DNA of 64,000 bases, from positions 16,092 through 80,091 of the forward strand of contig JBFWMB010000006.1 of assembly GCA_050251815.1 (NCBI GenBank), given 5' to 3'. The stretch is from Salinivirgaceae bacterium (GTDB lineage: Bacteria; Bacteroidota; Bacteroidia; Bacteroidales; SZUA-534). The number at the start of each line of letters is the position of its first letter. Positions within the stretch are counted from its first letter, which is position 1. A program made the position numbers and the translations under genes. Of this stretch, positions 1 through 64,000 are shown piece by piece. The notes beneath the pieces were generated by a model. The model saw nothing but the letters and a program-made list of their open reading frames with translations. It was not told where the DNA came from and ran no database searches.

Positions 1-131
1 TTTGCCACTATAACTTATTTTGGTGCGAAAATGTTGTGGCGAATTACAATTAATTACCAGCTAATCATCTTGGTTTCCCAACAGCGTCTTATTGGGCACA
101 GTCTCATTGTACCGACACTACTTTTGTTCTC

Positions 132-395
132 AAAATTAAAACAGATACTTGAGTAAATCAATTTAGGTAAGTACCCAAATTAAAACAGGTACGTACCTAA
201 ATCAAATCAGGTACTTGAGTAAATTGAATCAGGTACGTACCGGAATGAAAAAAGATCCCGATGTAAATTGAATTAGGTACGTACCTAAATTAAAATGGGT
301 ACGTACCTGAATCAAAACAGGTACGTACCTGAATTAAAAAAGGTCCCGATGTAAATGAAAATGGGTAAGTACCTAAATAAAAACAACTGCTTAAG
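132..395. repeat. Tandem array 1: 12 units of exactly 22 bp (A-rich 12-nt spacer plus 10-nt core, GGTACGTACC palindrome or variants)
   Basis: Cores start at 144, 166, 188, 210, 232, 254, 276, 298, 320, 342, 364 and 386, a constant 22-bp step with no indels. Perfect GGTACGTACC at 188, 232, 276, 298, 320. GGTAAGTACC at 166, 364. GRTCCCGATG at 254, 342. GRTACTTGAG at 144, 210. Confidence 0.9.
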
Positions 396-409
396 TAATT
401 TAAAATTGC

Positions 410-417
410 TATTTTTG
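410..417 (+). promoter_or_regulatory. Candidate Bacteroidota -7 box (TATTTTTG, matches TAnnTTTG) for the regulator gene
   Basis: The motif sits 44 nt upstream of the ATG at 461 and directly abuts the last unit of the 22-bp array. No clean -33 TTTG was found. Confidence 0.3.
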
Positions 418-460
418 ATCTAAATATGCTTTAAGCCTTTTGTCCTATTGTTTTTTTGAT

Positions 461-3442
461 ATGTACAGATATATAATACTTATCGGGTTAATTGTATTTG
501 GCGACTCAGCGCTCTGTCAAACCTATATGGACATAAATAGCAGCTATTCATTCACAACCATCAACAAAAATGATGGATTAGCTGATAACAACGTAAGTTG
601 TGTGTACAAAGACTCCGACGGATTTATTTGGTTCGGAACCCGAAATGGATTATGCCGCTTTGATGGTTTTGAATTTAGAGTGTATAGAAAAGGAGACCAT
701 TCGGGTTCGATTTCAGGAAACCGTATTTTGGATATCTGTGAAGATAAACAGGGGAATTTATGGGTGGGTACATATAACGATGGGCTTAACAAGTTTGACA
801 AAAAACAGGAATCGTTTACCCATTATAACGAAAAACACGGCATTGGCAATCGTATAAATCGAATAAAAACACTCACCGACGGAAAAGTCTGGGTTTGTTC
901 AAATCTTGGATTGGCGTATTATCAACCCAATACAAATCAGTTTTTCACCTTTCAAACCAGCAATGAGGCTGGTGCAACCTTACTCTCAAACCACATCTAC
1001 GATATTACCGAAACGGCTGATGGTTCAATTTATATTGCTCCTGAAGTTAATGAAATACAACGACTGAATATTTCCACAAATACCTTTGAAACAATACCTT
1101 ATACCAGACATCCCGAACTACAAAACAATTATAACAAACATATTATTGAAGGGAGTGACGGGCTATTGTGGATTTCAGCCAGTTATCATGGATTGTGTTC
1201 CTATAACCCTGAAACAGGGCACTCAGAACTGTACACAAAAGAAACAAAAAATCTATCAACCAACGTTTTAATGGGTCCTATGGCTATCGATAATTCAGGA
1301 AATATATGGATATGCACGGAGGGTGATGGAATTAATATATTTAACCCCACCACAAAAACCTATCAGCAATTAAAACACAACAAGAATAATCCAGAAGCAT
1401 TAAATTCTGATCATACGTACACCATATATTTTGATGACAATAGCATTGCCTGGATAGGAACCTACGATAAAGGTGTAAACAAAAGCGACCCCTACCAGCA
1501 AAAATTTCATGGTTCGCTTTTCCAATCCAACGATTTGAACGTCTTAAGTGGGTTTTCGGTGCTGGACATTTATGAAGATTCAAAAAAACGCGTTTGGTTT
1601 GGTACCGATGGCAATGGTTTGTATTGTTTTGAAAAAGGAACTCAGCCCAAAAGGGTTATGTACCAAAGCGAACTTGCCCAAAAAGGATTGACCTCAAACA
1701 TAATTACAGCCATTAGCGAAGACCCGTTTGGCAACCTGCTTATTGGCACCTATGCCGGGGGGTTGCATGTATTTAATCCTGAAACAGAAGTTTCACAAAG
1801 CTATTTGAGCGAAAACATCAAAACATCCGGGTTATCGTCGTCGAACATTTGGGAAATTTTAACCGATAGCAAAAAAAGAATCTGGCTGGGATTATTGGGA
1901 ACCGGGGTCGATGAATTTATCTGCGATAGTGGTAAGTTCATTAATCATGGTCCTTCATCGTCCGATAACAACAAAATCGAATTTCCAAATATCATGGTAA
2001 TTCTTGAAGATTACGATGGGGATCTTTGGTTTGGTTCTGAGGGAAAAGGCCTTTTTATTCTTGATAATCAAACCAGAAAAATCCAGCGAATCCCTTACGA
2101 TTCAGTACACAATATAACAACCGAAGGAATAATTAAATGCCTGTTACAGGATCAATGGGGTCATTTATGGATTGGTACCGAAGATGCCGGATTGTTTACC
2201 TTCGACAAAAGGACCAAACAAATTTCCCGCGTGGGAGAAAATGAAGGCCTATTAACGGTGTCGATACAGAATTTGCAGGAAGATAATTTGGGAAATCTTT
2301 GGATTGGCACATCGAACGGACTTTACCGGTATAACCCAAAAACCGAAGCTTTTAATCACTTTGTTACTGATGATGGCCTAACAAGCAATGAGTTTAATCA
2401 GGACGCCATGATAAAACTGAGCGACGGACGCTTAATTGTTGGCACCAGAAATGGAGCCGATATTATTACTCCCGAAAAAATATATTTAAACCAAATTCTT
2501 CCGAAAATTGTATTTACCCGCTTAACCATCCTCAATACCGAAATCCATCCAAAAACAAAGATTAATAAAAGGGTAATTACAAACACCAGTATTACCCATC
2601 TAAAGGAATTGGAATTAAACTGGAAAGATAAAATATTCACCATTGAATTTGCCGCCCTGAATTTTACCCTGCCGCATAAATGCGAATACAAATACCGTTT
2701 AGACGGTTTTGACGAAGATTGGGTACATACCAATGCAAATAGAAGAATAGCAAGCTATTCAAATTTAAAACCTGGAAAATACCATTTTAGGGTAATGGCC
2801 TCCAATAACGATGGAAAATGGGGTAATAACGAATCGTCATTAATTATTACAGTTAAACCCCCTTTTTGGAATACCTTGGTTTTTAAATTATTTGTTGGTT
2901 TAATCTTGCTAGCACTAAGCTATGTTGTATACAAATATCGCATAAATGTTCATAAAGAACGGTTTCTGCAAAAGCAGATTGAACAGGAAAACAAAATTAT
3001 TGCCTTAGAAAAGGAAAAACTAGAATCAGAGCTTAAAAAACTTGCATTTAGTGTAATTAACAAGAACAAACTATTAATTGAACAAAAAAACAAACTGCTT
3101 ACCTTGTCGAATAAGGCTCGGGTAAGTGTTAAAGAGGGTCTTCATAAAATTGTAGAAAGCATTGATGAAGACTTAAATGAAGAAAAAGACTGGGAAACAA
3201 TTGAACCCCAAATTGATAAAGCTTATAATCAATTTGTCACAAAATTAAAGGAACGTCATCCCGATTTAACCGCATCAGAACTTCGTATTGCTGCCTACAT
3301 ACGAATGAATCTTTCCACCAAAGAAATTTGCGAGTTCATGAACAAAACCCAACGGGCGGTTGAAAACGATAGGTACCGATTAAGAAAAAAAATTGGGCTT
3401 GAATCGAACGATTCAATTCAAAACTACCTGCTAAAACTTTAA
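461..3442 (+). CDS. Membrane-anchored sensor/regulator: periplasmic beta-propeller repeats, Y_Y_Y domain, TM helix, coiled coil and LuxR/GerE-type HTH
   Basis: The ORF runs 440..3442; ATG at 461 is preferred over the TTG at 440. It has many W(I/V/F)GT propeller-blade motifs (FIWFGTRNGL, LWVGTYNDGL, LWIGTEDAGL, LWIGTSNGL) and a YKYRLDGFDEDW triple-tyrosine-type region. One TM helix (LVFKLFVGLILLALSYVVYKY) is followed by a C-terminal HTH (LTASELRIAAYIRMNLSTKEICEFMNKTQRAVENDRYRLRKKIG). No HisKA, HATPase or REC motifs were seen. Confidence 0.85.
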   Translation: MYRYIILIGLIVFGDSALCQTYMDINSSYSFTTINKNDGLADNNVSCVYKDSDGFIWFGTRNGLCRFDGFEFRVYRKGDHSGSISGNRILDICEDKQGNLWVGTYNDGLNKFDKKQESFTHYNEKHGIGNRINRIKTLTDGKVWVCSNLGLAYYQPNTNQFFTFQTSNEAGATLLSNHIYDITETADGSIYIAPEVNEIQRLNISTNTFETIPYTRHPELQNNYNKHIIEGSDGLLWISASYHGLCSYNPETGHSELYTKETKNLSTNVLMGPMAIDNSGNIWICTEGDGINIFNPTTKTYQQLKHNKNNPEALNSDHTYTIYFDDNSIAWIGTYDKGVNKSDPYQQKFHGSLFQSNDLNVLSGFSVLDIYEDSKKRVWFGTDGNGLYCFEKGTQPKRVMYQSELAQKGLTSNIITAISEDPFGNLLIGTYAGGLHVFNPETEVSQSYLSENIKTSGLSSSNIWEILTDSKKRIWLGLLGTGVDEFICDSGKFINHGPSSSDNNKIEFPNIMVILEDYDGDLWFGSEGKGLFILDNQTRKIQRIPYDSVHNITTEGIIKCLLQDQWGHLWIGTEDAGLFTFDKRTKQISRVGENEGLLTVSIQNLQEDNLGNLWIGTSNGLYRYNPKTEAFNHFVTDDGLTSNEFNQDAMIKLSDGRLIVGTRNGADIITPEKIYLNQILPKIVFTRLTILNTEIHPKTKINKRVITNTSITHLKELELNWKDKIFTIEFAALNFTLPHKCEYKYRLDGFDEDWVHTNANRRIASYSNLKPGKYHFRVMASNNDGKWGNNESSLIITVKPPFWNTLVFKLFVGLILLALSYVVYKYRINVHKERFLQKQIEQENKIIALEKEKLESELKKLAFSVINKNKLLIEQKNKLLTLSNKARVSVKEGLHKIVESIDEDLNEEKDWETIEPQIDKAYNQFVTKLKERHPDLTASELRIAAYIRMNLSTKEICEFMNKTQRAVENDRYRLRKKIGLESNDSIQNYLLKL

Positions 3443-3665
3443 ATGCCGGTTTATGTATTGTTCCTGGCATTAATAGCCATCAAATATTTTTATTATTCGC
3501 TGTTTTAATGCCTGTTATAATCCGTTGAGAGTTTTTAAGTACCCCCACTTTTTCGTAAGCGAAGTTTTAAGTATTACTAAATTGAGTAAGCCGTATTCAA
3601 TTGTTTAATTTAGATTTTCAAGGCAAAAAAAGAAATTGCGAAACAAACACATAAAACTTATTAAA

Positions 3666-5147
3666 ATGAAAAAGAAAAAAATTAACATTCTGGGATATTC
3701 TCTTTTGGCAGCTGTTTTTGCTCCAGGATGCAGCAATCAGGGTAATCAACAGCTTATAAACGAAACCGAAAATCAACGCAAACATGAGTTTTCAATCGTT
3801 ACTGCAGAACAATACCTCACAGCAAAAGACGGTAATGAACGATTGACTAAAATGGAACGACTAACCTTCGAAGCATTTGATCAACCCGACGAACATTTTG
3901 CAACCCTAATGGTCGACCCAAAAAAAACATTTCAAACCATTGAAGGTTTTGGTGGTGCACTTACCGATGCAACAGCTGAGACCCTAAATAAACTGTCGCC
4001 CGAAAATCAGGAAAAAATCTATACTGCTTATTTCGATAAAAATGAAGGCATCGGTTACAACTTATTCCGGACTCATATTAACAGTTGTGATTTCTCGAGC
4101 CAATCGTATGCCTACGCTGAAGTTGAAGGCGATGTGGAATTAAAACATTTCACCATTGAAAAAGACCTGCAATACCGAATTCCCTTAATTAAAGAAGCCC
4201 TTAAACGAACTGGCAGCGATTTTAAGCTTTTGGCCTCACCATGGAGTCCTCCGGCCTGGATGAAAACCAACCAGAACATGCTGCAGGGAGGTGAATTAAA
4301 ACCAGAATACTATCAAACCTGGGCTGATTATTTTGTTCGGTTTATCGAAGCCTATAGGGCTGAAGGAATCCCGGTATGGGCAGTAACAGTTCAAAACGAA
4401 CCCATGGCGGTTCAAACCTGGGAGTCGTGTATTTTTACCGCAGCTCAAGAACGCGATTTTGTAAAAAACAACTTAGGTCCTTCGTTCGTGAAAAACAAGT
4501 TGTCGGATGTTAAAATAATTGTTTGGGATCACAATCGGGGCATTATGTATCAGCGCGCATCAACGGTTTATGACGATCCGGAAGCAAAAAAATATGTTTG
4601 GGGAACCGGATTTCACTGGTATACCGGCGACCATTTTGAGAATGTAAAACAAGTAGCTGAAGCTTTTCCCGATAAGAAATTACTATTTACCGAAGGCTGT
4701 GTTTTTCCGTTTGATTACCAGAAACTTGATCAGTGGAGTTGGGGAGAACGTTATGGAGAGTCGATTATAAATGACCTAAACAACTCAGCAGTAGGTTGGA
4801 TTGACTGGAACATGGTGTTGGATGAAACAGGCGGGCCAAACCATGTGGCCAATTACTGCTATGCTCCGGTTATCGGAAATACAAAAACCGATGAAGTAAT
4901 TTTCATGAATTCATTTTATTATCTGGGGCACTTCTCCAAATTTATCCGCCCTGGAGCAAAACGTATTATCTGTTCAAGTAACTACGACGATTTAATGGCA
5001 ACAGCTGCAATAAATACCGATGGAAGCATTGTTGTAGTTGCTATGAATAAAACCGGGAACGAAATACCTTTCAAATTATGGATACAGGGAAAAGCGGTTC
5101 AATCACACTTACCGGCCCATGCCATGAAAACTATAATTGTCAAATAA
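3666..5147 (+). CDS. Glycoside hydrolase family 30 (glucosylceramidase-like) lipoprotein
   Basis: ORF 3636..5147; ATG at 3666 gives MKKKKINILGYSLLAAVFAPGC with a lipobox. GH30 motifs present: EGFGGALTDA, ASPWSPPAWMKTN, VTVQNEP (acid/base Glu), LLFTEGC (nucleophile Glu). Confidence 0.85.
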   Translation: MKKKKINILGYSLLAAVFAPGCSNQGNQQLINETENQRKHEFSIVTAEQYLTAKDGNERLTKMERLTFEAFDQPDEHFATLMVDPKKTFQTIEGFGGALTDATAETLNKLSPENQEKIYTAYFDKNEGIGYNLFRTHINSCDFSSQSYAYAEVEGDVELKHFTIEKDLQYRIPLIKEALKRTGSDFKLLASPWSPPAWMKTNQNMLQGGELKPEYYQTWADYFVRFIEAYRAEGIPVWAVTVQNEPMAVQTWESCIFTAAQERDFVKNNLGPSFVKNKLSDVKIIVWDHNRGIMYQRASTVYDDPEAKKYVWGTGFHWYTGDHFENVKQVAEAFPDKKLLFTEGCVFPFDYQKLDQWSWGERYGESIINDLNNSAVGWIDWNMVLDETGGPNHVANYCYAPVIGNTKTDEVIFMNSFYYLGHFSKFIRPGAKRIICSSNYDDLMATAAINTDGSIVVVAMNKTGNEIPFKLWIQGKAVQSHLPAHAMKTIIVK

Positions 5148-5267
5148 TACCAAATATTGATGTACGAAAGGTTTACAAAGGTATTTATTTTAATTCCTGT
5201 GGAGTTGTATACTGCCTAAAGGAAGCAAAACCATACTATCTCATTTTATACATCTCATAATTATAAT

Positions 5268-5303
5268 AAAAGCCGTAAAGGAAAAATTCCGATACGGCTT
5301 TTT
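5268..5303. terminator. Bidirectional hairpin terminator between the convergent GH30 genes
   Basis: AAAAGCCGTA...TACGGCTTTT forms an 8-10 bp stem flanked by an A-run and a T-run. Confidence 0.55.
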
Positions 5304-5342
5304 AATTAACCTAACTTTAATTATGAAAATTCTTTATTCCTT

Positions 5343-6794
5343 TTACTCCCAAACATAAGTGGCTACCGATTCCTTTTCAAGCGATACAAGCACTCCCTTA
5401 TTTCTGTGATTAATGGTAAATGTTTGTGGCATATTGCCCTTATTTAATACAATAAGTACAATTTTCCCGTCTGGTGTTTTATAGGCAACATTTGGCAGGT
5501 TATCGGGCATATTTGTCGAAATACGCACAGAACCGGGTACCACAAATTTTGATGCATGGGCCATTATGTAATAGGCAACATTACGGCTTACCCGGTTGCC
5601 AACAGTAATAGCCCCCAAACAATTGGTGCAACCTCCGTTTGTATGAGGTAAATAACTTGGATCAGAAGCCAGGTTCCATTCCAATACAACCTTACACCAA
5701 TTTCGTGCAGCCCCAACAACCAGGTTTTCAATATGCCATTTTAAATCCCCTCCAAAATTACTTGGTCCCCCAACCCATTGCTCAGTAAAATAAATATTTT
5801 TGTCGGGATGCGCTGCATGAACCTTTGACAGAGCATCAATACTTCCTCCATACAAGTGAAATGCAGAACCGTCGATGTATTGCCTTGCTTCCTGATCGTT
5901 TAAAATAGAAATTGGATAATCGGTTCTATCCGCATTATGATCGTAAACCACGATTTTAGTTGCCAGGTTGTTTTCAGTAAAAGCGGGTCCCAGATGATTC
6001 TTTACAAAATCCAATTGCTGAACGGCACTCATTAACATGCTCGGATTATTTCCTCCATATAAGGGCTCATTTTGAACCGTAATAGCGTCCAAAGTGATGT
6101 CGTGCGCCTGCATAGCCTGAATATATTTTACAAAATATTGGGCATATACTGCATAATACTCTGGCAACAACTCACCCCCAACAAAGCTTTTGTTTGTTTT
6201 CATCCAGGTTGGAGCGGTCCAGGGCGAGCCCATTAGTTTTATGTTGGGATTAATTGCAAGTATTTGTTTCAGTAGGGGAATTAAATCAAGTTCATCTTTT
6301 TCCAGGCTGAACGAATTTAATTCAGGATCGGTTTCTCCTAAAGGTAATTCACAATAAGTAAATTCTTCGCTGCTTAAATCGGAAGCACCAATACTGAGTC
6401 GCAAATAACTTATTCCCACCGCATTTTGCTCCGTACCAAAAAGCTCCTGCAAGAGGGCTTGTTTTACGGGTTCATCGAGTGTATTAATCAATTCAGCACT
6501 ACCTCCGGTTAAAGTAAACCCAAAACCATCCATAGTTTGGTATTCTAAAGCATCATTAACCTCCACACTTACAGCGGCTTCAGTTAAGGTTGAAAAGTTT
6601 AATACAGTGTGCTGTTTTTGAAACAATACTTTTTGATCTCCCTGGGTCAACCAAAAACTTATATCCGATTCGGTTTGGGGCAGCGAATCCTGAACATCAA
6701 CAGGTACATTCGTATCAGAACATCCTGGTGTTCCAGAAAATAATACTGCCATAATAATAGTAAGTAGCATGTAAAACGATATTTTTTTTTGCAT
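5343..6794 (-). CDS. Glycoside hydrolase family 30 lipoprotein (beta-1,6-glucanase-like subgroup suspected)
   Basis: The 483-aa ORF has signal plus lipobox (LFSGTPGCSD). GH30 motifs: MDGFGFTLTGGSA, MGSPWTAPTWMKTN, ITVQNEP, IYFTEQW. Confidence 0.8.
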   Translation of the reverse strand: MQKKISFYMLLTIIMAVLFSGTPGCSDTNVPVDVQDSLPQTESDISFWLTQGDQKVLFQKQHTVLNFSTLTEAAVSVEVNDALEYQTMDGFGFTLTGGSAELINTLDEPVKQALLQELFGTEQNAVGISYLRLSIGASDLSSEEFTYCELPLGETDPELNSFSLEKDELDLIPLLKQILAINPNIKLMGSPWTAPTWMKTNKSFVGGELLPEYYAVYAQYFVKYIQAMQAHDITLDAITVQNEPLYGGNNPSMLMSAVQQLDFVKNHLGPAFTENNLATKIVVYDHNADRTDYPISILNDQEARQYIDGSAFHLYGGSIDALSKVHAAHPDKNIYFTEQWVGGPSNFGGDLKWHIENLVVGAARNWCKVVLEWNLASDPSYLPHTNGGCTNCLGAITVGNRVSRNVAYYIMAHASKFVVPGSVRISTNMPDNLPNVAYKTPDGKIVLIVLNKGNMPQTFTINHRNKGVLVSLEKESVATYVWE

Positions 6795-6805
6795 CAGTAA
6801 GTTAT

Positions 6806-8281
6806 TTAATATCCTGAATTTTGTATAAGCTTGGCATTTTTATCCAATTCGGCTTGTGGAATAGGCCAAAGTAAACGATTTTCATTTAATTGATAACCCA
6901 ATAAAATTCCATCCTGATCTGTAACCCCATTTATTACTTCAATAGCTCTGCCCGTGCGTTTCAGGTCGAACCACCGATGACCTTCAAAAGCCAATTCCAA
7001 CCGTCGTTCCTTTTCAATGGCAAGCCGCATATCGTCCTGGGTTTCTGCCGGAGTATCTGGCAGGTCAACTCTTTTTCTGATTTGATTTACCAATGCTGCT
7101 GCACCACTAACATTACCTTGCTCGTTAAGCGCTTCAGCCTTTAAAAGGATTATGTCGGCCAGCCGAAGAAAAATATAATTTTGTGGACTGGGACTGCTAT
7201 AAATTCGGTATTTATAAATAAATGGATAAGTTGTTTGGGGCCAATGAGAATCACTCCACTTGCCTGAAACATCCATAAAAATAATAGAAGCAGCTTTTCG
7301 GATAACATCATTTTCCTGATCATAAGCCCGTACCAAATCATTTGAAGGAATATTAAACTTTTTCCAATCGAACCCGATAAACATACTTGCTCCCCAGTTA
7401 CCACTCGACGAAGTGCCCTCATAATTTATTTCAAAAATAGCTTCTGAAGAGTTTTCATTCTCGTTATTCCATAAATCTTCGAAATTTGGTACTAAGCTAT
7501 AGCCTCCGTTAATCACGGCATCGCAATAATATTCTACTTTAACCCAATCTTTAGGCTCCATGGTAGCATAAACTTTTGCCAGCAGGGCATTTACAAAACC
7601 TGTGGTAACATAGCCCTTATTTATTGCATTGGTGCGCACCAAAGGCAAGGCGAATTCCAAATCAGCAATTATTTGGGCATAAACTTCCTCTTTTGCTTTT
7701 CGAGGAGGAAACAACAACGGATAGATTTCGGGCAATAACTCAGCACTAATGGTTGTAACCTCTTTCAGTTGAAGGGGTACGTCGCCCCATAATTGTACCA
7801 ATTGAAAATAAATATACGCCCGGATAGCTGAAGCCTCTGCCTTAATCTGCTTTTTATCAAATTCTGTTAAGGTGGCATCGGGTACTGCCTCGGCATTATT
7901 AATTACCAGGTTTGCTTTTCCGATGGTACTATACAAATAAGCCCAATCGCGGCTTACATTGCTATTGGTAGCATCAATGTTATAAGCATCAATCTGAAAG
8001 TTTGCCGGATTATCGGCGCCGGCATAGGCATCATCCGATTGAGCATCCCCATTTACAAAATAGTCAAGCTCAAAGTATTCGTTTCTAAAATCAGCATAAA
8101 CGCCAGCTAATGCAGCTTCCAACTCGCTGGCCGAATGGTACACCAAGGTATCGGTTTGTTCTACTTCCTCGGCTACACTTTGTGAGGATGGTCTTAATTC
8201 AAGAAAATCTTCGCATGATAGGAGCATCAATCCAAACACCGGAACAAATAGCCCGCCATATATTATCTTTCTCATATTCAT
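6806..8281 (-). CDS. susD: SusD/RagB family nutrient-binding outer-membrane lipoprotein
   Basis: The 491-aa ORF has lipobox LLSCEDFLE. It lies immediately downstream of the SusC-like gene, with a typical SusD C-terminus (RWFDLKRTGRA, ...QNSGY). Confidence 0.9.
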   Translation of the reverse strand: MNMRKIIYGGLFVPVFGLMLLSCEDFLELRPSSQSVAEEVEQTDTLVYHSASELEAALAGVYADFRNEYFELDYFVNGDAQSDDAYAGADNPANFQIDAYNIDATNSNVSRDWAYLYSTIGKANLVINNAEAVPDATLTEFDKKQIKAEASAIRAYIYFQLVQLWGDVPLQLKEVTTISAELLPEIYPLLFPPRKAKEEVYAQIIADLEFALPLVRTNAINKGYVTTGFVNALLAKVYATMEPKDWVKVEYYCDAVINGGYSLVPNFEDLWNNENENSSEAIFEINYEGTSSSGNWGASMFIGFDWKKFNIPSNDLVRAYDQENDVIRKAASIIFMDVSGKWSDSHWPQTTYPFIYKYRIYSSPSPQNYIFLRLADIILLKAEALNEQGNVSGAAALVNQIRKRVDLPDTPAETQDDMRLAIEKERRLELAFEGHRWFDLKRTGRAIEVINGVTDQDGILLGYQLNENRLLWPIPQAELDKNAKLIQNSGY

Positions 8282-8287
8282 AGCATA

Positions 8288-11215
8288 TTAAAATTCAACG
8301 TTTAATCCCACAATAAATGTTCGGGCCTGTGGATAGGTTCCATAATCAATACCCTGTACACTTGCACTGTTTCCAAAAGCATTCACTTCGGGATCGTATC
8401 CGGAATACTTCGTAAAAGTGAGCAAATTTTGCCCTGTAAAATAAGCGGTTAACTTCTTAATTGCTTTAACGTTATCTATCACTCGGTACGATAAGGTAAG
8501 TGATTTTAGGCGTAAATACGATCCATCTTCAATAAAACGGGAAGAATTCCAAACATTATAAACACTTCCACTGCTTTTGGGAATGGCCCGGGGTATATCA
8601 GTAGCTGTGTTTTCAGGTGTCCAACGGCGCAACACGGCCAAAGACTGATTCTTACTGTCGAACATTCCTTCTAAATCGATCCGGGTGGCATTATAGATAT
8701 CGTTTCCATAACTGCCTTGAAAGAAAAAAGACAAATCGAACCGCTTGTACGTAAGTGTATTGGTTAAACCAAAAATAAAATCAGGTTGTGCATTACCAAT
8801 TATTGTTCTGTCGCCGGGATCGTTAATCCCGTTATTGTTTACATCCCTATAAATCATATCGCCGGTTTCAGAATCTACTCCATCGGCAATGTATCCAAAA
8901 AATGAACCTAAAGATTCCCCTTCCTTTAGTCGAATTATGTCCTGATTGTTGCTATAAATGCGTCCAAAATCATACGATTCTACATAATCGAGAGCAACAA
9001 CCTTATTTCTATTCATCGACAGATTAAAATTTGTTATCCAGTTAAAATCCTCAGAACTCATATTAATGGTTCGAAGGTTTAATTCCAGACCTTTATTGTC
9101 AATCTGCCCGGCATTGGTTAATATCCTGGTTATGGGCAAGGTGCTGGGCAATTGCACATTCAAAAGAACATCGCTTGTTTTTTTAAGGTAGGCATCCAAA
9201 TTAATGGCAATTCGTGAGTTGAACATTGAAATATCGATGCCTACCCCGGTTTGTGCCGAAGTCTCCCATTTAAGGTCAGGGTTACCATAAGTAACCTGAG
9301 AGGAACTTGGTCCTGAAAGCGGATCGGTTGGGGTTCTTCGGTAATAGTTTACCAAACCATAACGGGCGTAATTTGCTATTCCTTCCTGGTTTCCATTAAC
9401 TCCCCAACCTCCCCGTAATTTTAAATCGTTTATAAAACGAACATTCTGCATAAAAGGCTCGGCAGAAATACGCCACCCAACCGAAAAAGCAGGCATGGTT
9501 CCCCAGTGTTGAGCTAGCTTTGATGAACCATCGCGACGAAGACTGGCTGATGCATAGTATTTGCTGTTAAAGTCGTAGGTAACCCTACCAAAAAAAGAGG
9601 TCAAAGACCATTCGTCTTTCGAGGTACTTCCTGAAATGGTATTGGCCGCATTAAGCGTTGTTACCTCAACATCAGTCGGAAAATCTGTTCCATACAAATA
9701 GGAATCGTGCCCGGTAAACTTTTGCATACTGGTACCAATAAGTGCATTGAGGTTATGGTTATTAAAAGCTTTCGTATAATCTACAGTATTCTCCAGCATC
9801 CATGATTGGCTCATGTATTTATCAGCCTGGCCAACCCCATTGTTATTCCGTCCGAAATTGGTCCGGAAGGGATCGAGATAATAATTCCACTGGTGGTTAT
9901 TAATCTCTACTCCAAATCGGTTTTTATAAAACAGTCCATCACTAATTCTTGCCTCGAGCATGATATTACCAAACAGTTGTCGGTCGATGGCCTGTTGATC
10001 AGCACCTTCCATGTAGGCAACCGGGTTTTCCCAGGAAGCCTGAAAAGGATTCGTGTCGAACTGCCCGCTTCCATCGGGGTTATATACTCTTAGAAACGGA
10101 GGCGTATTAAGTGCAGCCATAATTACACCTCCCCTACCTGAACTGGCATTGTCGGGAGTATCTTCCGTTTTTATATTCAACAGGTTAACGCTTGATTTCA
10201 TTTTTAACCAGGGGCGTATCTGGTTGTCGAGATTATAGCGTACCGATATACGATCGAAGCGAGCTGGCCGAACAATACCTTTATTATTTAAATAATTTAA
10301 GGCAAGATAGTACTGCGATTTTTCATTCCCGTCGGAAAACGATAATTGATACGACTGGATTTTACCAGTACCAAATACCTCCTTGTTCCAATCGTTAAAA
10401 TAGGTATCTGTGGGATCCAGCTCTTCACCACGCTCCAGCATTAAATCACGGTATTGCTTGGTATTAAGAACCTCTATGGTTTTGCGGATGTTTGAGATTC
10501 CAAAATAGGTGCTAAAATTCAGTGCAGTTTGCCCTTTTTGAGCTCTCTTTGTAGTAATTATTACCACGCCATTGGCTGCTCTTGCACCATAAATAGATGA
10601 AGAGGAAGCATCTTTAAGGACTGACATCGACTCAATATCATTGGGGTCAATCCCTTTAATGTCTGTAGTAGGTAAACCATCAACCACATACAGTGGTTCA
10701 TTTCCGGCTTCAACCGATGTTGCACCTCTAACCCTTACGGATAGAGCCACGCCAGGTTTTCCCGAGGGTTGAATTACCTGTACCCCGGCAGCTTTACCCT
10801 GAAGAGCTTCAGCAGCAGAAACCATAGGGCGTTCCTTAATTTCATCCTCCCCAACAATTGAAACAGCAGTAGTTAAATCCTTTTTTCGCTGGGTTCCATA
10901 CCCAATAACCACTACTTCATCAAGATCTTTGATATCGGATTGCAATACCACAGAAATAACCGACTGGTTTCCAATTTCTATCTCCTGAGTTATAAAACCA
11001 ATAAAACTGAAAACCAGGATCCCCTTATCTGCTTTAATGGAGAATTTTCCGTCTAAATCGGTTATGGTTCCTGTGGTAGTCCCTTTTAATACTACGGTTA
11101 CCCCTGGAATGCCGACTCCTTCGCTATCGGACACGGAACCGGTAATTTGTCGCTCCTGGGCAGTTCCAGCCAGCGAAAGTCCGGCAAGTATGAAAAATAA
11201 AATTAGCTTTTGCAT
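8288..11215 (-). CDS. susC: SusC-type TonB-dependent outer-membrane transporter
   Basis: ORF 8288..11248; ATG at 11215 gives MQKLILFFILAGLSLAGTAQ. A CarboxypepD_reg-like N-terminus (ITGSVSDSEGVGIPGVTVVLKGTTTGTITDLDGKFSI) is followed by a plug (VVIGYGTQRKKDLT). The C-terminus ends in the terminal Phe of a TBDT barrel. Confidence 0.92.
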   Translation of the reverse strand: MQKLILFFILAGLSLAGTAQERQITGSVSDSEGVGIPGVTVVLKGTTTGTITDLDGKFSIKADKGILVFSFIGFITQEIEIGNQSVISVVLQSDIKDLDEVVVIGYGTQRKKDLTTAVSIVGEDEIKERPMVSAAEALQGKAAGVQVIQPSGKPGVALSVRVRGATSVEAGNEPLYVVDGLPTTDIKGIDPNDIESMSVLKDASSSSIYGARAANGVVIITTKRAQKGQTALNFSTYFGISNIRKTIEVLNTKQYRDLMLERGEELDPTDTYFNDWNKEVFGTGKIQSYQLSFSDGNEKSQYYLALNYLNNKGIVRPARFDRISVRYNLDNQIRPWLKMKSSVNLLNIKTEDTPDNASSGRGGVIMAALNTPPFLRVYNPDGSGQFDTNPFQASWENPVAYMEGADQQAIDRQLFGNIMLEARISDGLFYKNRFGVEINNHQWNYYLDPFRTNFGRNNNGVGQADKYMSQSWMLENTVDYTKAFNNHNLNALIGTSMQKFTGHDSYLYGTDFPTDVEVTTLNAANTISGSTSKDEWSLTSFFGRVTYDFNSKYYASASLRRDGSSKLAQHWGTMPAFSVGWRISAEPFMQNVRFINDLKLRGGWGVNGNQEGIANYARYGLVNYYRRTPTDPLSGPSSSQVTYGNPDLKWETSAQTGVGIDISMFNSRIAINLDAYLKKTSDVLLNVQLPSTLPITRILTNAGQIDNKGLELNLRTINMSSEDFNWITNFNLSMNRNKVVALDYVESYDFGRIYSNNQDIIRLKEGESLGSFFGYIADGVDSETGDMIYRDVNNNGINDPGDRTIIGNAQPDFIFGLTNTLTYKRFDLSFFFQGSYGNDIYNATRIDLEGMFDSKNQSLAVLRRWTPENTATDIPRAIPKSSGSVYNVWNSSRFIEDGSYLRLKSLTLSYRVIDNVKAIKKLTAYFTGQNLLTFTKYSGYDPEVNAFGNSASVQGIDYGTYPQARTFIVGLNVEF

Positions 11216-11404
11216 TGGTACATATTTAAAGCGGTTGTATATCAACAATTCTCAAGGCAATTAAACCCCGAACCCACAAAAAGAAACATAACTGATTAGC
11301 GTTTAATCGAATTAAGTTTCAGGCAATTAATAATAAAACTGTTTGTTAAACTGATGCACGAATACGATTCTATCAGTTTGATAATTTGACTAAAAGCCTT
11401 GCTT

Positions 11405-11454
11405 TTTAAATTATAAAAATTCAAGATCAGAAGTCATGCTTCTGATCTTGAATT
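11405..11454 (-). terminator. Rho-independent terminator after the PKD-domain gene
   Basis: A perfect 16-bp stem (11418-11433 with 11439-11454, AATTCAAGATCAGAAG/CTTCTGATCTTGAATT) has a 5-nt loop and is followed on the minus strand by a TTTTATAATTT tail. Confidence 0.8.
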
Positions 11455-11464
11455 GCAACATGAA

Positions 11465-13228
11465 TTATCGTTCCAAAATGGTTGACCACGAAGATCCACC
11501 AGTATGATCGGCTGAAAGATCGACTGTAACAAATAAGTATTCCTTTGTTCCGGAATTAGCGTATCCCATTACTTCATACTGGTTTGTTAAATTTCCACCA
11601 TTAGGAGCATTGGCACCATCGGAATTTTCGCCCCCATAGTATCCTTTATAAAAACCCAGGAATGCGGCCATATCACCCCCATTGGTAAGTATAATCTTAG
11701 CGCGCTCGCTTTCTGTAGCAGGAATAAACTCATAACTATGAGTTGCCGAACCAAAAGCAGCTCCATTTCCACTGGCTGCTATCTCATCATCGGAAATACA
11801 ACCATTGGGACTTCCAAAATAACCATCGTTGCGAGCACTTCCATTGGTCTCATAGGTGTAAACTCCACCGGCTGCAAAGGTAAATTCATCATCAACCATA
11901 CACGACCAATCATCAGCACCAGTGCCTTCACCAGTAAGGAAACTTTTGGGAACACTCCACCATTCACTACTTCCCATGGCAGGACCCACAAATACTGATT
12001 TCTCGCTTATTGAAACTTTCCAGGCATTTCCCTGCAAGATAGCATCGGTTAACGCAGTTTCCGAAGCAAAGAAAACGGTTTGAAAGGTAGCATTGGTGCC
12101 CAGGGCATTGGTTGCCGTTAGGGTAATAGTATAAAACCCATCATTAGCATAGGTATGACTTGCATCGGCTGATGTAGCCGTAGTTCCATCGCCAAAGTCC
12201 CAGACAAATGAATCGGAATACTCGCTGGTATTGGTACAGGTAATAGTTTTGCCATCAGTGGTCATGGTAAAAGACGCTTTGGGCTGGTTTCCAGGGATAG
12301 GAGGTTCATCGTTGGGATTGTCGTAATGTACAAACACAAAACGCCAGTAGCCTCCTGGGCTTGCATCATCTGGATTAAATTTGTATTCAGCTTCAACCAC
12401 CAGGGTATCGGTTGTTCCATCGTAAAGTGATATTAAATTATAGGTAACTGATTCCTGAGGAACCTTAACTTCAACATCGGTGGCCACTTTTGATAAACCC
12501 AAAAAAGCTCCCAATCCAATAACTTTCAGGGTAGGATTTGTACCGGTTGTCAGTTCGAAGGTGTGGTTTCCACTTCCCCAGGCTGAAAGATCTTCACCAT
12601 TAGGTCCTAGCATTGCATCGGTAGATGCACAGGTATTTGCCGGTTCAAATACTCCACCTTCGGCCCAATAATCGCCATTGGCATTAAACACCATAGAACC
12701 ATCACGGCCAAAGGTCCATTCATCGTTTAGCATACAGGGGCGATTAGCTAACTCATCATTGTCTCTTCCAACTGCCCACCAAATCGTAGAGCGATCGTAT
12801 GGTCCAACTTCCAAAGGATAAACACCTCCACTAACATCGCGTAAGAGCTTCCATGTCTTCGAAGTCTCGCCGACTAGTTTTGTCAGCTCACCATTTGGAT
12901 CGGCAATCAACACATTAGTACTATAACTGTCGGTAGCTCCTCCAGCTGAGGTTGCTGTTAGTGTAACGGTATATTCCCCAACCGAAGTATAGGTATGTAC
13001 CGGATTCTCCTCTGTGGAAGTCTGGGAATCATCACCAAAATTCCAAACCAGGCTTGCATAGTTCTGCGATGCATTTAAAAAAGACACCTTTTTATAGTCG
13101 GTATCATCCAGTTGAAAGGTAAAACTGGCAATCACATCATCTTCCGTTGTATCATCTTTACAAGATGCCAGCTGCAAAACGGCCAGTAAAAACAATACGC
13201 TTTTCCCAATTCTAAAGTAGTTCTTCAT
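11465..13228 (-). CDS. PKD-domain surface lipoprotein (probable surface glycan-binding protein of the PUL)
   Basis: The 587-aa ORF has lipobox LQLASCKDD. Two PKD-type domains are present (WNFGDDSQTSTEENPVHTYTSVGEYTVTLTAT and WDFGDGTTATSADASHTYANDGFYTITLTAT). Confidence 0.8.
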   Translation of the reverse strand: MKNYFRIGKSVLFLLAVLQLASCKDDTTEDDVIASFTFQLDDTDYKKVSFLNASQNYASLVWNFGDDSQTSTEENPVHTYTSVGEYTVTLTATSAGGATDSYSTNVLIADPNGELTKLVGETSKTWKLLRDVSGGVYPLEVGPYDRSTIWWAVGRDNDELANRPCMLNDEWTFGRDGSMVFNANGDYWAEGGVFEPANTCASTDAMLGPNGEDLSAWGSGNHTFELTTGTNPTLKVIGLGAFLGLSKVATDVEVKVPQESVTYNLISLYDGTTDTLVVEAEYKFNPDDASPGGYWRFVFVHYDNPNDEPPIPGNQPKASFTMTTDGKTITCTNTSEYSDSFVWDFGDGTTATSADASHTYANDGFYTITLTATNALGTNATFQTVFFASETALTDAILQGNAWKVSISEKSVFVGPAMGSSEWWSVPKSFLTGEGTGADDWSCMVDDEFTFAAGGVYTYETNGSARNDGYFGSPNGCISDDEIAASGNGAAFGSATHSYEFIPATESERAKIILTNGGDMAAFLGFYKGYYGGENSDGANAPNGGNLTNQYEVMGYANSGTKEYLFVTVDLSADHTGGSSWSTILER

Positions 13229-13585
13229 TTTAATTTGGTTTAAGTTAACACTCTTTGGCTTTTATTAAAAAACCCATGCTCACAGCAAAGCTGTTAAAGC
13301 ACGAATTCAAAGGTAAGCGCTGGTGCAATCGTTTGTATTTATTCTGGCTACTTAAAACCTCATGACCCCCTTAAAAGATGGTACTCAAAACCTCTCAAAA
13401 GCTAAAATAGTCAGTACTACCTTACTACCCGGGAAATAGAATTTTCAGCGTTAGAACAATGAATCAAGGTCATTGGTTCCTTACTTTTTTATGCATTTAA
13501 AGTTGTGAAAGCCTGCTTTGTTAAAACAAAACCCTCAATTACATTAAAGCCAGGAGTTTTTAGAAAGCATTTTTACTGTAAGGAC

Positions 13586-13783
13586 CAAATCAAAACAGTT
13601 ACTTAGGTTAATTGAATCAGGTACGTACCGGAATGAAAAAAGATCCCGATGTAAATTGAATTAGGTACGTACCTGAATTAAAAAAGGTCCCGATGTAAAT
13701 GAAAACTGGTACGTACCAAAATGAAATCAGGTAAGTACCGAAATCAAATTTGGTGCGTACCTAAATTAAAATGGGTACTTAGG
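13586..13783. repeat. Tandem array 2: 9 units of the same 22-bp repeat as 132-395, same orientation
   Basis: Cores at 13598, 13620, 13642, 13664, 13686, 13708, 13730, 13752 and 13774, a constant 22-bp step. Perfect GGTACGTACC at 13620, 13664, 13708. A 65-bp block (13610-13674) is identical to 222-286, and a 31-bp block (13675-13705) is identical to 330-360. Confidence 0.9.
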
Positions 13784-13891
13784 TAAATTACCATAAGTCC
13801 CCAGGAGTTTTAAAAAGGGTTTCCGGCCTGGATTATGCCTCTTTAGAAAAATAAAATTCGAACTATTGGAAAAAATTCAATTTAAACGCAT

Positions 13892-13916
13892 AAAAAAAGC
13901 CCTCTAAAAAGAGAGC
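13892..13916 (-). terminator. Terminator after groEL
   Basis: On the minus strand, a GCTCTC/GAGGGC stem (one G-U pair) is followed by a T7 run, just downstream of the groEL stop. Confidence 0.6.
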
Positions 13917-13941
13917 TTTTATATGTGTTTCAAAAGGAATA

Positions 13942-15576
<1,635 letters not shown>

Positions 15577-15605
15577 TCAAATTGTTTATTAGTTACAAAA
15601 ATTGA

Positions 15606-15884
15606 TTAGAAAATGTAAAGTATGTCGCTGTGAGCTATTAACAGGTATTTTTCACCGTCAATAAGCAGCTCAGTGCCGGCATATTTTCCGTACATTACCT
15701 TGTCGCCTTCTTTAACCTCAATATTTTGGTCTTTGAGTGCTACCCCGGTTAAAACAACGGTACCGTGTAAGGGAGCATCCTGAGCTGAGTCGGGAATGTA
15801 AATTCCGCCAGCAGTTTTTGCTTCGGCTTCTGAAGGATGTACAAGTACTTTTCCTGCAATAACTTTACCATTCAATTTTGCCAT
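15606..15884 (-). CDS. groS: Co-chaperonin GroES
   Basis: The 92-aa ORF lies upstream of groEL. Its length and layout match GroES, including the glycine-rich mobile-loop region (TAGGIYIPDS). Confidence 0.97.
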   Translation of the reverse strand: MAKLNGKVIAGKVLVHPSEAEAKTAGGIYIPDSAQDAPLHGTVVLTGVALKDQNIEVKEGDKVMYGKYAGTELLIDGEKYLLIAHSDILYIF

Positions 15885-16067
15885 TTTTTGTCTATTTTAA
15901 GTTTAACATCTTATATTTAATTCAACAGGCGGCATGAGTCATAATTTGTGCCAAAGACAAATATGCACTAAACAAACGACAGAATTACCGTTTGGTGGCA
16001 CTTCCGCTATTTAATAATCTTTACTGAGTGAGGCTATGGTACAGAAAGAAAGGTTTTTGGTGGCTAT

Positions 16068-16110
16068 TAAAAAAAATGTCAGCCTGAGTGACAAGCTGAC
16101 ATTTTTTTTG
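16068..16110 (-). terminator. Terminator after secG (symmetrical hairpin)
   Basis: An ATGTCAGC/GCTGACAT 8-bp stem (16076-16083 with 16095-16102) is flanked by A8 and T8 runs. Confidence 0.7.
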
Positions 16111-16124
16111 ATTGCTAAAAAAGC

Positions 16125-16469
16125 TTATTCTTCAGTTTCGTCGCTTTCGGTAGGAGCTGTTAAGGGAAAATTACCAGGAAGTGCTGATGGATCCTGGGCG
16201 GCATCAATTTGTTCCTGCATCATGGAACGAGGATCTTCACCACCTTCGCGCTCAATAAATGCAGCAGCCATAATACTTAAAAACAACAATGCTCCTGCAA
16301 GCGTCCAGGTTGCTTTCTCTAAAAAATCGGTAGTTTTCCGAACGCCCATTACCTGATTCGACGACGAAAAGTTTGCAGCAAGTCCGCCACCTTTTGAATT
16401 TTGAACCAAAACGATTAAAATCAAGAGAAGACAAACAATTAAGATTAGTACTGAAATTGCGTAAAACAT
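16125..16469 (-). CDS. secG: Preprotein translocase subunit SecG
   Basis: The 114-aa ORF has two TM helices. The motif LIVLVQNSKGGGLAANF is typical of SecG. Confidence 0.9.
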   Translation of the reverse strand: MFYAISVLILIVCLLLILIVLVQNSKGGGLAANFSSSNQVMGVRKTTDFLEKATWTLAGALLFLSIMAAAFIEREGGEDPRSMMQEQIDAAQDPSALPGNFPLTAPTESDETEE

Positions 16470-16479
16470 CGTTTCTTAT

Positions 16480-17301
16480 TTATTGATTGTTAATAATTTG
16501 TTTTATTTTCTGAATTTGACCGGCAAAGTAACTATTTTTTTCCGGATATTTCAAACTTAATTTTTCGTAAGCATGAATGGCTTTATCGTAAAAGCCCTGT
16601 TTAATGTATATTTTAGCCAGGGTATCGGTAATCATGTCGGGGTTTAGCTGTGGTTCGGATTCCGGTGTTGGAGACTCTTCTGCTATTTTGTTTTCGGGTT
16701 TTGGAATTATTTTGGGTTGTTCTAAAATAAAACTGTCGATAAGCGCACTGCGCCGGTTTTGTTCAGGTTTAGCTGTATCGCCTTGTTTCTCAGATTCCGG
16801 TTTGTTTGCTTTTTTTCTTTTAAATATATTTTTGAAATCTTCCAAATCAACCTGATCGCCCACGTCGAAAAAAGTTCCGGCCTGCGCGGCTCCCGACATA
16901 ATAAGCAACTCCAGTTCATCGTTTTTGTCGTAAGTATCCTGTTTTTTATTCGATGGAGAGAGGCTATCGAAATCGGTAAGTTCCGACAATTCAGTAAAGT
17001 CGATAGTTGCACTCTCGTTATAAGTTGCAGGTTGATGCACCTCAACTTCTTCATTTATAGGAAGCAGCACCCGTTTATCGAGCAGGTAAAAAAGACGGCT
17101 TCGATTTGTGATCCAAACGGCATTGGTTCTTAATTCCCTTTCATAACTAATGGTTCCCTGATTGTTGAGGTTTTTCAACAACAACATCCGGGCCGACTGA
17201 AAGTAAGGATACTCTTCAACAACGGCCTGCAAATCAGACAAACTTCGGTCGTCGAGCAATTCAGGATGAGCCAGATAGGTATAAAAGGTTTCCTTATTCA
17301 T
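16480..17301 (-). CDS. Hypothetical protein with a C-terminal TPR-like motif
   Basis: The 273-aa ORF has a C-terminal LAKIYIKQGFYDKAIHAYEKLSLKYPEKNSYF motif. It sits in the conserved position between lptE and secG. Confidence 0.6.
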   Translation of the reverse strand: MNKETFYTYLAHPELLDDRSLSDLQAVVEEYPYFQSARMLLLKNLNNQGTISYERELRTNAVWITNRSRLFYLLDKRVLLPINEEVEVHQPATYNESATIDFTELSELTDFDSLSPSNKKQDTYDKNDELELLIMSGAAQAGTFFDVGDQVDLEDFKNIFKRKKANKPESEKQGDTAKPEQNRRSALIDSFILEQPKIIPKPENKIAEESPTPESEPQLNPDMITDTLAKIYIKQGFYDKAIHAYEKLSLKYPEKNSYFAGQIQKIKQIINNQ

Positions 17302-17307
17302 AAGTAG

Positions 17308-17817
17308 CTACCAATTCACAACGGCTTTGTTAAAAATATCATCGACCAATTGTTCCACAATTACTTCTATCAGGGAATCTTCTACGTCCTGCAAATTCTG
17401 GTCACTGCTGTAATCTTCGTATCTTGAAAACTGGGTGTCGAAATTTGCTTTCGGATCTTTTTCGTTTACAAACTTAACTTTTATGGTTATGGTCAGGCGG
17501 TTTTGTGCTGCCTGGTCGGTTCCGGCCTGAATAGCCATGGGTTTGGTGTTGTAATCAACAATAGTGCCCTCGAACTGCAAATGGCCGTTTTGCTGAACCA
17601 GCTGCAGGCTGGTTTGAGTCATAAACTTATCTTTCAGGGCTTCGGTTAGAACATTACTCAACATGGGGTTTACCAGCGCTGCCATGTTTGGAAACTCCGC
17701 AATTGAAACCGTTTCGGTTCCCGGAGGAATACTGGCTCCGGTAAAAGAATATTTTATACTACAAGCCGTGTTTAAAATTAAACTCAGCGTTATTATAATG
17801 CTTACTGTGTGACGCAT
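17308..17817 (-). CDS. lptE: LptE-family LPS-assembly lipoprotein
   Basis: ORF 17308..17847; ATG at 17817 gives MRHTVSIIITLSLILNTACS with a lipobox. Size, and synteny with the sigma-54 activator and secG, are typical of Bacteroidota LptE. Confidence 0.65.
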   Translation of the reverse strand: MRHTVSIIITLSLILNTACSIKYSFTGASIPPGTETVSIAEFPNMAALVNPMLSNVLTEALKDKFMTQTSLQLVQQNGHLQFEGTIVDYNTKPMAIQAGTDQAAQNRLTITIKVKFVNEKDPKANFDTQFSRYEDYSSDQNLQDVEDSLIEVIVEQLVDDIFNKAVVNW

Positions 17818-17830
17818 GATTTTCTTCTTT

Positions 17831-19072
17831 TTATAAATCCAATTCATATTCCTTAATCTTACGATACAGGGTTCGTTCCGAGATGCCTAAGTCTTCGGCA
17901 GCATATTTACGTTTTCCCTTATGCTTTTCAAGCGCCTTAACAATCATTTCTTTTTCTTTGTCGATCAACGAAAGCGATTCCTCAATGAATTCTTCGGTGT
18001 CCTGAATCTGCTCATCGTTAACCGTATCGCGACTGATAATTACCGTTGGTTGTCGTTCGGTTGCGTCAGGAATTGATATGTCATTATCATCCCAAAGGTT
18101 CTTGATTATTCGTGCATGATCATCGTTCAAGTCTCGTTTCTCAACGCCTTGTTTCATTAAATCGAGCACCAATCGTTTCAGATCGTTCATGTCACTTTTC
18201 ATATCGAACATTACTTTGTACAAAATTTCACGTTCGGAATTAAACGTTTGCTCGTCAACCTTCTTGTACAATGCCGGCAATTTACTTCCTTCATAAACAG
18301 GAAGGTATTTCTTTAGGGTTTCGGCCGACACATCGCGTTTTTCTTCTAAAATTGAGATTTGTTCGGTAATATTTTTTAGTTGCCTGATATTTCCCGGCCA
18401 ACGGTAATTTTCCAGAACTTTTCTTGATTCAGTATCGAGCGTAAGAGAGGGCATACGAAATTTCTCAGCAAAATCAGAGGCAAATTTTCGGAAAAGCAAG
18501 TAAACATCTTCTTTTCGCTCACGCAAAGGAGGAACCTGAATGGGAACGGTATTTAAGCGGTAATACAAATCTTCGCGAAATTTTCCTTCATCAACTGCTT
18601 TTACCATGTTTACATTGGTTGCCGCCACAACCCTAACATTAGTTTTCATTACTTGTGAGGAGCCGACCCGAATAAACTCGCCTGTTTCGAGAACGCGTAG
18701 TAACCTTACCTGAGTTGAAAGCGGCAGTTCTGCGACTTCGTCGAGAAAGATGGTTCCATTGTTAGCCACTTCAAAATAACCTTTTCGGGTGTCGGTAGCT
18801 CCGGTAAACGCGCCCTTTTCGTGTCCAAATAGTTCGGAATCAATGGTTCCTTCAGGTATAGCGCCACAGTTAACTGCAATATATGAGCCGTGCTTACGGC
18901 TACTGAATTGATGGATAATTTTCGGGAACGTTTCTTTTCCTGTTCCACTTTCACCGCTAATTAGAACTGTTAAGTCGGTTGGGGCTACCTGCATGGCAAT
19001 ATCCATGGCCCGTAACAAACCCTGTGAGTTTCCAATAATTCCAAACCGTTGCTTTACCTGCTGAATGTCCAT
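17831..19072 (-). CDS. Sigma-54-dependent transcriptional activator (AAA+ plus Fis-type HTH, no N-terminal sensory domain)
   Basis: ORF 17831..19132; ATG at 19072. Walker A is GESGTGKE, the GAFTGA loop is exact, and ELFGHEKGAFTGA, RVVAATN and C-terminal HTH ISERTLYRKIKEY are present. Confidence 0.92.
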   Translation of the reverse strand: MDIQQVKQRFGIIGNSQGLLRAMDIAMQVAPTDLTVLISGESGTGKETFPKIIHQFSSRKHGSYIAVNCGAIPEGTIDSELFGHEKGAFTGATDTRKGYFEVANNGTIFLDEVAELPLSTQVRLLRVLETGEFIRVGSSQVMKTNVRVVAATNVNMVKAVDEGKFREDLYYRLNTVPIQVPPLRERKEDVYLLFRKFASDFAEKFRMPSLTLDTESRKVLENYRWPGNIRQLKNITEQISILEEKRDVSAETLKKYLPVYEGSKLPALYKKVDEQTFNSEREILYKVMFDMKSDMNDLKRLVLDLMKQGVEKRDLNDDHARIIKNLWDDNDISIPDATERQPTVIISRDTVNDEQIQDTEEFIEESLSLIDKEKEMIVKALEKHKGKRKYAAEDLGISERTLYRKIKEYELDL

Positions 19073-19318
19073 AATATTTATTACTATATGTATTTTTTGA
19101 TTTAACTGCCTGAAAAGAAAACCAAACACCAAGTAAATCGTCTGTGTTTTGGCATCAGTAACAAGCTTAACTTACAATAAAAACAAAACCAACACGATTT
19201 GTTTTAAAAGCCTGACAAAATTACATATTTTTAGGAAACTCTAACCTCAGAAAATCGATAATTGAGGCAAAAACAAGGGTAAAACCTCATATTTTAACCT
19301 TAAGTTAAAAAAAGAACA

Positions 19319-19392
19319 TAAAAAAACCTGCCATTACAAGCTAAGGGTTTTGAAATTGGGCTTCAAAACCCAGTAGGCTATATTGGCAGGTT
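19319..19392 (-). terminator. Nested long-hairpin terminator
   Basis: An outer AACCTGCCA/TGGCAGGTT stem encloses an inner GGGTTTTGAA/TTCAAAACCC stem. A T-run follows on the minus strand, downstream of the stop at 19397. Confidence 0.65.
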
Positions 19393-19396
19393 GGTT

Positions 19397-20203
19397 CTAT
19401 ATAAATGAATTTCGTAACTCGGTAATGTAATCTTTTATCTCTACTAATTTTTCTTCTTTCTTTCTACCCTCATGTGCATTATTTATCATATGCATAAGGT
19501 TTGCCAAAGATTGGTAAAGATCTTTAAACCCGTCGTCGTCTTTATAAGGACTCATAACCATAAGCAAGTCGTTTAATGAGGTGCGGTTCTGAATCATTTT
19601 CTCGTATATGGCTTGTTGGTTTTCGGCAAACTTAAGGGTGGCACTCATTAAATACATTCCTTCAACCCAACTTCCAGCAAGCGCATACAAAGCCACTTCA
19701 TTTTTATTGTTGTCCTCAAGGTTTTTATGCGTGTCGTATTGCGCATTTTTAATCAAAATCAAAAGGGAATCCTTATTGTCAAGGTTTGATTGAACACTTT
19801 GAAAGAATTCACGATTCAGGTTTGATATTTCAAGGTCTTCTACCAATTGCACAAAATTGTCGAGGTAAACAGCCGTTTCATCTTTTTTCTGATAAGTAAT
19901 GGTATATATTAAATCAGCCGCATAGATACCCAAATTTATGGATTTTTGCTTATAAGAAATATAGTTCGACACATTCTCGGCAGGGTTGGTAATGTCGAAC
20001 ACATAGCCGGCACCGGAATTGTTTAAAAATTCAATCATCTCGTACGATGAGGGCATCGGGTATTTCTCAATCATTTTAACCGCATCGTCAACTACCACAT
20101 CATCAAATCCTTGTTCAAGTTGTTTGCTTGACTTTTGATTGTTACATCCTGCAAATACAACAGCAAGAATTAAAATAACTAAATTAAGGTATCGGTTCAT
20201 CAT
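19397..20203 (-). CDS. Hypothetical lipoprotein
   Basis: ORF 19397..20227; ATG at 20203 gives MMNRYLNLVILILAVVFAGCNN with a lipobox. No family was recognised. Confidence 0.6.
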   Translation of the reverse strand: MMNRYLNLVILILAVVFAGCNNQKSSKQLEQGFDDVVVDDAVKMIEKYPMPSSYEMIEFLNNSGAGYVFDITNPAENVSNYISYKQKSINLGIYAADLIYTITYQKKDETAVYLDNFVQLVEDLEISNLNREFFQSVQSNLDNKDSLLILIKNAQYDTHKNLEDNNKNEVALYALAGSWVEGMYLMSATLKFAENQQAIYEKMIQNRTSLNDLLMVMSPYKDDDGFKDLYQSLANLMHMINNAHEGRKKEEKLVEIKDYITELRNSFI

Positions 20204-20445
20204 AATCGGGTTATTAAAAGATTTCAAGTAAATGTAAAAAAAATGTTTGATAAATGCATTACTCCAAATAAAAAAGCAAATTATTCAGAGCGAAGCCATA
20301 GCAAAAACCGCTCATAAAATACCTTATAAGCCACAAAAAACCCAAAACCTAAGGCTTTAAATTCTATTATAAGTCAATGAGAAAGCTACTCTTGGAATAA
20401 TTAACAAAAATTGTTGATAATAATTGTGGTTTAAAATATAAATTG

Positions 20446-20453
20446 TATTTTTG
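20446..20453 (+). promoter_or_regulatory. Candidate -7 box (TATTTTTG) for the rplM-rpsI operon
   Basis: The motif matches TAnnTTTG about 65 nt upstream of the GTG start. Only a partial -33 (ATTG) is present. Confidence 0.35.
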
Positions 20454-20517
20454 CAGACCACATTTGGGGAATAATATCTCGTTGTATTTATGTATTAATT
20501 AAAAAGTTAGGAGTAGC

Positions 20518-20973
20518 GTGGACACGTTAAGTTTTAAAACAAAATCGGCAAACAAGGCAACCGTTGAAAAGAAATGGGTTGTAATTGACGCAAACGAAGC
20601 TGTTTTGGGTCGCCTTGCCACAGGTGTTGCTTTCCTTTTAAGGGGTAAGCACAAAACCGATTTCACTCCTCACGTTGATGGTGGAGATTACGTTATTGTA
20701 ATCAATGCTGAAAAAGTTCAGTTAACCGGAAACAAATGGAGTGATAAAGAGTATGTTCGTCACACAGGACACCCTGGAGGACAACGCATTGAAACCGCTG
20801 CCGAGCTTATGGCCAAAAAGCCAATAGCTATGGTAGAAAAAGCTGTAAAAGGAATGTTGCCTAAGAACCGTTTAGGCCGTCAACTTTACAGGAATTTATA
20901 TGTATATGCAGGTGAAACGCATCCGCACGAAGCGCAAAAGCCTGAAAAAATCAGTTTAAATTCAATTAAATAG
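20518..20973 (+). CDS. rplM: 50S ribosomal protein L13
   Basis: The 151-aa ORF contains [18 protein letters not shown] and [10 protein letters not shown]. Confidence 0.97.
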
Positions 20974-20978
20974 AAGAA

Positions 20979-21365
20979 ATGGAAGTGATTAACGCAGTTG
21001 GACGTAGAAAGTCTGCAATCGCACGCGTTTACTTGAGCGAAGGAACAGGTAAAATTACGGTAAACAACAAGGACTACAAAGAGTATTTTCCAACAGGAAC
21101 TTTACAGTACATTGTTTTACAACCACTTAACCTGCTCGAACTTGCTAACAAGTACGACGTAAAAGTGAACTTGGATGGCGGTGGTATTAAAGGACAAGCC
21201 GAAGCTTTGCGCTTAGGTATTACCCGGGCTTTACTTATCATTGATGAAGAAAGCCGCGGTAAACTTAAAGCAGCTGGATTTGTTACCCGCGACCCACGCG
21301 AAGTTGAGAGAAAAAAACCAGGACAGAAAAAAGCACGTAAGAAATTCCAGTTCAGTAAGCGTTAA
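20979..21365 (+). CDS. rpsI: 30S ribosomal protein S9
   Basis: The 128-aa ORF contains GRRKSAIARV and the C-terminal KKARKKFQFSKR. Confidence 0.97.
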   Translation: MEVINAVGRRKSAIARVYLSEGTGKITVNNKDYKEYFPTGTLQYIVLQPLNLLELANKYDVKVNLDGGGIKGQAEALRLGITRALLIIDEESRGKLKAAGFVTRDPREVERKKPGQKKARKKFQFSKR

Positions 21366-21514
21366 TAGCACTGCAGAATTTCGTTTAGTATCTAAATTGT
21401 TAAGATTTCTTGATACAAAATTCAAACGGGCACATATTATCCAGTTCGTTTGTTTTTTAAGAACTACTTAACGATTGCTTTTTCAAAGAATGTAAACGAG
21501 TTAAAAAAATTAAA

Positions 21515-22354
21515 ATGTCAAGAGTAAGTTTTCAAGAATTATTAGATGCCGGTGCTCATTTTGGACACCTCAAAAGAAAATGGAACCCAAACATGGCTCC
21601 CTATATTTTTATGGAGCGCAACGGGATTCACATTATCGATCTACAAAAAACAGTAGTAAAAATTGACGAGGCTGCCATGGCTATGAAGCAAATTGCCAAG
21701 TCTGGTCGTAAAATACTGTTCGTTGCTACCAAAAAGCAAGCAAAAGATATTGTTGCCGAAAAAGTAAGCAAAATTAACATGCCTTATGTAACTGAACGTT
21801 GGTCCGGTGGTATGTTAACCAACTTCCCCACTATCCGCAAAGCGGTTAAAAAAATGACATCCATCGACAAAATGGGACAAGACGGAACCATGAGCCATTT
21901 GTCGAAACGTGAAATACTACAAATTACCCGTCAACGGGCTAAGCTTGAAAAAAACTTGGGTAGCATTGCCGACCTTACCCGCTTACCAGCAGCTTTGTTT
22001 GTAGTTGATATTCAAAAAGAAAAAATTGCCATTGCTGAAGCACGCAGATTACAAATTCCCGTATTTGCAATGGTTGATACCAACTCAGACCCAAACCTGG
22101 TTGATTATGTTATTCCTTGTAACGACGATGCGGCAAAATCAATCCAACTTATTTTGGATACTTTAACAAAAGCCATCGAAGAAGGGTTGTCTGAACGTAA
22201 AGTAGAAAAAGATAAAGACGCTCCAGCTAAAGACAAAAAAGCTCCGAAGCGTGAAACCAAAACAACTGCCAAAAAATCGGCTGCTAAAAAAGAAACTACA
22301 GAAGTAGTTGAAGAGTCGAATGATGAAGTTGAAACAATAGATAACGAAGAATAA
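21515..22354 (+). CDS. rpsB: 30S ribosomal protein S2
   Basis: The 279-aa ORF contains LLDAGAHFGHLKRKWNPNM and a K/E-rich C-terminal tail. Confidence 0.97.
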   Translation: MSRVSFQELLDAGAHFGHLKRKWNPNMAPYIFMERNGIHIIDLQKTVVKIDEAAMAMKQIAKSGRKILFVATKKQAKDIVAEKVSKINMPYVTERWSGGMLTNFPTIRKAVKKMTSIDKMGQDGTMSHLSKREILQITRQRAKLEKNLGSIADLTRLPAALFVVDIQKEKIAIAEARRLQIPVFAMVDTNSDPNLVDYVIPCNDDAAKSIQLILDTLTKAIEEGLSERKVEKDKDAPAKDKKAPKRETKTTAKKSAAKKETTEVVEESNDEVETIDNEE

Positions 22355-22372
22355 TCATAAAAACATTATAAT

Positions 22373-23200
22373 ATGTCAATACAAGCAGCTGACGTAGCAA
22401 AATTAAGAAAAATGACTGGTGCCGGTATGATGGATTGCAAAAAAGCCCTTACCGAAGCTGATGGTGATTTTGACCGTGCAGTTCAAATTATCCGTGAAAG
22501 AGGACAGGCAATTGCAAATAAACGTGCCGACAGAGAAGCCACCGAAGGAGCCGTAATTGCTAAAGTATCGGCCGACGGAAAAAAAGGTGCGCTAATAGCC
22601 TTAAACTGTGAAACCGACTTTGTAGCAAAAAACGACGATTTTGTTGCTTTAGCACATAAAATCTGTGACTTGGCTTTAGCTAACTTACCCGAAAACCTTG
22701 AAGCACTTTTAGCTTTGGATTTTAACGGAACAACTCTGGCTGAAGCTGTAGTTGCACAAAGTGGTATTACCGGTGAAAAAATGGAAGTAGCCTTTTATGC
22801 TAAAGCTGAAGCAGAATATGTTGCATCATACATCCACATGGGTAACAAATTAGCCACACTTATTGGTTTTAACCAGGCTGGCTTTGATGCTCAAATTGGT
22901 AGAGATGTTGCCATGCAAGCTGCTGCAATGGCTCCTGTTTCTATCAGCGAAAACGATGTGCCAGCAGAAGTAATTGAAGAAGAACTGAAAATTGCTAAAG
23001 AAAAAGCACGCTTAGAAGGCAAAGCAGAAGATATGCTTGATAAAATTGCTCAGGGTCGCTTGCAAAAATTCTTCAAAGAGAGTACACTGCTTAACCAGGC
23101 ATCAGTAAAAGATAACAAAAGCTCCATTGCTCAAATACTGTCAGGCACTAGTAAAGGCCTTACTGTTGTTGCCATGGAGCGTTATGCCTTAAAATCATAA
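22373..23200 (+). CDS. tsf: Translation elongation factor Ts
   Basis: The 275-aa ORF contains VAKLRKMTGAGMMDCKKAL and NCETDFVAKN. Confidence 0.97.
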   Translation: MSIQAADVAKLRKMTGAGMMDCKKALTEADGDFDRAVQIIRERGQAIANKRADREATEGAVIAKVSADGKKGALIALNCETDFVAKNDDFVALAHKICDLALANLPENLEALLALDFNGTTLAEAVVAQSGITGEKMEVAFYAKAEAEYVASYIHMGNKLATLIGFNQAGFDAQIGRDVAMQAAAMAPVSISENDVPAEVIEEELKIAKEKARLEGKAEDMLDKIAQGRLQKFFKESTLLNQASVKDNKSSIAQILSGTSKGLTVVAMERYALKS

Positions 23201-23221
23201 CAATCTTTATAATTCAAAAAA

Positions 23222-23249
23222 AGAGTCCTTTCAGGGCTCTTTTTTTTTG
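23222..23249 (+). terminator. Terminator after tsf
   Basis: An AGAGTCC/GGGCTCT stem (one G-U pair) is followed by a T9 run. Confidence 0.7.
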
Positions 23250-23355
23250 CCAAATATTTTATTTTTATTGACAAAGAGAGATAAAAAAAGAAATTCCTTT
23301 ATCAATAAAATGGATACATTGTATTATATTCGACTAAAAATTTAAAAACAACCTT

Positions 23356-24066
23356 ATGTTAAAATACAAACGGGTTTTGTTAAAATTGAGCGGTGAAGCC
23401 TTGATGGGAAGCCAATCACATGGTATCGATCCCAATCAATTGAAAACCTACGCCCAACAAATTAAAACCATCGTTGCTAAAGGAGCGCAAGTAGGAATTG
23501 TTATTGGTGGTGGAAATATATTCAGAGGTTTAAGCGGTGCTGCTCAAGGTTTTGACCGGATTAATGGCGATTACATGGGAATGCTTGCTACGGTTGTAAA
23601 TTGCCTGGCGCTTCAATCGGCCCTCGAAAGCATACAATGTAAAGCAACTGTTCTTACAGCCATAAGAATGGAACCTATTGCTGAATTTTACAGCAAACAA
23701 AAAACCCGTTCGCTACTTGATGAAGGACAAGTGGTAATTTTCTCAGCTGGTACCGGAAACCCCTATTTTACAACCGACACAGCATCGGCATTGCGGGCCA
23801 TTGAAATGCAAGCCGAAGTAATGCTCAAAGGAACCCGGGTTGATGGCGTGTACACCGCCGATCCCGAAAAAGATCCCAAAGCCATAAAATACCAAACATT
23901 GACTTATGACGAAGCTTATCAAAAAAACCTTAAGGTAATGGATCTTACCTCGTTTACTATGTGCAAGGAAAACAACATGCCGATTATTGTATTCGACATG
24001 AATACCGACGGCAACCTTGAAAAAGTAGTTGTAGGCGAACCTATTGGAACTTTAGTGAGTAATTAA
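23356..24066 (+). CDS. pyrH: UMP kinase
   Basis: The 236-aa ORF contains RVLLKLSGEAL, GGGNIFRG and FSAGTGNPYFTTD. Confidence 0.97.
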   Translation: MLKYKRVLLKLSGEALMGSQSHGIDPNQLKTYAQQIKTIVAKGAQVGIVIGGGNIFRGLSGAAQGFDRINGDYMGMLATVVNCLALQSALESIQCKATVLTAIRMEPIAEFYSKQKTRSLLDEGQVVIFSAGTGNPYFTTDTASALRAIEMQAEVMLKGTRVDGVYTADPEKDPKAIKYQTLTYDEAYQKNLKVMDLTSFTMCKENNMPIIVFDMNTDGNLEKVVVGEPIGTLVSN

Positions 24067-24102
24067 TTATATTTTTACCTTGAAACTTTAAACGGAATCC
24101 TT

Positions 24103-24666
24103 ATGACAGAAGATATTCAAATGGTAATAGATCTTACCGAAGAATCCATGTCCAAAGCAATGGAGCACCTCGACGAAACACTGATTCACATCAGGGCTGG
24201 AAAAGCTGATCCACGTATGCTTGAAGGACTTACGGTTGATTATTATGGTTCACAAACAGTTATCACCCAGGTGGCCAACATTAACACACCCGACGCCCGT
24301 ACCATTAAAATTCAACCCTGGGAAAGAAACATGATTGATCCCATTGAAAAAGCTATCATGTATGCCAATCTGGGTTTTAACCCAACCAACAATGGGGAAG
24401 CTATTTTGATTAATGTTCCGCCGCTTACCGAAGAACGGCGCAGGGATTTGGTTAAACAAGCCCGCCACGAAGGTGAAAACACCAAAGTGAGTATTCGGAA
24501 TGCACGTAAAGATGCCAACGACCAATTAAAAAAAATGCTTAAAGATGGACTGGCTGAAGACCTGGAAAAAGATGCTGCAGCTAAGGTACAAAAGATGACC
24601 GATGACTACACCAAAAAAGTAGAAGAACGCATCAAACTAAAAGAAGATGACATCATGAAAATATAA
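24103..24666 (+). CDS. frr: Ribosome recycling factor
   Basis: The 187-aa ORF contains IRAGKADPRML, PLTEERRRDLVK and VSIRNARKDAND. Confidence 0.97.
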   Translation: MTEDIQMVIDLTEESMSKAMEHLDETLIHIRAGKADPRMLEGLTVDYYGSQTVITQVANINTPDARTIKIQPWERNMIDPIEKAIMYANLGFNPTNNGEAILINVPPLTEERRRDLVKQARHEGENTKVSIRNARKDANDQLKKMLKDGLAEDLEKDAAAKVQKMTDDYTKKVEERIKLKEDDIMKI

Positions 24667-24669
24667 AAT

Positions 24670-24692
24670 CCGCCTTAGGGCGGTTTTTTTTT
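24670..24692 (+). terminator. Terminator after frr
   Basis: A CCGCC-TTAG-GGCGG hairpin is followed by a T9 run. Confidence 0.75.
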
Positions 24693-24739
24693 AATGCAAT
24701 GCAACTGATAATTAGTATATTTAAAAACTTTTTTTTCGG

Positions 24740-26911
24740 ATGCTTCGATTTATTATATACCTGCTTCTAATGCTTCTGATGTGGCACCCTGAGGTTAACG
24801 CCCAATTGTCGGGCGATAGCATTAAAAACTTATTGCCTACCATAAAGAACGATTCTGTTTATGTCGATTTACTCAACCAGTTGTCAAAAATCTATCGGTA
24901 CAATGAACCCACCGAATCGATTGATTTTGCCGTTAAAGCAGAAAAAATTGCACAAAACTGCAATTACCAGGAAGGGCTAGCCAATGCTTATCATAATCTG
25001 GGTGCTTTGTATGCCGATAAAGAACGAAACGAGCTGGCTCTAGAATATTACAACAAAAGCCTGAAAATTCAGCGAATTTTTAACAATCAACAAGCCATGT
25101 CGCATCTGTACGACAACATGGGCTTAATTTACCGCCGCCTTTTAAAATACGATTTGGCCCTTGAATATCATAACCTGAGCCTGGTTATTAAACAAAAACT
25201 TGGCGACACCATCGGAATTTCTTATTCCTATGGCAATATAGGCCTTATTTTTTCTGAACAGGGAAAATATGATAAAGCACTTATCCATTTTTACAACAGT
25301 CTTCGGTTAAAAGAATCGCTAAAAGACAAATACGGAATGGCCAATTCGTATGGTAACATTGGCGTTATTTATTTAAAGATTAAAAGCTATGACCAGGCTT
25401 TAGCAAACCTGGAACGAAGTCTGGCCCTATTTGAAGAGGTTAAAAACAACACGGGAATAGCCGAATCGCTTTTATACCTGAGCGATATTTATACACAGCA
25501 GGGCCAGCTTCCCAAAGCCATTGAATCGTTAAATCGTTGCGTGTCTATCTATCAGGCTAAGGGAAACATGAAGGGGCTGGCCGATTCGTACCTGAAACTT
25601 GGAAAAGTTTACATACAAAAAAAACAAGGCCACATTGCACACGATTTTTACCTGAAAAGTCTTGAATTATATCAAAACCTGAATCACCAACCGGGAGTTG
25701 TTGAAACAAAGATTGCTCTTTCAGATTATTACTTTAACCAAAACGATTATGAAACCGCCAAGCTTCACTTGCTATCAGCTTTAAAGATAGCAAATCACCT
25801 GGGGCTCAAAGAATTTGAACTGGAAGCACTAAAAATTCTAATTCAGATTTATTATAACGAAGAAAACTATTATAAAACAACCGATTTGCTGTTTAAAGCC
25901 GCTGAACTCTCAGACTCTTTGAATGCCAAGCGCCGTGAAAAGGAAATTGCACAAATTCAAATGCAAAACGAATTCGACAAAAAACTTTTAACCCGCGAAT
26001 TTGAAAACAATCGGATTACTTTTGAAGCAGAACAGCGAATAAAGCAATATAAACTAATACGAAACTTATTAATCGTCGGGTTAATTGTTCTTTTGGTGCT
26101 CCTGATAATTATCTGGAGAAAGTCGTACAAAACGGCCAGGCAAAACAAAAAACTTGACCTGCAGCAACAACAAATCACAGATCAACTGGTTACTCTGGAG
26201 GCTCAAAAAAAGGCATTATCGTTGGCCAACGAAACAAAAAATAAATTTCTTACCATTATTGGTCACGATTTGCGGTATCCATTTAATGCTATTATCAGTT
26301 TTGTGTCGCTTATTACCGATAGTAAGAGCCAGCCCAACCCGCAACAAATGAAAAAATACCTGTTATTAATTAAAGAGTCGGGGACCAATGCGCAAAGTTT
26401 GCTCGAAAATCTGCTTGAGTGGGCAAGAAATCAAAGTGGAGAATTAAAGGCAAAAAAGGAAAAAGTGTCACTTAATTACATTATCAGGGGCAATATATTA
26501 CTAATAAAAGAACAGGCTGAACAAAAGCAACTTAGAATTATTGAAGACTTAGAAGAGAGTAACCTCCAGGTTGTTATTGATAAAAACATGATTAACACCG
26601 TATTGCGAAACCTGCTTTCAAATGCCATTAAATTTAACAAACCTGAAGGTTCTGTGGTAATTAAAACCACCCGTTTCGAAAACGAAGTCAAGGTTACCAT
26701 CCGTGACACAGGAATTGGAATATCTGCTGAACAACTGAGCCGACTTTTTGAACCCAATTCAATTCATCAGAAGCCATACGTTGCAGGAACTACCGGATTG
26801 GGACTGATTTTATGCAAAGAGTTTTTAGCAAACCATCAACAGGAATTACGAGTGGAAAGTACGCTCAACGAAGGTTCTTCGTTTTGGTTTTATCTGCCAT
26901 TAAGTAAATAA
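24740..26911 (+). CDS. TPR-repeat sensor histidine kinase (orphan, no adjacent receiver)
   Basis: The 723-aa ORF has a signal peptide, roughly 8 TPR-like repeats and a TM helix (LLIVGLIVLLVLLIIIW). Kinase motifs: H-box GHDLRYP, N-box LSNAIKF, G1 DTGIGI, G2 GTTGLGL. Confidence 0.88.
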   Translation: MLRFIIYLLLMLLMWHPEVNAQLSGDSIKNLLPTIKNDSVYVDLLNQLSKIYRYNEPTESIDFAVKAEKIAQNCNYQEGLANAYHNLGALYADKERNELALEYYNKSLKIQRIFNNQQAMSHLYDNMGLIYRRLLKYDLALEYHNLSLVIKQKLGDTIGISYSYGNIGLIFSEQGKYDKALIHFYNSLRLKESLKDKYGMANSYGNIGVIYLKIKSYDQALANLERSLALFEEVKNNTGIAESLLYLSDIYTQQGQLPKAIESLNRCVSIYQAKGNMKGLADSYLKLGKVYIQKKQGHIAHDFYLKSLELYQNLNHQPGVVETKIALSDYYFNQNDYETAKLHLLSALKIANHLGLKEFELEALKILIQIYYNEENYYKTTDLLFKAAELSDSLNAKRREKEIAQIQMQNEFDKKLLTREFENNRITFEAEQRIKQYKLIRNLLIVGLIVLLVLLIIIWRKSYKTARQNKKLDLQQQQITDQLVTLEAQKKALSLANETKNKFLTIIGHDLRYPFNAIISFVSLITDSKSQPNPQQMKKYLLLIKESGTNAQSLLENLLEWARNQSGELKAKKEKVSLNYIIRGNILLIKEQAEQKQLRIIEDLEESNLQVVIDKNMINTVLRNLLSNAIKFNKPEGSVVIKTTRFENEVKVTIRDTGIGISAEQLSRLFEPNSIHQKPYVAGTTGLGLILCKEFLANHQQELRVESTLNEGSSFWFYLPLSK

Positions 26912-26983
26912 TGGACAATTCTTTTAGAAAATCATTAAAAGGGTTCCCACAATCATTCAATAAAAAAACAAAAAACAAATCAA

Positions 26984-27715
26984 ATGAAAGATATTAAAGG
27001 ACTTATTGCCTTCCTAATTCTGGTTCTGCTTATTTATGTTATTTACGACAAAAAAAAGACTGAAAACCAGGAAAAAGCCGCAACGGATAATCAGCCCAGA
27101 ATAGAAGTAAAAAAACGGTTCGACGAAAAAGGAAGGCTCGAAGCCGATGCTGAAACTTTAAACGGAGTCCATCACGGGATTGCACACAATTACTATTCCG
27201 ATGGAACAGTTCACAGCGAAATACATTACCTCAATGGGATGAAACAAGGAAACAGCACCTGGTATTATCAAAGCGGCAAAAAATATCGGGTTACTCCCTA
27301 TTTAAACAATAACCGAAACGGGATTCAACAAAAGTTTTACGAAAACGGAATTCTTATGGCAGAGATACCTTTCAAAAATGACACCCTACAGCCCGGCACC
27401 AAGGAGTTTACTGCTAATGGAAAACCAATTATTGATTATCCTGATTATTCCATCCGGGCTGAACAATACGCTCAAAACCACAATCTTATACTTTTCATCA
27501 TCTCGGGTAATAAAATAAAACAGCTAAGACAACTCACGGTATTTAACGGAACAACAACCTACCATGTTAAAAAACCAAATCATATAAACGCCAATGAAGC
27601 GCATTATTTGGTTGAAGTGGACAAGAGTTACACCACACTGGATTTTGTGTGTTGGATTGCCTTTAAAACCGATTTAAACAACCTTAAAATTACAGAACAA
27701 ATCACATCGCTGTAA
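26984..27715 (+). CDS. MORN-variant repeat protein (YwqK-like), membrane-anchored
   Basis: The 243-aa ORF has an N-terminal TM helix. It carries repeated G-x-x-H/Q-G-x-x-x-x-Y-Y-x-x-G motifs (NGVHHGIAHNYYSDG, NGMKQGNSTWYYQSG, NGIQQKFYENG). Confidence 0.6.
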   Translation: MKDIKGLIAFLILVLLIYVIYDKKKTENQEKAATDNQPRIEVKKRFDEKGRLEADAETLNGVHHGIAHNYYSDGTVHSEIHYLNGMKQGNSTWYYQSGKKYRVTPYLNNNRNGIQQKFYENGILMAEIPFKNDTLQPGTKEFTANGKPIIDYPDYSIRAEQYAQNHNLILFIISGNKIKQLRQLTVFNGTTTYHVKKPNHINANEAHYLVEVDKSYTTLDFVCWIAFKTDLNNLKITEQITSL

Positions 27716-27753
27716 ATCGAAGAAAAGCTAAAACACATTACTTGATAATGAAC

Positions 27754-27788
27754 ATAAAAAAAACCCGTCGGAATAAAACCAACGGGTT
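27754..27788 (-). terminator. Terminator after sdhB
   Basis: On the minus strand, an AACCCGTTGG/CCGACGGGTT stem is followed by a T8 run. Confidence 0.7.
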
Positions 27789-27807
27789 CTGCTTTATAAA
27801 AATGTTG

Positions 27808-28569
27808 CTATTCTGCGATTTTTGCTTTAAGGTATTCGCGGTTTAAGGTAGCAATGTTAGCAATAGAAATTCCTTTCGGACATTCTACTTCACAAGCTCC
27901 TGTATTAGAACAATTACCAAAACCCAATTCGTCCATTTTTGCAACCATGGCACGAGCCCGGCGGGCAGCTTCAACTTTACCCTGCGGAAGGCGGGCAAGA
28001 TGCGATACTTTTGCCGACACAAAAAGCATGGCCGATGAGTTCTTACAGGTTGCCACACAGGCGCCACAACCAATACACGAAGCAGCATCCATAGCCGCTT
28101 CGGCATCGTCGTAGCTAATAGGAATAGAGTTTCCATCGGGAACACCTCCAGTATTTACCGAAACAAAACCACCGGCATGTAATATTTTCTCAAAGGCTGA
28201 ACGATCAACCATCAAATCTTTTATTACCGGAAACGATGCTGCACGGAAAGGTTCAACGGTAATGGTTTCTCCCTCTTTAAACTTGCGCATGTGTAACTGG
28301 CAAGTTGTAATATCATCGTCGGGACCATGAGCCCGTCCATTGATAAACAAGCTACACGTTCCACAAATGCCTTCGCGACAATCGTGATCGAATACAATAG
28401 GCGCCTTTCCTTCTTCAACCAATTGATAATTTAAAATATCGAGCATTTCAAGGAAGGACGTGTCGGTTGATATGTTGTTAACGGTAAAAGTTTCAAACCG
28501 TCCTTTATCGCTGGCGTTTTTTTGTCTCCAGACTTTTACTTTTATTTCTTTTAATATTTTTTCGCTCAT
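27808..28569 (-). CDS. sdhB: Succinate dehydrogenase/fumarate reductase iron-sulfur subunit
   Basis: The 253-aa ORF has the expected Cys clusters: [21 protein letters not shown] and [12 protein letters not shown]. Confidence 0.95.
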
Positions 28570-28632
28570 CTTAGTAAAATTTTAATGTGTTATTGAGGAA
28601 ACGGGAAAGCCCCTTCTTCCAACAACCCGATG

Positions 28633-30573
28633 TTATTTATAGCTTCGCTGAGTTAATTCTACGTTTTCAAAAACCAGCTTTTCTTTATGCATTACCGGCT
28701 CCTGATTTTCACCCCTATACTCCCAGGCTGAAACATAAGTTCCAATCTCGTCATTTCTTTGGGCTTCGCCTTCTTCGCTAACACTTTCTTCACGGAAGTG
28801 TCCTCCACAGGACTCATTACGAGCCAGCGCATCACGCGCCATAACATCGGCCAATTCAATAAAATCGGCTACTCGTCCGGCTTTTTCCAATTCCTGATTT
28901 ACTTCGTTTTGTTCGCCCGGAACCAGTAAGTCTTTCCAGAATTCGGTTTTTACATCAGCGATTAATTCTATGGCTTTTTTCAAACCGGCCTCATTTCGGC
29001 TCATTCCCACATAATCCCACATAATTTTTCCCAATTTTTTATGGAAGTAATCGGCAGGTTTTGTTCCTTTAATGGCCATTAATTTATTTAAGCGGTCAAC
29101 AACTGTTTTTTCAGCTTCAGCAAATTCCGGAGCATTGGTATCAGTTTTGGGAACCTGAATTTCGTCGGCCAGGTAATTTCCTATGGTATAGGGAAGCACA
29201 AAATAACCGTCGGCAAGTCCTTGCATTAGTGCTGAAGCACCCAAACGGTTTGCTCCGTGGTCACTAAAATTGGCTTCACCAATTGCATACAAGCCCGGGA
29301 TGTTTGTCATCAAATTATAATCGACCCAGGTACCTCCCATACTGTAGTGAATAGCCGGATATATCATCATGGGTTCTTTGTAAGGATCGGCATCAGTAAT
29401 TTTCTCATACATCTGAAATAAGTTTCCGTAGCGTGCCTCTATCACATCTCTACCCAAGCGTTCAATGGCGTATTTAAAATCGAGGTAAACAGCCAAGCCG
29501 GTATTATTCACGCCAAAACCTGCATCGCAGCGTTCTTTGGCTGCTCTGGATGCCACATCTCGAGGCACCAGGTTTCCATAAGACGGATAGCGTCGTTCCA
29601 GATAAAAATCGCGATCTTCTTCAGGAATGTCATTGGCTTTGATTAGCCCTTTTTGTAATTTTTCTGCATCTTCTTTCTTCTTGGGCACCCAAATTCTTCC
29701 ATCGTTTCGTAACGACTCCGACATCAGGGTCAATTTCGATTGTTGATCGCCATGAACCGGAATACAAGTTGGGTGTATCTGCACAAAACACGGATTACTC
29801 ATAAAAGCACCACGTTTGTATACTTGCCAGGCAGCTCCGGCGTTACAACCCATAGCGTTGGTCGAAAGAAAAAATACATTGCCGTAACCTCCGGATGCAA
29901 TAACAACAGCATGGGCACCATACCGCTTAATTTCACCACTTACCATGTCGCGGGCAATAATTCCACGGGCTTTTCCATCAATTTTAACCAGGTCGAGCAT
30001 TTCGTGGCGTGGAAACATTTGAACAGTTCCCTTACCAATTTGACGGTTTAAAGCACTGTATGCGCCTATCAATAATTGCTGACCGGTTTGACCCCGGGCA
30101 TAAAATGTACGCGAAACCAACACTCCTCCAAAAGAGCGGTTGGCCAGGTTACCACCATACTCACGGGCAAACGGAACTCCTTGTGCAACACACTGGTCAA
30201 TAATACTTCCTGAAACTTCAGCCAGGCGATATACATTGGCTTCGCGGGCCCGATAATCGCCTCCTTTAATCGTATCATAGAATAAGCGATAAACGCTGTC
30301 GTTATCGTTTTGATAATTTTTTGAAGCATTAATACCTCCTTGGGCTGCAATTGAGTGTGCACGACGAGGGCTGTCCTGATAACAAAAAGCTTTTACCTGG
30401 TAACCCAGTTCAGCAAGGCTGGCTGCGGCACTTGCGCCGGCTAATCCAGTACCTACAACAATTACTTCAAGTTTTCGTTTATTGGCTGGACTTACTACTT
30501 TAATTTTTTGTTTGTGCTTTGACCACTTTTCGGCCAAAGGTCCTTCGGGTATATGTGAATTTAAAACTGTCAT
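28633..30573 (-). CDS. sdhA: Succinate dehydrogenase/fumarate reductase flavoprotein subunit
   Basis: The 646-aa ORF contains [12 protein letters not shown] (FAD dinucleotide fold), [11 protein letters not shown] (FAD-linking His) and RLGASAL. Confidence 0.95.
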
Positions 30574-30630
30574 TTTAGTATGGTTTTTAAATAATCGTTT
30601 GTATAAAAGGTCTATTTAAAAGTCTCACAT

Positions 30631-31308
30631 TTAATACTTTATTATAAAGTAGAGTGGAATAATTGAAAATCCAACAGCAATAAGAATCGCAAATATATTG
30701 CCCACAAACTCAATTCGTTTGCGCCAAATGTCGTTATTCCATCCAATGGTTTGAAAAGCACTCCAGAAACCATGAGTTAAGTGGATTCCCAAAAAGATTG
30801 CTCCTGCAATGTAAATCAAACAGTAAAATAAACTCGCTTTAAAAAGACCGCCTACCAAACCATAGGCATTCTCCATCGCTACACCATCTACCATAACACT
30901 TGGAACCGTATGGCTTATTTTAAGCTGCCAATAAAAATTTATGATGTGAATCACTAAAAAAATCAGGATTAATGTGCCCAGCACAAACATATTTCGCGAC
31001 GCCCAAGAACTCGACTTACTTAAATCGGCTTTTTTGTAGTTTACCGGGCGAGCTTTTTGGTTTTTCAGCGTAAGGTACGTAGCATATAAAATATGCAAAA
31101 CAAAACCAAGTGCTAAAATAGGTTCCACTATTTTAATGAGTGGATTGGTTGCCATAAAATGGGCACCCTGATTAAATAAATTTCCACTGTCGTCGAACAA
31201 CAAAAGTAAATTTACACTCAGGTGTACCACTAAAAACATCATCAGGAAAAAGCCTGTAATGCTCATAAAGAATTTTTTCCCAATGGAGGAATTAACAAAA
31301 CTGCTCAT
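30631..31308 (-). CDS. sdhC: Succinate dehydrogenase/fumarate reductase cytochrome b subunit (Bacteroidota type)
   Basis: ORF 30631..31359; ATG at 31308 gives MSSFVNSSIGKKF. It has five predicted TM helices and lies upstream of sdhA and sdhB. Confidence 0.85.
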   Translation of the reverse strand: MSSFVNSSIGKKFFMSITGFFLMMFLVVHLSVNLLLLFDDSGNLFNQGAHFMATNPLIKIVEPILALGFVLHILYATYLTLKNQKARPVNYKKADLSKSSSWASRNMFVLGTLILIFLVIHIINFYWQLKISHTVPSVMVDGVAMENAYGLVGGLFKASLFYCLIYIAGAIFLGIHLTHGFWSAFQTIGWNNDIWRKRIEFVGNIFAILIAVGFSIIPLYFIIKY

Positions 31309-31641
31309 AAGGATTCTATTTAAATTAAGTTGTATAATTGTTTGCTGATCCAAAAACAAATCTAATTATTTTCCGCTTTAATTCGCTTGTTATCTTTTTC
31401 AAATATGAAACAAAGTATATGTCAGGCAGCATAATGAGGCAATTTATTAGCAAAATGGCAGCGTTTTAAGGATTCAGTTGGTTAATTCAAAAAATTTAAA
31501 AATCGTCCCAGACAAGCCACCAAAGCATCTTATAGGAATAACCTTTTATTTGTCAACGCATTTCAACTGCGAATGTATTGTTTTTTTAAATTACAAATCC
31601 TATATTCGTAATTTATTAACAAATTGTTGATAACTCTGATT

Positions 31642-32367
31642 ATGCCTTACCGACGATTACCCAACACCGATGTAGCCCGAATCAGGGCTATGCAAAAAGC
31701 ACTTCAAAAAACGGAAGGAATTCCTCCTTTCAATTTACCCTTTAGTGTTTCAATCCATCAGGAATTAAAATATTTTTTTCCTGAGTTTAAACAGGCCCTC
31801 CAATTCCAAAAGGAAGCTCAAGAACGACAATACCTTAAGCACAAGAAACATCAGGAGAGTTTTAAAAAGGCCCGGCTATACGTTTCGCATTTTATTCAGG
31901 TTTTAAACTTTGCCATAATTCGCGGAGAACTTAAACCGGAAACCCGCGCTATTTTTGGATTGGACGAAGACGAAAGAAAATTGCCTCTGTTAAATTCAGA
32001 AAAAGACCTTATAGAATGGGGCGATCGCTTAATTAAAGGCGAGTACACTCGTTTAACGTCGGGGCAGACTCCCATAACAAACCCAACAATTGCAAGGGTA
32101 AAAGTGCACTATGAAGATTTTTTAAAGATTCACCAAAGTCAGAAACATTTGCAGGAAACGCATACCAAATCGGCAGAAAAAATAGTTGAATTGCGAAATA
32201 AAGCCGACCTGATAATTGCTCAGTTGTGGAATGAAATTGAGGACAATTTTTCTGATTTACCGGCAGAGGAGAAGCGAGAACAGGCTGAAAAGTATGGTTT
32301 GGTTTATGTTTTCAGAAAGAACGAACGTTTATTGTTCCGAAATTTGAAATTGGGAGTTGTAAAATAA
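31642..32367 (+). CDS. Hypothetical protein (helical, basic)
   Basis: ORF 31624..32367; ATG at 31642 gives MPYRRLPNTDVARIRAM. No family was recognised. Confidence 0.6.
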   Translation: MPYRRLPNTDVARIRAMQKALQKTEGIPPFNLPFSVSIHQELKYFFPEFKQALQFQKEAQERQYLKHKKHQESFKKARLYVSHFIQVLNFAIIRGELKPETRAIFGLDEDERKLPLLNSEKDLIEWGDRLIKGEYTRLTSGQTPITNPTIARVKVHYEDFLKIHQSQKHLQETHTKSAEKIVELRNKADLIIAQLWNEIEDNFSDLPAEEKREQAEKYGLVYVFRKNERLLFRNLKLGVVK

Positions 32368-32423
32368 GTATTGTTAACTGCGAAGTCAAAAATACAAACT
32401 TCCCAATTGCCTTCTTCGTGAAC

Positions 32424-32807
32424 TTATCCGCTAACCAAAAACCGTTCGAGCATTGCCAGTAATTTATTTATATTAACTGGTTTACGAATAATGGCATCGA
32501 AACCTGAATTTCCAAATTCTTTTTCGGTAATTTCTTGCTGATAAAAGGTCTGTGCAATAACCGGCAAGCCGGGTTTAATCTTTTTTATTTGCTTTGCGGC
32601 TTCAAAACCATCTAAATTTGGCATATAAATATCCATTAAAACCAAATCTATTTCGGGATGGGAAGAAACCAAACTTACGGCTTCAGAACCGTTTTCAGCC
32701 CGCAGGATTTTCACCTCAGTAGAATTTAATATCTTCTCGATAAATAAATAATTGGCTGGTTCATCTTCGGCAACCAATATAGTTTTATTGCTCCAGTTTT
32801 GAGTCAT
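32424..32807 (-). CDS. Stand-alone response-regulator receiver protein
   Basis: The 127-aa ORF has an acidic pocket in ILVAEDEP, the phospho-acceptor in LVLMDIYMP, and a conserved Lys in IRKP. Confidence 0.9.
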   Translation of the reverse strand: MTQNWSNKTILVAEDEPANYLFIEKILNSTEVKILRAENGSEAVSLVSSHPEIDLVLMDIYMPNLDGFEAAKQIKKIKPGLPVIAQTFYQQEITEKEFGNSGFDAIIRKPVNINKLLAMLERFLVSG

Positions 32808-32993
32808 AACAGGTTAATTATTTGGCTGTATAAATTTCGGAAAAATATTTAATTAACCAATGTTTACGTAAAAAAGTTTGCCAATCAACCGTTTGTTTAT
32901 CAAACACCAGGTTTTATTGACGAACACACCTTTTTAAATCGTTACAAAACTACATTTGAAAAAACTATTCTTGAAAACCGGTGCAGAATTAAG

Positions 32994-34553
32994 CTACTTT
33001 CGGGGTTCAAGCAGCACAAAAGGAATCAACATTTCTTCCAATGAAACACCCCCATGTTGAAAGGTATTTTTGTAATAACTTACATAATGATTGTAGTTGT
33101 TGGGATAAGCAAAAAAATCGTCGTTGCAGGCAAAGGCATACGAGGTACTAACATTTACTTTTGGCAAATAAACCGAATGTGGATTTTGAACTTCAAAAAC
33201 CTCTTTGGGGTTATAAGACAACGTTTTTCCCTGTTTATACCTGAGATTTGTACTTATGGTTTTATCGCCGGCAATTTTTACGGGATTGTGAACCCGAATG
33301 GTGCCGTGGTCGGTAGTAATAGCTACCGGAATATTTTTTTCGGAAAGCTGTTTTATTAACTCGAACAAACTACTGTGCTCAAACCACGAGAGCGTAAGGC
33401 TACGGTAAGCCGATTCGTCAGATGCCAATTCACGAATCATATCCATTTCGGTACGCGCATGCGATAACATATCGACAAAATTTACCACTACAACCGACAA
33501 ATTATGGTTTAACAATCCACTCAGATTGTTTGCCAGCTTGCGTCCTTTATCGATATTGTTTACTTTTTCATAAAATAAACTTGCTTTTATACCCAAACGG
33601 CTCATCTGCTTTTGCATCAGTTGCTCTTCAAACTGGTTTTTACTGCCTTCGTCGGATTCGTTTAACCAATATTCGGGATGCAGTTTCTCAATTTCAGAAG
33701 GCATTAAACCAGCAAACATGGCATTGCGTGCAAACTGAGTAGCAGTTGGCAAAATACTATAAAACAAATCATCTGATTTTACCGAATAATAAGGAGCTAT
33801 CAAAGGTTCGAGCATTTTCCACTGGTCGTACCTCAGGTTGTCGATTACAAAAACAACCAGGTTTTTTTGCTGTGAGAGTTTGGGAAAAATCTTCTCACGA
33901 AACACATTAGGCGACATTAATGGTCTTTCAGCTTCGTTTGACTGAAACCAATCGATATAGTTCTTCTTAATAAAACGGGCAAAAGCCTTATTGGCATCAA
34001 CATGTTGCATTTGCAGCACCTGATCCATACCTTGCTCAGCGTGTTTTTCGAGTTCCAATTCCCAAAAAACCAATTTGCGGTACACATTTATCCAATCCTG
34101 AGCGTTTTGACAATCGCTAATTTCCATTCCCAGCCGATTAAACTCAGCCTGATAATTTGCTGTTGTTTTTTGACCCACCAGCCGGCGCTGCTCGGTAATT
34201 TTTTTTATCGCCATTAATATTTGTTTCGGATTCACCGGTTTTATCAGGTAGTCGGCAATCTTTGAGCCAATGGCCTCTTCCATGATATATTCTTCTTCGC
34301 TTTTAGTTATCATAACTACAGGAAGAACCGGTACCATATCCTTAATTTTCGATAAAGTCTCCAAACCGCTTAATCCGGGCATGTTTTCGTCGAGAAAAAT
34401 TAAATCAAACTCCATATCACGAACCATATCAATGGCGTCGGCGCCATTATTTACGGTTTCGACCCGATAACCTTTCGATTCTAAAAAAATTATATGGGGT
34501 TTCAGTAATTCAATCTCGTCGTCAACCCACAGTATATTGATTGTTTTCATCAT
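32994..34553 (-). CDS. porX: PorX-type response regulator (REC plus PglZ / alkaline-phosphatase-superfamily domain)
   Basis: ORF 32994..34607; ATG at 34553. The REC domain is marked by ILWVDDE and LIFLDENMPG. The long C-terminal region has a PglZ-like layout (VFVIDNLRYDQW, HARTEMD, TTDHGT). Confidence 0.75.
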   Translation of the reverse strand: MMKTINILWVDDEIELLKPHIIFLESKGYRVETVNNGADAIDMVRDMEFDLIFLDENMPGLSGLETLSKIKDMVPVLPVVMITKSEEEYIMEEAIGSKIADYLIKPVNPKQILMAIKKITEQRRLVGQKTTANYQAEFNRLGMEISDCQNAQDWINVYRKLVFWELELEKHAEQGMDQVLQMQHVDANKAFARFIKKNYIDWFQSNEAERPLMSPNVFREKIFPKLSQQKNLVVFVIDNLRYDQWKMLEPLIAPYYSVKSDDLFYSILPTATQFARNAMFAGLMPSEIEKLHPEYWLNESDEGSKNQFEEQLMQKQMSRLGIKASLFYEKVNNIDKGRKLANNLSGLLNHNLSVVVVNFVDMLSHARTEMDMIRELASDESAYRSLTLSWFEHSSLFELIKQLSEKNIPVAITTDHGTIRVHNPVKIAGDKTISTNLRYKQGKTLSYNPKEVFEVQNPHSVYLPKVNVSTSYAFACNDDFFAYPNNYNHYVSYYKNTFQHGGVSLEEMLIPFVLLEPRK

Positions 34554-34776
34554 AATAAAGTTAATTTTATTAATTACACCGCCCGCCTTTCGACAGACAC
34601 TTAACACATCCTAAAGTTTATAATTCTATTTTTTTTTTAAACTGGTGTGTTCATCTATTTAAAGCATTATTTATTCAAGAACTTTGCTCTTTATCAAAGA
34701 GAATACACCACGCAGTGTAGATAATTAACAAAAGGAAAGAAACAAAGTTATAAAACGGTAGTAGTTTGATCAATAA

Positions 34777-37428
34777 TTACTTTTTTAAATAGTTTCTGTC
34801 GAAGAATTTTTGGTATTTGAGTACGTTTTTATCCGCTAAAAAGGTTTGTAAGTTATCGGCTGAGATAATAAAATCGCGGTAACTGTCATCCTCAAAATCA
34901 TTGAGCACGTCGCCGGCAATTCGAACCGATTCATAATAATTGTTGGCCATATTCCGATTTTTAAACGACTTAACAACTACCAGCGAATAATCGGCCGAGA
35001 GCAATTGGTTTTCCACTTCAAAATTCAGGAAGTCGTAGTAATCGATATTAAAATTTTGCATACGAAACTGTACCAAATTAGCGCTCACTTTTTGGTTGGC
35101 CACTACCACTATATAGTAATGCGTTTGGCTAAGATCTACTTTATAAATGGCCAAATCGGCAGAGTCGATAGCTGAAACTTCGGCTAATTCACTTCCAAAT
35201 ACCGGTTCTTCTTCTTCAAGAATCACTTCGCGCGGTTTGCGTTCCAAAGCAGCCAGCACTTCGTTTGCATAAACAACTTCTTCTTTGCCCGCAAAACGGG
35301 TTACAAACGAGGTTAACAGATTTTTTAAGGCCAGTGTATCGCCGGTATGGCCAACACACAAATGGCTAAGTAAAGCAAACTTGGGTAACAGGGTGCTTTC
35401 AGAAAATGCGGAATCGACATATTGGTAATTGTAATGCACCTCGTCGCAATTGTTATTGATGAAATACTTGTAAGTGGCCTGATACATGAATTTAACCTGA
35501 TTGTCGATTTTTTCAAGCTCTTTAAAATATTCGGGATTACCCAATACTTTGGCATATTCACTGTTCGGAAATTCATTAATCACCCGGTTTTTATAAGTCT
35601 CGGCCTGATTGTAGTTTTTGGTTAAAAAATACAGCTTATACAAATTGTAATAACTTATCAGCTTATTCTCGGTGTCGGGATACTTTTTTAATAAATTCAA
35701 ATAGCCGTCAATACTTAGTCCAAAATCGTAGAACTTGTCTTTGTAGAGGGTTGCCATATTAAAATAGGCTTGCTCAATTTTGGCGTTCGAAGCCTGAATG
35801 GCAGAATCGGTTAACGGCAAATCAACCAGATAATAATCGCGGGTTTTATTGCTCAGTTTGCTTTTGGCATTTTCAGTTTCGGCCGTTTCGTTTGCTAAAG
35901 CAGGTCCGAAATCACCAGTCGCTTTGTTTTTTCGCCGCCAGTTGTCTTCCAGTTTACGTTCGCCCCAACGGGTTCTAAACTCTTGCTGCCCCATGCTTAA
36001 CATGGCCGGATTATAAAAATACCAGGCACCGCCTCCTTCGTTTCGCATGGTGTTTCCCTGCTGCTGCAAAAAAGCCATCTCTTGCTGCTGTTGAACTTTA
36101 GCGGCTTTCTCTTCCATTTCCTTATCAATAATTTGAGCAATTAATTGATCGATAATTGCGTTTCGTTTGGCATCGGGCAAAGCTGCAATACGTTGTAAAC
36201 TATCCTGTTCTTCAATCACCAGCAAATTAGTAACCAGTGCATTCAGGTTTTGATTTTTGGTTTTTAACTCGGAATAGTCGGGATAATCGGACGATAGTAT
36301 AGCCACTGCGCTGTCATAATAAGCCTGGGCTTTACGATATTCGGGCTGTTCAAAAAACAAGTCGGCAGCGGCCAGATACGAAACCGATTTTTGATTGGTA
36401 TTAACCGTGCTAACCTGCGCCGATTTAAGGAAAAAATCGATGGCGTCGTAGGTGCGCGACTCGTTCAACGCTATTTTACCCAGAGCATAATAAATCTGAT
36501 CGCGGAAATCGATGTTTTTTTCGTCGCGTAACATTTTGTTTAACTCTTTTTGAAGTGGTCCGCTATCGGCTGCTGAGGCGTTAAAAATACTGGCCCGATT
36601 AATACGTGCATTAAACGTCATTTCGTAATTGGGATTCTGGTCAATCACCTTACCAAAGGCTTCAAAAGCTTTGTTTTTTTCATCGTTATACTGATACAAC
36701 TGAGCCAGAATATAAGTATAGCGGGCTTTCTTTTTTTTATCCGACGTATAACCGATTCCCTGAATAAGAAAGGGAATGGCCGATTCGTATTGTTTCTGTT
36801 TCATACGAATGTCGGCATTGGTTAAGGCCACATCACCCAAAAGCGATTCTGGAACCTGATCTTTCTCACTTTCGAATTTACTAATAAACTCCAAAGCCTG
36901 ATCGAATTTTTCCATTTCAACATAGGTTCGCGACAGCCAAAGGTAAGCATCATACTTAATGGGTTTGTTACTGTATTCGCGAATAATGTAATTAAAGGTT
37001 TCGATGGCGGCATAAAAATCGTGCTTGTAAAAATGGGCTTTCCCAATTAACAAATATGAGTCGTCAATCCATTTTACAAATTCATTCTGATTGTAAAAAT
37101 CCTTATCTTTTTGGCTTTGTCTTTTTGAATCTTTTCGCTTGGGCTTAACCCGAATGGAATGTTTGCGAATGCATTTTGAACCTTTTTCGATGGCCCGGTT
37201 CATCTCTCCAAATGAACCACGGGTAACTTCGCTGTTACTGTATTTAAAAATGGGTAAAATCAGAGAGTAATTATCTTTATACGATTCATCAATTTTTTTA
37301 ACCCCGGTTTTAAAGGCATCATTACCATTGTAGTAAACATTGTAGTACGAAGTTAGGTTGTGAAAAGAGCGGGTTACTACCGTATTCTTTTTTGTAGAAC
37401 AGGCCTGCAAAATCAACAGGCTCATCAT
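34777..37428 (-). CDS. Large TPR lipoprotein, PorW/SprE-like (T9SS / gliding associated)
   Basis: ORF 34777..37602. The likely start is the ATG at 37428 (MMSLLILQACSTKKNTVVTRSFHNLTSYYNVYYNG, with lipobox), but this is uncertain. Multiple TPR-like helices are present and the gene is adjacent to the porX-like gene. The family call rests on remembered N-terminal pattern only. Confidence 0.5.
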   Translation of the reverse strand: MMSLLILQACSTKKNTVVTRSFHNLTSYYNVYYNGNDAFKTGVKKIDESYKDNYSLILPIFKYSNSEVTRGSFGEMNRAIEKGSKCIRKHSIRVKPKRKDSKRQSQKDKDFYNQNEFVKWIDDSYLLIGKAHFYKHDFYAAIETFNYIIREYSNKPIKYDAYLWLSRTYVEMEKFDQALEFISKFESEKDQVPESLLGDVALTNADIRMKQKQYESAIPFLIQGIGYTSDKKKKARYTYILAQLYQYNDEKNKAFEAFGKVIDQNPNYEMTFNARINRASIFNASAADSGPLQKELNKMLRDEKNIDFRDQIYYALGKIALNESRTYDAIDFFLKSAQVSTVNTNQKSVSYLAAADLFFEQPEYRKAQAYYDSAVAILSSDYPDYSELKTKNQNLNALVTNLLVIEEQDSLQRIAALPDAKRNAIIDQLIAQIIDKEMEEKAAKVQQQQEMAFLQQQGNTMRNEGGGAWYFYNPAMLSMGQQEFRTRWGERKLEDNWRRKNKATGDFGPALANETAETENAKSKLSNKTRDYYLVDLPLTDSAIQASNAKIEQAYFNMATLYKDKFYDFGLSIDGYLNLLKKYPDTENKLISYYNLYKLYFLTKNYNQAETYKNRVINEFPNSEYAKVLGNPEYFKELEKIDNQVKFMYQATYKYFINNNCDEVHYNYQYVDSAFSESTLLPKFALLSHLCVGHTGDTLALKNLLTSFVTRFAGKEEVVYANEVLAALERKPREVILEEEEPVFGSELAEVSAIDSADLAIYKVDLSQTHYYIVVVANQKVSANLVQFRMQNFNIDYYDFLNFEVENQLLSADYSLVVVKSFKNRNMANNYYESVRIAGDVLNDFEDDSYRDFIISADNLQTFLADKNVLKYQKFFDRNYLKK

Positions 37429-37676
37429 CAAAAAAAATATGCGCTTATGTTTGATGTAGATTTGTAGCAAAGTGAATGTGTTTTTCAATGAATAAACTTC
37501 AATTGGGCAAAAATATTTTATTTTTTGTAATCTTTTTAATGAAACCGGAATAATCTGGCTTATTGTAATTGATGCCGGATAACTATGGTCAGAAAAAAAC
37601 ACCCAAAGCCGTTTATTATTTTATGGTTCTTGAATAAAGTTGCGTTCGATACAGATTCACTCCGTTCAGGGTTCGA

Positions 37677-38921
37677 TCAATAATCACGCAAACCCGGCTC
37701 AATCCACTCATGTTTCCACAGCTCAAATAAATCAGGATCGTTAGGAATTTGTTCCGGTTCGTTTGATAGGAGTTCTTGAGCTGCACTATTAATAAATTCG
37801 CTGTTAAACTTAATTTTAGTAAGCCTTTCGGAACCAAAAGCATATTTTTTGTGATTTAATGATAATAACTGAGCATTTTTCGACAGGTTATTCTCATCGG
37901 TTAAGCGTGCTATTTGGTATTCAATTCCATCGGAGTGTTGCTTGCGGATATATCCCCGTTGCGAAAGAGTTGGTTGTTCAGGAAAAAGTGTTTTACTAAT
38001 TTGCCTGCGAAATCCGGCTGCCTGGAACCGGTTTTTAAAAAAGAACGAACAGTAATTTACGCCTATCGGCAACTGTTGCATTTTTGCATAATGCCTAATT
38101 TCCAAAGCGGCCAATTCCGATTCGAGCACAAGCGGTTTTTCAGCAGGAATATAGGTATAGGGGCGCTTCTTTAACCGTTCAACATTGTATGGCGTTAAAC
38201 GCAGTTGGTGTAGGTTTAAATTGCTAACTCCGGCATCAATCATCAGGGGTAGCAGCTCAATCAACCGTTCTTTTTCTTCAGGTACTGCCGGAATTTCTAT
38301 GGTAAGGTTTTTAATCAGCCCTTTGGCCATTTTAATCTTGTCGAGACTGTAATTTATTGCACCAATATCGAAGCGCACCTCGTTTAAGTTCTGAGAAGCC
38401 AGCTTTTGAAATACATCGGGCGAAGCCAAAATACCATTGGTATACATCCATGTATAAATATCGTCGGGAGCAAATTTCCGAACCGCTTCTAAATAATCAT
38501 AAACCCGTTGCGGATATAACAAAGGTTCTCCTCCGCTAAAACTTACTCCTTTAAATCCAAAATGCTTTACATATTCGGCATACGATTCGGGTGTAGGAAA
38601 AGTCAAACCTTGCGAACTTGGTAATTCATCGGTATTCTGCGATGTAGGACAATAAAAGCATTTTGCATTACATTTGCCGGTAATAAATAAACAACTCCAC
38701 AAACCCGCACCACAAATTCGGCAACCCTCAGATATTTGCATATAATAAGGCTTGGTTCCTTTAAAAAGCGTGGTATGCCCGGGAGGGTTCAGCAGCTCAT
38801 TGCGTTTTTCCTGAAAATCGTGTGCAGCATACGGATTTAACCAGTTTAACTCAGGATAAGCGGCATAATCTTTCTTGTTTTTGGTAAGTAAGAGGTTCAG
38901 ATAACTGTAAAAGGCATCCAT
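37677..38921 (-). CDS. Radical SAM protein
   Basis: The 414-aa ORF has the cluster CNAKCFYCP (CxxxCxxC) and the SAM-binding GGEPLL motif. Confidence 0.85.
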   Translation of the reverse strand: MDAFYSYLNLLLTKNKKDYAAYPELNWLNPYAAHDFQEKRNELLNPPGHTTLFKGTKPYYMQISEGCRICGAGLWSCLFITGKCNAKCFYCPTSQNTDELPSSQGLTFPTPESYAEYVKHFGFKGVSFSGGEPLLYPQRVYDYLEAVRKFAPDDIYTWMYTNGILASPDVFQKLASQNLNEVRFDIGAINYSLDKIKMAKGLIKNLTIEIPAVPEEKERLIELLPLMIDAGVSNLNLHQLRLTPYNVERLKKRPYTYIPAEKPLVLESELAALEIRHYAKMQQLPIGVNYCSFFFKNRFQAAGFRRQISKTLFPEQPTLSQRGYIRKQHSDGIEYQIARLTDENNLSKNAQLLSLNHKKYAFGSERLTKIKFNSEFINSAAQELLSNEPEQIPNDPDLFELWKHEWIEPGLRDY

Positions 38922-39320
38922 AAAATAAATTTATTGATAATTACATGAAGTACTTGCGGACCCGCAGCATTTTTTGATTAGAAATTATTGTTACAAGAAA
39001 TGTAAACTTTCACACGGATAAGAAGAAGAAAATACCGTGTAAGTGTTCTGAAAGAAAAGAATAGCGAGCTTACAGCTCCGAAAAGATGTATAAAAACATC
39101 AGTAAACCATCGTTTTGCTGATGCCCTTTAAGAATACCGATACGCTTTTGAATCTGATTCATGCTGAGGGTAAAAGTACTACTAATTGATGGATGTTGGT
39201 AGCATAAAACTATAGGTTTTTTTTAAATATAGCACCAAATGATTTAATGCAGACGTTATTGAATAAAACAATTTGTTGAAGAGCAACTTGCGGCCTTTGA
39301 AGGCCAGAATATTTTTAGTT

Positions 39321-40454
39321 TTACGATTGCAATACCTGCTTTAGTTCGCTAGCTATAGCCTGCCACGAATACCGATCAAAAAAACTATCGGGTGTATTTT
39401 CATCTTCTGACAATGCTTCGGCAATTTTTTCGGTAAAACTGTCCCAATCGTTATCGGCTACAACTTTAAGTTTCTTTCCACAAAGGCGTGCATCAATTCC
39501 ATGAGCTCCGGTAATGGTCGACACTACCGTTTTATTAAAGCCAAGAGCTTCTACCACCCGGGTACGAATTCCTCCGGCACTTAATACCGGATTAATAACC
39601 ACATCGGCACTGCCGGTATATTCATCAATATCGGGGACAAAACCAGCATAAATAAGGTGTTTATCGGAATATTCCCTTAACTGATCTTTGTAATCAGCCG
39701 ATATGCCACCTCCACAAACAAGAACTTTATAGGGTGTACTGATTCTTTTTTGCATACGAGGCAACAATTCATTGATTATAATCTCCAGCGCTTCGATATT
39801 TGGCAAATACTTTAGTGCACCAAAAAACATAATAACCTTCTCCTCGGGTTTAATCCCTACCGAAGCTTTGGTTTGTCTGATACTTTCGGCAGGACGTTCC
39901 AAAACCCGGGTTTGAGGAATTCCATAAGCTGAAATGTGACATTTATCGTCAGGTAGTTTAAATTTCTCGATGGCCAACCTCCGATCTTCTTCCGAAACAA
40001 AAAAAATGGCTTTGGCTTTACTATAGGTAAACGATTCCCAGAAGTACAATAAGGGATACCACCATTTACCTAATGAGCGATAACGAAGGTATTCAATATT
40101 GTGGGCATGTATAAAAAAAGGAATTCCGGTTTTTCTTGAAGCCAAGTAAACAATGGGTCCCATAAAGGGTTTTTCGAGCAAAACAGCAATCGGTTTTATT
40201 TCATTAATCTTATTTACGATATATGTAAAGTTGCCAAATGATAAATATTTACGTACCCGATGTTCAATTTTTGGAAGCAGTTCAAACGAGTGTCCGGCAG
40301 TTATCGATTTGGTATCGGTAATACAAACCAACGAAGTAATTTTCCCCAATGCATCAAGCATTCCATACGTATGTTTTTGGCCGCCATCTACCGGGGGCAA
40401 TAAGGGAGAAGGAACTATCGATAAAACAACCGGCTCTTTTGGTGCTGTTTCCAT
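39321..40454 (-). CDS. Glycosyltransferase, GT4-like (GT-B fold)
   Basis: The 377-aa ORF starts with an N-terminal GGQKHTYG-type motif. The C-terminal region (SAGGIRTRVVEALGFNKTVVST) resembles the GT4 E-x7-E region. Confidence 0.75.
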   Translation of the reverse strand: METAPKEPVVLSIVPSPLLPPVDGGQKHTYGMLDALGKITSLVCITDTKSITAGHSFELLPKIEHRVRKYLSFGNFTYIVNKINEIKPIAVLLEKPFMGPIVYLASRKTGIPFFIHAHNIEYLRYRSLGKWWYPLLYFWESFTYSKAKAIFFVSEEDRRLAIEKFKLPDDKCHISAYGIPQTRVLERPAESIRQTKASVGIKPEEKVIMFFGALKYLPNIEALEIIINELLPRMQKRISTPYKVLVCGGGISADYKDQLREYSDKHLIYAGFVPDIDEYTGSADVVINPVLSAGGIRTRVVEALGFNKTVVSTITGAHGIDARLCGKKLKVVADNDWDSFTEKIAEALSEDENTPDSFFDRYSWQAIASELKQVLQS

Positions 40455-40536
40455 ATTTCGGGTTTAGTGAAAATAAAGCTTAAAAGTAAACATAAATCAT
40501 CTGCTGTCGAGCTTTTTTGCAAGAAAAACTGCCTGC

Positions 40537-41613
40537 TTAGAGGTCTTTTATAATGTCGGCCAATTTTTTTGCGATACCACTGCGTGAGAAATCATTAAAT
40601 CGCTCTTCGCGCGTACGATCTTGATTCTCATTTATCAGGTTTTCTGCATCGCTACCTTTGGGCGAAACCAGAATTATCGGCCGCATCGACCCCAGATATT
40701 CAAACAATTTTCCAGGCAAAAAATCGCGATGGTTTATAAGCAATAATTTTTCGGAGGCACACATATACGCTATAGCCTGTTCGTGAGGAACATAAGGAAT
40801 AACTTCAGTTCCTTCGGGCAGCCAAACACCCTCTTCAACCGGTCCAATCTGACGAAAAGTATAACCTTTTTCAAGGTAAGATTTAATTAGCGGTATTGCG
40901 CTTTTATAAAAGGTGAAAAATGAACCTACATGACTTATCACTTTGGATTCGATGCTGGGAGTAGTGTTGGGGAAAATCTTTTCGTAAAAACCCATGGGGA
41001 TGATGTGGATGGGTTTTTTTGTTTTTTGCTGAAAGCGGTTTTTGGCTGTCTGACAATGAACTAATACCGCGTCAGCATTTTTTAATATTGATTTTTCGAG
41101 CCATTTATCTATCCATTGGGCTGGCCAAAGCCGGTGAAACTGATCAAGGTAAAGTGCGTCAGTCCAATAATCATGAAAATCAGCAATCCATTTAAATTGT
41201 TTTCGGAATTTTTTACCAATAAAATGGGTTGAATGTGGTGGCCCTGCGGTTATAATTACATCGAATTCATTTAAATGCTTTTTTATAAAAGTTTCGGCAT
41301 GCTTATTCCAATTCAGGCGAGGATCAGGTAAAAAGAAATTACCCCGGACAAAACGGGTAATAAAATTGCTTCCAACTTTTTTCATGGTTCCTGAAACCAG
41401 GTTTTTATACCCAACTTTTACAACCCTAATTTTTGGATCGACCCGTTGCAAAAGACTTGCATCGGTATAAGGAAAACCGGGGTTTTCAGGTGTAAGTACC
41501 GTAACCTGGAAATCATTATTTGCCAACCAGGTAGAAAAATCGACCCAACGCTGCACACAAGGCCCGCCGGTTGGTGGCCAATAATGATTTACAATTAATA
41601 CGCGCTGTGACAT
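40537..41613 (-). CDS. Glycosyltransferase-like protein (GT-B fold suspected)
   Basis: The 358-aa ORF starts with VLIVNHYWPPTGGP, typical of GT4-type enzymes. The rest is weakly diagnostic. Confidence 0.55.
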   Translation of the reverse strand: MSQRVLIVNHYWPPTGGPCVQRWVDFSTWLANNDFQVTVLTPENPGFPYTDASLLQRVDPKIRVVKVGYKNLVSGTMKKVGSNFITRFVRGNFFLPDPRLNWNKHAETFIKKHLNEFDVIITAGPPHSTHFIGKKFRKQFKWIADFHDYWTDALYLDQFHRLWPAQWIDKWLEKSILKNADAVLVHCQTAKNRFQQKTKKPIHIIPMGFYEKIFPNTTPSIESKVISHVGSFFTFYKSAIPLIKSYLEKGYTFRQIGPVEEGVWLPEGTEVIPYVPHEQAIAYMCASEKLLLINHRDFLPGKLFEYLGSMRPIILVSPKGSDAENLINENQDRTREERFNDFSRSGIAKKLADIIKDL

Positions 41614-41652
41614 GGTATGGAATAAGTTAATTAAAGTGATTTAATCACCAGC

Positions 41653-41693
41653 AATAAAAAACCCGAAACTTCAAAAATACAAAATTCCGGGTT
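41653..41693 (-). terminator. Terminator after the S41 peptidase gene
   Basis: An AACCCGGAA/TTTCGGGTT stem (one G-U pair) is followed by a T-run on the minus strand. A T-run is also present on the plus strand. Confidence 0.6.
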
Positions 41694-41716
41694 TTTTGGC
41701 GTTGCCTTATTGTGGA

Positions 41717-43381
41717 TTACTTAGCTGCTGGTTGCAAAATGTTTTTATACGCTTCGTTGTTACCAAGAATCTCAAGTGCTTTTTCAATCAGCGGATCGTT
41801 TGAGATATTTGCCTGTGCCCGGCCTGTTTGATAATAGTAGCGGCTTACAATTTCTTCGCGTAACAAATCGCTGATTTCGGTTTTAAACAGCTCCAAATCC
41901 TTGTTTTTATCGTGAGCCAGCTTTTTGCGCAATAAATCAAGCTCGTCGGCAACCATGGTGTGGTATTTTTCCCGTTTAACAACTTCTTCGAGCTTTGATA
42001 TCATTTGCTCGCTCTCTAAGGTGTAATCGAAATCCTTGTCAGCTAAAAACGCTTTAAAATCATTGTATATCGATTCGTCAATTGTAAATTCATGAACGGG
42101 AGGTATCGTTTCATGTGATTGCTGGTATTGTGTTGCAAAATCAAATATTAGACTTTTGGTGTACAAGCTGATAGATATTTTGCTGAGCATTTGAGGTTGT
42201 ACATTTACATCGGGCGTTATGCCTCCCCCATCGTATACTTTGCGACCTCCTTTGGTTGTGAATTCGCTTATCAGCGAATCAGGCACACGGCCAACGCTTC
42301 CATCTTCGTTCCGGTGCGAATAATCGAGCGCCTGAATGCATCGTCCGCTGGGTATATAATATTTAGCCGTGGTAATTTTTAATTTGGAATTGTAACTCAG
42401 GTCGCGGGTTGTTTGTACCAAACCTTTCCCAAAGGTACGAGTTCCCAAAACCACACCACGGTCTAAATCCTGAATGGCACCGGAAACAATTTCGGATGCT
42501 GAAGCTGAACCGCTGTTTACCAACACGGCCAATGGTATTTCGGTGTCGTATGCATCATTGGTAGCCTGATAAGCCCTATTCCACTGGGTAACTTTTCCTT
42601 TGGTACTTACAATTTCCTGTCCTTTGGGAATAAAAAGATTTGAAACCGCAACGGCTTCCATAAGCAAACCTCCCGGATTTCCACGCAAATCGAAAACCAG
42701 ACCTTTAAGCGACTGATTTTTTTTCAATTCTTTAAAAGCCTCTTTAACATCCATACTGCAGTCTTCAGTAAAATTTGCCAGACGAATGTATCCGATGGAA
42801 TCATTAAGCATGCCACTATAAGGAACGCTGTTTATCTTAATTTTTTCCCGTACTACAACCTTGTCAAGTATTTTTTCAACTCCCGGACGTAGAATTCCCA
42901 GTTTTATTTCGGTTTTTGGTTCTCCTTTTAACAGCTCGCTAATTTCTTCTGAATTACGCCCTTTCGCTGATTTACCATCAATTTCAACAATTTTATCGCC
43001 GGCTTTAATACCCGCTTTAAAAGCAGGAAACCCCTCGTAAGGTTCAGTAATAATCACATAATCGTCGGCATTGCGAATTAAAGCACCAATTCCCCCGTAT
43101 TGACCGGTTGTCATAAAGCGGTAATCTTCCATTTGTGATTCAGGTATGTAAACCGTGTAGGGATCGAGCGACTCCAACATTTTATCGATACTGGTTTTTA
43201 CCAATTCAGCCGGATCGGTTTCATCAACATAATATAGATTTAACTCTCGGAAAAGCGTGTGATAAATATCCAGACTTTTTGCTATCTGAAAGTTCTCATC
43301 GTCGAAGGAGATAAAGCCAAGGGTAATAACAGTAATGGTTACTACAAATCCAATTTTCCATTTTTTACTGATGCCTCTCAT
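41717..43381 (-). CDS. S41 family C-terminal processing peptidase with PDZ domain
   Basis: The 554-aa ORF has a PDZ motif (PAFKAGIKAGDKIVEIDG). Catalytic-region motifs are DLRGNPGGL, GSASASEI (Ser) and TFGKG (Lys). Confidence 0.9.
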   Translation of the reverse strand: MRGISKKWKIGFVVTITVITLGFISFDDENFQIAKSLDIYHTLFRELNLYYVDETDPAELVKTSIDKMLESLDPYTVYIPESQMEDYRFMTTGQYGGIGALIRNADDYVIITEPYEGFPAFKAGIKAGDKIVEIDGKSAKGRNSEEISELLKGEPKTEIKLGILRPGVEKILDKVVVREKIKINSVPYSGMLNDSIGYIRLANFTEDCSMDVKEAFKELKKNQSLKGLVFDLRGNPGGLLMEAVAVSNLFIPKGQEIVSTKGKVTQWNRAYQATNDAYDTEIPLAVLVNSGSASASEIVSGAIQDLDRGVVLGTRTFGKGLVQTTRDLSYNSKLKITTAKYYIPSGRCIQALDYSHRNEDGSVGRVPDSLISEFTTKGGRKVYDGGGITPDVNVQPQMLSKISISLYTKSLIFDFATQYQQSHETIPPVHEFTIDESIYNDFKAFLADKDFDYTLESEQMISKLEEVVKREKYHTMVADELDLLRKKLAHDKNKDLELFKTEISDLLREEIVSRYYYQTGRAQANISNDPLIEKALEILGNNEAYKNILQPAAK

Positions 43382-43450
43382 ATCAATCGTGTTTTCGAAT
43401 AATTCAACGGAATAAAATATGTTAACCTCAGGTAAAAATACCCAATAAGG

Positions 43451-43870
43451 TTAAAGAAAATAATTTGTTTTTACTTTTTCACTCAAACGAAACAAAAGTT
43501 GTTTTATTTTTTGTTCAAACTCGGTAAAAGGAACAATTTCGCTGGAAAGATAAATAAGCATAAAAGAAAGCTCTACATTTTTACCATCAATCGCCTGATA
43601 AAGTTCCACCTGATTGATTCGGTAGCACTCGCGCATACGCCGTTTAATAAAATTACGGGTAACTGCTGAACGATGATTTCGTTTTGAAACAGATACTCCT
43701 GCTTTTATCGTTGATGTTCCTGATGATGGAACAATCATCCATACCAGTTTAAAGGGATAATTCTTTAGATTTTGGTTTGTGTCAAAAAGCGCCTGAATAG
43801 TGGAGCGGCTTTTTAGTCGTTCCTTTTTTTTAAAGGTGAGTTTTTTATGCTGATTATCAGGCCTCATCAT
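43451..43870 (-). CDS. rnpA: Ribonuclease P protein component
   Basis: ORF 43451..43894. ATG at 43870 is preferred because the upstream extension overlaps the hemD terminator hairpin. The RNR-like motif VSKRNHRSAVTRNFIKRRMRE is present. Confidence 0.85.
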   Translation of the reverse strand: MMRPDNQHKKLTFKKKERLKSRSTIQALFDTNQNLKNYPFKLVWMIVPSSGTSTIKAGVSVSKRNHRSAVTRNFIKRRMRECYRINQVELYQAIDGKNVELSFMLIYLSSEIVPFTEFEQKIKQLLFRLSEKVKTNYFL

Positions 43871-43871
43871 A

Positions 43872-43898
43872 TAAAAAGACCTGTGCTTGTGCACAGGT
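43872..43898 (-). terminator. Hairpin between hemD and rnpA
   Basis: An ACCTGTGC-TTGT-GCACAGGT perfect 8-bp stem (43879-43898) is followed by CTTTTTAT on the minus strand. Confidence 0.55.
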
Positions 43899-43902
43899 TC
43901 TT

Positions 43903-44658
43903 TTATTTTTTACAATTCTTATTAGCATCCCGAATATACTGATCAAGTGCCATGGTCATTGATGGGGCCTCAGGAAGCGGAGCCTGAATGTCGAGACGCA
44001 AATTTGCTTCTTTAACAGCCTTAGCCGTTGTAGGTCCAAAGGCGGCTATCCGCGTATCGTTCTGCTTAAAGTCGGGGAAATTATCGAACAACGATTTTAT
44101 TCCCGAAGGGCTAAAAAATACCAGGATGTCGTAATTTACATCCGACAAATCGGAAAGATCGCTGGCAATGGTCCGATACAAAATGGCAATATTATACTTT
44201 ACCTTAAGCTTGTCGAGTCCTTTGGGAATCTCCGGTTTGTGCATATCAGACAACGGCACAAAGAACTTTTCGTCTTTGTGTTTTTCAATCACCTCAAGCA
44301 ACTCGGTAAATGAACTCTTTCCAAAAAAGATTTTTCGCTTCCGGTATACAATATATTTTTGCAGGTAAAAAGCGGTAGCCTCCGAAATGCAAAAATATTT
44401 CATGGTGTCGGGCACTGTAATCCGCATCTCTTCACAAATACGGAAAAAATGATCGACAGCCGTACGCGCCGTAAAAATAACAGCTGTATGATCCAAAATA
44501 TTGATCCGCTCTTTGCGAAAAACTTTTGAATCAACAGGTACAACCTGAATAAAAGGTCTAAAATCAATTTTTAGATTATGCTTCTCAGCCAGATCAAAAT
44601 AGGGCGATTTTTCGGTTTCCGGCTCAGGTTGAGATACAAGAATCTTTTTAATTTTCAA
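43903..44658 (-). CDS. hemD: Uroporphyrinogen-III synthase family protein
   Basis: The 251-aa ORF begins KILVSQPEPETEKSPYFDLAEKH, an N-terminus typical of Bacteroidota HemD-like proteins. It lies in DUF4271-hemD-rnpA synteny. Confidence 0.75.
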   Translation of the reverse strand: MKIKKILVSQPEPETEKSPYFDLAEKHNLKIDFRPFIQVVPVDSKVFRKERINILDHTAVIFTARTAVDHFFRICEEMRITVPDTMKYFCISEATAFYLQKYIVYRKRKIFFGKSSFTELLEVIEKHKDEKFFVPLSDMHKPEIPKGLDKLKVKYNIAILYRTIASDLSDLSDVNYDILVFFSPSGIKSLFDNFPDFKQNDTRIAAFGPTTAKAVKEANLRLDIQAPLPEAPSMTMALDQYIRDANKNCKK

Positions 44659-44702
44659 TTTTTCAGTTTTTTTTTGTTACACACCAACCTCGAAATGTTA
44701 CT

Positions 44703-45800
44703 TTATACGTAGGTTTCAAACAATTTGTAGAGAACCAGTAATGGTAAAATTTCAAGTGCACAAAGGTACAAAATCAAATAGAAAATTGAAAGTCTATTTT
44801 TGATTCCAAAATTTAATCCCCTAAAAATCCGGAAAACATAGAAGAATACAACAACCAAAAATCCAGCATAAAATAGCCAGGGCGTGACCTGTGGGTCGAT
44901 AAAAGGAATTATCGCAATTAAGGGCAGTAACAATAAACCTATCATTCGGTTGTAAATAAATATGGTAGTTGTGTAATAAATAAAAGAACCTTTTGCCAGA
45001 AAAAGAAAGTCGATCACAGCCATAAAAGCTCCACGCAAACTATAAACAACTATCACAAAGGCTAAAACGGCCATAAATAAAAAGATGCCTCTTAGCCCCA
45101 ACATCTCCCAATTCTGATAATCGAACCACTGGGTAACAAAAAGTGCCAGATTGATAAAAAACAGCACGTTCATAATATGAAAAATCCGGCTACGCAATAC
45201 ATTTGATTCTTCGCGAACGCGCTTTGCGGAGTAAAAGTTAAAAGCGGTTTGAACAGCCAGTTGCACATAACGCCCAAAACCTACACGCAGCCAGCCAAAT
45301 ATTACAAGAACCAAAATTATTAGCCCAAGCATCCAGTCGGTTGATTCAAAGAATGTACCCGATTTACTTGCTACTTGAATTGGTTTTTTTTGTTTTACCT
45401 GTTCGCGAACCTCAACCAGACTTTTTTCAGCAACTTTTTCAATCTTTTGCTTTGTAATAAGTACCGGAGCTAATTCCGGTTCAAAGGGCTGAATCGATAA
45501 ACTGGAAAAAAAATCAGCATTACCAGGCAACACAAAGTTATCATCCAACACATTGTAAACCGGATGTGCTATGCTGTCGTTACCGGGAACAAAAGGAATG
45601 GTTTTGGTAATTGGAATCACCACCTTTGGTTTTTCAATTCGTGTGGAATCGACAGTGAAGGTGCGTACAGACCCCAACTCCATTTTTTTTCGGCCAACAT
45701 CGAGTTTGTTTTCCTGAGGCAAAACCACCGGGGTATTAATTAATAATCCCTTGGCGGGAAGCGTATCCTGACTCTGAATGATAAAATTTTTATAACTCAT
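44703..45800 (-). CDS. Polytopic membrane protein (DUF4271-like)
   Basis: The 365-aa ORF has a soluble N-terminal half followed by about 6 TM helices. Its position upstream of hemD is conserved. Confidence 0.6.
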   Translation of the reverse strand: MSYKNFIIQSQDTLPAKGLLINTPVVLPQENKLDVGRKKMELGSVRTFTVDSTRIEKPKVVIPITKTIPFVPGNDSIAHPVYNVLDDNFVLPGNADFFSSLSIQPFEPELAPVLITKQKIEKVAEKSLVEVREQVKQKKPIQVASKSGTFFESTDWMLGLIILVLVIFGWLRVGFGRYVQLAVQTAFNFYSAKRVREESNVLRSRIFHIMNVLFFINLALFVTQWFDYQNWEMLGLRGIFLFMAVLAFVIVVYSLRGAFMAVIDFLFLAKGSFIYYTTTIFIYNRMIGLLLLPLIAIIPFIDPQVTPWLFYAGFLVVVFFYVFRIFRGLNFGIKNRLSIFYLILYLCALEILPLLVLYKLFETYV

Positions 45801-45952
45801 GCGATCTGTAACTGTTTTTCCGAAACACCCTCTCGTTACTGCTTGTTGCGTTAACCCTGGGATTTTAATGCCATAAAAATAATAAGTTTAAGCGATAATA
45901 ATTTATAATTGTCAATTTTAGTTTTGACTTAAGGAATAATTTGAATTAATTG

Positions 45953-45960
45953 TATCTTTG
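45953..45960 (+). promoter_or_regulatory. Candidate -7 box (TATCTTTG) for the OmpA-family gene
   Basis: The motif matches TAnnTTTG 21 nt upstream of the ATG at 45981. Confidence 0.35.
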
Positions 45961-45980
45961 GTTTCGAAAATAAAATTACC

Positions 45981-47030
45981 ATGCATATACGTAAACGTTT
46001 TGTATTTATTGCGCTGGGGTTTGTTGCCATAAACGCCTGTGTTCCCACCCGACAATTTCAGGAATTAAAACAAAAAAATGCAGTTACTGTCAACGAACGC
46101 GACTCGCTTAAAAGCACCAACGAATCGTTAACGGTACAAAACACTGAAATGGAAGCTGAGCTGGAGGAACTGGAAAAGCGCTTTTCCCTAATGGCATCGC
46201 AGCAAAGTGGATTAAAAGATTCGGCTGCTTTTTACAAAAAACAGTTCAAAGTTTATAAAACCATGTACAACGACCTATCGAACACCCAGTCATCGGTTGA
46301 GAAGGGACGTGATGAAGAAACACGCAAACTGCTGGCTGAACTTCAGGTTACCAAAGAAGACTTGCAGGTGCGTGAAGATGAGTTACGGGAGTTGGAAGAC
46401 AACCTGATGGCTAAACAACTGGCTTTGGAGGAACGCGACGAAATTTTGCTGGCTTTGGATGCAACGCTTAACCAGAAAAAGACCGAACTGGAAGCTCAAA
46501 GCCTTCGTATGAGGGAATTGGAAAGCATATTGCATAGCAAAGATTCAGCGGTTTTTGCCTTAAAATCGAAAATTACCGATGCCCTTTTGGGATTCGAAAA
46601 TAAAGGCCTTACCATTCAGCAACGCAATGGAAAAGTATATGTTACCATGGACGAAAAACTGCTTTTTAAATCGGGACAATGGGATGTTGACCCCAAAGGA
46701 CAGCAGGCCATCAAACAAATTGCCGGTGTATTGGAGCAAAACAAAGACATCAACATTGTGGTTGAAGGACATACCGACGATGTTCCCATGCGCGGAAGCG
46801 GCGAAATTAAAGATAATTGGGATCTAAGTGTAAAGCGGGCGACATCGATAGTAAAAATTCTCCTGCAAAATTCAAGCATGGATCCCAAACGGGTTAGTGC
46901 AGCTGGTCGTGGCCCCTACTTCCCGGTTGATGCTGCTAAAACTCCCGAAGCCAGGGCAAAAAACCGAAGAACAGAAATTATTTTAACGCCAAAACTCGAT
47001 GAGCTGTTCCAGATTTTAGAAAATAATTAA
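45981..47030 (+). CDS. OmpA/MotB-family lipoprotein with a long coiled-coil N-terminal region
   Basis: The 349-aa ORF has a C-terminal OmpA-like domain (VVEGHTDDVP, LSVKRATSIV, NRRTEIIL). Confidence 0.88.
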   Translation: MHIRKRFVFIALGFVAINACVPTRQFQELKQKNAVTVNERDSLKSTNESLTVQNTEMEAELEELEKRFSLMASQQSGLKDSAAFYKKQFKVYKTMYNDLSNTQSSVEKGRDEETRKLLAELQVTKEDLQVREDELRELEDNLMAKQLALEERDEILLALDATLNQKKTELEAQSLRMRELESILHSKDSAVFALKSKITDALLGFENKGLTIQQRNGKVYVTMDEKLLFKSGQWDVDPKGQQAIKQIAGVLEQNKDINIVVEGHTDDVPMRGSGEIKDNWDLSVKRATSIVKILLQNSSMDPKRVSAAGRGPYFPVDAAKTPEARAKNRRTEIILTPKLDELFQILENN

Positions 47031-47052
47031 GATACCTCTAACAATTGATAAT

Positions 47053-47086
47053 AAACCTAAGGGTGCATTATCCTTAGGTTTTTTTG
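47053..47086 (+). terminator. Terminator after the OmpA-family gene
   Basis: An AAACCTAAGG/CCTTAGGTTT stem is followed by a T-run. Confidence 0.75.
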
Positions 47087-47090
47087 TTAC

Positions 47091-48113
47091 ATGATTAGCT
47101 TTTACGATACCTACCAGTTTTGCAAAACCCTTACGATTAGAAAGGTGATTAACGGAATGCTGTTGCGCCTAAGCTATTTTCTGTCGCGAATCAGCGGAAG
47201 CATTATTCGCTGGGGCTTACCCGAATCGCTTAGTATTGAACCCACAAATCTTTGCAACTTAAAATGCCCGGAATGTCCATCGGGAAACAATAGCCTAAAT
47301 CGACCCCGCCTTTTCTTAGCTGAAACATCCTACCGCAACCTGATTGATAAAAACAATAAACAGTTGGCTTTTCTTCAATTGTATTTTCAAGGTGAACCCT
47401 TTTTACATCCAAAAATATACCAATACATTCATCACGCGGTTAAAAACCGTATTTACACGGCTACATCGACAAACGGCCAGTTTTTGAATCTGGAAAATTG
47501 CTTAAAGCTTGTTGATTCGGGCCTTCAGCGGCTCATTGTTTCCATTGACGGTACAACTCAGGAGAGCTATGAAAAGTACCGGGTAGGTGGCAGCCTCGAC
47601 CAGGCCTTAACAGGAATTGAGAATCTGATTGCCGCTAAAAAACAACGAAAGAAAAGAACGCCTGCTGTTATCATCCAGTTTGTTGTTTTTAAGACCAATG
47701 AACATCAAATTCCGGAAATAAAACAACTGGCTAAAAAGCTACAGGTTGATGCGTTAAAGTTAAAAAGTCCGCAACTTGAAGATTTCGAAAACGGACATCC
47801 TTTAATGCCCGAAACCAAAAAGTACAATCGATACATAAAAAATGCATCGGGAACTTATTCCCTGAACAAAAACAAACAGGTTAAATGCAAAAGAGCCTGG
47901 AATGGTGCCGTGCTAACTGCCGACAACCGACTAATTCCCTGCTGCTTCGATAAAAAAGCCCAACATGCTTATGGAACCCTCACCAACGAGACGCTGGCAA
48001 CGCTCTGGAAAAGCAAAAAAGCAGATTGGTTTATAAAAACGGTGTGGAGCAAAAACAATCCAGTTGAAATGTGTAAAAACTGTACGGAGGGATTAAAACA
48101 AACCTGGTTCTAG
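47091..48113 (+). CDS. Radical SAM / SPASM-domain protein
   Basis: The 340-aa ORF has CNLKCPEC (CxxxCxxC) and a Cys-rich C-terminal SPASM-like region (CKRAW, PCCFD, CKNC). The start is uncertain, and the ATG at 47157 is possible. Confidence 0.8.
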   Translation: MISFYDTYQFCKTLTIRKVINGMLLRLSYFLSRISGSIIRWGLPESLSIEPTNLCNLKCPECPSGNNSLNRPRLFLAETSYRNLIDKNNKQLAFLQLYFQGEPFLHPKIYQYIHHAVKNRIYTATSTNGQFLNLENCLKLVDSGLQRLIVSIDGTTQESYEKYRVGGSLDQALTGIENLIAAKKQRKKRTPAVIIQFVVFKTNEHQIPEIKQLAKKLQVDALKLKSPQLEDFENGHPLMPETKKYNRYIKNASGTYSLNKNKQVKCKRAWNGAVLTADNRLIPCCFDKKAQHAYGTLTNETLATLWKSKKADWFIKTVWSKNNPVEMCKNCTEGLKQTWF

Positions 48114-48214
48114 TGTTCAAAGCACTTTCAAAAGTTGTTACAGGCATATTTCTTTATCAGATGAAAATAAATAGTTTAAAAATGGTTAGTTTTGAGCCCT
48201 AAAATTATCGGTTC

Positions 48215-48913
48215 ATGAATCGCACCCTTATTTTATTGGTTCTGGTTTTTACGGCCTCACTTGTTCAGGCCCAACTTTCTATTGGCGTACGTCAGGGCTA
48301 TGGAAACCACGGCATCCACCTGGAACCGCCGGGACTTGAACAACTTCAGGCAGATTTTTGGCTGCCCAGTACGGCCTTTGTTATTGCCTTCAACAATAAA
48401 CTAAACAATGGCCTGCAAATGGAATTTTCGTTGGCGCAAAAAGGCTGGCGCGAAGTAGATACCCTTCCCGATGCTTACTTTAGTCGAAAAATTACTTATC
48501 TGGAGATACCCTTTTTCAGTCATTTCGAAATTGGCCAGGGTGCGGTACGCCCCGTGATTCTTGCCGGACCTTACCTGGCTTTTAAATTATCGGAATCTTC
48601 AGAAAACCACAACTATAATCACCCAAATGAATTCGACCATTATACCCAGAAAGTCCGATCCCTCGATTTTGGAATAAAAGTAGCTGTTGGTTTGCGCTAT
48701 AATGTCAATAAGCGTCTGGCTGTTTTTGGCGAAGCCAGATACGACATTCAAATGGCTGGAGGACGTGATATTTTTATCGACCGTCCCAATGGCATTCAGG
48801 CTTCCAGATTAAGCGAAGTGGGCGGTACTTTTGGTATATTGTGGCATATAATTCCACAAGCTAAAAAAGACGAAAAGAAAGGCTACGTTCCCAAAGAAGA
48901 CTTGTTTGAATAA
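48215..48913 (+). CDS. Outer-membrane beta-barrel (porin-family / PorT-like size) protein
   Basis: The 232-aa ORF has signal peptide ...SLVQAQ. Alternating beta-strand pattern is seen in the barrel segments (e.g. FGIKVAVGLRY, VFGEARYDIQM, GGTFGILWHI). Confidence 0.6.
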   Translation: MNRTLILLVLVFTASLVQAQLSIGVRQGYGNHGIHLEPPGLEQLQADFWLPSTAFVIAFNNKLNNGLQMEFSLAQKGWREVDTLPDAYFSRKITYLEIPFFSHFEIGQGAVRPVILAGPYLAFKLSESSENHNYNHPNEFDHYTQKVRSLDFGIKVAVGLRYNVNKRLAVFGEARYDIQMAGGRDIFIDRPNGIQASRLSEVGGTFGILWHIIPQAKKDEKKGYVPKEDLFE

Positions 48914-48963
48914 CTTTGTGTTAAGTTTATGATTGGCTATATTATATACTCAATTAATTAAAC

Positions 48964-49626
48964 TTATACTTTGGGTAATAGAGCAACCAATTCCTTTAGC
49001 GAAGAGACCACCACATTTCCATTTACCATCAAACGTTCTTCCGATTGATGACCATTTGCCACCAAAACACAAGAGCAGCCCAATTCCGAAGCTACTTCCT
49101 CATCGTGAAGCGTGTCTCCTATGAGCAAACAGTTTCTGCCGCTTAAACCTAGCTTTTCAAAAAGTAATTTTCCCCGATGAATTTTCCCATGCGCAAAATG
49201 ATCTTCAATTCCGGCAATAGCCTCAAAATAATCGTATATTCCCAGTTTGCGAATCGACTGTACCAGACTTTGCTGTTCCATAGCCGACAATACAATTTGC
49301 TTGTAACCCTGCTCCCTCAATAGTGTAAGGGTTTGTTTTACCTCATCGAATAATTGAGCAGAAGGTAGAAGCTTATGGTAATTCTCCATGAACTGAAGCG
49401 CAGGTATATCAAAAGGCTCCTTTTCAAAATCAAAGCCCAGGGCCCGGTAATAATCTTTAACAGGAAAATCAAAAACTTTCAAATAGCGCTCCCGGGTTAA
49501 CTGGGGCAAATGCCTTTCGTACAGCAAATCATTCATGGATTGAATACAGATTTCCCGGTCGTCGAGCAGGGTACCGTTCCAATCCCACACTATGGTAGTA
49601 ATGGTTGAAACATCGAAATCACTCAT
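48964..49626 (-). CDS. HAD-superfamily hydrolase (subfamily IA-like)
   Basis: The 220-aa ORF has motif I VWDWNGTLLDD, motif II VLSAM and motif IV LLIGDTLHDEE. Confidence 0.8.
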   Translation of the reverse strand: MSDFDVSTITTIVWDWNGTLLDDREICIQSMNDLLYERHLPQLTRERYLKVFDFPVKDYYRALGFDFEKEPFDIPALQFMENYHKLLPSAQLFDEVKQTLTLLREQGYKQIVLSAMEQQSLVQSIRKLGIYDYFEAIAGIEDHFAHGKIHRGKLLFEKLGLSGRNCLLIGDTLHDEEVASELGCSCVLVANGHQSEERLMVNGNVVVSSLKELVALLPKV

Positions 49627-49646
49627 AGTATTACTTTTAATAAATA

Positions 49647-50429
49647 CTATTTAATATTATATATAAGCACTTTATCTTCTAACAACATAGCGATATTGTT
49701 TTTGTTCCAGGCAAGATCATCGCTTGTTGTGTGAAGGGTAATTAGCTGATCCTGTAGCTGTAAAAAAGGAGCTTGCATTTGATAAAGTTGGGTTCCATCG
49801 TAAATTATCAAATGCTTTTCTGAGAAAAAGACCCGTTGGATACCTTCCCGATGAATGGTACTGAGGTAAGCTCCAAACAAATCAAAAACCAAAAGTTTGT
49901 TTTGACAATTCACATAAATCTTTTGATTGTATTCATAAATGGAACGCACCGTGTGGCTACCAATCCAATCGTTTAAGGGCTGGGTTTCTACAAGAATCTT
50001 TCTTTGGTCGTTTACCCGAAAGAGTTTTTGCTGTTCCGGACTATAGGCCCAAAAGCCTCCACTCGATGAAGCACAGGTTTGTGAAATATCGGTCCCAAAA
50101 ACGGCGTAGGTTTCAAAAGGATCGGAAAGCTCGCCCAGTTCCTGATCCAAAAAGCTTACCAGACCGGCTTCACGATAAAAAACCAAAATTTGAAGTGCAT
50201 TAACCACATCAATCGAATGAATGGTTCCAAATAGGGAATTGCTGTAGCGGTTCAAAAGCTCTCCTGAATTATTATACTTTAGTAATTCAACCTCATTAAT
50301 CAGGTATATATTCCCAAAAGCATCAAAAACAACTTGTTGTGCTTTTTGATTAATTTCCAGAATCGGCTGCGCCAGGGCCGTACGGAAAATAATCAAAGTA
50401 AAAAATAATATTATTGCTTTTTTATTCAA
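49647..50429 (-). CDS. Hypothetical secreted protein
   Basis: The 260-aa ORF has signal peptide MNKKAIILFFTLIIFRTALAQ. Its TTG start lies immediately after the upstream stop. No family was recognised. Confidence 0.55.
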   Translation of the reverse strand: MNKKAIILFFTLIIFRTALAQPILEINQKAQQVVFDAFGNIYLINEVELLKYNNSGELLNRYSNSLFGTIHSIDVVNALQILVFYREAGLVSFLDQELGELSDPFETYAVFGTDISQTCASSSGGFWAYSPEQQKLFRVNDQRKILVETQPLNDWIGSHTVRSIYEYNQKIYVNCQNKLLVFDLFGAYLSTIHREGIQRVFFSEKHLIIYDGTQLYQMQAPFLQLQDQLITLHTTSDDLAWNKNNIAMLLEDKVLIYNIK

Positions 50430-51947
50430 TCACTTAAAATTAATCATCTTTAGTATCTCATCAACATAATCGCGGTTGTTCGACAGCCGGGGAATTTTAT
50501 GTTGTCCTCCCAGCTTACCCTTTAATTGCAGCCATTTGTGAAAAGTGCCTTTCTCTACACTGTGAACAATGGGCATATCAAGCGTGTAGTTTTTAAAGCG
50601 TTTGGCTTCGTAATCTGAGTTTACTGACTTCAGGGCCTCATCGAGCATATACGTAAAGTAATCCATATCAGAAGGTTCTTTCTCAAACTCAATCAACCAT
50701 TCGTGAGCGCCCTGTTTATTCAACTCCATATAAACCGGGGCTACAGTATATTCATTAATCTCAGCGCAACTTTTAGCACAGGCTGCTTTCAGGGCTTTTT
50801 CAGCATTATCAACAATCAATTCTTCGCCAAAAGCATTGATAAAATGACGGGTACGCCCGGTAATCAGGAATTTATGGGGATATGTACGGGTAAACTGTAC
50901 CGTATCGCCAATAATATAACGCCAAAGTCCGCCATTGGTCGAAATTACCACAGCATAATTCTCACCTGGCTTTACCTCGTTTATGCGCAATGTGGTTGGA
51001 TTGGGGTTGGAAAATTCCGACATAGGAATAAATTCATAAAAAATTCCATAATCAAGCATAAGCATCATGGCCGGATCGTTGGGGTCGTCCTGAATACCAA
51101 AGAAGCCCTCTGATGCGTTATAGGTTTCCAGGTAATGCATCTCCGGATTAGGAATCAATTGCTGGTATTGCGAGCGGTACGGAGTAAAGCTTACACCACC
51201 ATGAATAAACAACTCCAGATTAGGCCAGACTTCCATAATGTTTGCTGCCCCGGTAATTTCGAGTATTCGTTTAATTAAAACCAGAGTCCATGAAGGAACA
51301 CCCGATATGTTGGTCACATTTTCCTTTATGGTAGCATGCGCCATTTGCTCAAGTTTTTCTTCCCAATTGTCCATTAATGCAATGGAAGCTTTGGGTGTTC
51401 GAAAAAACTCAGCATAAAAGGGAATGTTCTCTATTAATATAGCCGACAAATCGCCAAAATAGGATTCGTTATTAAAGTTATTTATTTTATGGCTTCCTCC
51501 AATTATGAGACCTTTACCTTTAAGCACACGATTGTCAGGATACAGGTGCTCATTGAAGTACATCACATCTTTTCCACCGCGCAAATGCGATAGCTCAATA
51601 GCTTCCTGGGTTACCGGAATAAACTTGCTTTTATCGCTGGTAGTACCACTACTCTTGGCAAACCATTTAATCTCGCCCGGCCACAGCAGGTTTTTTTCCC
51701 CGGCACGCAAACGCTCCACGTAGGGTTTAATCTGATCATATTCCTGAAGCGGAACCCGCGATTTAAAATCATCGTAGGTTTTTATGGAATCAAAAGCGTG
51801 ATTCTTCCCCCATTCGGTTTCACTGGCTGTTTCAATAAGATTCATCATTACATCGTGCTGTACATTACCCGGATACTGCCGAAACAAATCAATTTCGTTC
51901 ATCCTTTTGATGGTAAGCCAGCCAACAATTCCCTTTAATATCGGCAT
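50430..51947 (-). CDS. GH3 auxin-responsive-promoter family (acyl-adenylate-forming) protein
   Basis: The 505-aa ORF contains WFAKSSGTTSDKSKFIPV and has the overall length and N-terminus typical of the bacterial GH3 family. Confidence 0.8.
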   Translation of the reverse strand: MPILKGIVGWLTIKRMNEIDLFRQYPGNVQHDVMMNLIETASETEWGKNHAFDSIKTYDDFKSRVPLQEYDQIKPYVERLRAGEKNLLWPGEIKWFAKSSGTTSDKSKFIPVTQEAIELSHLRGGKDVMYFNEHLYPDNRVLKGKGLIIGGSHKINNFNNESYFGDLSAILIENIPFYAEFFRTPKASIALMDNWEEKLEQMAHATIKENVTNISGVPSWTLVLIKRILEITGAANIMEVWPNLELFIHGGVSFTPYRSQYQQLIPNPEMHYLETYNASEGFFGIQDDPNDPAMMLMLDYGIFYEFIPMSEFSNPNPTTLRINEVKPGENYAVVISTNGGLWRYIIGDTVQFTRTYPHKFLITGRTRHFINAFGEELIVDNAEKALKAACAKSCAEINEYTVAPVYMELNKQGAHEWLIEFEKEPSDMDYFTYMLDEALKSVNSDYEAKRFKNYTLDMPIVHSVEKGTFHKWLQLKGKLGGQHKIPRLSNNRDYVDEILKMINFK

Positions 51948-52071
51948 AGGTATAGGTTTTTCTCAAAGATACTTTTTTTGTAGAAGGCGCTAAAATAATT
52001 GAAGATAATTTAAAAATAGGTAACAACTACTGGGTTTAATGCCACGATCAGGAATCAAACCCTGTTGCATT

Positions 52072-52104
52072 AAAAAAAGAAGGCCGGTTCAAAAAAAACC
52101 GGCC
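52072..52104 (-). terminator. Terminator after the giant surface-protein gene
   Basis: A GGCCGGTT/AACCGGCC 8-bp stem is followed by a T-rich run on the minus strand. Confidence 0.75.
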
Positions 52105-52124
52105 CCATTCCCAACATTTAAAAA

Positions 52125-55100
52125 CTATTTTGCAAGTAGTATTTGTTCTGTGAAAAGATGTTCGGGTGATTGTATTCTTAAAATATAAACTCCCGCTTTA
52201 GCCAACGACAAATCGATGCAAGTTTCAAGCTGATGTAATTCGGCGTGCATAATAACACTTCCTCTTATATCGGTAATTGTCAATGTTGTACCCAGAGTTA
52301 CCTGATGTAGTAGTATGGTAAATTCACCCTGACTTGGGTTTGGATAAATACTACTTACCAAAGCACGCTCTGTGTTGATTCCAACAGCAAGCAACACTAC
52401 GTCGACAGTAAGGTCGGCATCAACCACCGAGAGGGTACCCTGATACACTTCAAACGCCTCCGGCTTACTGATGGTAAAGATTGCTTCGCTTACCGGCATG
52501 ATGTCGGTAAATACTGCCTTACCTTCACTATTGGTAAGCTGACTTTCGCTGTTAAATTCAACAGTAGCGCCTTCAACCGCATTTCCATCTTCATCGAGTA
52601 CATTAAAAGTAACCGCATAGGTTTCTTTCACAGGAAGGGTGAAATCGACCGAATATGTTGCCTGGGTTACGCCGTCTTCGGCAGTAACCGTAATTACTGC
52701 TATACCGGGAAGCGCTGAAGCCTGAACAACTTCAACTGTAGCTGCGGCATCGTTGGCAAGAGCAGCAATTACCGGAATGGTGGTAGTACCCTCAGGCAAT
52801 TCAACTTTGTACTCGAAGGTTGTTGCTTCAAAATCTTCCAGTTGAACTCCATCCATGGTGATGGTGCTTAGGGAAGCATCGCTATTGGGTGCCAGGGTGA
52901 AACTAACCGTGTAAGTCAACTGGGTTTCGCCGTCTTCGGCGGTTACCAGAATACTTGCCGCACCCGGAAGAGATGCTGCCTGAGTTATGGCCAGTGAAGC
53001 AGCAGCATCGTTCGGACTGGCTGCCACAACCGGCAAGTCTGTTGTTCCGTAGGGCAGTATAACCTGATAATCGAAGGTGTTTACATCAAAACTGCTGATG
53101 GCTTCACCGTTCACGGTAATTCCGTGTAAGGTGGCATCATTATTTGGTGCCAGTGTAAACATAAGCGTATAAGTAAGTTTGGTTTCGCTGTCTTCGGCAG
53201 TAACTACAAGGGTTGCTTCACCGGGCAGTTCCGTTGCCTGGGTAATTTGCAGGCTGGCATTGGCATCGGTTGTTGTGGCATCAACTTCTGGTATGGTGGT
53301 CGTTCCATACGGCAGCTCCAGCTCATATACAAATACATCGGCAGCAAAAGTTGCCAGGGGAACTTCGTCGACAATTATACTGCTTAAGCTGGCGTCGTGA
53401 CCTAATGACGCATCCACAAAGGTAACTTTGTAGGTAAGCACGGTGGTATTGTCCTCGGCTGTTACCTGAATGCTTGCAAATCCGGGAACTGCTGTTGCCT
53501 GAACAATATCAACAGAAGCCTTAGCATCATTGGCCACGGCAGAAACCACAGGAACGCTTTCGTTAGAAACAGGAAGCACATACTCCAGGGTACCCGGAGC
53601 AAATCCGGTCAGTGATTGCCCGTCAACCAGAATATCGCTTAATGTAGCATCGGTATTTAAAGCCACACTGAAATGGATGGTGTAGGTTAGCGTGGTTACC
53701 ATGTCTTCGGCGGTTACTTTTACCGAAGCGTCGCCTGGCAACTGAAGCACCTGGGTAAGCACAACCTGGGCTTTAGCATCGGCAGCCACAGCTGTGATTA
53801 CCGGCAACGTTGTAGTTCCGTAAGGCAGCACCACCGAATATTCATACTGGTCTGCTGCAAAACCTTCCACCGTTGTGCCATTGTAGCTTAAGCTGCTAAG
53901 GGTAGCGTCGGTATGGTAAGGAGTAACAGTAAACTGTACGCTATAGGTTTGTTGAGTAACTCCATCCTGGGCAGTTACTTTAACGCTTGTAGTGCCGGGC
54001 AGGCTTGTGGCTGCACTAATCTCGATACTTGCATTTGCCTCATTAGCTGTGGCAACAAGCACTGGGACATCGGTAGTACCTGCAGGCAGGCTTACCGAAT
54101 AAGTAAATACAGAAGGATCAAAACCCTCCAGTGGCGAACCATCAAGAGTTATTGCACTCAGGCTGGCATCGTTCGACGGGAACGACATATCGGCAGCAAA
54201 ACGCGCCGTAATATAATTTCCGGTCGTCCGGCTATGGGCTATTCCGGTAACCTTTCCGGATGTCTCCGGAAGTAAAGTTCCCATATAGTCGGCATCGTAG
54301 AAATTGGTGTAGAAGTTGGCCGAATTTGTCTGATCGCTGAGGGTATAACTGGTTCCCGTGGCAAATGTTATGCTACCATCGGCCTGGCTAAATGTTAGGC
54401 CTTCAAACGTAAGCAATTCTGCTTCATAGGCTTCAAAATCGGACGCAAAGGCTTCCAGCGTTACCACTTCGGGAATAATTTCGGTTCCGTCACCCGAACT
54501 TGCACCCGGATCGGTAGAGGGTACCAGCTGTAACATGCCTCCATATTCCGTTAATGAGCCTTCAATACCACTTATATTGGCTCCAATGGTATAGCTTGAA
54601 GTGATTTTACCAGCCAAATCGTCGATAAGGACAGCGGCCGTAGCATCCTGAATAAACTTCTGGTTGCGATAGCTTTGTACCATGGTAACGGTAGCATTTC
54701 CGGCAAATTTAACTTTGGCCCCGGCTCCCTGATTACGCAATGCAGCCAGCGTTTGGGGGACAGCTATGATTTCAAAGTCGCCACTTACCTCGTTTATCGT
54801 AGCATTATCGACGGCACTGATGCGTACCTTATAGTTGTTTCCGTAATAGCTGTCAGCACCCACGGTTAAGGCAACACTACCGGTAGTAGCGTCGGTCGAT
54901 GCCAAAAGATCGGTCCACACATCGAAGTTGGGTACATAAACCTCAACTCTAATGTTTGCTATGTTCGCAGCGTTCCATGTCATGGTAACTTCGTCGCCGG
55001 CATAGAATACTTCGCCACCGACGGGATAAGTCAGGCTAAGGCTTTGTACCGAAGCGTCGATTGTAGTAAAGCTTGCCTGTGCACTAAGATTAAGGTTCCC

Positions 55101-58100
55101 GGCTTTATCCTGAACCGCATCGGCTTTTAGTACCAGGGTGTACTGGGTACTGTTGTCCAAAGCTGCGGTCGGAATCACGGTAATAAGCCTTCCGCTGATA
55201 GTAGCACTAAATGCTACGGTATTTGCCGGAGTGGCCGTTTCGTAACACTCGAGCAGCGCGCTTACATCGGCCCCTTCGGCAAAGGCCAGGCCGCTGGCAT
55301 CGAATACATTCTCGTTAAAGGTGAGCGTGGGATGTACATTTACAAACACCTCGTTTGTATTGTTCAAGGGTTCAAAAGCAACAACCGGACCTTCGGTATC
55401 GGGTGCCTGAACGTGTAAACCCAGGTAAGCAACCTCATCCTGAGCATAAACCAGCCATTGGGAATCGTCAGTATTGGTTCCGGCCGATAGCGCCCAGTCG
55501 GTGGTACCAATCTCGATGGGTGCTTTACGTACCAGGGTTTTGTCGGCGGTAGCATTGGCTACTCCGGCCACCGGCCAGGCACTTCCGGGATCTTCACCCA
55601 CGTTGCCAATGACATCAATAAGGACATCGTTTTTAAACAAGCCTAACGCATCGTCGCCATTAAAATTGGCCACACCCGAAGTAATATCGCCCACATCTTT
55701 AATGGTCTGAACGGCACTTGAGTTGTAGATAACATATACATCGCCCGCAGCAAGTGTTCCGCTTAATACCAGGGTAGTTCCCCAGCTTGCACCGTTGGTG
55801 GCCAGCTTAACCGAATAGGCCGATAAATCGGCATCCGTTCCGGTGGGATTGTAAATCTCCAGGGCCTTGTTGCTTGAAGAACCTTCGAGGTATTCCGAGA
55901 AGAACAATTCACTGGTTGGGGCTTCATCCAGGGTAAGCGCATAGGTTTTTTGAGTAGTACCATCCTGGGCGGTAACTATTACCTGATAGTTGCTTAACAG
56001 ATCGGTGGCTACAGTGCTGCCATCAGACTGGTACACTTCAAAACTGGCATAGGTTGCCGGAGTCAGGTTGGCTTTAAAGGCTGCCAGGCTGGTTCCGTAA
56101 GGAATTCCGGTAATTGTGTTTTCGGCATCGTTAACCAGGTAGTGGCCTGAGCTTACAAAGGCTTCAGTGCTTGCCGCTTCCCAGGTAAAGTGGATGGTGT
56201 AGGTTTGGGTGGTAATTCCGTCCTGAGCGATAACTTTTACGCTGCTTGTTCCGGGCATCGATTCGGCCACGGTCAGCTCCGCCGAGGCGGTGGCATCGTT
56301 CAGGGTATAAGTAAGCCCAGGAACGTCTGCCGTTCCGTAGGGATATTCTTTAGTATAAGCATATACCTCAGCACTGAATCCATCGACAGCCACCTCGTCG
56401 ATAAACAAGGCACTTAAGCTGGCATCAGTATTCGGAGCCTCAGGCGTAACACTAACCTGCCAATCCTGACTGGTAATTCCGTCTTCGGCAAGAATGCTGT
56501 AGGTTACGGTGCTTTCAAAATTGATGGCGGTTACGCCACTTTCCTGGGGAGTTGTTCCCACTTTTGCCGTTGCTCCGGCACTCAGGGTAAAGGTGGCCAC
56601 CAGGGCACTGCGATCGCTTCCGTAAGGAACCTGGATGCTCAGGGTATGGGCATCGGCATCGATGGTTGCCTCTCCGGTCTGGCCGGGAACGGCAAAGCTC
56701 AGGATATCGGTCTCGTTGTTTACAAAAGCTATTTTATTTATGGTATAGGTTTTTTTGGTCAAGCCGTCTTCGGCCACACAAATTAGCTGATAGCCATCGA
56801 GCAAATCGGTAGCCAGGCTAAGTCCGTCGGCCTGATACACATCGTACGAAGCGCCGCTGAGAGCAAGCACATTGGCTTTAAAGGTCGCCAGGTCCTCGGA
56901 ATAAGGAACATTGCTGATGGTGCTGTTGTCGTTATCGACGGCGTAAACCGCTGAGGCGACTTCAGCCACCGTTCGGGCTTCGCGCACGGTAAAGGTGGTG
57001 CTGCTTTCGGTATTTTCGTTTCCGGCGGCATCTTCCACGGTATTGGCCAGCAGACTCAGGGTATATTGCATACCCAGTTTTAAGTCGCCGGTGGGATCAA
57101 CTACCATTTGCTGACCCGACAAAGTGGCCACAAAAGGCAGCGTATTGGCGGGCGTAGCTGTTTCGAAGAAGGACAGCTTGGCGGCCAAATCGTCGTTGCT
57201 GATGGCCGAACCATCGGCATTAAAGATTTCCTCGTCGAAACTTAGCGTGATATCGGTAGTTTCAGTAACCTGTGAAGATCCATTCAGGGGTGAAAAACTT
57301 ACCACGGGAGCTACATTATCGGTAAACTGAACGTGAGAACCTAAATATGATAATTCATCCTGATCATATACCAGCCATTGGGAATCATCAGCATTCGTTC
57401 CTGCCGAAGAGGTCCAGGAGATGGTTCCCATATTAATTGCGGCCTTTCGCACCAGGGTTTGGTCCACTGTACCGCTGGCATCGTCGGCAACCGGCCAGGC
57501 TGTTCCCGGGTCTTCGCCCACCTGACCAATGACATCGATAAGTATATCGTTTTTAAACAAGCCACGGCATCGTCGCCATTAAAGTTGGCCACACCTGAAG
57601 AAATGTCGCCCACGTCTTTAATAGCCTGTACAGCACTTGAATTGTAGATAACATACACCTCGCCGGCTGTTATGGTTCCACTTAAACCAAGGGTTGTTCC
57701 CCAGTCGGCACCATTCGTGCCCAGCTTAACGGAATAAGCCGACAAATCGACTTCACTTCCGGTAGGATTGTAGATTTCCAAAGCTTTGTTGCTTGAAGAA
57801 CCTTCGATGTATTCCGAAAAGAACAAATCAATAACCGGCTCATTTACCGTCAGGGTATAGGTCTTTTGGGTGGTGCCATCCTGAGCGGTAACCACCACCT
57901 TGTATCCGCTTAAGAGATCGGTTGCCAGGGTAGTCCCATCGGCAAGGTAAACATCGAAAGCAGCACCTGTAGCAGGCGTTAATGCTGCTTTAAAGGTGGC
58001 CAGGGTTGTTCCGTAAGGTATGTCGGTAAGGGTTTCGTTCCCATCGTCGACCGTATAGCTGGCCGAAGTTACGGTGGCCTCACTGCTGGGTGCTGCCACG

Positions 58101-59530
58101 GTAAAGTTGATGCGGTAATCTTTTTTGGTGGTGCCATCCTGGGCAGTAACCTCAACGCTGGTAGTACCCGGCAAGGAGGACGCATTGGTTTGAATTACCG
58201 TAGCGGTGGCATCGCTTAAGGAATAAGTAACGGTTGGAACCGTGCTGGTTCCGTAGGGCAACTCCACATCGTAAGCAACCGTTCCGGCATCGAAACCGGC
58301 AATGGTGGAGCCATCGACTAGTAAGTCGGTTAAGGTGGCATCGGTACTGGGTATTTCTTCCGAAACACTTACCGTCCAATCCTGGGTGGTAAGTCCGTCT
58401 TGTGCTGTAATGGTATAGGTAAGGTCTGATGAAAAATCGTTGGCGCTTATTCCGCTTTCCTGCGCTGTGGCTCCAACCGCAGCTGTTGCCCCGGCCGATA
58501 GTTCAAAGGTGGCAATCAGATTGGTAACATTGGTACCATAAGCCACGTCAACAGCAACCGTATGAGCTACGGCATCAATTGTTGCCGCTCCGGTTTGTTC
58601 CGTAAAGCTAAAGGCGGTAATGTCGGTTTCATCACTTGCAGTTGTGGAAATTGTAATATCAGCATCACTTTCATCTGAAATGGTTATGTTTGAATAATTA
58701 TCAGAAATTCGAATCCTATAATTATTTCCCTCCAAACTTCCTGGAACAAACCAACTGTAGGTTCCATCATTTGTTTCATCATCTGCAATTAAAACATATG
58801 AAGTTCCATTGTAATATTCAATATCAATTGTTGAGGAATATCCAGTACTTGTCCATATAATATCCTGTGAAGTTCCAGATTGCCATATTTCTCCACCATT
58901 AGGAGACGTAATAGTCAAAACTGGTAAAGCATTAACACTCCCGTATACTATTAAATCATCACCTGTTCCATCACCAATTCCTCCAGAACCAGATGTGGCT
59001 TCTGCATACATATAGATCCTGAAAGTTACAGGCTCACTAATGTCTAAATAGGAAAAAGTAAATGTGAAGTTTTGGGTAGATGTGCCATCAGTAATTGAAT
59101 ATATTTGGTCTAAATTACTTGCAAAATTATCTAAAGAACTTCTAAGTGCTATAGCACTCGGACCCGTGGATGACCTTTGCAATTGTAGATATATTGAACT
59201 TATTGTAATCATATATCCTGGACTTGGTGTAACTGTAAAAGTCATAAAATCATCTCCAGACACAGCATCTTCAATAGAGGTTAATGCCCAACTTGTCGCA
59301 TTAAATCGACCACCATTAGCTGAAGCAGTAAGCCCTGCACCTCTTGAGATGGTAGAAGTAGAAAGATTTTCATCATTATATTTTGAGCTCGCTGTTTCTT
59401 CATTTCCTGCTAAAGCAGAGAACTCAAAACTTAAAATCTGCCCCCATCCCTGGGAACTAAATAACAATAGCAAAAGCAAACCCGGCAATAAACGCCGCAG
59501 TCCGCTGGGTAAAAGCGTAGTTTTTTTCAT
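52125..59530 (-). pseudogene. Giant T9SS-secreted surface protein, about 2468 aa if repaired, split by a 1-nt frameshift at about 57561-57563
   Basis: ORFs 57341..59530 and 52125..57560 overlap. The upstream ORF has a signal peptide (MKKTTLLPSGLRRLLPGLLLLLLFSSQGWGQ) and the downstream ORF has a T9SS C-terminal domain (SIYPNPSQGEFTILL...GVYILRIQS...). The junction falls inside a lamin-tail domain whose intact paralog is at about 55640. The span is 7406 nt, so adding 1 nt gives 2469 codons. Confidence 0.85.
52640..54180 (-). repeat. Six tandem units of about 250 bp inside the CDS, each encoding a cadherin-like beta-sandwich domain
   Basis: The repeated protein pattern is DA(S/T)LS.(I/L)..DG..L..F......Y.V.LPYGTT..P.V.A...DA.A...I.QA..LPG.A...VTAEDG.T..TY.V.F. 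Two more single copies lie further 5' in the gene. Confidence 0.85.
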
Positions 59531-59778
59531 CTGTGTAATTTTAGTTGTATGTATTGAATCCTAATCTGGTTGTTCGTCTGATTACACGTTGTTTTTCAAA
59601 GGAAATGGTTTGGCAATTTATGCTATTTTACCAAACTAAACAATAGCTGCGTTTATTTTTCTGGTGTTTTTTCCTGTATTTTGTATTATTTTCGTAACAC
59701 CTGTAATTATACTACACCCGGTTCAGAAACGATTTGCCTAAATTCGGCTTATGCCTTCTCCTTAGCCCGGGTGCCTGT

Positions 59779-60065
59779 CCCACCGTTGGTCGTTCTGGGG
59801 CTTTAGAACCCCTTGTTGGGCAGCAGCAACTGATTCAGGGGCTGAAAAACCCGTTGTGGATCGGCAGCAGCAAATTCAGGGCTTGAAAATCATCCCGCCA
59901 GTCAGCAGGAAGGAATTCAGGGCCTGAAAAACGCCCTGTCAGTCAGCAGGACAAAATTCAGGGTCTGAAAAACGTCCTGCTCACCGGCAGCACGAAATTC
60001 AGCGGCTTAAAAACGTGCTGCCAGCGGGCAGCATATTGATAATCAGCAAAAAGCCATATTTTTCT
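59779..60065. repeat. Array of seven 41-bp-phased units, five well conserved, each a composite palindrome around TTCAG-N3-CTGAA
   Basis: ATTCAG anchors lie at 59833, 59874, 59915, 59956 and 59997 (exact 41-bp step), with degenerate flanking units at 59792 and 60041. Outer arms are complementary within each unit but differ between units. Confidence 0.85.
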
Positions 60066-60201
60066 TCGTGTTCAGCAAAATAATTGAAAGGGCCAAACAG
60101 CAGCCGGCTTACCGTGAAGCAGCCAGGCTGCCGATGAGGCCGCATTTATACTGGTCTTTGCTTATTATCAGCTTTTTACCTGCTTTTTTTTTGGCGATAT
60201 A

Positions 60202-60233
60202 TTTGGTGGTAATCACGAATTGCCGTAATTTTG
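60202..60233 (+). promoter_or_regulatory. Candidate Bacteroidota promoter (-33 TTTG at 60202-60205, -7 TAATTTTG at 60226-60233) for the 245-aa ORF
   Basis: Both consensus elements are present with a 20-nt spacer, about 50 nt upstream of the ATG at 60285. Confidence 0.45.
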
Positions 60234-60284
60234 ATACTCCTGCCAGAAGCCAAGTAGTTTTTATTAATTTAAAACGCTTATATT

Positions 60285-61022
60285 ATGATTAAACTTTTCA
60301 ATTTATTTCAGTTGCGTGCCGGCGAGTTGATGCAATTCTGCCGCGACGCCGTAAACGTTCTTCTGGCTAACGATTTGGTTGGCCTTGAAGTAAATGAACC
60401 GGGAACTGCTTTTATCAACCGTTTCGAAAGTGCCAAAAGCACTTACAGCCTGGCAAAAGGCAGCCTAATCACCAAAGAGCTGGTAGCTATCGACCGCCGT
60501 CGTGACACCGGCATCCGCGGTATCCTGGAGATGCTTGACGCCTATGCCCTGCACTACGACCCTAATGTGGTAGCTGCAGCGGAACGTATAAAACAGCAAT
60601 TTAATCGTTTTGGGGTGAAAATCGCCCGCCAGAATTACCAGACGGAAACCAACAATCTTTTTAGTCTGGAGGAACAGGTTACTGGCGACACCTCGCTGCA
60701 AGCCGACTTTGCGCTGGTTCATCTAAGCGATTGGTACAATCAGCTAACGGCAGAAAACCATTTATTCTCGGATCGCTATGCGGCCCGGGTTGCCGAAACG
60801 GTTGAACAGGGTGGTGGTAAATTTATGGAGGAACGTCCGCTGCTTATTGAGGCCTTCCGCGAATTTTGCCAGCATGTGAATGCACACATCACCCTTAAGG
60901 GAGATGCTGCCTACAAGGTTTTGACAGAACCTATAAATGTGCAGATTGAAAAATACCTGTTAACCGTTAAAAACCGACAGGCCGTTCCGGAAAATCCCGA
61001 AGACGAAACCGTCGAAATCTGA
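60285..61022 (+). CDS. Hypothetical helical protein (orphan gene with its own promoter and terminator)
   Basis: The 245-aa ORF has an ATG start and coding-like composition. No motif was recognised with confidence. Confidence 0.65.
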   Translation: MIKLFNLFQLRAGELMQFCRDAVNVLLANDLVGLEVNEPGTAFINRFESAKSTYSLAKGSLITKELVAIDRRRDTGIRGILEMLDAYALHYDPNVVAAAERIKQQFNRFGVKIARQNYQTETNNLFSLEEQVTGDTSLQADFALVHLSDWYNQLTAENHLFSDRYAARVAETVEQGGGKFMEERPLLIEAFREFCQHVNAHITLKGDAAYKVLTEPINVQIEKYLLTVKNRQAVPENPEDETVEI

Positions 61023-61066
61023 ACCGCGAGGGAAGGACGCGGACATTGAAGCAAAGGAACAACAAG

Positions 61067-61113
61067 CACCGTGGGTATTTTGAGCACAACAACAGAATAC
61101 CCCGGTGTTTTTT
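61067..61113 (+). terminator. Rho-independent terminator of the 245-aa ORF
   Basis: A 12-bp stem with one bulge (CACCGTGGGTATT with AATACCCCGGTG) has a 16-nt loop and is followed by a T6 run. Confidence 0.8.
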
Positions 61114-61288
61114 GTTTCTGCGGCCAGGGCTGGTTTCGTTGGGACTTTGTGGTTGAAGATTTTTGATTGCAGATTGCAGGTATGCGATTACGTTCCGTGA
61201 GGACTTCGTCGTTAACGATTTCAGATTTGGTTACCAATGAACTTCGTCGGTTTCGGCGGCTTATTTCTTGGTAGCTGTTCGTTGCTCT

Positions 61289-61323
61289 GGCTGCAAACCG
61301 CTTACTGGTGGCTGATGACTGCT
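61289..61323 (+). repeat. 35-bp direct repeat, copy 1 (GGCTGCAAACCGCTTACTGGTGGCTGATGACTGCT)
   Basis: Identical to 61670-61704. Confidence 0.9.
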
Positions 61324-61669
61324 TGCGCTGCATGATAACAACGCTTTTCATGGAACCTTTGCAGCTTGCAGCGCTTTGCATGGGGTAAACCAAACCCCGG
61401 GTTGACACCCGGGGCTATTATTGTAGCACCCCTTCGGGGTTTGATACCCTTTGCGGATCATAAGAAGCCGGTAATTCATGGCAAGCTTGCAGCGCTTTAT
61501 GCTTCGGAGCAAATTAATACTAGCGAGCTATAACTCCTTTGGGGTTTTAGCCCGAAAGGTCTGCTGCCAATTTGAACCTTGCCTCCCGGCTTCTGTATCA
61601 CTGAAAATCTGAATCACAGCATCACGGATGCCAGCCCGCCGTAAGGAGGTTTACCCCTACCACAACCGG

Positions 61670-61704
61670 GGCTGCAAACCGCTTACTGGTGGCTGATGAC
61701 TGCT
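61670..61704 (+). repeat. 35-bp direct repeat, copy 2
   Basis: Identical to 61289-61323, at a spacing of 381 bp. Confidence 0.9.
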
Positions 61705-61723
61705 AATCATTGATTGAATTAAA

Positions 61724-61814
61724 TAACCCGAAGGGTTAAACAACAATAGCCGTAGGTGCAACCTACGGATTAACGCACCTATCTAGCCCGGAACCCGGAA
61801 AGGGTTCAACCGGG
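61724..61814. other. Cluster of three consecutive short GC-rich hairpins
   Basis: TAACCC-GAA-GGGTTA (61724-61738). CCGTAGGT-GCA-ACCTACGG (61750-61768). GAACCC-GGAAA-GGGTTC (61791-61807), flanked by CCCGG/CCGGG. Confidence 0.7.
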
Positions 61815-61931
61815 AATAGGATAATATTTGATTGCAGATGTCCGATTAAGGATTTCAGATTTGGTTCCCAGCGAACTGATTGCTCATTTTTAATTGATAA
61901 TTATTAATTGTCAATTGCTCATTGCACACGA

Positions 61932-64000
61932 CTAATGCGCCTCGAGCCAGTTGCTACCCACGCCAAAGTCGACGGTTAACGGGACTTTCAGCAATACTGC
62001 CTGTTCCATTTCCCGTACAACCAGCACTTTTACCTCATCCAATTCTGTTTGCAGCACATCGAACACCAATTCGTCGTGTACCTGTAGTATCATTTTCGAT
62101 TTAAGCTGAGCTTTGTCGAGTGCCTTTTGCACGTTTATCATGGCAATCTTAATAATATCGGCGGCAGCACCCTGAATGGGGGCGTTAATTGCGTTGCGTT
62201 CGGCTGCCCCGCGCACAATGGCATTGCCCGAGTGAATGTCGGCCAGGTAACGCCGTCGCCCGAACAGGGTTTCAGCATAGCCTTTTTCGCGCACGGTACG
62301 GATGCTCTCGTCCATAAATTGTTTTACTCCGGGATAGCTGGCAAAATAGCTGTCGATAATATTCTTTGCCTCGCTGCGCGATATGTTCAGGTTTTGCGCC
62401 AGTCCAAAAGCGGATATGCCGTAGATAATTCCAAAGTTGGCTCCCTTGGCAAAGCTGCGTTGCTCTCGGCTCACCTCGCTTTGCGGAATACCAAAGATGC
62501 GGGCAGCGGTTGCAGCATGAATGTCTTCGCCCCGGGCAAAAGCTTCAATCATGTGTTCGTCGTTGCTCAGATGCGCCATCAGGCGCAGTTCAATCTGCGA
62601 ATAGTCGGCAGCAAACAGCACGTGCTTGGTATCGCTGGGAATAAAAGCTTTGCGTATCTCCCGTCCCCGTGCTTCGCGGATGGGAATGTTCTGCAGGTTG
62701 GGATTGTTCGAGCTAAGCCGTCCGGTGGCGGTAATGGTTTGATTGTACGAGGTGTGAATTTTTTCCGTTTGGGGATGCACCAACTGGGGCAAAGCCTCAA
62801 CATAGGTCGACACCAGCTTTTTAATGCTCCGGTATTCCAAAATCAGGGGAACAATCGGGTGTTTATCGGTAAGTTTTACCAACACCTCTTCGCCCGTAGC
62901 GTATTGCTTGGTTTTGGTCTTTTTGGCATCTGAAACAATACGCAGCTTTTCGAACAGGATATCGCCCAATTGCTTGGGCGATGCAATATTAAAAGTTTCG
63001 CCGGCCAGCTGGTAAATCTGCTGTTCCACTTCGGCCACCTCGCTATTAAGTTTTTCCGCGTAAGCGGCCAGCTGCTGCCTATCGAGTCTGACACCGGCGT
63101 ATTCCATGTCGGTTAATACGGGAATCAGGGGTACTTCAATCTCATGGAACAGACGGGTCAGGTTCCATTGTTCCAACTCTTTTTTTAGTTTGGGATACAG
63201 CCGGAAAGTAATATCGGCATCTTCGCAGGCATAATCCTTTACCTGCTCTACAGGAACCAGATCCATGGTACGTTGACCCTTCCCTTTTTTACCGATGAGT
63301 TCCTCGGTTTTGATGGTCTCGTAATTCAGGTAGCTTCGCGCCATATCGTCGAGGTTGTGGCGAAAATCGGGTTGAATCAGGTAGTGTGCAATCATGGTGT
63401 CGAAAAAGGGGCCGGCAAAGTGTACGCCGTAGTTTTTCATTACCTGCATGTCGTATTTCAGGTTTTGTCCAATTTTCAGTATGTCGGGATTGGTGAAAAA
63501 CGGAAGAAAGCGATCAACCACAGCCTGCGCTTCACTTTGTTCTTTGGGTACCGACACGTACCAGGCTTTGCCTTCGGCATTGGAAAAAGCCATGCCCACC
63601 AGTCGGGCCGAATGGATTTCGAGGGCTGTGGTTTCGGTATCGAAACACACTTCCTTACTCTGGAGCAGTATGTTAAGCAATTCATCCTGTTCTTTTTGAG
63701 AAACCACCAGCCGGTAGTCCACTTCAGTACTTGAAAACGAGGCTGTAGAAGGTTGGTTTACCGAGGCTGCTGCCGGAGCATCAAAAAGAGAGCCCTGTAC
63801 GGGAACTCCCGGGGCGGCTTTCTTCTCTTCGGGCTGTTCGCCGATAACCCGTGGTAAAAGGGTGCGGAACTCCAGCCGTTCAAACAGGGTTTTAATCTTT
63901 TCGGTATCGGGTTTTTCAACAATAAAAGTTGCGGCATCAAAGTCGATGGGAACCTTTGTTTCGATGGTCACCAATTCTTTCGACAAAAGAATCTGCTCCT
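61932..64000 (-). CDS. polA: DNA polymerase I (3' portion; the N-terminal 5'-3' exonuclease domain lies beyond the window end)
   Basis: The ORF is open to the window edge. Pol A family motifs are present: DYSQIELR (motif A), RSFAKGANFGIIYG (motif B) and QVHDELVF (motif C). A 3'-5' exonuclease-like region has the FDTETT motif. Confidence 0.97.
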   Translation of the reverse strand, partial: EQILLSKELVTIETKVPIDFDAATFIVEKPDTEKIKTLFERLEFRTLLPRVIGEQPEEKKAAPGVPVQGSLFDAPAAASVNQPSTASFSSTEVDYRLVVSQKEQDELLNILLQSKEVCFDTETTALEIHSARLVGMAFSNAEGKAWYVSVPKEQSEAQAVVDRFLPFFTNPDILKIGQNLKYDMQVMKNYGVHFAGPFFDTMIAHYLIQPDFRHNLDDMARSYLNYETIKTEELIGKKGKGQRTMDLVPVEQVKDYACEDADITFRLYPKLKKELEQWNLTRLFHEIEVPLIPVLTDMEYAGVRLDRQQLAAYAEKLNSEVAEVEQQIYQLAGETFNIASPKQLGDILFEKLRIVSDAKKTKTKQYATGEEVLVKLTDKHPIVPLILEYRSIKKLVSTYVEALPQLVHPQTEKIHTSYNQTITATGRLSSNNPNLQNIPIREARGREIRKAFIPSDTKHVLFAADYSQIELRLMAHLSNDEHMIEAFARGEDIHAATAARIFGIPQSEVSREQRSFAKGANFGIIYGISAFGLAQNLNISRSEAKNIIDSYFASYPGVKQFMDESIRTVREKGYAETLFGRRRYLADIHSGNAIVRGAAERNAINAPIQGAAADIIKIAMINVQKALDKAQLKSKMILQVHDELVFDVLQTELDEVKVLVVREMEQAVLLKVPLTVDFGVGSNWLEAH

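Follow-up and report, generated by a model that had tools for sequence, protein, structure and literature searches.

Genes of the locus

The window, by which we mean the whole 64,000-nt stretch of DNA analysed here, carries a PUL with a cNMP-binding regulator, groESL, secG, and ribosomal protein genes as its wider neighbours. An earlier sequence-only reading had described a plus-strand regulator and GH30 facing a minus-strand PKD-SusC-SusD-GH30 unit, and our gene layout matches it:

440/461 to 3442, plus strand: BguR-type regulator, with Reg_prop propellers, a Y_Y_Y domain, a TM helix, and a weak C-terminal GerE/LuxR-type HTH
3636 to 5147, plus strand: GH30 (GH30a)
5343 to 6794, minus strand: GH30
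6806 to 8281, minus strand: SusD
8288 to 11248, minus strand: SusC
11465 to 13228, minus strand: PKD
3636 to 13228: the PUL structural genes together, of the beta-1,6-glucan type (GH30 on the plus strand; GH30, SusD, SusC, and PKD on the minus strand)
13892 to 13924, minus strand: groEL intrinsic terminator, a hairpin plus T-run between groEL and array 2, kept in the Salinivirgaceae relative L006
13942 to 15573, minus strand: groEL

The regulator is a BguR-type membrane-spanning one-component regulator, a recently described class (10.64898/2026.01.10.698779).

Two related 22-bp arrays

Two arrays of a 22-bp repeat bracket the beta-glucan PUL in the same orientation. TRF and the in-register layout of their units confirmed that they are real and related:

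133 to 396, plus strand: array 1, 12 tandem 22-bp units in the order C A A C A B A A A B A C
13587 to 13784, plus strand: array 2, 9 units in the order C A B A B A A A C
222 to 286, plus strand: 65-bp block, an exact match to 13610 to 13674, plus strand
331 to 361, plus strand: 31-bp block, identical to 13675 to 13705, plus strand, in this strain only
Unit types: A, with the core GGTACGTACC; B, with GATCCCGATGT; C, with a sequence like GGTACTTGAGT

In the window, TRF reported 11.5 copies of a period-22 repeat at 133-385 and a second such array at 13619-13778, with 88 and 44 bp as higher-order periods. The unit consists of rAATnrAAnnn followed by the palindrome GGTACGTACC, and the units abut in tandem without spacers, which rules out a CRISPR array. 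Outside the palindrome, the AAT and AA positions are conserved, and the period equals two helical turns. The palindrome is missing from B- and C-type units. Each array begins and ends with a C-type unit, and a degenerate unit (13785-13806) directly follows array 2. Allowing one mismatch at most, GGTACGTACC occurs 15 times in the 64 kb (0.6 expected), and 12 of the 15 occurrences lie inside the two arrays. The arrays sit upstream of both PUL arms, and they are the only two copies in about 73 kb of this genome.

The 65-bp identity that had been claimed between the arrays is exact, and this pair is the longest direct-repeat substrate, at an offset of 13,388 bp. The identical 31-bp pair exists as well, one base further on than first given (331-361, not 330-360). 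The arrays had also been said to differ by a clean 44-bp deletion. This describes only their central part: at the left end array 1 is longer by three units (133-198), and towards the right the two arrays differ in how their units are arranged. All short-read contigs of this organism end inside the arrays; because of these repeats, short-read assemblies break at both ends of the PUL.

Searches beyond the locus gave little. Array 1 had no blastn match among plasmids or phages, and a metagenome pattern scan for two adjacent units returned 0 matches. The viral contig scan found only an unrelated actinobacterial-type 3-unit repeat and, among the matches listed, the genome contig scan gave mostly unrelated palindrome pairs. 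A literature search on this palindrome or on 22-bp Bacteroidota repeats found nothing relevant. Two candidate classes were discarded. Plasmid iterons or a partition centromere were ruled out, with no rep/par neighbours and no plasmid or phage blastn match; a RAYT/REP link was rejected since the GGCTTTAGCC hairpins flanking the Y1 transposase of locus L134 are unrelated to the array units.

Transcription and RNA structure in the arrays

The strong folding z-scores of the arrays could suggest orientation-specific tandem terminators, in which minus-strand palindromes would form 10-12-bp hairpins with U-rich spacers, and array 2 would act as a second terminator behind that of groEL, protecting the PUL from read-through. 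On its minus strand, array 1 has two terminator-like sites (0.3 expected), and on the transcribed strand the groEL terminator is immediately followed by array 2. However, we found no terminator-like site in array 2 itself, and there is no minus-strand gene upstream of array 1 to terminate. The predicted hairpins have large loops and no dominant structure, and their pairings are not conserved in L006. Thus, we give this explanation very little chance.

A structured RNA family was also rejected: no Rfam family reached the gathering threshold, the matches at E<1 were at chance level, and the predicted folds differ between the window and L006. A sigma-70-type promoter scan showed no enrichment in the arrays, and direct reading found no TAnnTTTG box inside the units.

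Array 1 is a lineage-specific insertion

By comparison with the loci of relatives, array 1 is an insertion of about 269 bp beside the promoter region of bguR, carried only by the lineage of the window. L123 has a regulator of 81% identity with the same neighbours (cNMP-binding gene, methyltransferase, and Mg-chelatase), but an intergenic region of 186 bp vs. 478 bp in the window. Its empty site reads ttttgttcacac joined directly to aaaattgttatttttgat, and the window reads ttttgttctca, the insert, and then aaaattgctatttttgat. We read this junction by eye; automatic alignments of the empty site placed the gap poorly. Two features follow from the comparison or lie beside it:

133 to 401: extent of the array-1 insertion relative to the empty site of L123
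410 to 417, plus strand: TATTTTTG, which fits the Bacteroidota -7 consensus TAnnTTTG

TATTTTTG lies 9 bp downstream of the insertion, is conserved in L123, and would be a promoter element. Within 10 kb of the orthologous regulators, no arrays were found in L124 and L125 (80% identical), in L126-L130, L133, and L134 (57-64%), or in L217. In L123 and L124, the PUL is thus present and array 1 is absent; the chromosomal site of the PUL in L123 is the same as in the window. A link of array 1 to the adjacent Crp-like gene was ruled out, as L123 has the gene without the array.

As to its origin, units 199-242 of array 1 are identical to units 1181-1224 of L006, whereas array 2 of the window has diverged there. 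Because these units match L006 and not the window's own array 2, array 1 appears to be a copy of an ancestral array-2-like sequence.

Such a clean insertion, with AAATT at both junctions, invites the idea of a mobile MITE-like element with an internal minisatellite, array 1 having transposed with an AAATT target duplication. The C-type caps at both array ends and the intergenic location agree with it, and BrickBuilt of Porphyromonas gingivalis is a precedent (PMC4596501). However, AAATT is simply the start of every unit, and no leader or tail segments are present. The ends of the insert (133-162 and 372-401) share only AAATTA/TAATTT, with no convincing terminal inverted repeats. Neither 73 kb of this genome nor 8 kb of the L006 contig holds further copies, no transposase lies nearby, and the unit sequence is unrelated to BrickBuilt. 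We consider a MITE decidedly improbable.

Array 2 is older and unusually conserved

In L006, the orthologue of array 2 occupies contig positions 1181-1356 (C A B A A A C C') and likewise lies between PKD and groEL; the order of its units is conserved, and a single 44-bp indel separates the two. Comparison of the two sequences shows that array 2 is older than array 1 and predates the split from L006.

The window and L006 agree at 143 of 154 positions of array 2 (92.9%), with unit-specific spacer variants preserved. At four-fold degenerate sites of seven flanking genes the identity is 70.6% (binomial P ~1e-11 vs. array 2), and in other intergenic DNA it is 83-90% (Fisher P = 0.025 vs. array 2). 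Array 2 seems more constrained than a neutral, unstable repeat should be, and, given this conservation, a cis function, and with it a new kind of cis element, keeps a low but genuine probability.

Arrays 1 and 2 have blocks in common whose similarity exceeds that between the orthologous arrays of the two species. Array 2 differs at positions 13674, 13679, and 13687 in the MAG GCA_964559525.1 and in the Logan sample SRR13617028, where the 31-bp block is absent; array 1 is invariant across these strains. The three-base cluster looks like a gene-conversion tract that would have made the array-2 unit identical to the array-1 unit at 331. Therefore, exchange between or within the arrays seems to happen.

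The conservation of array 2, above synonymous sites and slightly above other intergenic DNA, could instead point to a platform for protein binding. GGTACGTACC dimer sites, recurring every two helical turns, would then present one DNA face to a host protein that binds them cooperatively. Such an element might insulate the tightly controlled PUL from the very highly expressed groESL operon, mark a boundary between the two, or serve as a landing pad, and it would later have been duplicated upstream of bguR. The conserved core and spacer positions and the 22-bp phasing would fit such a platform. Moreover, in other Bacteroidota and in other phyla, spanning several families, the 10-bp palindrome again forms arrays with 21-24 bp spacing, in intergenic regions unrelated to this one, and the palindrome is dispersed upstream of a parA gene in L026; as the wider search was seeded with the GGTACGTACC palindrome, this recurrence is partly circular. 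However, these other arrays are flanked by unrelated housekeeping genes, no candidate binding protein was found, array 1 is absent from every relative, and the B and C units have no palindrome. Predicted intrinsic curvature is unremarkable too: in a wedge model (Bolshoy-Trifonov parameters) the end-to-end/contour ratio was 0.93-0.99, ordinary or straighter than most 190-bp windows. Altogether, a binding platform is rather unlikely.

A broader version would make the palindrome arrays (GGTACGTACC every 21-22 bp) a conserved, unrecognised class of chromosomal protein-binding sites, with a boundary/insulator or nucleoid-organising role. Selection would keep array 2 at the groESL/PUL junction, and the copy on the bguR side would enclose the PUL, for instance in a loop or insulated domain. 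We regard this as quite improbable.

A conserved box pair, and not the arrays, marks both PUL arms

Upstream of both GH30a and PKD we found a direct-repeat box pair, TGAGwGkTTTTrAGTAcc followed 32-33 bp on by GArGTTTTrAGTA:

3526 to 3578, plus strand: box pair upstream of GH30a, TGAGAGTTTTTAAGTACCCCC and then AGCGAAGTTTTAAGTATTACT 32 bp downstream
13344 to 13397, minus strand: box pair upstream of PKD-SusC-SusD-GH30, TGAGAGGTTTTGAGTACCATC and then CATGAGGTTTTAAGTAGCCAG 33 bp downstream, 190 bp from array 2

The pair is kept in all nine orthologous loci examined, where the regulators are 55-81% identical to that of the window. With a PWM built from 20 sites, the four box sites gave the top four scores of the window (17-29 bits), and the best score inside either array was 0.5 bits (rank 217), which is background. 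We propose the box pair as a candidate BguR operator, which would co-regulate both PUL arms in place of the arrays. It offers a concrete and directly testable candidate for the BguR class of membrane-bound PUL regulators.

The sequence-only reading had offered two roles for the arrays: operators of the PUL regulator shared by both arms, or recombination ends for acquiring or excising the whole PUL. Their common orientation upstream of both arms, the 65 bp of perfect identity, and the conversion-like strain polymorphism speak for one or the other, and so does a shift in divergence at the PUL-proximal (left) edge of array 2, where four-fold identity between the window and L006 is 0.42 in PKD vs. 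0.71 on the groEL side. As shared operators, however, the arrays are contradicted by orthologous PULs that lack them, by the box pair conserved at both arms, which accounts for co-regulation, and by their background PWM scores.

The array-bounded cassette fared no better. Relatives hold the PUL at the same chromosomal position without array 1, as L123 does, and PULs without this flanking array in related genomes were the very observation that the earlier reading had named as speaking against a cassette. There is a recent inter-lineage recombination tract of about 5 kb (window ~7.7-12.6 kb); it contradicts cassette acquisition because its ends lie within genes, inside SusD and PKD, and not at the arrays. 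In the assemblies retrieved, we saw no deleted, duplicated, or circular form of the 13,388-bp interval and recovered no such junction. Relatives without the PUL were sought by a GroEL metagenome scan, which gave none; its matches were all at ≤86% identity, with no close relatives among them. Both roles taken together, we see hardly any chance that the arrays serve as operators or as recombination ends.

Nevertheless, 65 bp of perfect direct repeat lie on either side of 13.4 kb, so the PUL may, as a by-product, be deleted or duplicated on rare occasions by homologous recombination; a RecA-type event over the 13,388-bp interval is mechanistically plausible. The arrays thereby give a PCR-testable prediction of rare PUL loss.

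The arrays as a probable minisatellite

We conclude that the arrays are probably paralogous copies of a lineage-specific, non-coding, palindrome-cored 22-bp minisatellite, with no role as a device for regulating or mobilising the PUL. Their copy number differs in two-unit (44-bp) steps. Growth and shrinkage would proceed via slippage or unequal exchange, and gene conversion within and between arrays would homogenise the units. Array 1 may stem from an array-2-like sequence that was copied ectopically at an AAATT microhomology, through transposition or templated repair. Tandem repeats of this kind are common: in 0.73 Mb of unselected Bacteroidota DNA, taken from the GroEL-based metagenome scan, there are 21 distinct arrays with periods of 15-44 bp, about one per 35 kb.

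Four points count against a minisatellite: the constraint on array 2, the conserved positions outside the palindrome, the recurrence of the palindrome, and the two copies upstream of both arms. If the minisatellite reading is right, it removes an attractive but wrong view of the arrays as PUL operators or cassette ends. Comparison with an empty site, together with phylogenetic footprinting, is how such readings can be told apart.

Comparison with known systems

Bacterial VNTR or minisatellite loci evolve by slippage, unequal crossing-over, and gene conversion. The arrays resemble them in their 44/88-bp higher-order periods, in the two-unit indels between species, and in the clustered, conversion-like changes between strains. 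However, their unit order and unit-specific variants are unusually stable between species (92.9% identity vs. 70.6% at four-fold sites).

Arrays of binding repeats are known from plasmids, such as the 22-bp iterons of R6K and the 43-bp repeats of F sopC, with a palindrome in each. They share with our arrays the tandem direct repeats in helical phase, and sopC also the palindromic core per unit. In contrast, the arrays described here lie in a chromosomal housekeeping context, with no rep/par genes within 10 kb and no plasmid similarity.

Besides its repeats, the BrickBuilt element includes a leader and a tail segment with IS-like terminal inverted repeats, and it occurs in 19 dispersed copies (Klein et al. 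2015, PMC4596501). Like our arrays, it belongs to the Bacteroidota and consists of head-to-tail repeats of ~22-23 nt without spacers, strictly intergenic, variable in copy number, and associated with assembly gaps. Its unit, AGAYCATARTATCCTCTCRTRTG, is unrelated to that of the window, rAATnrAAnnnGGTACGTACCn. For the window arrays, no leader, tail, or TIR was found, and two copies are known, 13 kb apart.

The closest parallel for the PUL itself is the BguR system (10.64898/2026.01.10.698779), with the same regulator architecture, a beta-glucan PUL, and a predicted operator, a conserved motif that the preprint reports to lie ahead of the first structural gene, after bguR. That system is a flavobacterial laminarin PUL, whereas the PUL of the window is of the GH30 (beta-1,6-glucanase-like) type and belongs to a Salinivirgaceae-like genome. 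In the window, the corresponding motif is the TTTTrAGTA box pair and not the 22-bp arrays.

Two related arrays around the PUL

TRF detected period-22 arrays at 133-385 and 13619-13778 of the window, with higher-order periods of 88 and 44 bp. Together with the in-register layout of the units, this bears out the sequence-only reading, which had placed two 22-bp arrays of the same orientation around the PUL.

Tandem arrays at the outer ends of the PUL, units laid in register
133-396, array 1: 12 units, orientation as array 2
13587-13784, array 2: 9 units plus one degenerate unit, orientation as array 1

The 65-bp block that the arrays were said to share (222-286 = 13610-13674) is exactly identical. 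The 31-bp block is identical too, but had been placed one base off (the correct pair is 331-361 = 13675-13705). In type-A units, rAATnrAAnnn precedes the 10-bp palindrome GGTACGTACC; the variants are B (GATCCCGATGT) and C (GGTACTTGAGT-like), the latter placed at the array ends. With at most one mismatch, the palindrome occurs 15 times in the window (0.6 expected), 12 of them inside the arrays.

The gene layout was also as first described: a Reg_prop/Y_Y_Y regulator and a GH30 on the plus strand, and PKD, SusC, SusD and a BT3312-like endo-beta-1,6-glucanase (GH30) on the minus strand. groEL lies directly beyond array 2. Just beyond the window, on the upstream side of array 1, a cNMP-binding regulator gene is transcribed away from the array.

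Elsewhere, the window holds another intergenic tandem array at 59833-60033 (41-bp period, ~4.5 copies, with no sequence relation to the 22-bp arrays) and, at 61395-61441 (+), a match to the Rfam Acido-Lenti-1 sRNA (41 bits vs. a gathering threshold of 37). A near-identical ~18-bp direct repeat flanks array 2 (13549-13568, CCAGGAGTTTTTAGAAAG; 13801-13820, CCAGGAGTTTTAAAAAGG), and its left copy is missing from L006, a Salinivirgaceae MAG.

The element common to both arms

The cis element common to both PUL arms is a box pair, rather than the arrays. Propellers at the N-terminus, a Y_Y_Y domain, a TM helix and a weak HTH of GerE/LuxR type give the regulator the domain order of BguR. Described in 2026, BguR spans the membrane and activates beta-glucan PULs as a one-component regulator; its predicted binding motif lies in the spacer that separates bguR from the first structural gene (bioRxiv 10.64898/2026.01.10.698779). 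Footprinting this spacer in eight orthologous loci, together with the regions upstream of PKD in the window and in L006, displayed a conserved direct-repeat pair: TGAGwGkTTTTrAGTAcc, then GArGTTTTrAGTA 32-33 bp downstream. The orthologous locus L217 carries it too.

Box pair ahead of both PUL arms
3526-3578 (+), window
13344-13397 (-), window
Also in all orthologous loci examined: L123, L124, L126, L128, L129, L133, L134, L006 and L217

TTTTRAGTA occurs six times in the 64-kb window, and four of the six form the two pairs, 3526/3558 (+) and 13377/13344 (-). When a PWM built on 20 sites was run over 128,000 window positions, the four box sites ranked first (17-29 bits), and the best score within either array was 0.5 bits. 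The arrays had been proposed as possible shared operators; this score, the conservation of the box pair and the orthologous loci without arrays contradict that reading. For the BguR-type regulator, we consider the box pair a candidate operator, and we infer that BguR would bind it.

In several orthologous loci, a LacI-type palindrome sits 10-70 bp downstream of the BguR boxes. The window copy (13324-13337, TGCAATCGTTTGTA) fits the LacI-family operator consensus TGnAAnCGnTTnCA, and others are found in L006, L129, L133, L134 and L217. This hints at a possible second, repressor-type input.

History of the two arrays

The arrays had also been read as possible direct-repeat ends of a PUL cassette. 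In the orthologous locus L123, whose regulator is 81% identical to that of the window, the same PUL lies at the same chromosomal position, with the same neighbours (Mg-chelatase, methyltransferase, cNMP-binding gene) and without array 1. Its cNMP/regulator spacer is 186 bp without an array: the empty site reads ttttgttcacac joined to aaaattgttatttttgat, vs. ttttgttctca, positions 133-401 and aaaattgctatttttgat in the window. No array was found within 10 kb in L124 and L125 (80%), in L126-L130, L133 and L134 (57-64%), or in L217 (PKD 68%).

L006 carries array 2 at the same PKD/groEL junction, with the unit order C A B A A A C C' vs. C A B A B A A A C in the window, one 44-bp indel. Pairwise PKD 5' nucleotide identities (window-L123 87%, window-L006 80%, L123-L006 87%) indicate three distinct lineages; the L123 contig stops 150 bp short of the array-2 position. 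Array-1 units 199-242 are exactly L006 units 1181-1224, a stretch at which array 2 of the window itself differs, so array 1 would have been copied from an ancestral array-2-like sequence. Array 1 is a recent insertion, and array 2 is older.

Along the alignment of the window lineage with L123, sliding identity forms a mosaic: 0.86-0.96 in the left flank, ~0.78 from bguR to GH30b, and 0.94-0.99 at ~7.7-12.6 kb (5' part of SusD, SusC, most of PKD), then ~0.80 again. Four-fold-site identities agree (SusC 0.87, PKD 0.79, bguR 0.47, Mg-chelatase 0.62). Since the high-identity ~5-kb tract has its borders in SusD and PKD, both of its ends are within genes. The tract (~7700-12600) indicates recent homologous exchange within the PUL, whose other genes are ~78% identical. 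These intragenic ends and the L123 PUL at the same site without array 1 contradict a reading of the arrays as cassette ends.

Against L006, divergence shifts at the PUL-proximal edge of array 2 (four-fold identity 0.42 in PKD vs. 0.71 in seven groEL-side genes), and thus array 2 goes with the conserved groEL flank. The ~150 bp beside it (13433-13586) are unalignable with L006. No contig linking the cNMP gene to groEL via a hybrid array was recovered among the retrieved assemblies. The direct-repeat geometry would allow homologous loss or duplication of the PUL, a testable prediction and a rare event if real.

Array dynamics and constraint

The window sequence is also present in an NCBI MAG (GCA_964559525.1) and two Logan assemblies; relatives carry the label Salinivirgaceae. 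Short-read contigs of the organism, from NCBI and Logan alike, all stop inside array 1 or 2 (L118, L119, L120, L122, L131, L132), so the assemblies are fragmented at both PUL ends. From SRR27751818, the Logan contig matches window 332-13639 without a difference, which is precisely the unique stretch that lies between the shared blocks.

The MAG differs from the window by 18 SNPs in 1-13442 and by one in 13805-25573; array 1 has none. Six fall in 13567-13804 (Poisson P ~4e-8 for such density), an excess that belongs to a broader clustering, with 11 differences in 13171-13804. Those at 13674, 13679 and 13687 switch array-2 unit 13675, a copy of unit 13631 in the MAG and the Logan assembly SRR13617028, and an exact copy of array-1 unit 331 in the window, where the internal structure of array 2 is that of the window assembly alone. 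The switch reads as a signature of gene conversion within or between arrays, in either direction.

Array 2 of the window and that of L006 agree at 143/154 positions and keep the unit-specific variants. This exceeds four-fold sites (70.6%, n = 742; binomial P ~1e-11) and other intergenic DNA (83-90%; Fisher P 0.025), evidence that array 2 may be under some constraint. A cis function for it is a minority possibility.

Three specific mechanisms have evidence against them: curvature (predicted array curvature is ordinary), a folded single strand (the predicted folding, although strong at z -8 and -5, is degenerate and not kept in L006) and termination (terminator-like hairpins in array 1 only). 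The arrays had no match in Rfam, and no plasmid or phage similarity was found for them.

Similar arrays elsewhere

A genome-wide pattern scan seeded with GGTACGTACC retrieved, among the matches listed, 21-24-bp arrays with the same core beside unrelated housekeeping genes, most commonly at 22-bp spacing, in Prevotellaceae, Bacteroidaceae, Tannerella, Hymenobacteraceae, Planctomycetaceae, Verrucomicrobiales and Streptomyces. Planctomycete MAGs reached 13 units among these matches. Because the scan was seeded with the palindrome, the recurrence is a lead, not proof of a family.

Intergenic GGTACGTACC-core arrays in the retrieved loci
L009, L030, L035, L099: Planctomycetaceae
L020: Verrucomicrobiales
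L053, L075, L025, L023: Bacteroidota
L061: Streptomyces

Unselected Bacteroidota DNA (0.73 Mb) contained 21 distinct tandem arrays with periods from 15 to 44 bp, a density of ~one per 35 kb; a single one combined a 22-bp period with a different palindrome.

In a 22-bp array of another retrieved contig (L013, 5251-5450), the core drifts from GGTACGTACC to GGTGATCACC to GGTGGCCACC and remains palindromic as its centre changes. In an Acidobacteriota MAG (L026, 1309-1740), the 400 bp immediately ahead of a ParA-like gene contain 8 scattered copies of an 18-22-bp palindrome, TTGTGGTACGTACCACAA, an arrangement that looks like a partition centromere or operator. Near the orthologous PUL of L134, an IS200/RAYT-like Y1 transposase gene (6292-6729) has GGCTTTAGCC-type hairpins on both sides; we rejected these as kin of the 22-bp units, their sequences being unrelated.

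Overall, we lean towards reading the arrays as two related copies of one palindrome-cored minisatellite that is specific to the lineage; the first to arise is old, the other a recent insert. They bracket the PUL by history, not design. Although the arrays lack the MITE ends of P. gingivalis BrickBuilt and are unrelated to it in sequence, they are analogous to it in kind (PMC4596501).

Follow-up and report, generated by a model that had tools for sequence, protein, structure and literature searches.

At type III toxin–antitoxin loci (toxIN, cptIN, and tenpIN), the antitoxin RNA is made from tandem direct repeats located upstream of the toxin gene, and such systems are common in plasmid, phage, and viral-contig collections. 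In the type III literature of Fineran, Blower, Salmond, and colleagues, ToxI reportedly consists of 5.5 repeats of 36 nt upstream of toxN. Phased arrays are a second group of similar layouts, in which ParR/parC repeats measure 10–20 bp per dimer, ARG boxes 21 bp, and plasmid iterons about 22 bp. The REP/BIME and BOX families are a third, and these occur as tens to hundreds of dispersed copies per genome and have no tie to a single gene family. The locus analyzed here lies in a 64,000-nucleotide stretch of DNA from a Salinivirgaceae bacterium, hereafter called the window, and carries a tandem array of 41-bp palindromic units upstream of a gene of the DUF6261 family. This element is the local copy of an apparently undescribed, phylum-wide Bacteroidota module, which is composed of DUF6261 and a 41–42 bp palindrome array upstream of its promoter. 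The window fits the proposed class in its period of 41–42 bp, its one palindrome per unit, its place 5′ of DUF6261, and its position upstream of the predicted promoter.

The array in the window was detected with Tandem Repeats Finder as a 41-bp period at 59833–60015 (4.5 copies, 74% matches, score 154) and, in a second phase, at 59862–60033 (score 160). The core TTCAG-N3-CTGAA, allowing at most one mismatch, was found at 59834, 59875, 59916, 59957, and 59998, which is an exact 41-nt step. Together, these results established that the 41-bp-phased array of composite palindromes proposed in an earlier, sequence-only reading of this DNA is real. Across the whole window, the same core pattern was matched nine times against 2.2 expected, a number reached in 0 of 100 shuffles, and a 28-nt unit pattern with up to three mismatches was matched only at the five array places, with 0.01 matches expected in 64 kb. 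When the units were read directly, the cores of U1, U3, and U4 were perfect, that of U2 contained a G–T pair, and that of U5 contained a mismatch, in agreement with the earlier description. The same agreement was obtained for the unit arms GCAGGAC/GTCCTGC and GGCAGCACG/CGTGCTGCC and for the alternative CAGGGC/GCCCTG helix in U3.

Each unit is a nested imperfect palindrome with pairs at (17−k, 17+k), in which the core occupies k = 2–6 and the outer arms, of the GCAG../..CTGC type, occupy k = 11–18; same-strand A-runs lie between them at k = 7–10. As palindromes repeated at a fixed period generate two sets of dyad axes, a second dyad, CTGCC-N4-GGCAG, is present at the unit junction, 20.5 bp from each core. 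Degenerate units were found at both ends of the array, and sequences resembling the terminal one (..ATAAATCAG..) also come after the arrays of two other loci, L019 and L021. A different palindromic tandem family, of 22-bp period, occurs at two sites in the window. Table 1 summarizes the features of the window and the arrays of the other lineages.

Table 1. Positions of the array, the DUF6261 gene, and its predicted promoter in the window, and of the arrays upstream of DUF6261 in other lineages (positions are those of each locus).
Locus	Feature	Position	Strand	Period	Copies	Details
Window	Decayed distal unit U0	59782–59822	+			41-bp register; degenerate core TTCTG-GGG-CTTTAGAA; from repeat family and pair table
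Window	Five head-to-tail units	59823–60027	+	41 bp		Starts 59823, 59864, 59905, 59946, 59987
Window	Unit layout					GCAG-N3 / A-run / TTCAG-N3-CTGAA / A-run / N3-CTGC / 6-nt linker
Window	Dyads per unit					Palindrome centre at offset 17; second dyad at unit junction, offset 37.5
Window	Terminal degenerate unit	60028–60068	+			GCAGCATATTGATAATCAGCAAAAAGCC, then T-run
Window	Predicted Bacteroidota-type promoter of DUF6261	60202–60233	+			Consensus scan
Window	Predicted −33 part	60202–60205	+			TTTG; followed by 20-nt spacer
Window	Predicted −7 part	60226–60233	+			TAATTTTG; 59 nt before ATG
Window	DUF6261 (PF19775) gene, 245 aa	60285–61022	+			Pfam E 5.5e-29
L019	Array, protein P0003	380–547		41 bp	4.1	36% to window
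L020	Array, protein P0004	381–535		41 bp	3.8	36% to window
L021	Array, protein P0005	1317–1469		41 bp	3.8	34% to window
L022	Array, protein P0152	2726–2871		41 bp	3.6	23% to window
L024	Array, protein P0091	2634–2840		41 bp	5.0	27% to window
L025	Array, protein P0098	1033–1159		41 bp	3.1	26% to window
L027	Array, protein P0181	2645–3447		41 bp	19.6	Tenacibaculum vairaonense
L027	Continuation of array	3438–3591		41 bp	3.6	Same register
L033	Array, protein P0164	2896–2986		42 bp (two 21-bp halves)	2.2 by TRF (about 4 units in register)	Most distant

The window is chromosomal Bacteroidota DNA. Its closest public relative is a Salinivirgaceae MAG, whose syntenic locus (L002) encodes a DUF6261 protein with 89% identity and carries six units with cores exactly 41 bp apart (9511, 9552, 9593, 9634, 9675, and 9716). 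A JGI contig with 99% identity (L003) carries five units. On aligning the three loci, the promoter-proximal units and the terminal degenerate unit were found to be conserved, the latter being nearly identical in L002, and the distal units were rearranged even within the 99%-identical pair, where the window and L003 differ at the U0 end. The search for the core in the genome and in relatives that the sequence-only reading had proposed was carried out as a two-core pattern over 185,579 GTDB species genomes. The syntenic MAG locus was the one homologous 41-bp array recovered, and whatever else matched in these genomes and in JGI metagenomes consisted of microsatellites, unrelated duplications, or wrongly spaced pairs. 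These results bear on the explanation that the array is a functionless tandem repeat tolerated by the genome (VNTR) or a decayed REP/BIME/MITE copy. The differences in copy number and distal units between near-identical strains are as this explanation would have it, and the other palindromic tandem family in the window can be counted on its side; the single homologous locus among the species genomes and the lack of any further unit copy in the 64 kb, even at three mismatches, speak against it. Both of these last results also led to the rejection of a dispersed REP/BIME/MITE repeat as the identity of the array.

From a compensatory change in the outer arms, together with the rigid period, the sequence-only reading had argued that selection acts on a folded structure. 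Covariation was examined in 13 distinct units from the three related loci (window, L002, and L003). In-register pairing was obtained in 77.5% of cells, compared with 23–44% when the partner was slid by one to three columns. Three outer-arm pairs, with eight cells, change on both sides, which was equalled in 4 of 500 shuffles; the relatedness of the units inflates this control. Pairing of the outer helix is better on the reverse strand (84.6%) than on the plus strand (72.1%) because many plus-strand mismatches are A·C, and its covariation score was 0.214 on the minus strand (0 of 500 shuffles) and 0.142 on the plus strand (15 of 500). Covariation is present in the window clade, and it is modest. 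As an argument for folding, the compensatory change is real in itself and carries little weight, as it consists of three outer-arm pairs in a single clade. Moreover, the principal palindromes of ten arrays contain 66 one-sided deviations from the array consensus against three compensated ones, which is about what chance would give and weakens the step from compensation to a folded structure. Accordingly, the first interpretation was judged to be partly supported: the array is real and selected, and the evidence for a folded structure is weak.

Among family members with a usable upstream region, a tandem array was found just upstream of DUF6261 in nine of ten independent lineages, the window clade being one of them; the lineages include Salinivirgaceae and Tenacibaculum, and their proteins share 23–89% identity. 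Eight lineages have a 41-bp period, and the most distant one has a period of 42 bp. The number of copies was mostly 4–5 and ranged from 3 to 23, the highest value being that of Tenacibaculum (L027), in which 23 near-identical units occupy roughly 950 bp. The distance between array and ATG was 73–257 bp in most lineages and about 410 bp in Tenacibaculum. At L028 (protein P0030), no match was obtained with Tandem Repeats Finder, and the gene and its promoter persist; the best self-similarity lag there was 42, with an identity of 0.57 against at most 0.45 in shuffles, which suggests that the upstream region is a decayed, AT-rich 42-bp remnant. When all loci were subjected to a uniform lag scan, the best lag was 41 or 42 in 12 of 12, with identities of 0.57–0.97 against at most 0.50 in shuffles. 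The association between the array and DUF6261 is rated as near certain. Conservation in related genomes had been set as a test by the sequence-only reading, and both the period and the palindromic character proved to be kept.

The unit sequences cannot be aligned between lineages, except that GCAGCA/TGCTGC is shared by the window, L019, and L021. Nevertheless, the layout recurs: every unit has one strong GC-rich palindrome of 13–19 bp, the ends of which often read TTC(C)...(G)GAA. The palindromes of individual lineages are TTCCGCC-CAGC-GGCGGAA, TTGCTGCA-N3-TGCAGCAA, TCCGCAAA-G-TTTGCGGA, TTCCCTGCA-C-TGCAGGGAA, TTCCTCC-N5-GGAGGAA, TTCTGT-N7-ACAGAA, and TTTTACG-CA-CGTAAAA. Total palindrome length is 18–19 bp in six lineages despite arms of 6–9 bp and central spacers of 1–7 nt. 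On the gene-sense strand, A exceeds T in eight of the eight arrays scored, and the flanks show no such bias.

The neighboring genes were compared in the same lineages. On the minus strand of the window, a T9SS adhesin-like gene (LTD, Cadherin-like, Big_5, and Por_Secre_tail) ends at 59530, and an adhesin adjoins the array only in the window clade. The flanking genes by lineage are adhesin and PolA; HTH_3 and Por_Secre_tail; Lactamase_B; Vsr and HPF; and TonB-type receptors. As the neighbors differ in every lineage, the conserved module consists of the array and DUF6261, the adhesin is incidental, and DUF6261 is the sole gene that travels with the array in the ten lineages. The link to the adhesin drawn in the sequence-only reading was consequently abandoned, because in other lineages the array lies 5′ of DUF6261 whatever gene adjoins the opposite side, and a leader or regulator of the adhesin was rejected on the same ground. 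These comparisons also complete the case on the tolerated repeat. The expansion to 23 near-identical units in Tenacibaculum, the near loss of the array in L028 while gene and promoter persist, and deviations that resemble neutral decay are all in its favor. However, chance or hitch-hiking cannot place a 41–42 bp array 5′ of DUF6261 in nine of ten lineages, since the array sequences are unalignable and the neighbors differ. For its variant, in which the array regulates the adhesin, the confinement of the adhesin to the window clade is the opposing evidence. A functionless repeat or an adhesin element is therefore regarded as a very improbable account of the array.

The 245-aa protein encoded downstream had been called an orphan. 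It is a member of Pfam DUF6261, a family of more than 1,100 clusters at 50% identity: 1,128 representatives of such clusters matched the window protein at E ≤ 0.001 (HMMER), and the nearest one outside the window clade is only 36% identical. The AF2 model, built from a 90-sequence alignment (pLDDT 94, pTM 0.75), is all-alpha with nine helices. No structural neighbor of the model was found in PDB or BFVD at E ≤ 0.001 (Foldseek), and no relative was found among PDB sequences by profile search. DUF6261 was the sole Pfam match, and PADLOC, PHROG, and NCBIfam gave none. The family is acidic, with a median pI of 5.2 and a net charge of −8, and its proteins have no recognizable DNA-binding fold or motif; the acidity weakens the case that DUF6261 binds the array. 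No informative extra domain was found in the longer members. The CarboxypepD_reg-like tail of one of them may be a run-on with the downstream gene, as such a domain begins the TonB-dependent receptor genes that follow DUF6261 in L027 and L028. The family was not found in plasmid, phage, or IMG/VR viral-contig collections (tblastn on plasmids and phages; scans of viral contigs), and a literature search returned nothing relevant on DUF6261, PF19775, or 41-bp/41-nt tandem repeats in Bacteroidetes/Flavobacteria.

Promoter signals were also compared across loci. The predicted promoter of the window gene is a perfect match to the Bacteroidota consensus (−33 TTTG / −7 TAnnTTTG), and the array therefore lies upstream of it. 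No −33/−7 match was found on the minus strand. The predicted promoter is identical in L002, and in five loci (the window, L002, L019, L021, and L028, which is array-poor) the predicted −7 box precedes the ATG by 57–60 nt. The arrays of L019, L021, L022, and L025 reach as far as the −33 region, and the last palindrome is separated from the −7 box by a variable distance (72, 95, 95, and 222 bp). The consensus scan placed the best promoter match between array and gene and not ahead of the array. In the window clade, the only candidate preceding the array is present in L002 and L003 and degraded in the window; in the consensus scan across loci, no conserved promoter preceded the arrays. Likewise, no consistent terminator followed them: hairpin and T-run candidates were found in some lineages only, and T-runs after the terminal unit occur in the window, L019, and L021.

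Known elements were then considered one after another. Rfam 15 gave chance-level matches only (no score above 26 bits, with thresholds of 45 or more; gathering and permissive settings) when the arrays of the window, L002, L003, L019–L022, L027, L028, and L033 were scanned. A coding repeat was rejected, as 41 is not a multiple of 3 and stops occur in every frame, and no ORF of at least 50 aa spans the array except a 50-aa TTG ORF that clips its edge. A sigma-54 UAS array was rejected because no −24/−12 promoter (GG-N10-GC) lies between array and ATG in any of 11 loci. For curved DNA, which would require A/T tracts at about 10.3–10.5 bp, the AA/TT fourth harmonic was tested against column-shuffled controls; it was clearly significant in L033 only (0 of 300), borderline in L019 (0.03), and not significant in the other nine arrays, and this candidate was also rejected. 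A CRISPR was rejected, as had been stated earlier, because unique spacers are absent: the units follow one another directly, head to tail, with the whole 41 bp repeated, and no cas genes adjoin the loci examined. The earlier statement that the units are not terminators was likewise confirmed, because the hairpins have no U-tails: on the plus strand, stems are followed by A-runs, and on the minus strand, T-runs precede the stems. A plasmid or phage iteron origin was rejected, since the neighbors are housekeeping or surface-protein genes and DUF6261 is absent from plasmid, phage, and IMG/VR collections. The array is not a member of any known family among those tested.

The explanation that is tentatively preferred, at somewhat less than an even chance, is that the array serves as a helically phased protein-binding platform on duplex DNA that controls transcription of DUF6261. 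The conserved cis-element and the DUF6261 gene make up a two-part module. At 10.25 bp per turn, a 41-bp unit would span four turns, and all palindromes would therefore lie on one face of the helix; along this face, a protein in dimeric or oligomeric form could bind cooperatively and so control DUF6261 transcription. Such a proposal agrees with several observations. The array stays tied to DUF6261 at 41–42 bp while the flanking genes change. The predicted promoter sits between array and ATG, with several arrays reaching the −33 region. The period (42 bp being 2 × 21 in the most distant lineage), the palindrome length, and the TTC(C)/(G)GAA half-sites recur. Promoter-proximal units are kept between strains, and it is the distal ones that rearrange or expand. 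The inconsistent RNA signal, in the strand favored by G·U pairs, the 66 versus 3 deviations, the promoters, and the terminators, also argues for it.

On the other hand, the binder would have to change specificity along with the array, and the only candidate for this visible in the sequence is DUF6261 itself, acting by autoregulation, since no other conserved neighbor in the lineages examined could serve. As DUF6261 is acidic and without a recognizable DNA-binding fold or motif, this obvious co-evolving binder is a poor candidate. Further points against the platform are the gene-sense A-richness, which a purely symmetric duplex site leaves unexplained; the compensatory outer-arm change in the window clade, which sequence-specific half-sites do not predict; the variable distance between palindrome and −7 box; and the Tenacibaculum array, which is oversized for an operator.

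A protein of changing specificity is not needed if the DNA acts through its structure. In this case, hairpins or cruciforms extruded upstream of the promoter would sense or buffer supercoiling, or would bind a structure-specific (HU-like) protein. The whole array region folds better than shuffles on both strands (z −3.3 and −5.1), sequence turns over freely while self-complementarity is kept, GC-rich arms are flanked by AT-rich tracts, and the partial compensation of the outer arms comes with no G·U strand preference, all of which suit extruded DNA. However, the arms, at 5–9 bp and with numerous mismatches, are short for in vivo extrusion, mismatches often go uncompensated, and the 41–42 bp period, the recurring TTC(C)/(G)GAA ends, and the tie to one gene family are left unexplained. 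There is thus only a slim likelihood that structural DNA accounts for the array.

The main competitor of the platform is an RNA. The array would be transcribed into a repeat hairpin RNA with A-rich linkers that is a partner of DUF6261 in a type III-like or other RNA/protein complex, and the fixed unit length would reflect the geometry of the RNA–protein assembly. Fixed-length direct repeats, 3–23 in number and with lineage-specific sequence, stand 5′ of one gene, and no lineage departs from this side; each unit is able to fold into a GC-rich hairpin, and the inner stem has been fully replaced between lineages while remaining self-complementary. The excess of A over T on the gene-sense strand, which is confined to the arrays, the A-runs flanking the stems, the covarying outer helix of the window clade, and the T-runs after three arrays are also readily understood in this way. 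The strand evidence is the principal obstacle. By their G·U pairs, the arrays of the window clade, L021, and L025 favor the antisense strand and those of L019, L022, and L024 the sense strand, which weakens the earlier folded-RNA reading, and a consistent RNA strand was rejected because unit folding energies and G·U versus A·C counts disagree between lineages. Moreover, the conserved predicted promoter of the gene lies downstream of the array, the arrays have neither a conserved promoter ahead of them nor a consistent terminator behind them, and deviations within arrays are uncompensated. The protein itself is acidic, all-alpha, and unrelated to ToxN/AbiQ, CptN, or TenpN; its family is absent from plasmid, phage, and viral-contig collections, and the locus is syntenic between the window and L002, in housekeeping surroundings. 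A transcribed hairpin RNA is consequently considered rather unlikely. The broader form of this proposal, that DUF6261 and the 41-nt array make up a new phylum-wide Bacteroidota RNA–protein or hairpin-DNA–protein module, is viewed with similar doubt. On this reading, the 4–5 hairpin units would be measured, bound, or processed by an all-alpha protein of new fold, and the module would parallel type III antitoxin arrays or CRISPR repeats in function while being evolutionarily unrelated to them.

DUF6261 is a widespread Bacteroidota family with no known function, fold relative, or literature, and it has a private repeat element whose unit length is held at 41–42 bp while its sequence has been replaced many times. 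The array is thus the first functional handle on this family, and the question raised is what measures 41 bp. As a phased operator, the reading preferred here, it would be a promoter architecture of unusually long period and deep conservation in a phylum where transcriptional regulation has been mapped poorly; as an RNA or hairpin partner, it would represent a new class of repeat-RNA/protein system. As Tenacibaculum vairaonense is a cultured host with a 23-unit array, experiments are feasible.

The statement of the sequence-only reading that no described element has this layout holds for the libraries and literature searched, and it needs qualification, as type III antitoxin arrays and phased operator or iteron arrays resemble it. 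With CRISPRs, the array shares regularly spaced, partly palindromic repeats. With REP/BIME and pneumococcal BOX (boxB) elements, it shares imperfect, GC-rich, intergenic palindromic units of about 35–45 bp in tandem and a copy number that varies between strains; unlike these families, it is present at one locus in the 64 kb and one in the genome of the relative, 5′ of DUF6261.

The likeness in layout to type III toxin–antitoxin loci is striking. Fixed-length direct repeats stand immediately 5′ of a single protein gene (36 nt in ToxI, 41 nt here), and the 41-nt units lie within the type III range of about 34–45 nt directly upstream of a protein gene. The repeat sequence is lineage-specific under a conserved layout, and A-rich stretches separate the structured parts. 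However, the protein here is the acidic, all-alpha DUF6261 and not an endoribonuclease of the ToxN/AbiQ, CptN, or TenpN type, its gene has its own predicted promoter between repeats and ORF, and a search for an upstream promoter and an intervening terminator gave nothing consistent. Simple palindromes take the place of pseudoknots in the units, and DUF6261 was not found on plasmids or phages.

In comparison with phased operator and centromere-like arrays, the unit is about twice as long, at four turns, and as many as 23 units occur; no RHH, HTH, Rep, partition ATPase, or replication gene accompanies the array, which lies in a chromosomal housekeeping context. The layout shared with these arrays consists of sites at whole helical turns, located upstream of or overlapping the promoter of a companion gene, with a sequence that co-diverges with the locus and palindromic sites that suit dimers.

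On alignment of positions 59720-59830 of the window with 730-900 of L003 (a JGI contig) and 9340-9500 of L002 (a syntenic Salinivirgaceae MAG locus), approximately 60 bp was found to be missing from the window relative to L003. In the same alignment, the distal array unit of the window differed from that of L003 despite their 99% identical DUF6261 proteins, and L003 resembled L002, the 89% relative, in this distal stretch. The 41-bp array has a hotspot of recombination or indels at its distal end. In the case of the Tenacibaculum vairaonense locus (L027), a higher-order block duplication was present within the distal 19 units of the array, and two microsatellites separated the 23-unit array from the DUF6261 gene.

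The T9SS adhesin-like gene of the window consisted of two overlapping ORFs (1811 and 729 aa). An identical split was observed in an independent Logan assembly (L001), and the gene was undivided (2377 aa) in the related Salinivirgaceae MAG. Either a frameshift or a phase-variable join could account for the split, or the gene could be a pseudogene.

DUF6261 was followed in three lineages by a probable TonB-dependent receptor with a CarboxypepD_reg domain; in one of these lineages, the two were called as a fusion. The copy at L028, a DUF6261 locus with only a faint 42-bp remnant, also carried a Plug domain. As TonB-dependent receptors are plentiful in Bacteroidota, this adjacency may be a coincidence.

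Coordinates of features in the window and at other DUF6261 loci
Feature	Locus	Position	Strand	Detail
22-bp family	window	133-385
22-bp family	window	13610-13778
Adhesin-like ORF	window	52125-57560	-
Adhesin-like ORF	window	57341-59530	-
Acido-Lenti-1	window	61395-61441	+	Rfam
Acido-Lenti-1	L002	11121-11167		Rfam
Acido-Lenti-1	L002	11512-11558		Rfam
Acido-Lenti-1	L003	2465-2511		Rfam
Microsatellite	L027	3622-3735		AGTTAAGG x13.6
Microsatellite	L027	3812-3852		ACCTCAC x5.9
CarboxypepD_reg-domain protein	L027	5375-7513
CarboxypepD_reg-domain protein	L028	5149-7593
CarboxypepD_reg-domain protein				protein P0074 (DUF6261 family)
TPP riboswitch	L028	4835-4931		between DUF6261 and CarboxypepD_reg-domain gene

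A second tandem family, with a period of 22 bp and unrelated to the 41-bp array, was also detected in the window. Its unit comprised the palindrome AGGTACGTACCT and an A-rich spacer, and variant units with AAAAGATCCCGATGTA were scattered among the AGGTACGTACCT units. One copy was located 5' of a gene of the Reg_prop/Y_Y_Y type (hybrid two-component-like) and the other between groEL and a PKD-domain gene. Unlike the 41-bp array, this family was dispersed, with two loci within 64 kb.

Downstream of DUF6261, the gene-free gap before polA (approximately 900-1300 bp) housed a match to Acido-Lenti-1 (RF01687), of which none was seen by Rfam at the scanned DUF6261 loci other than those of the window, L002 and L003. 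In these three, the matches exceeded the Rfam gathering score (41-45 bits vs 37), and L002 carried two copies.
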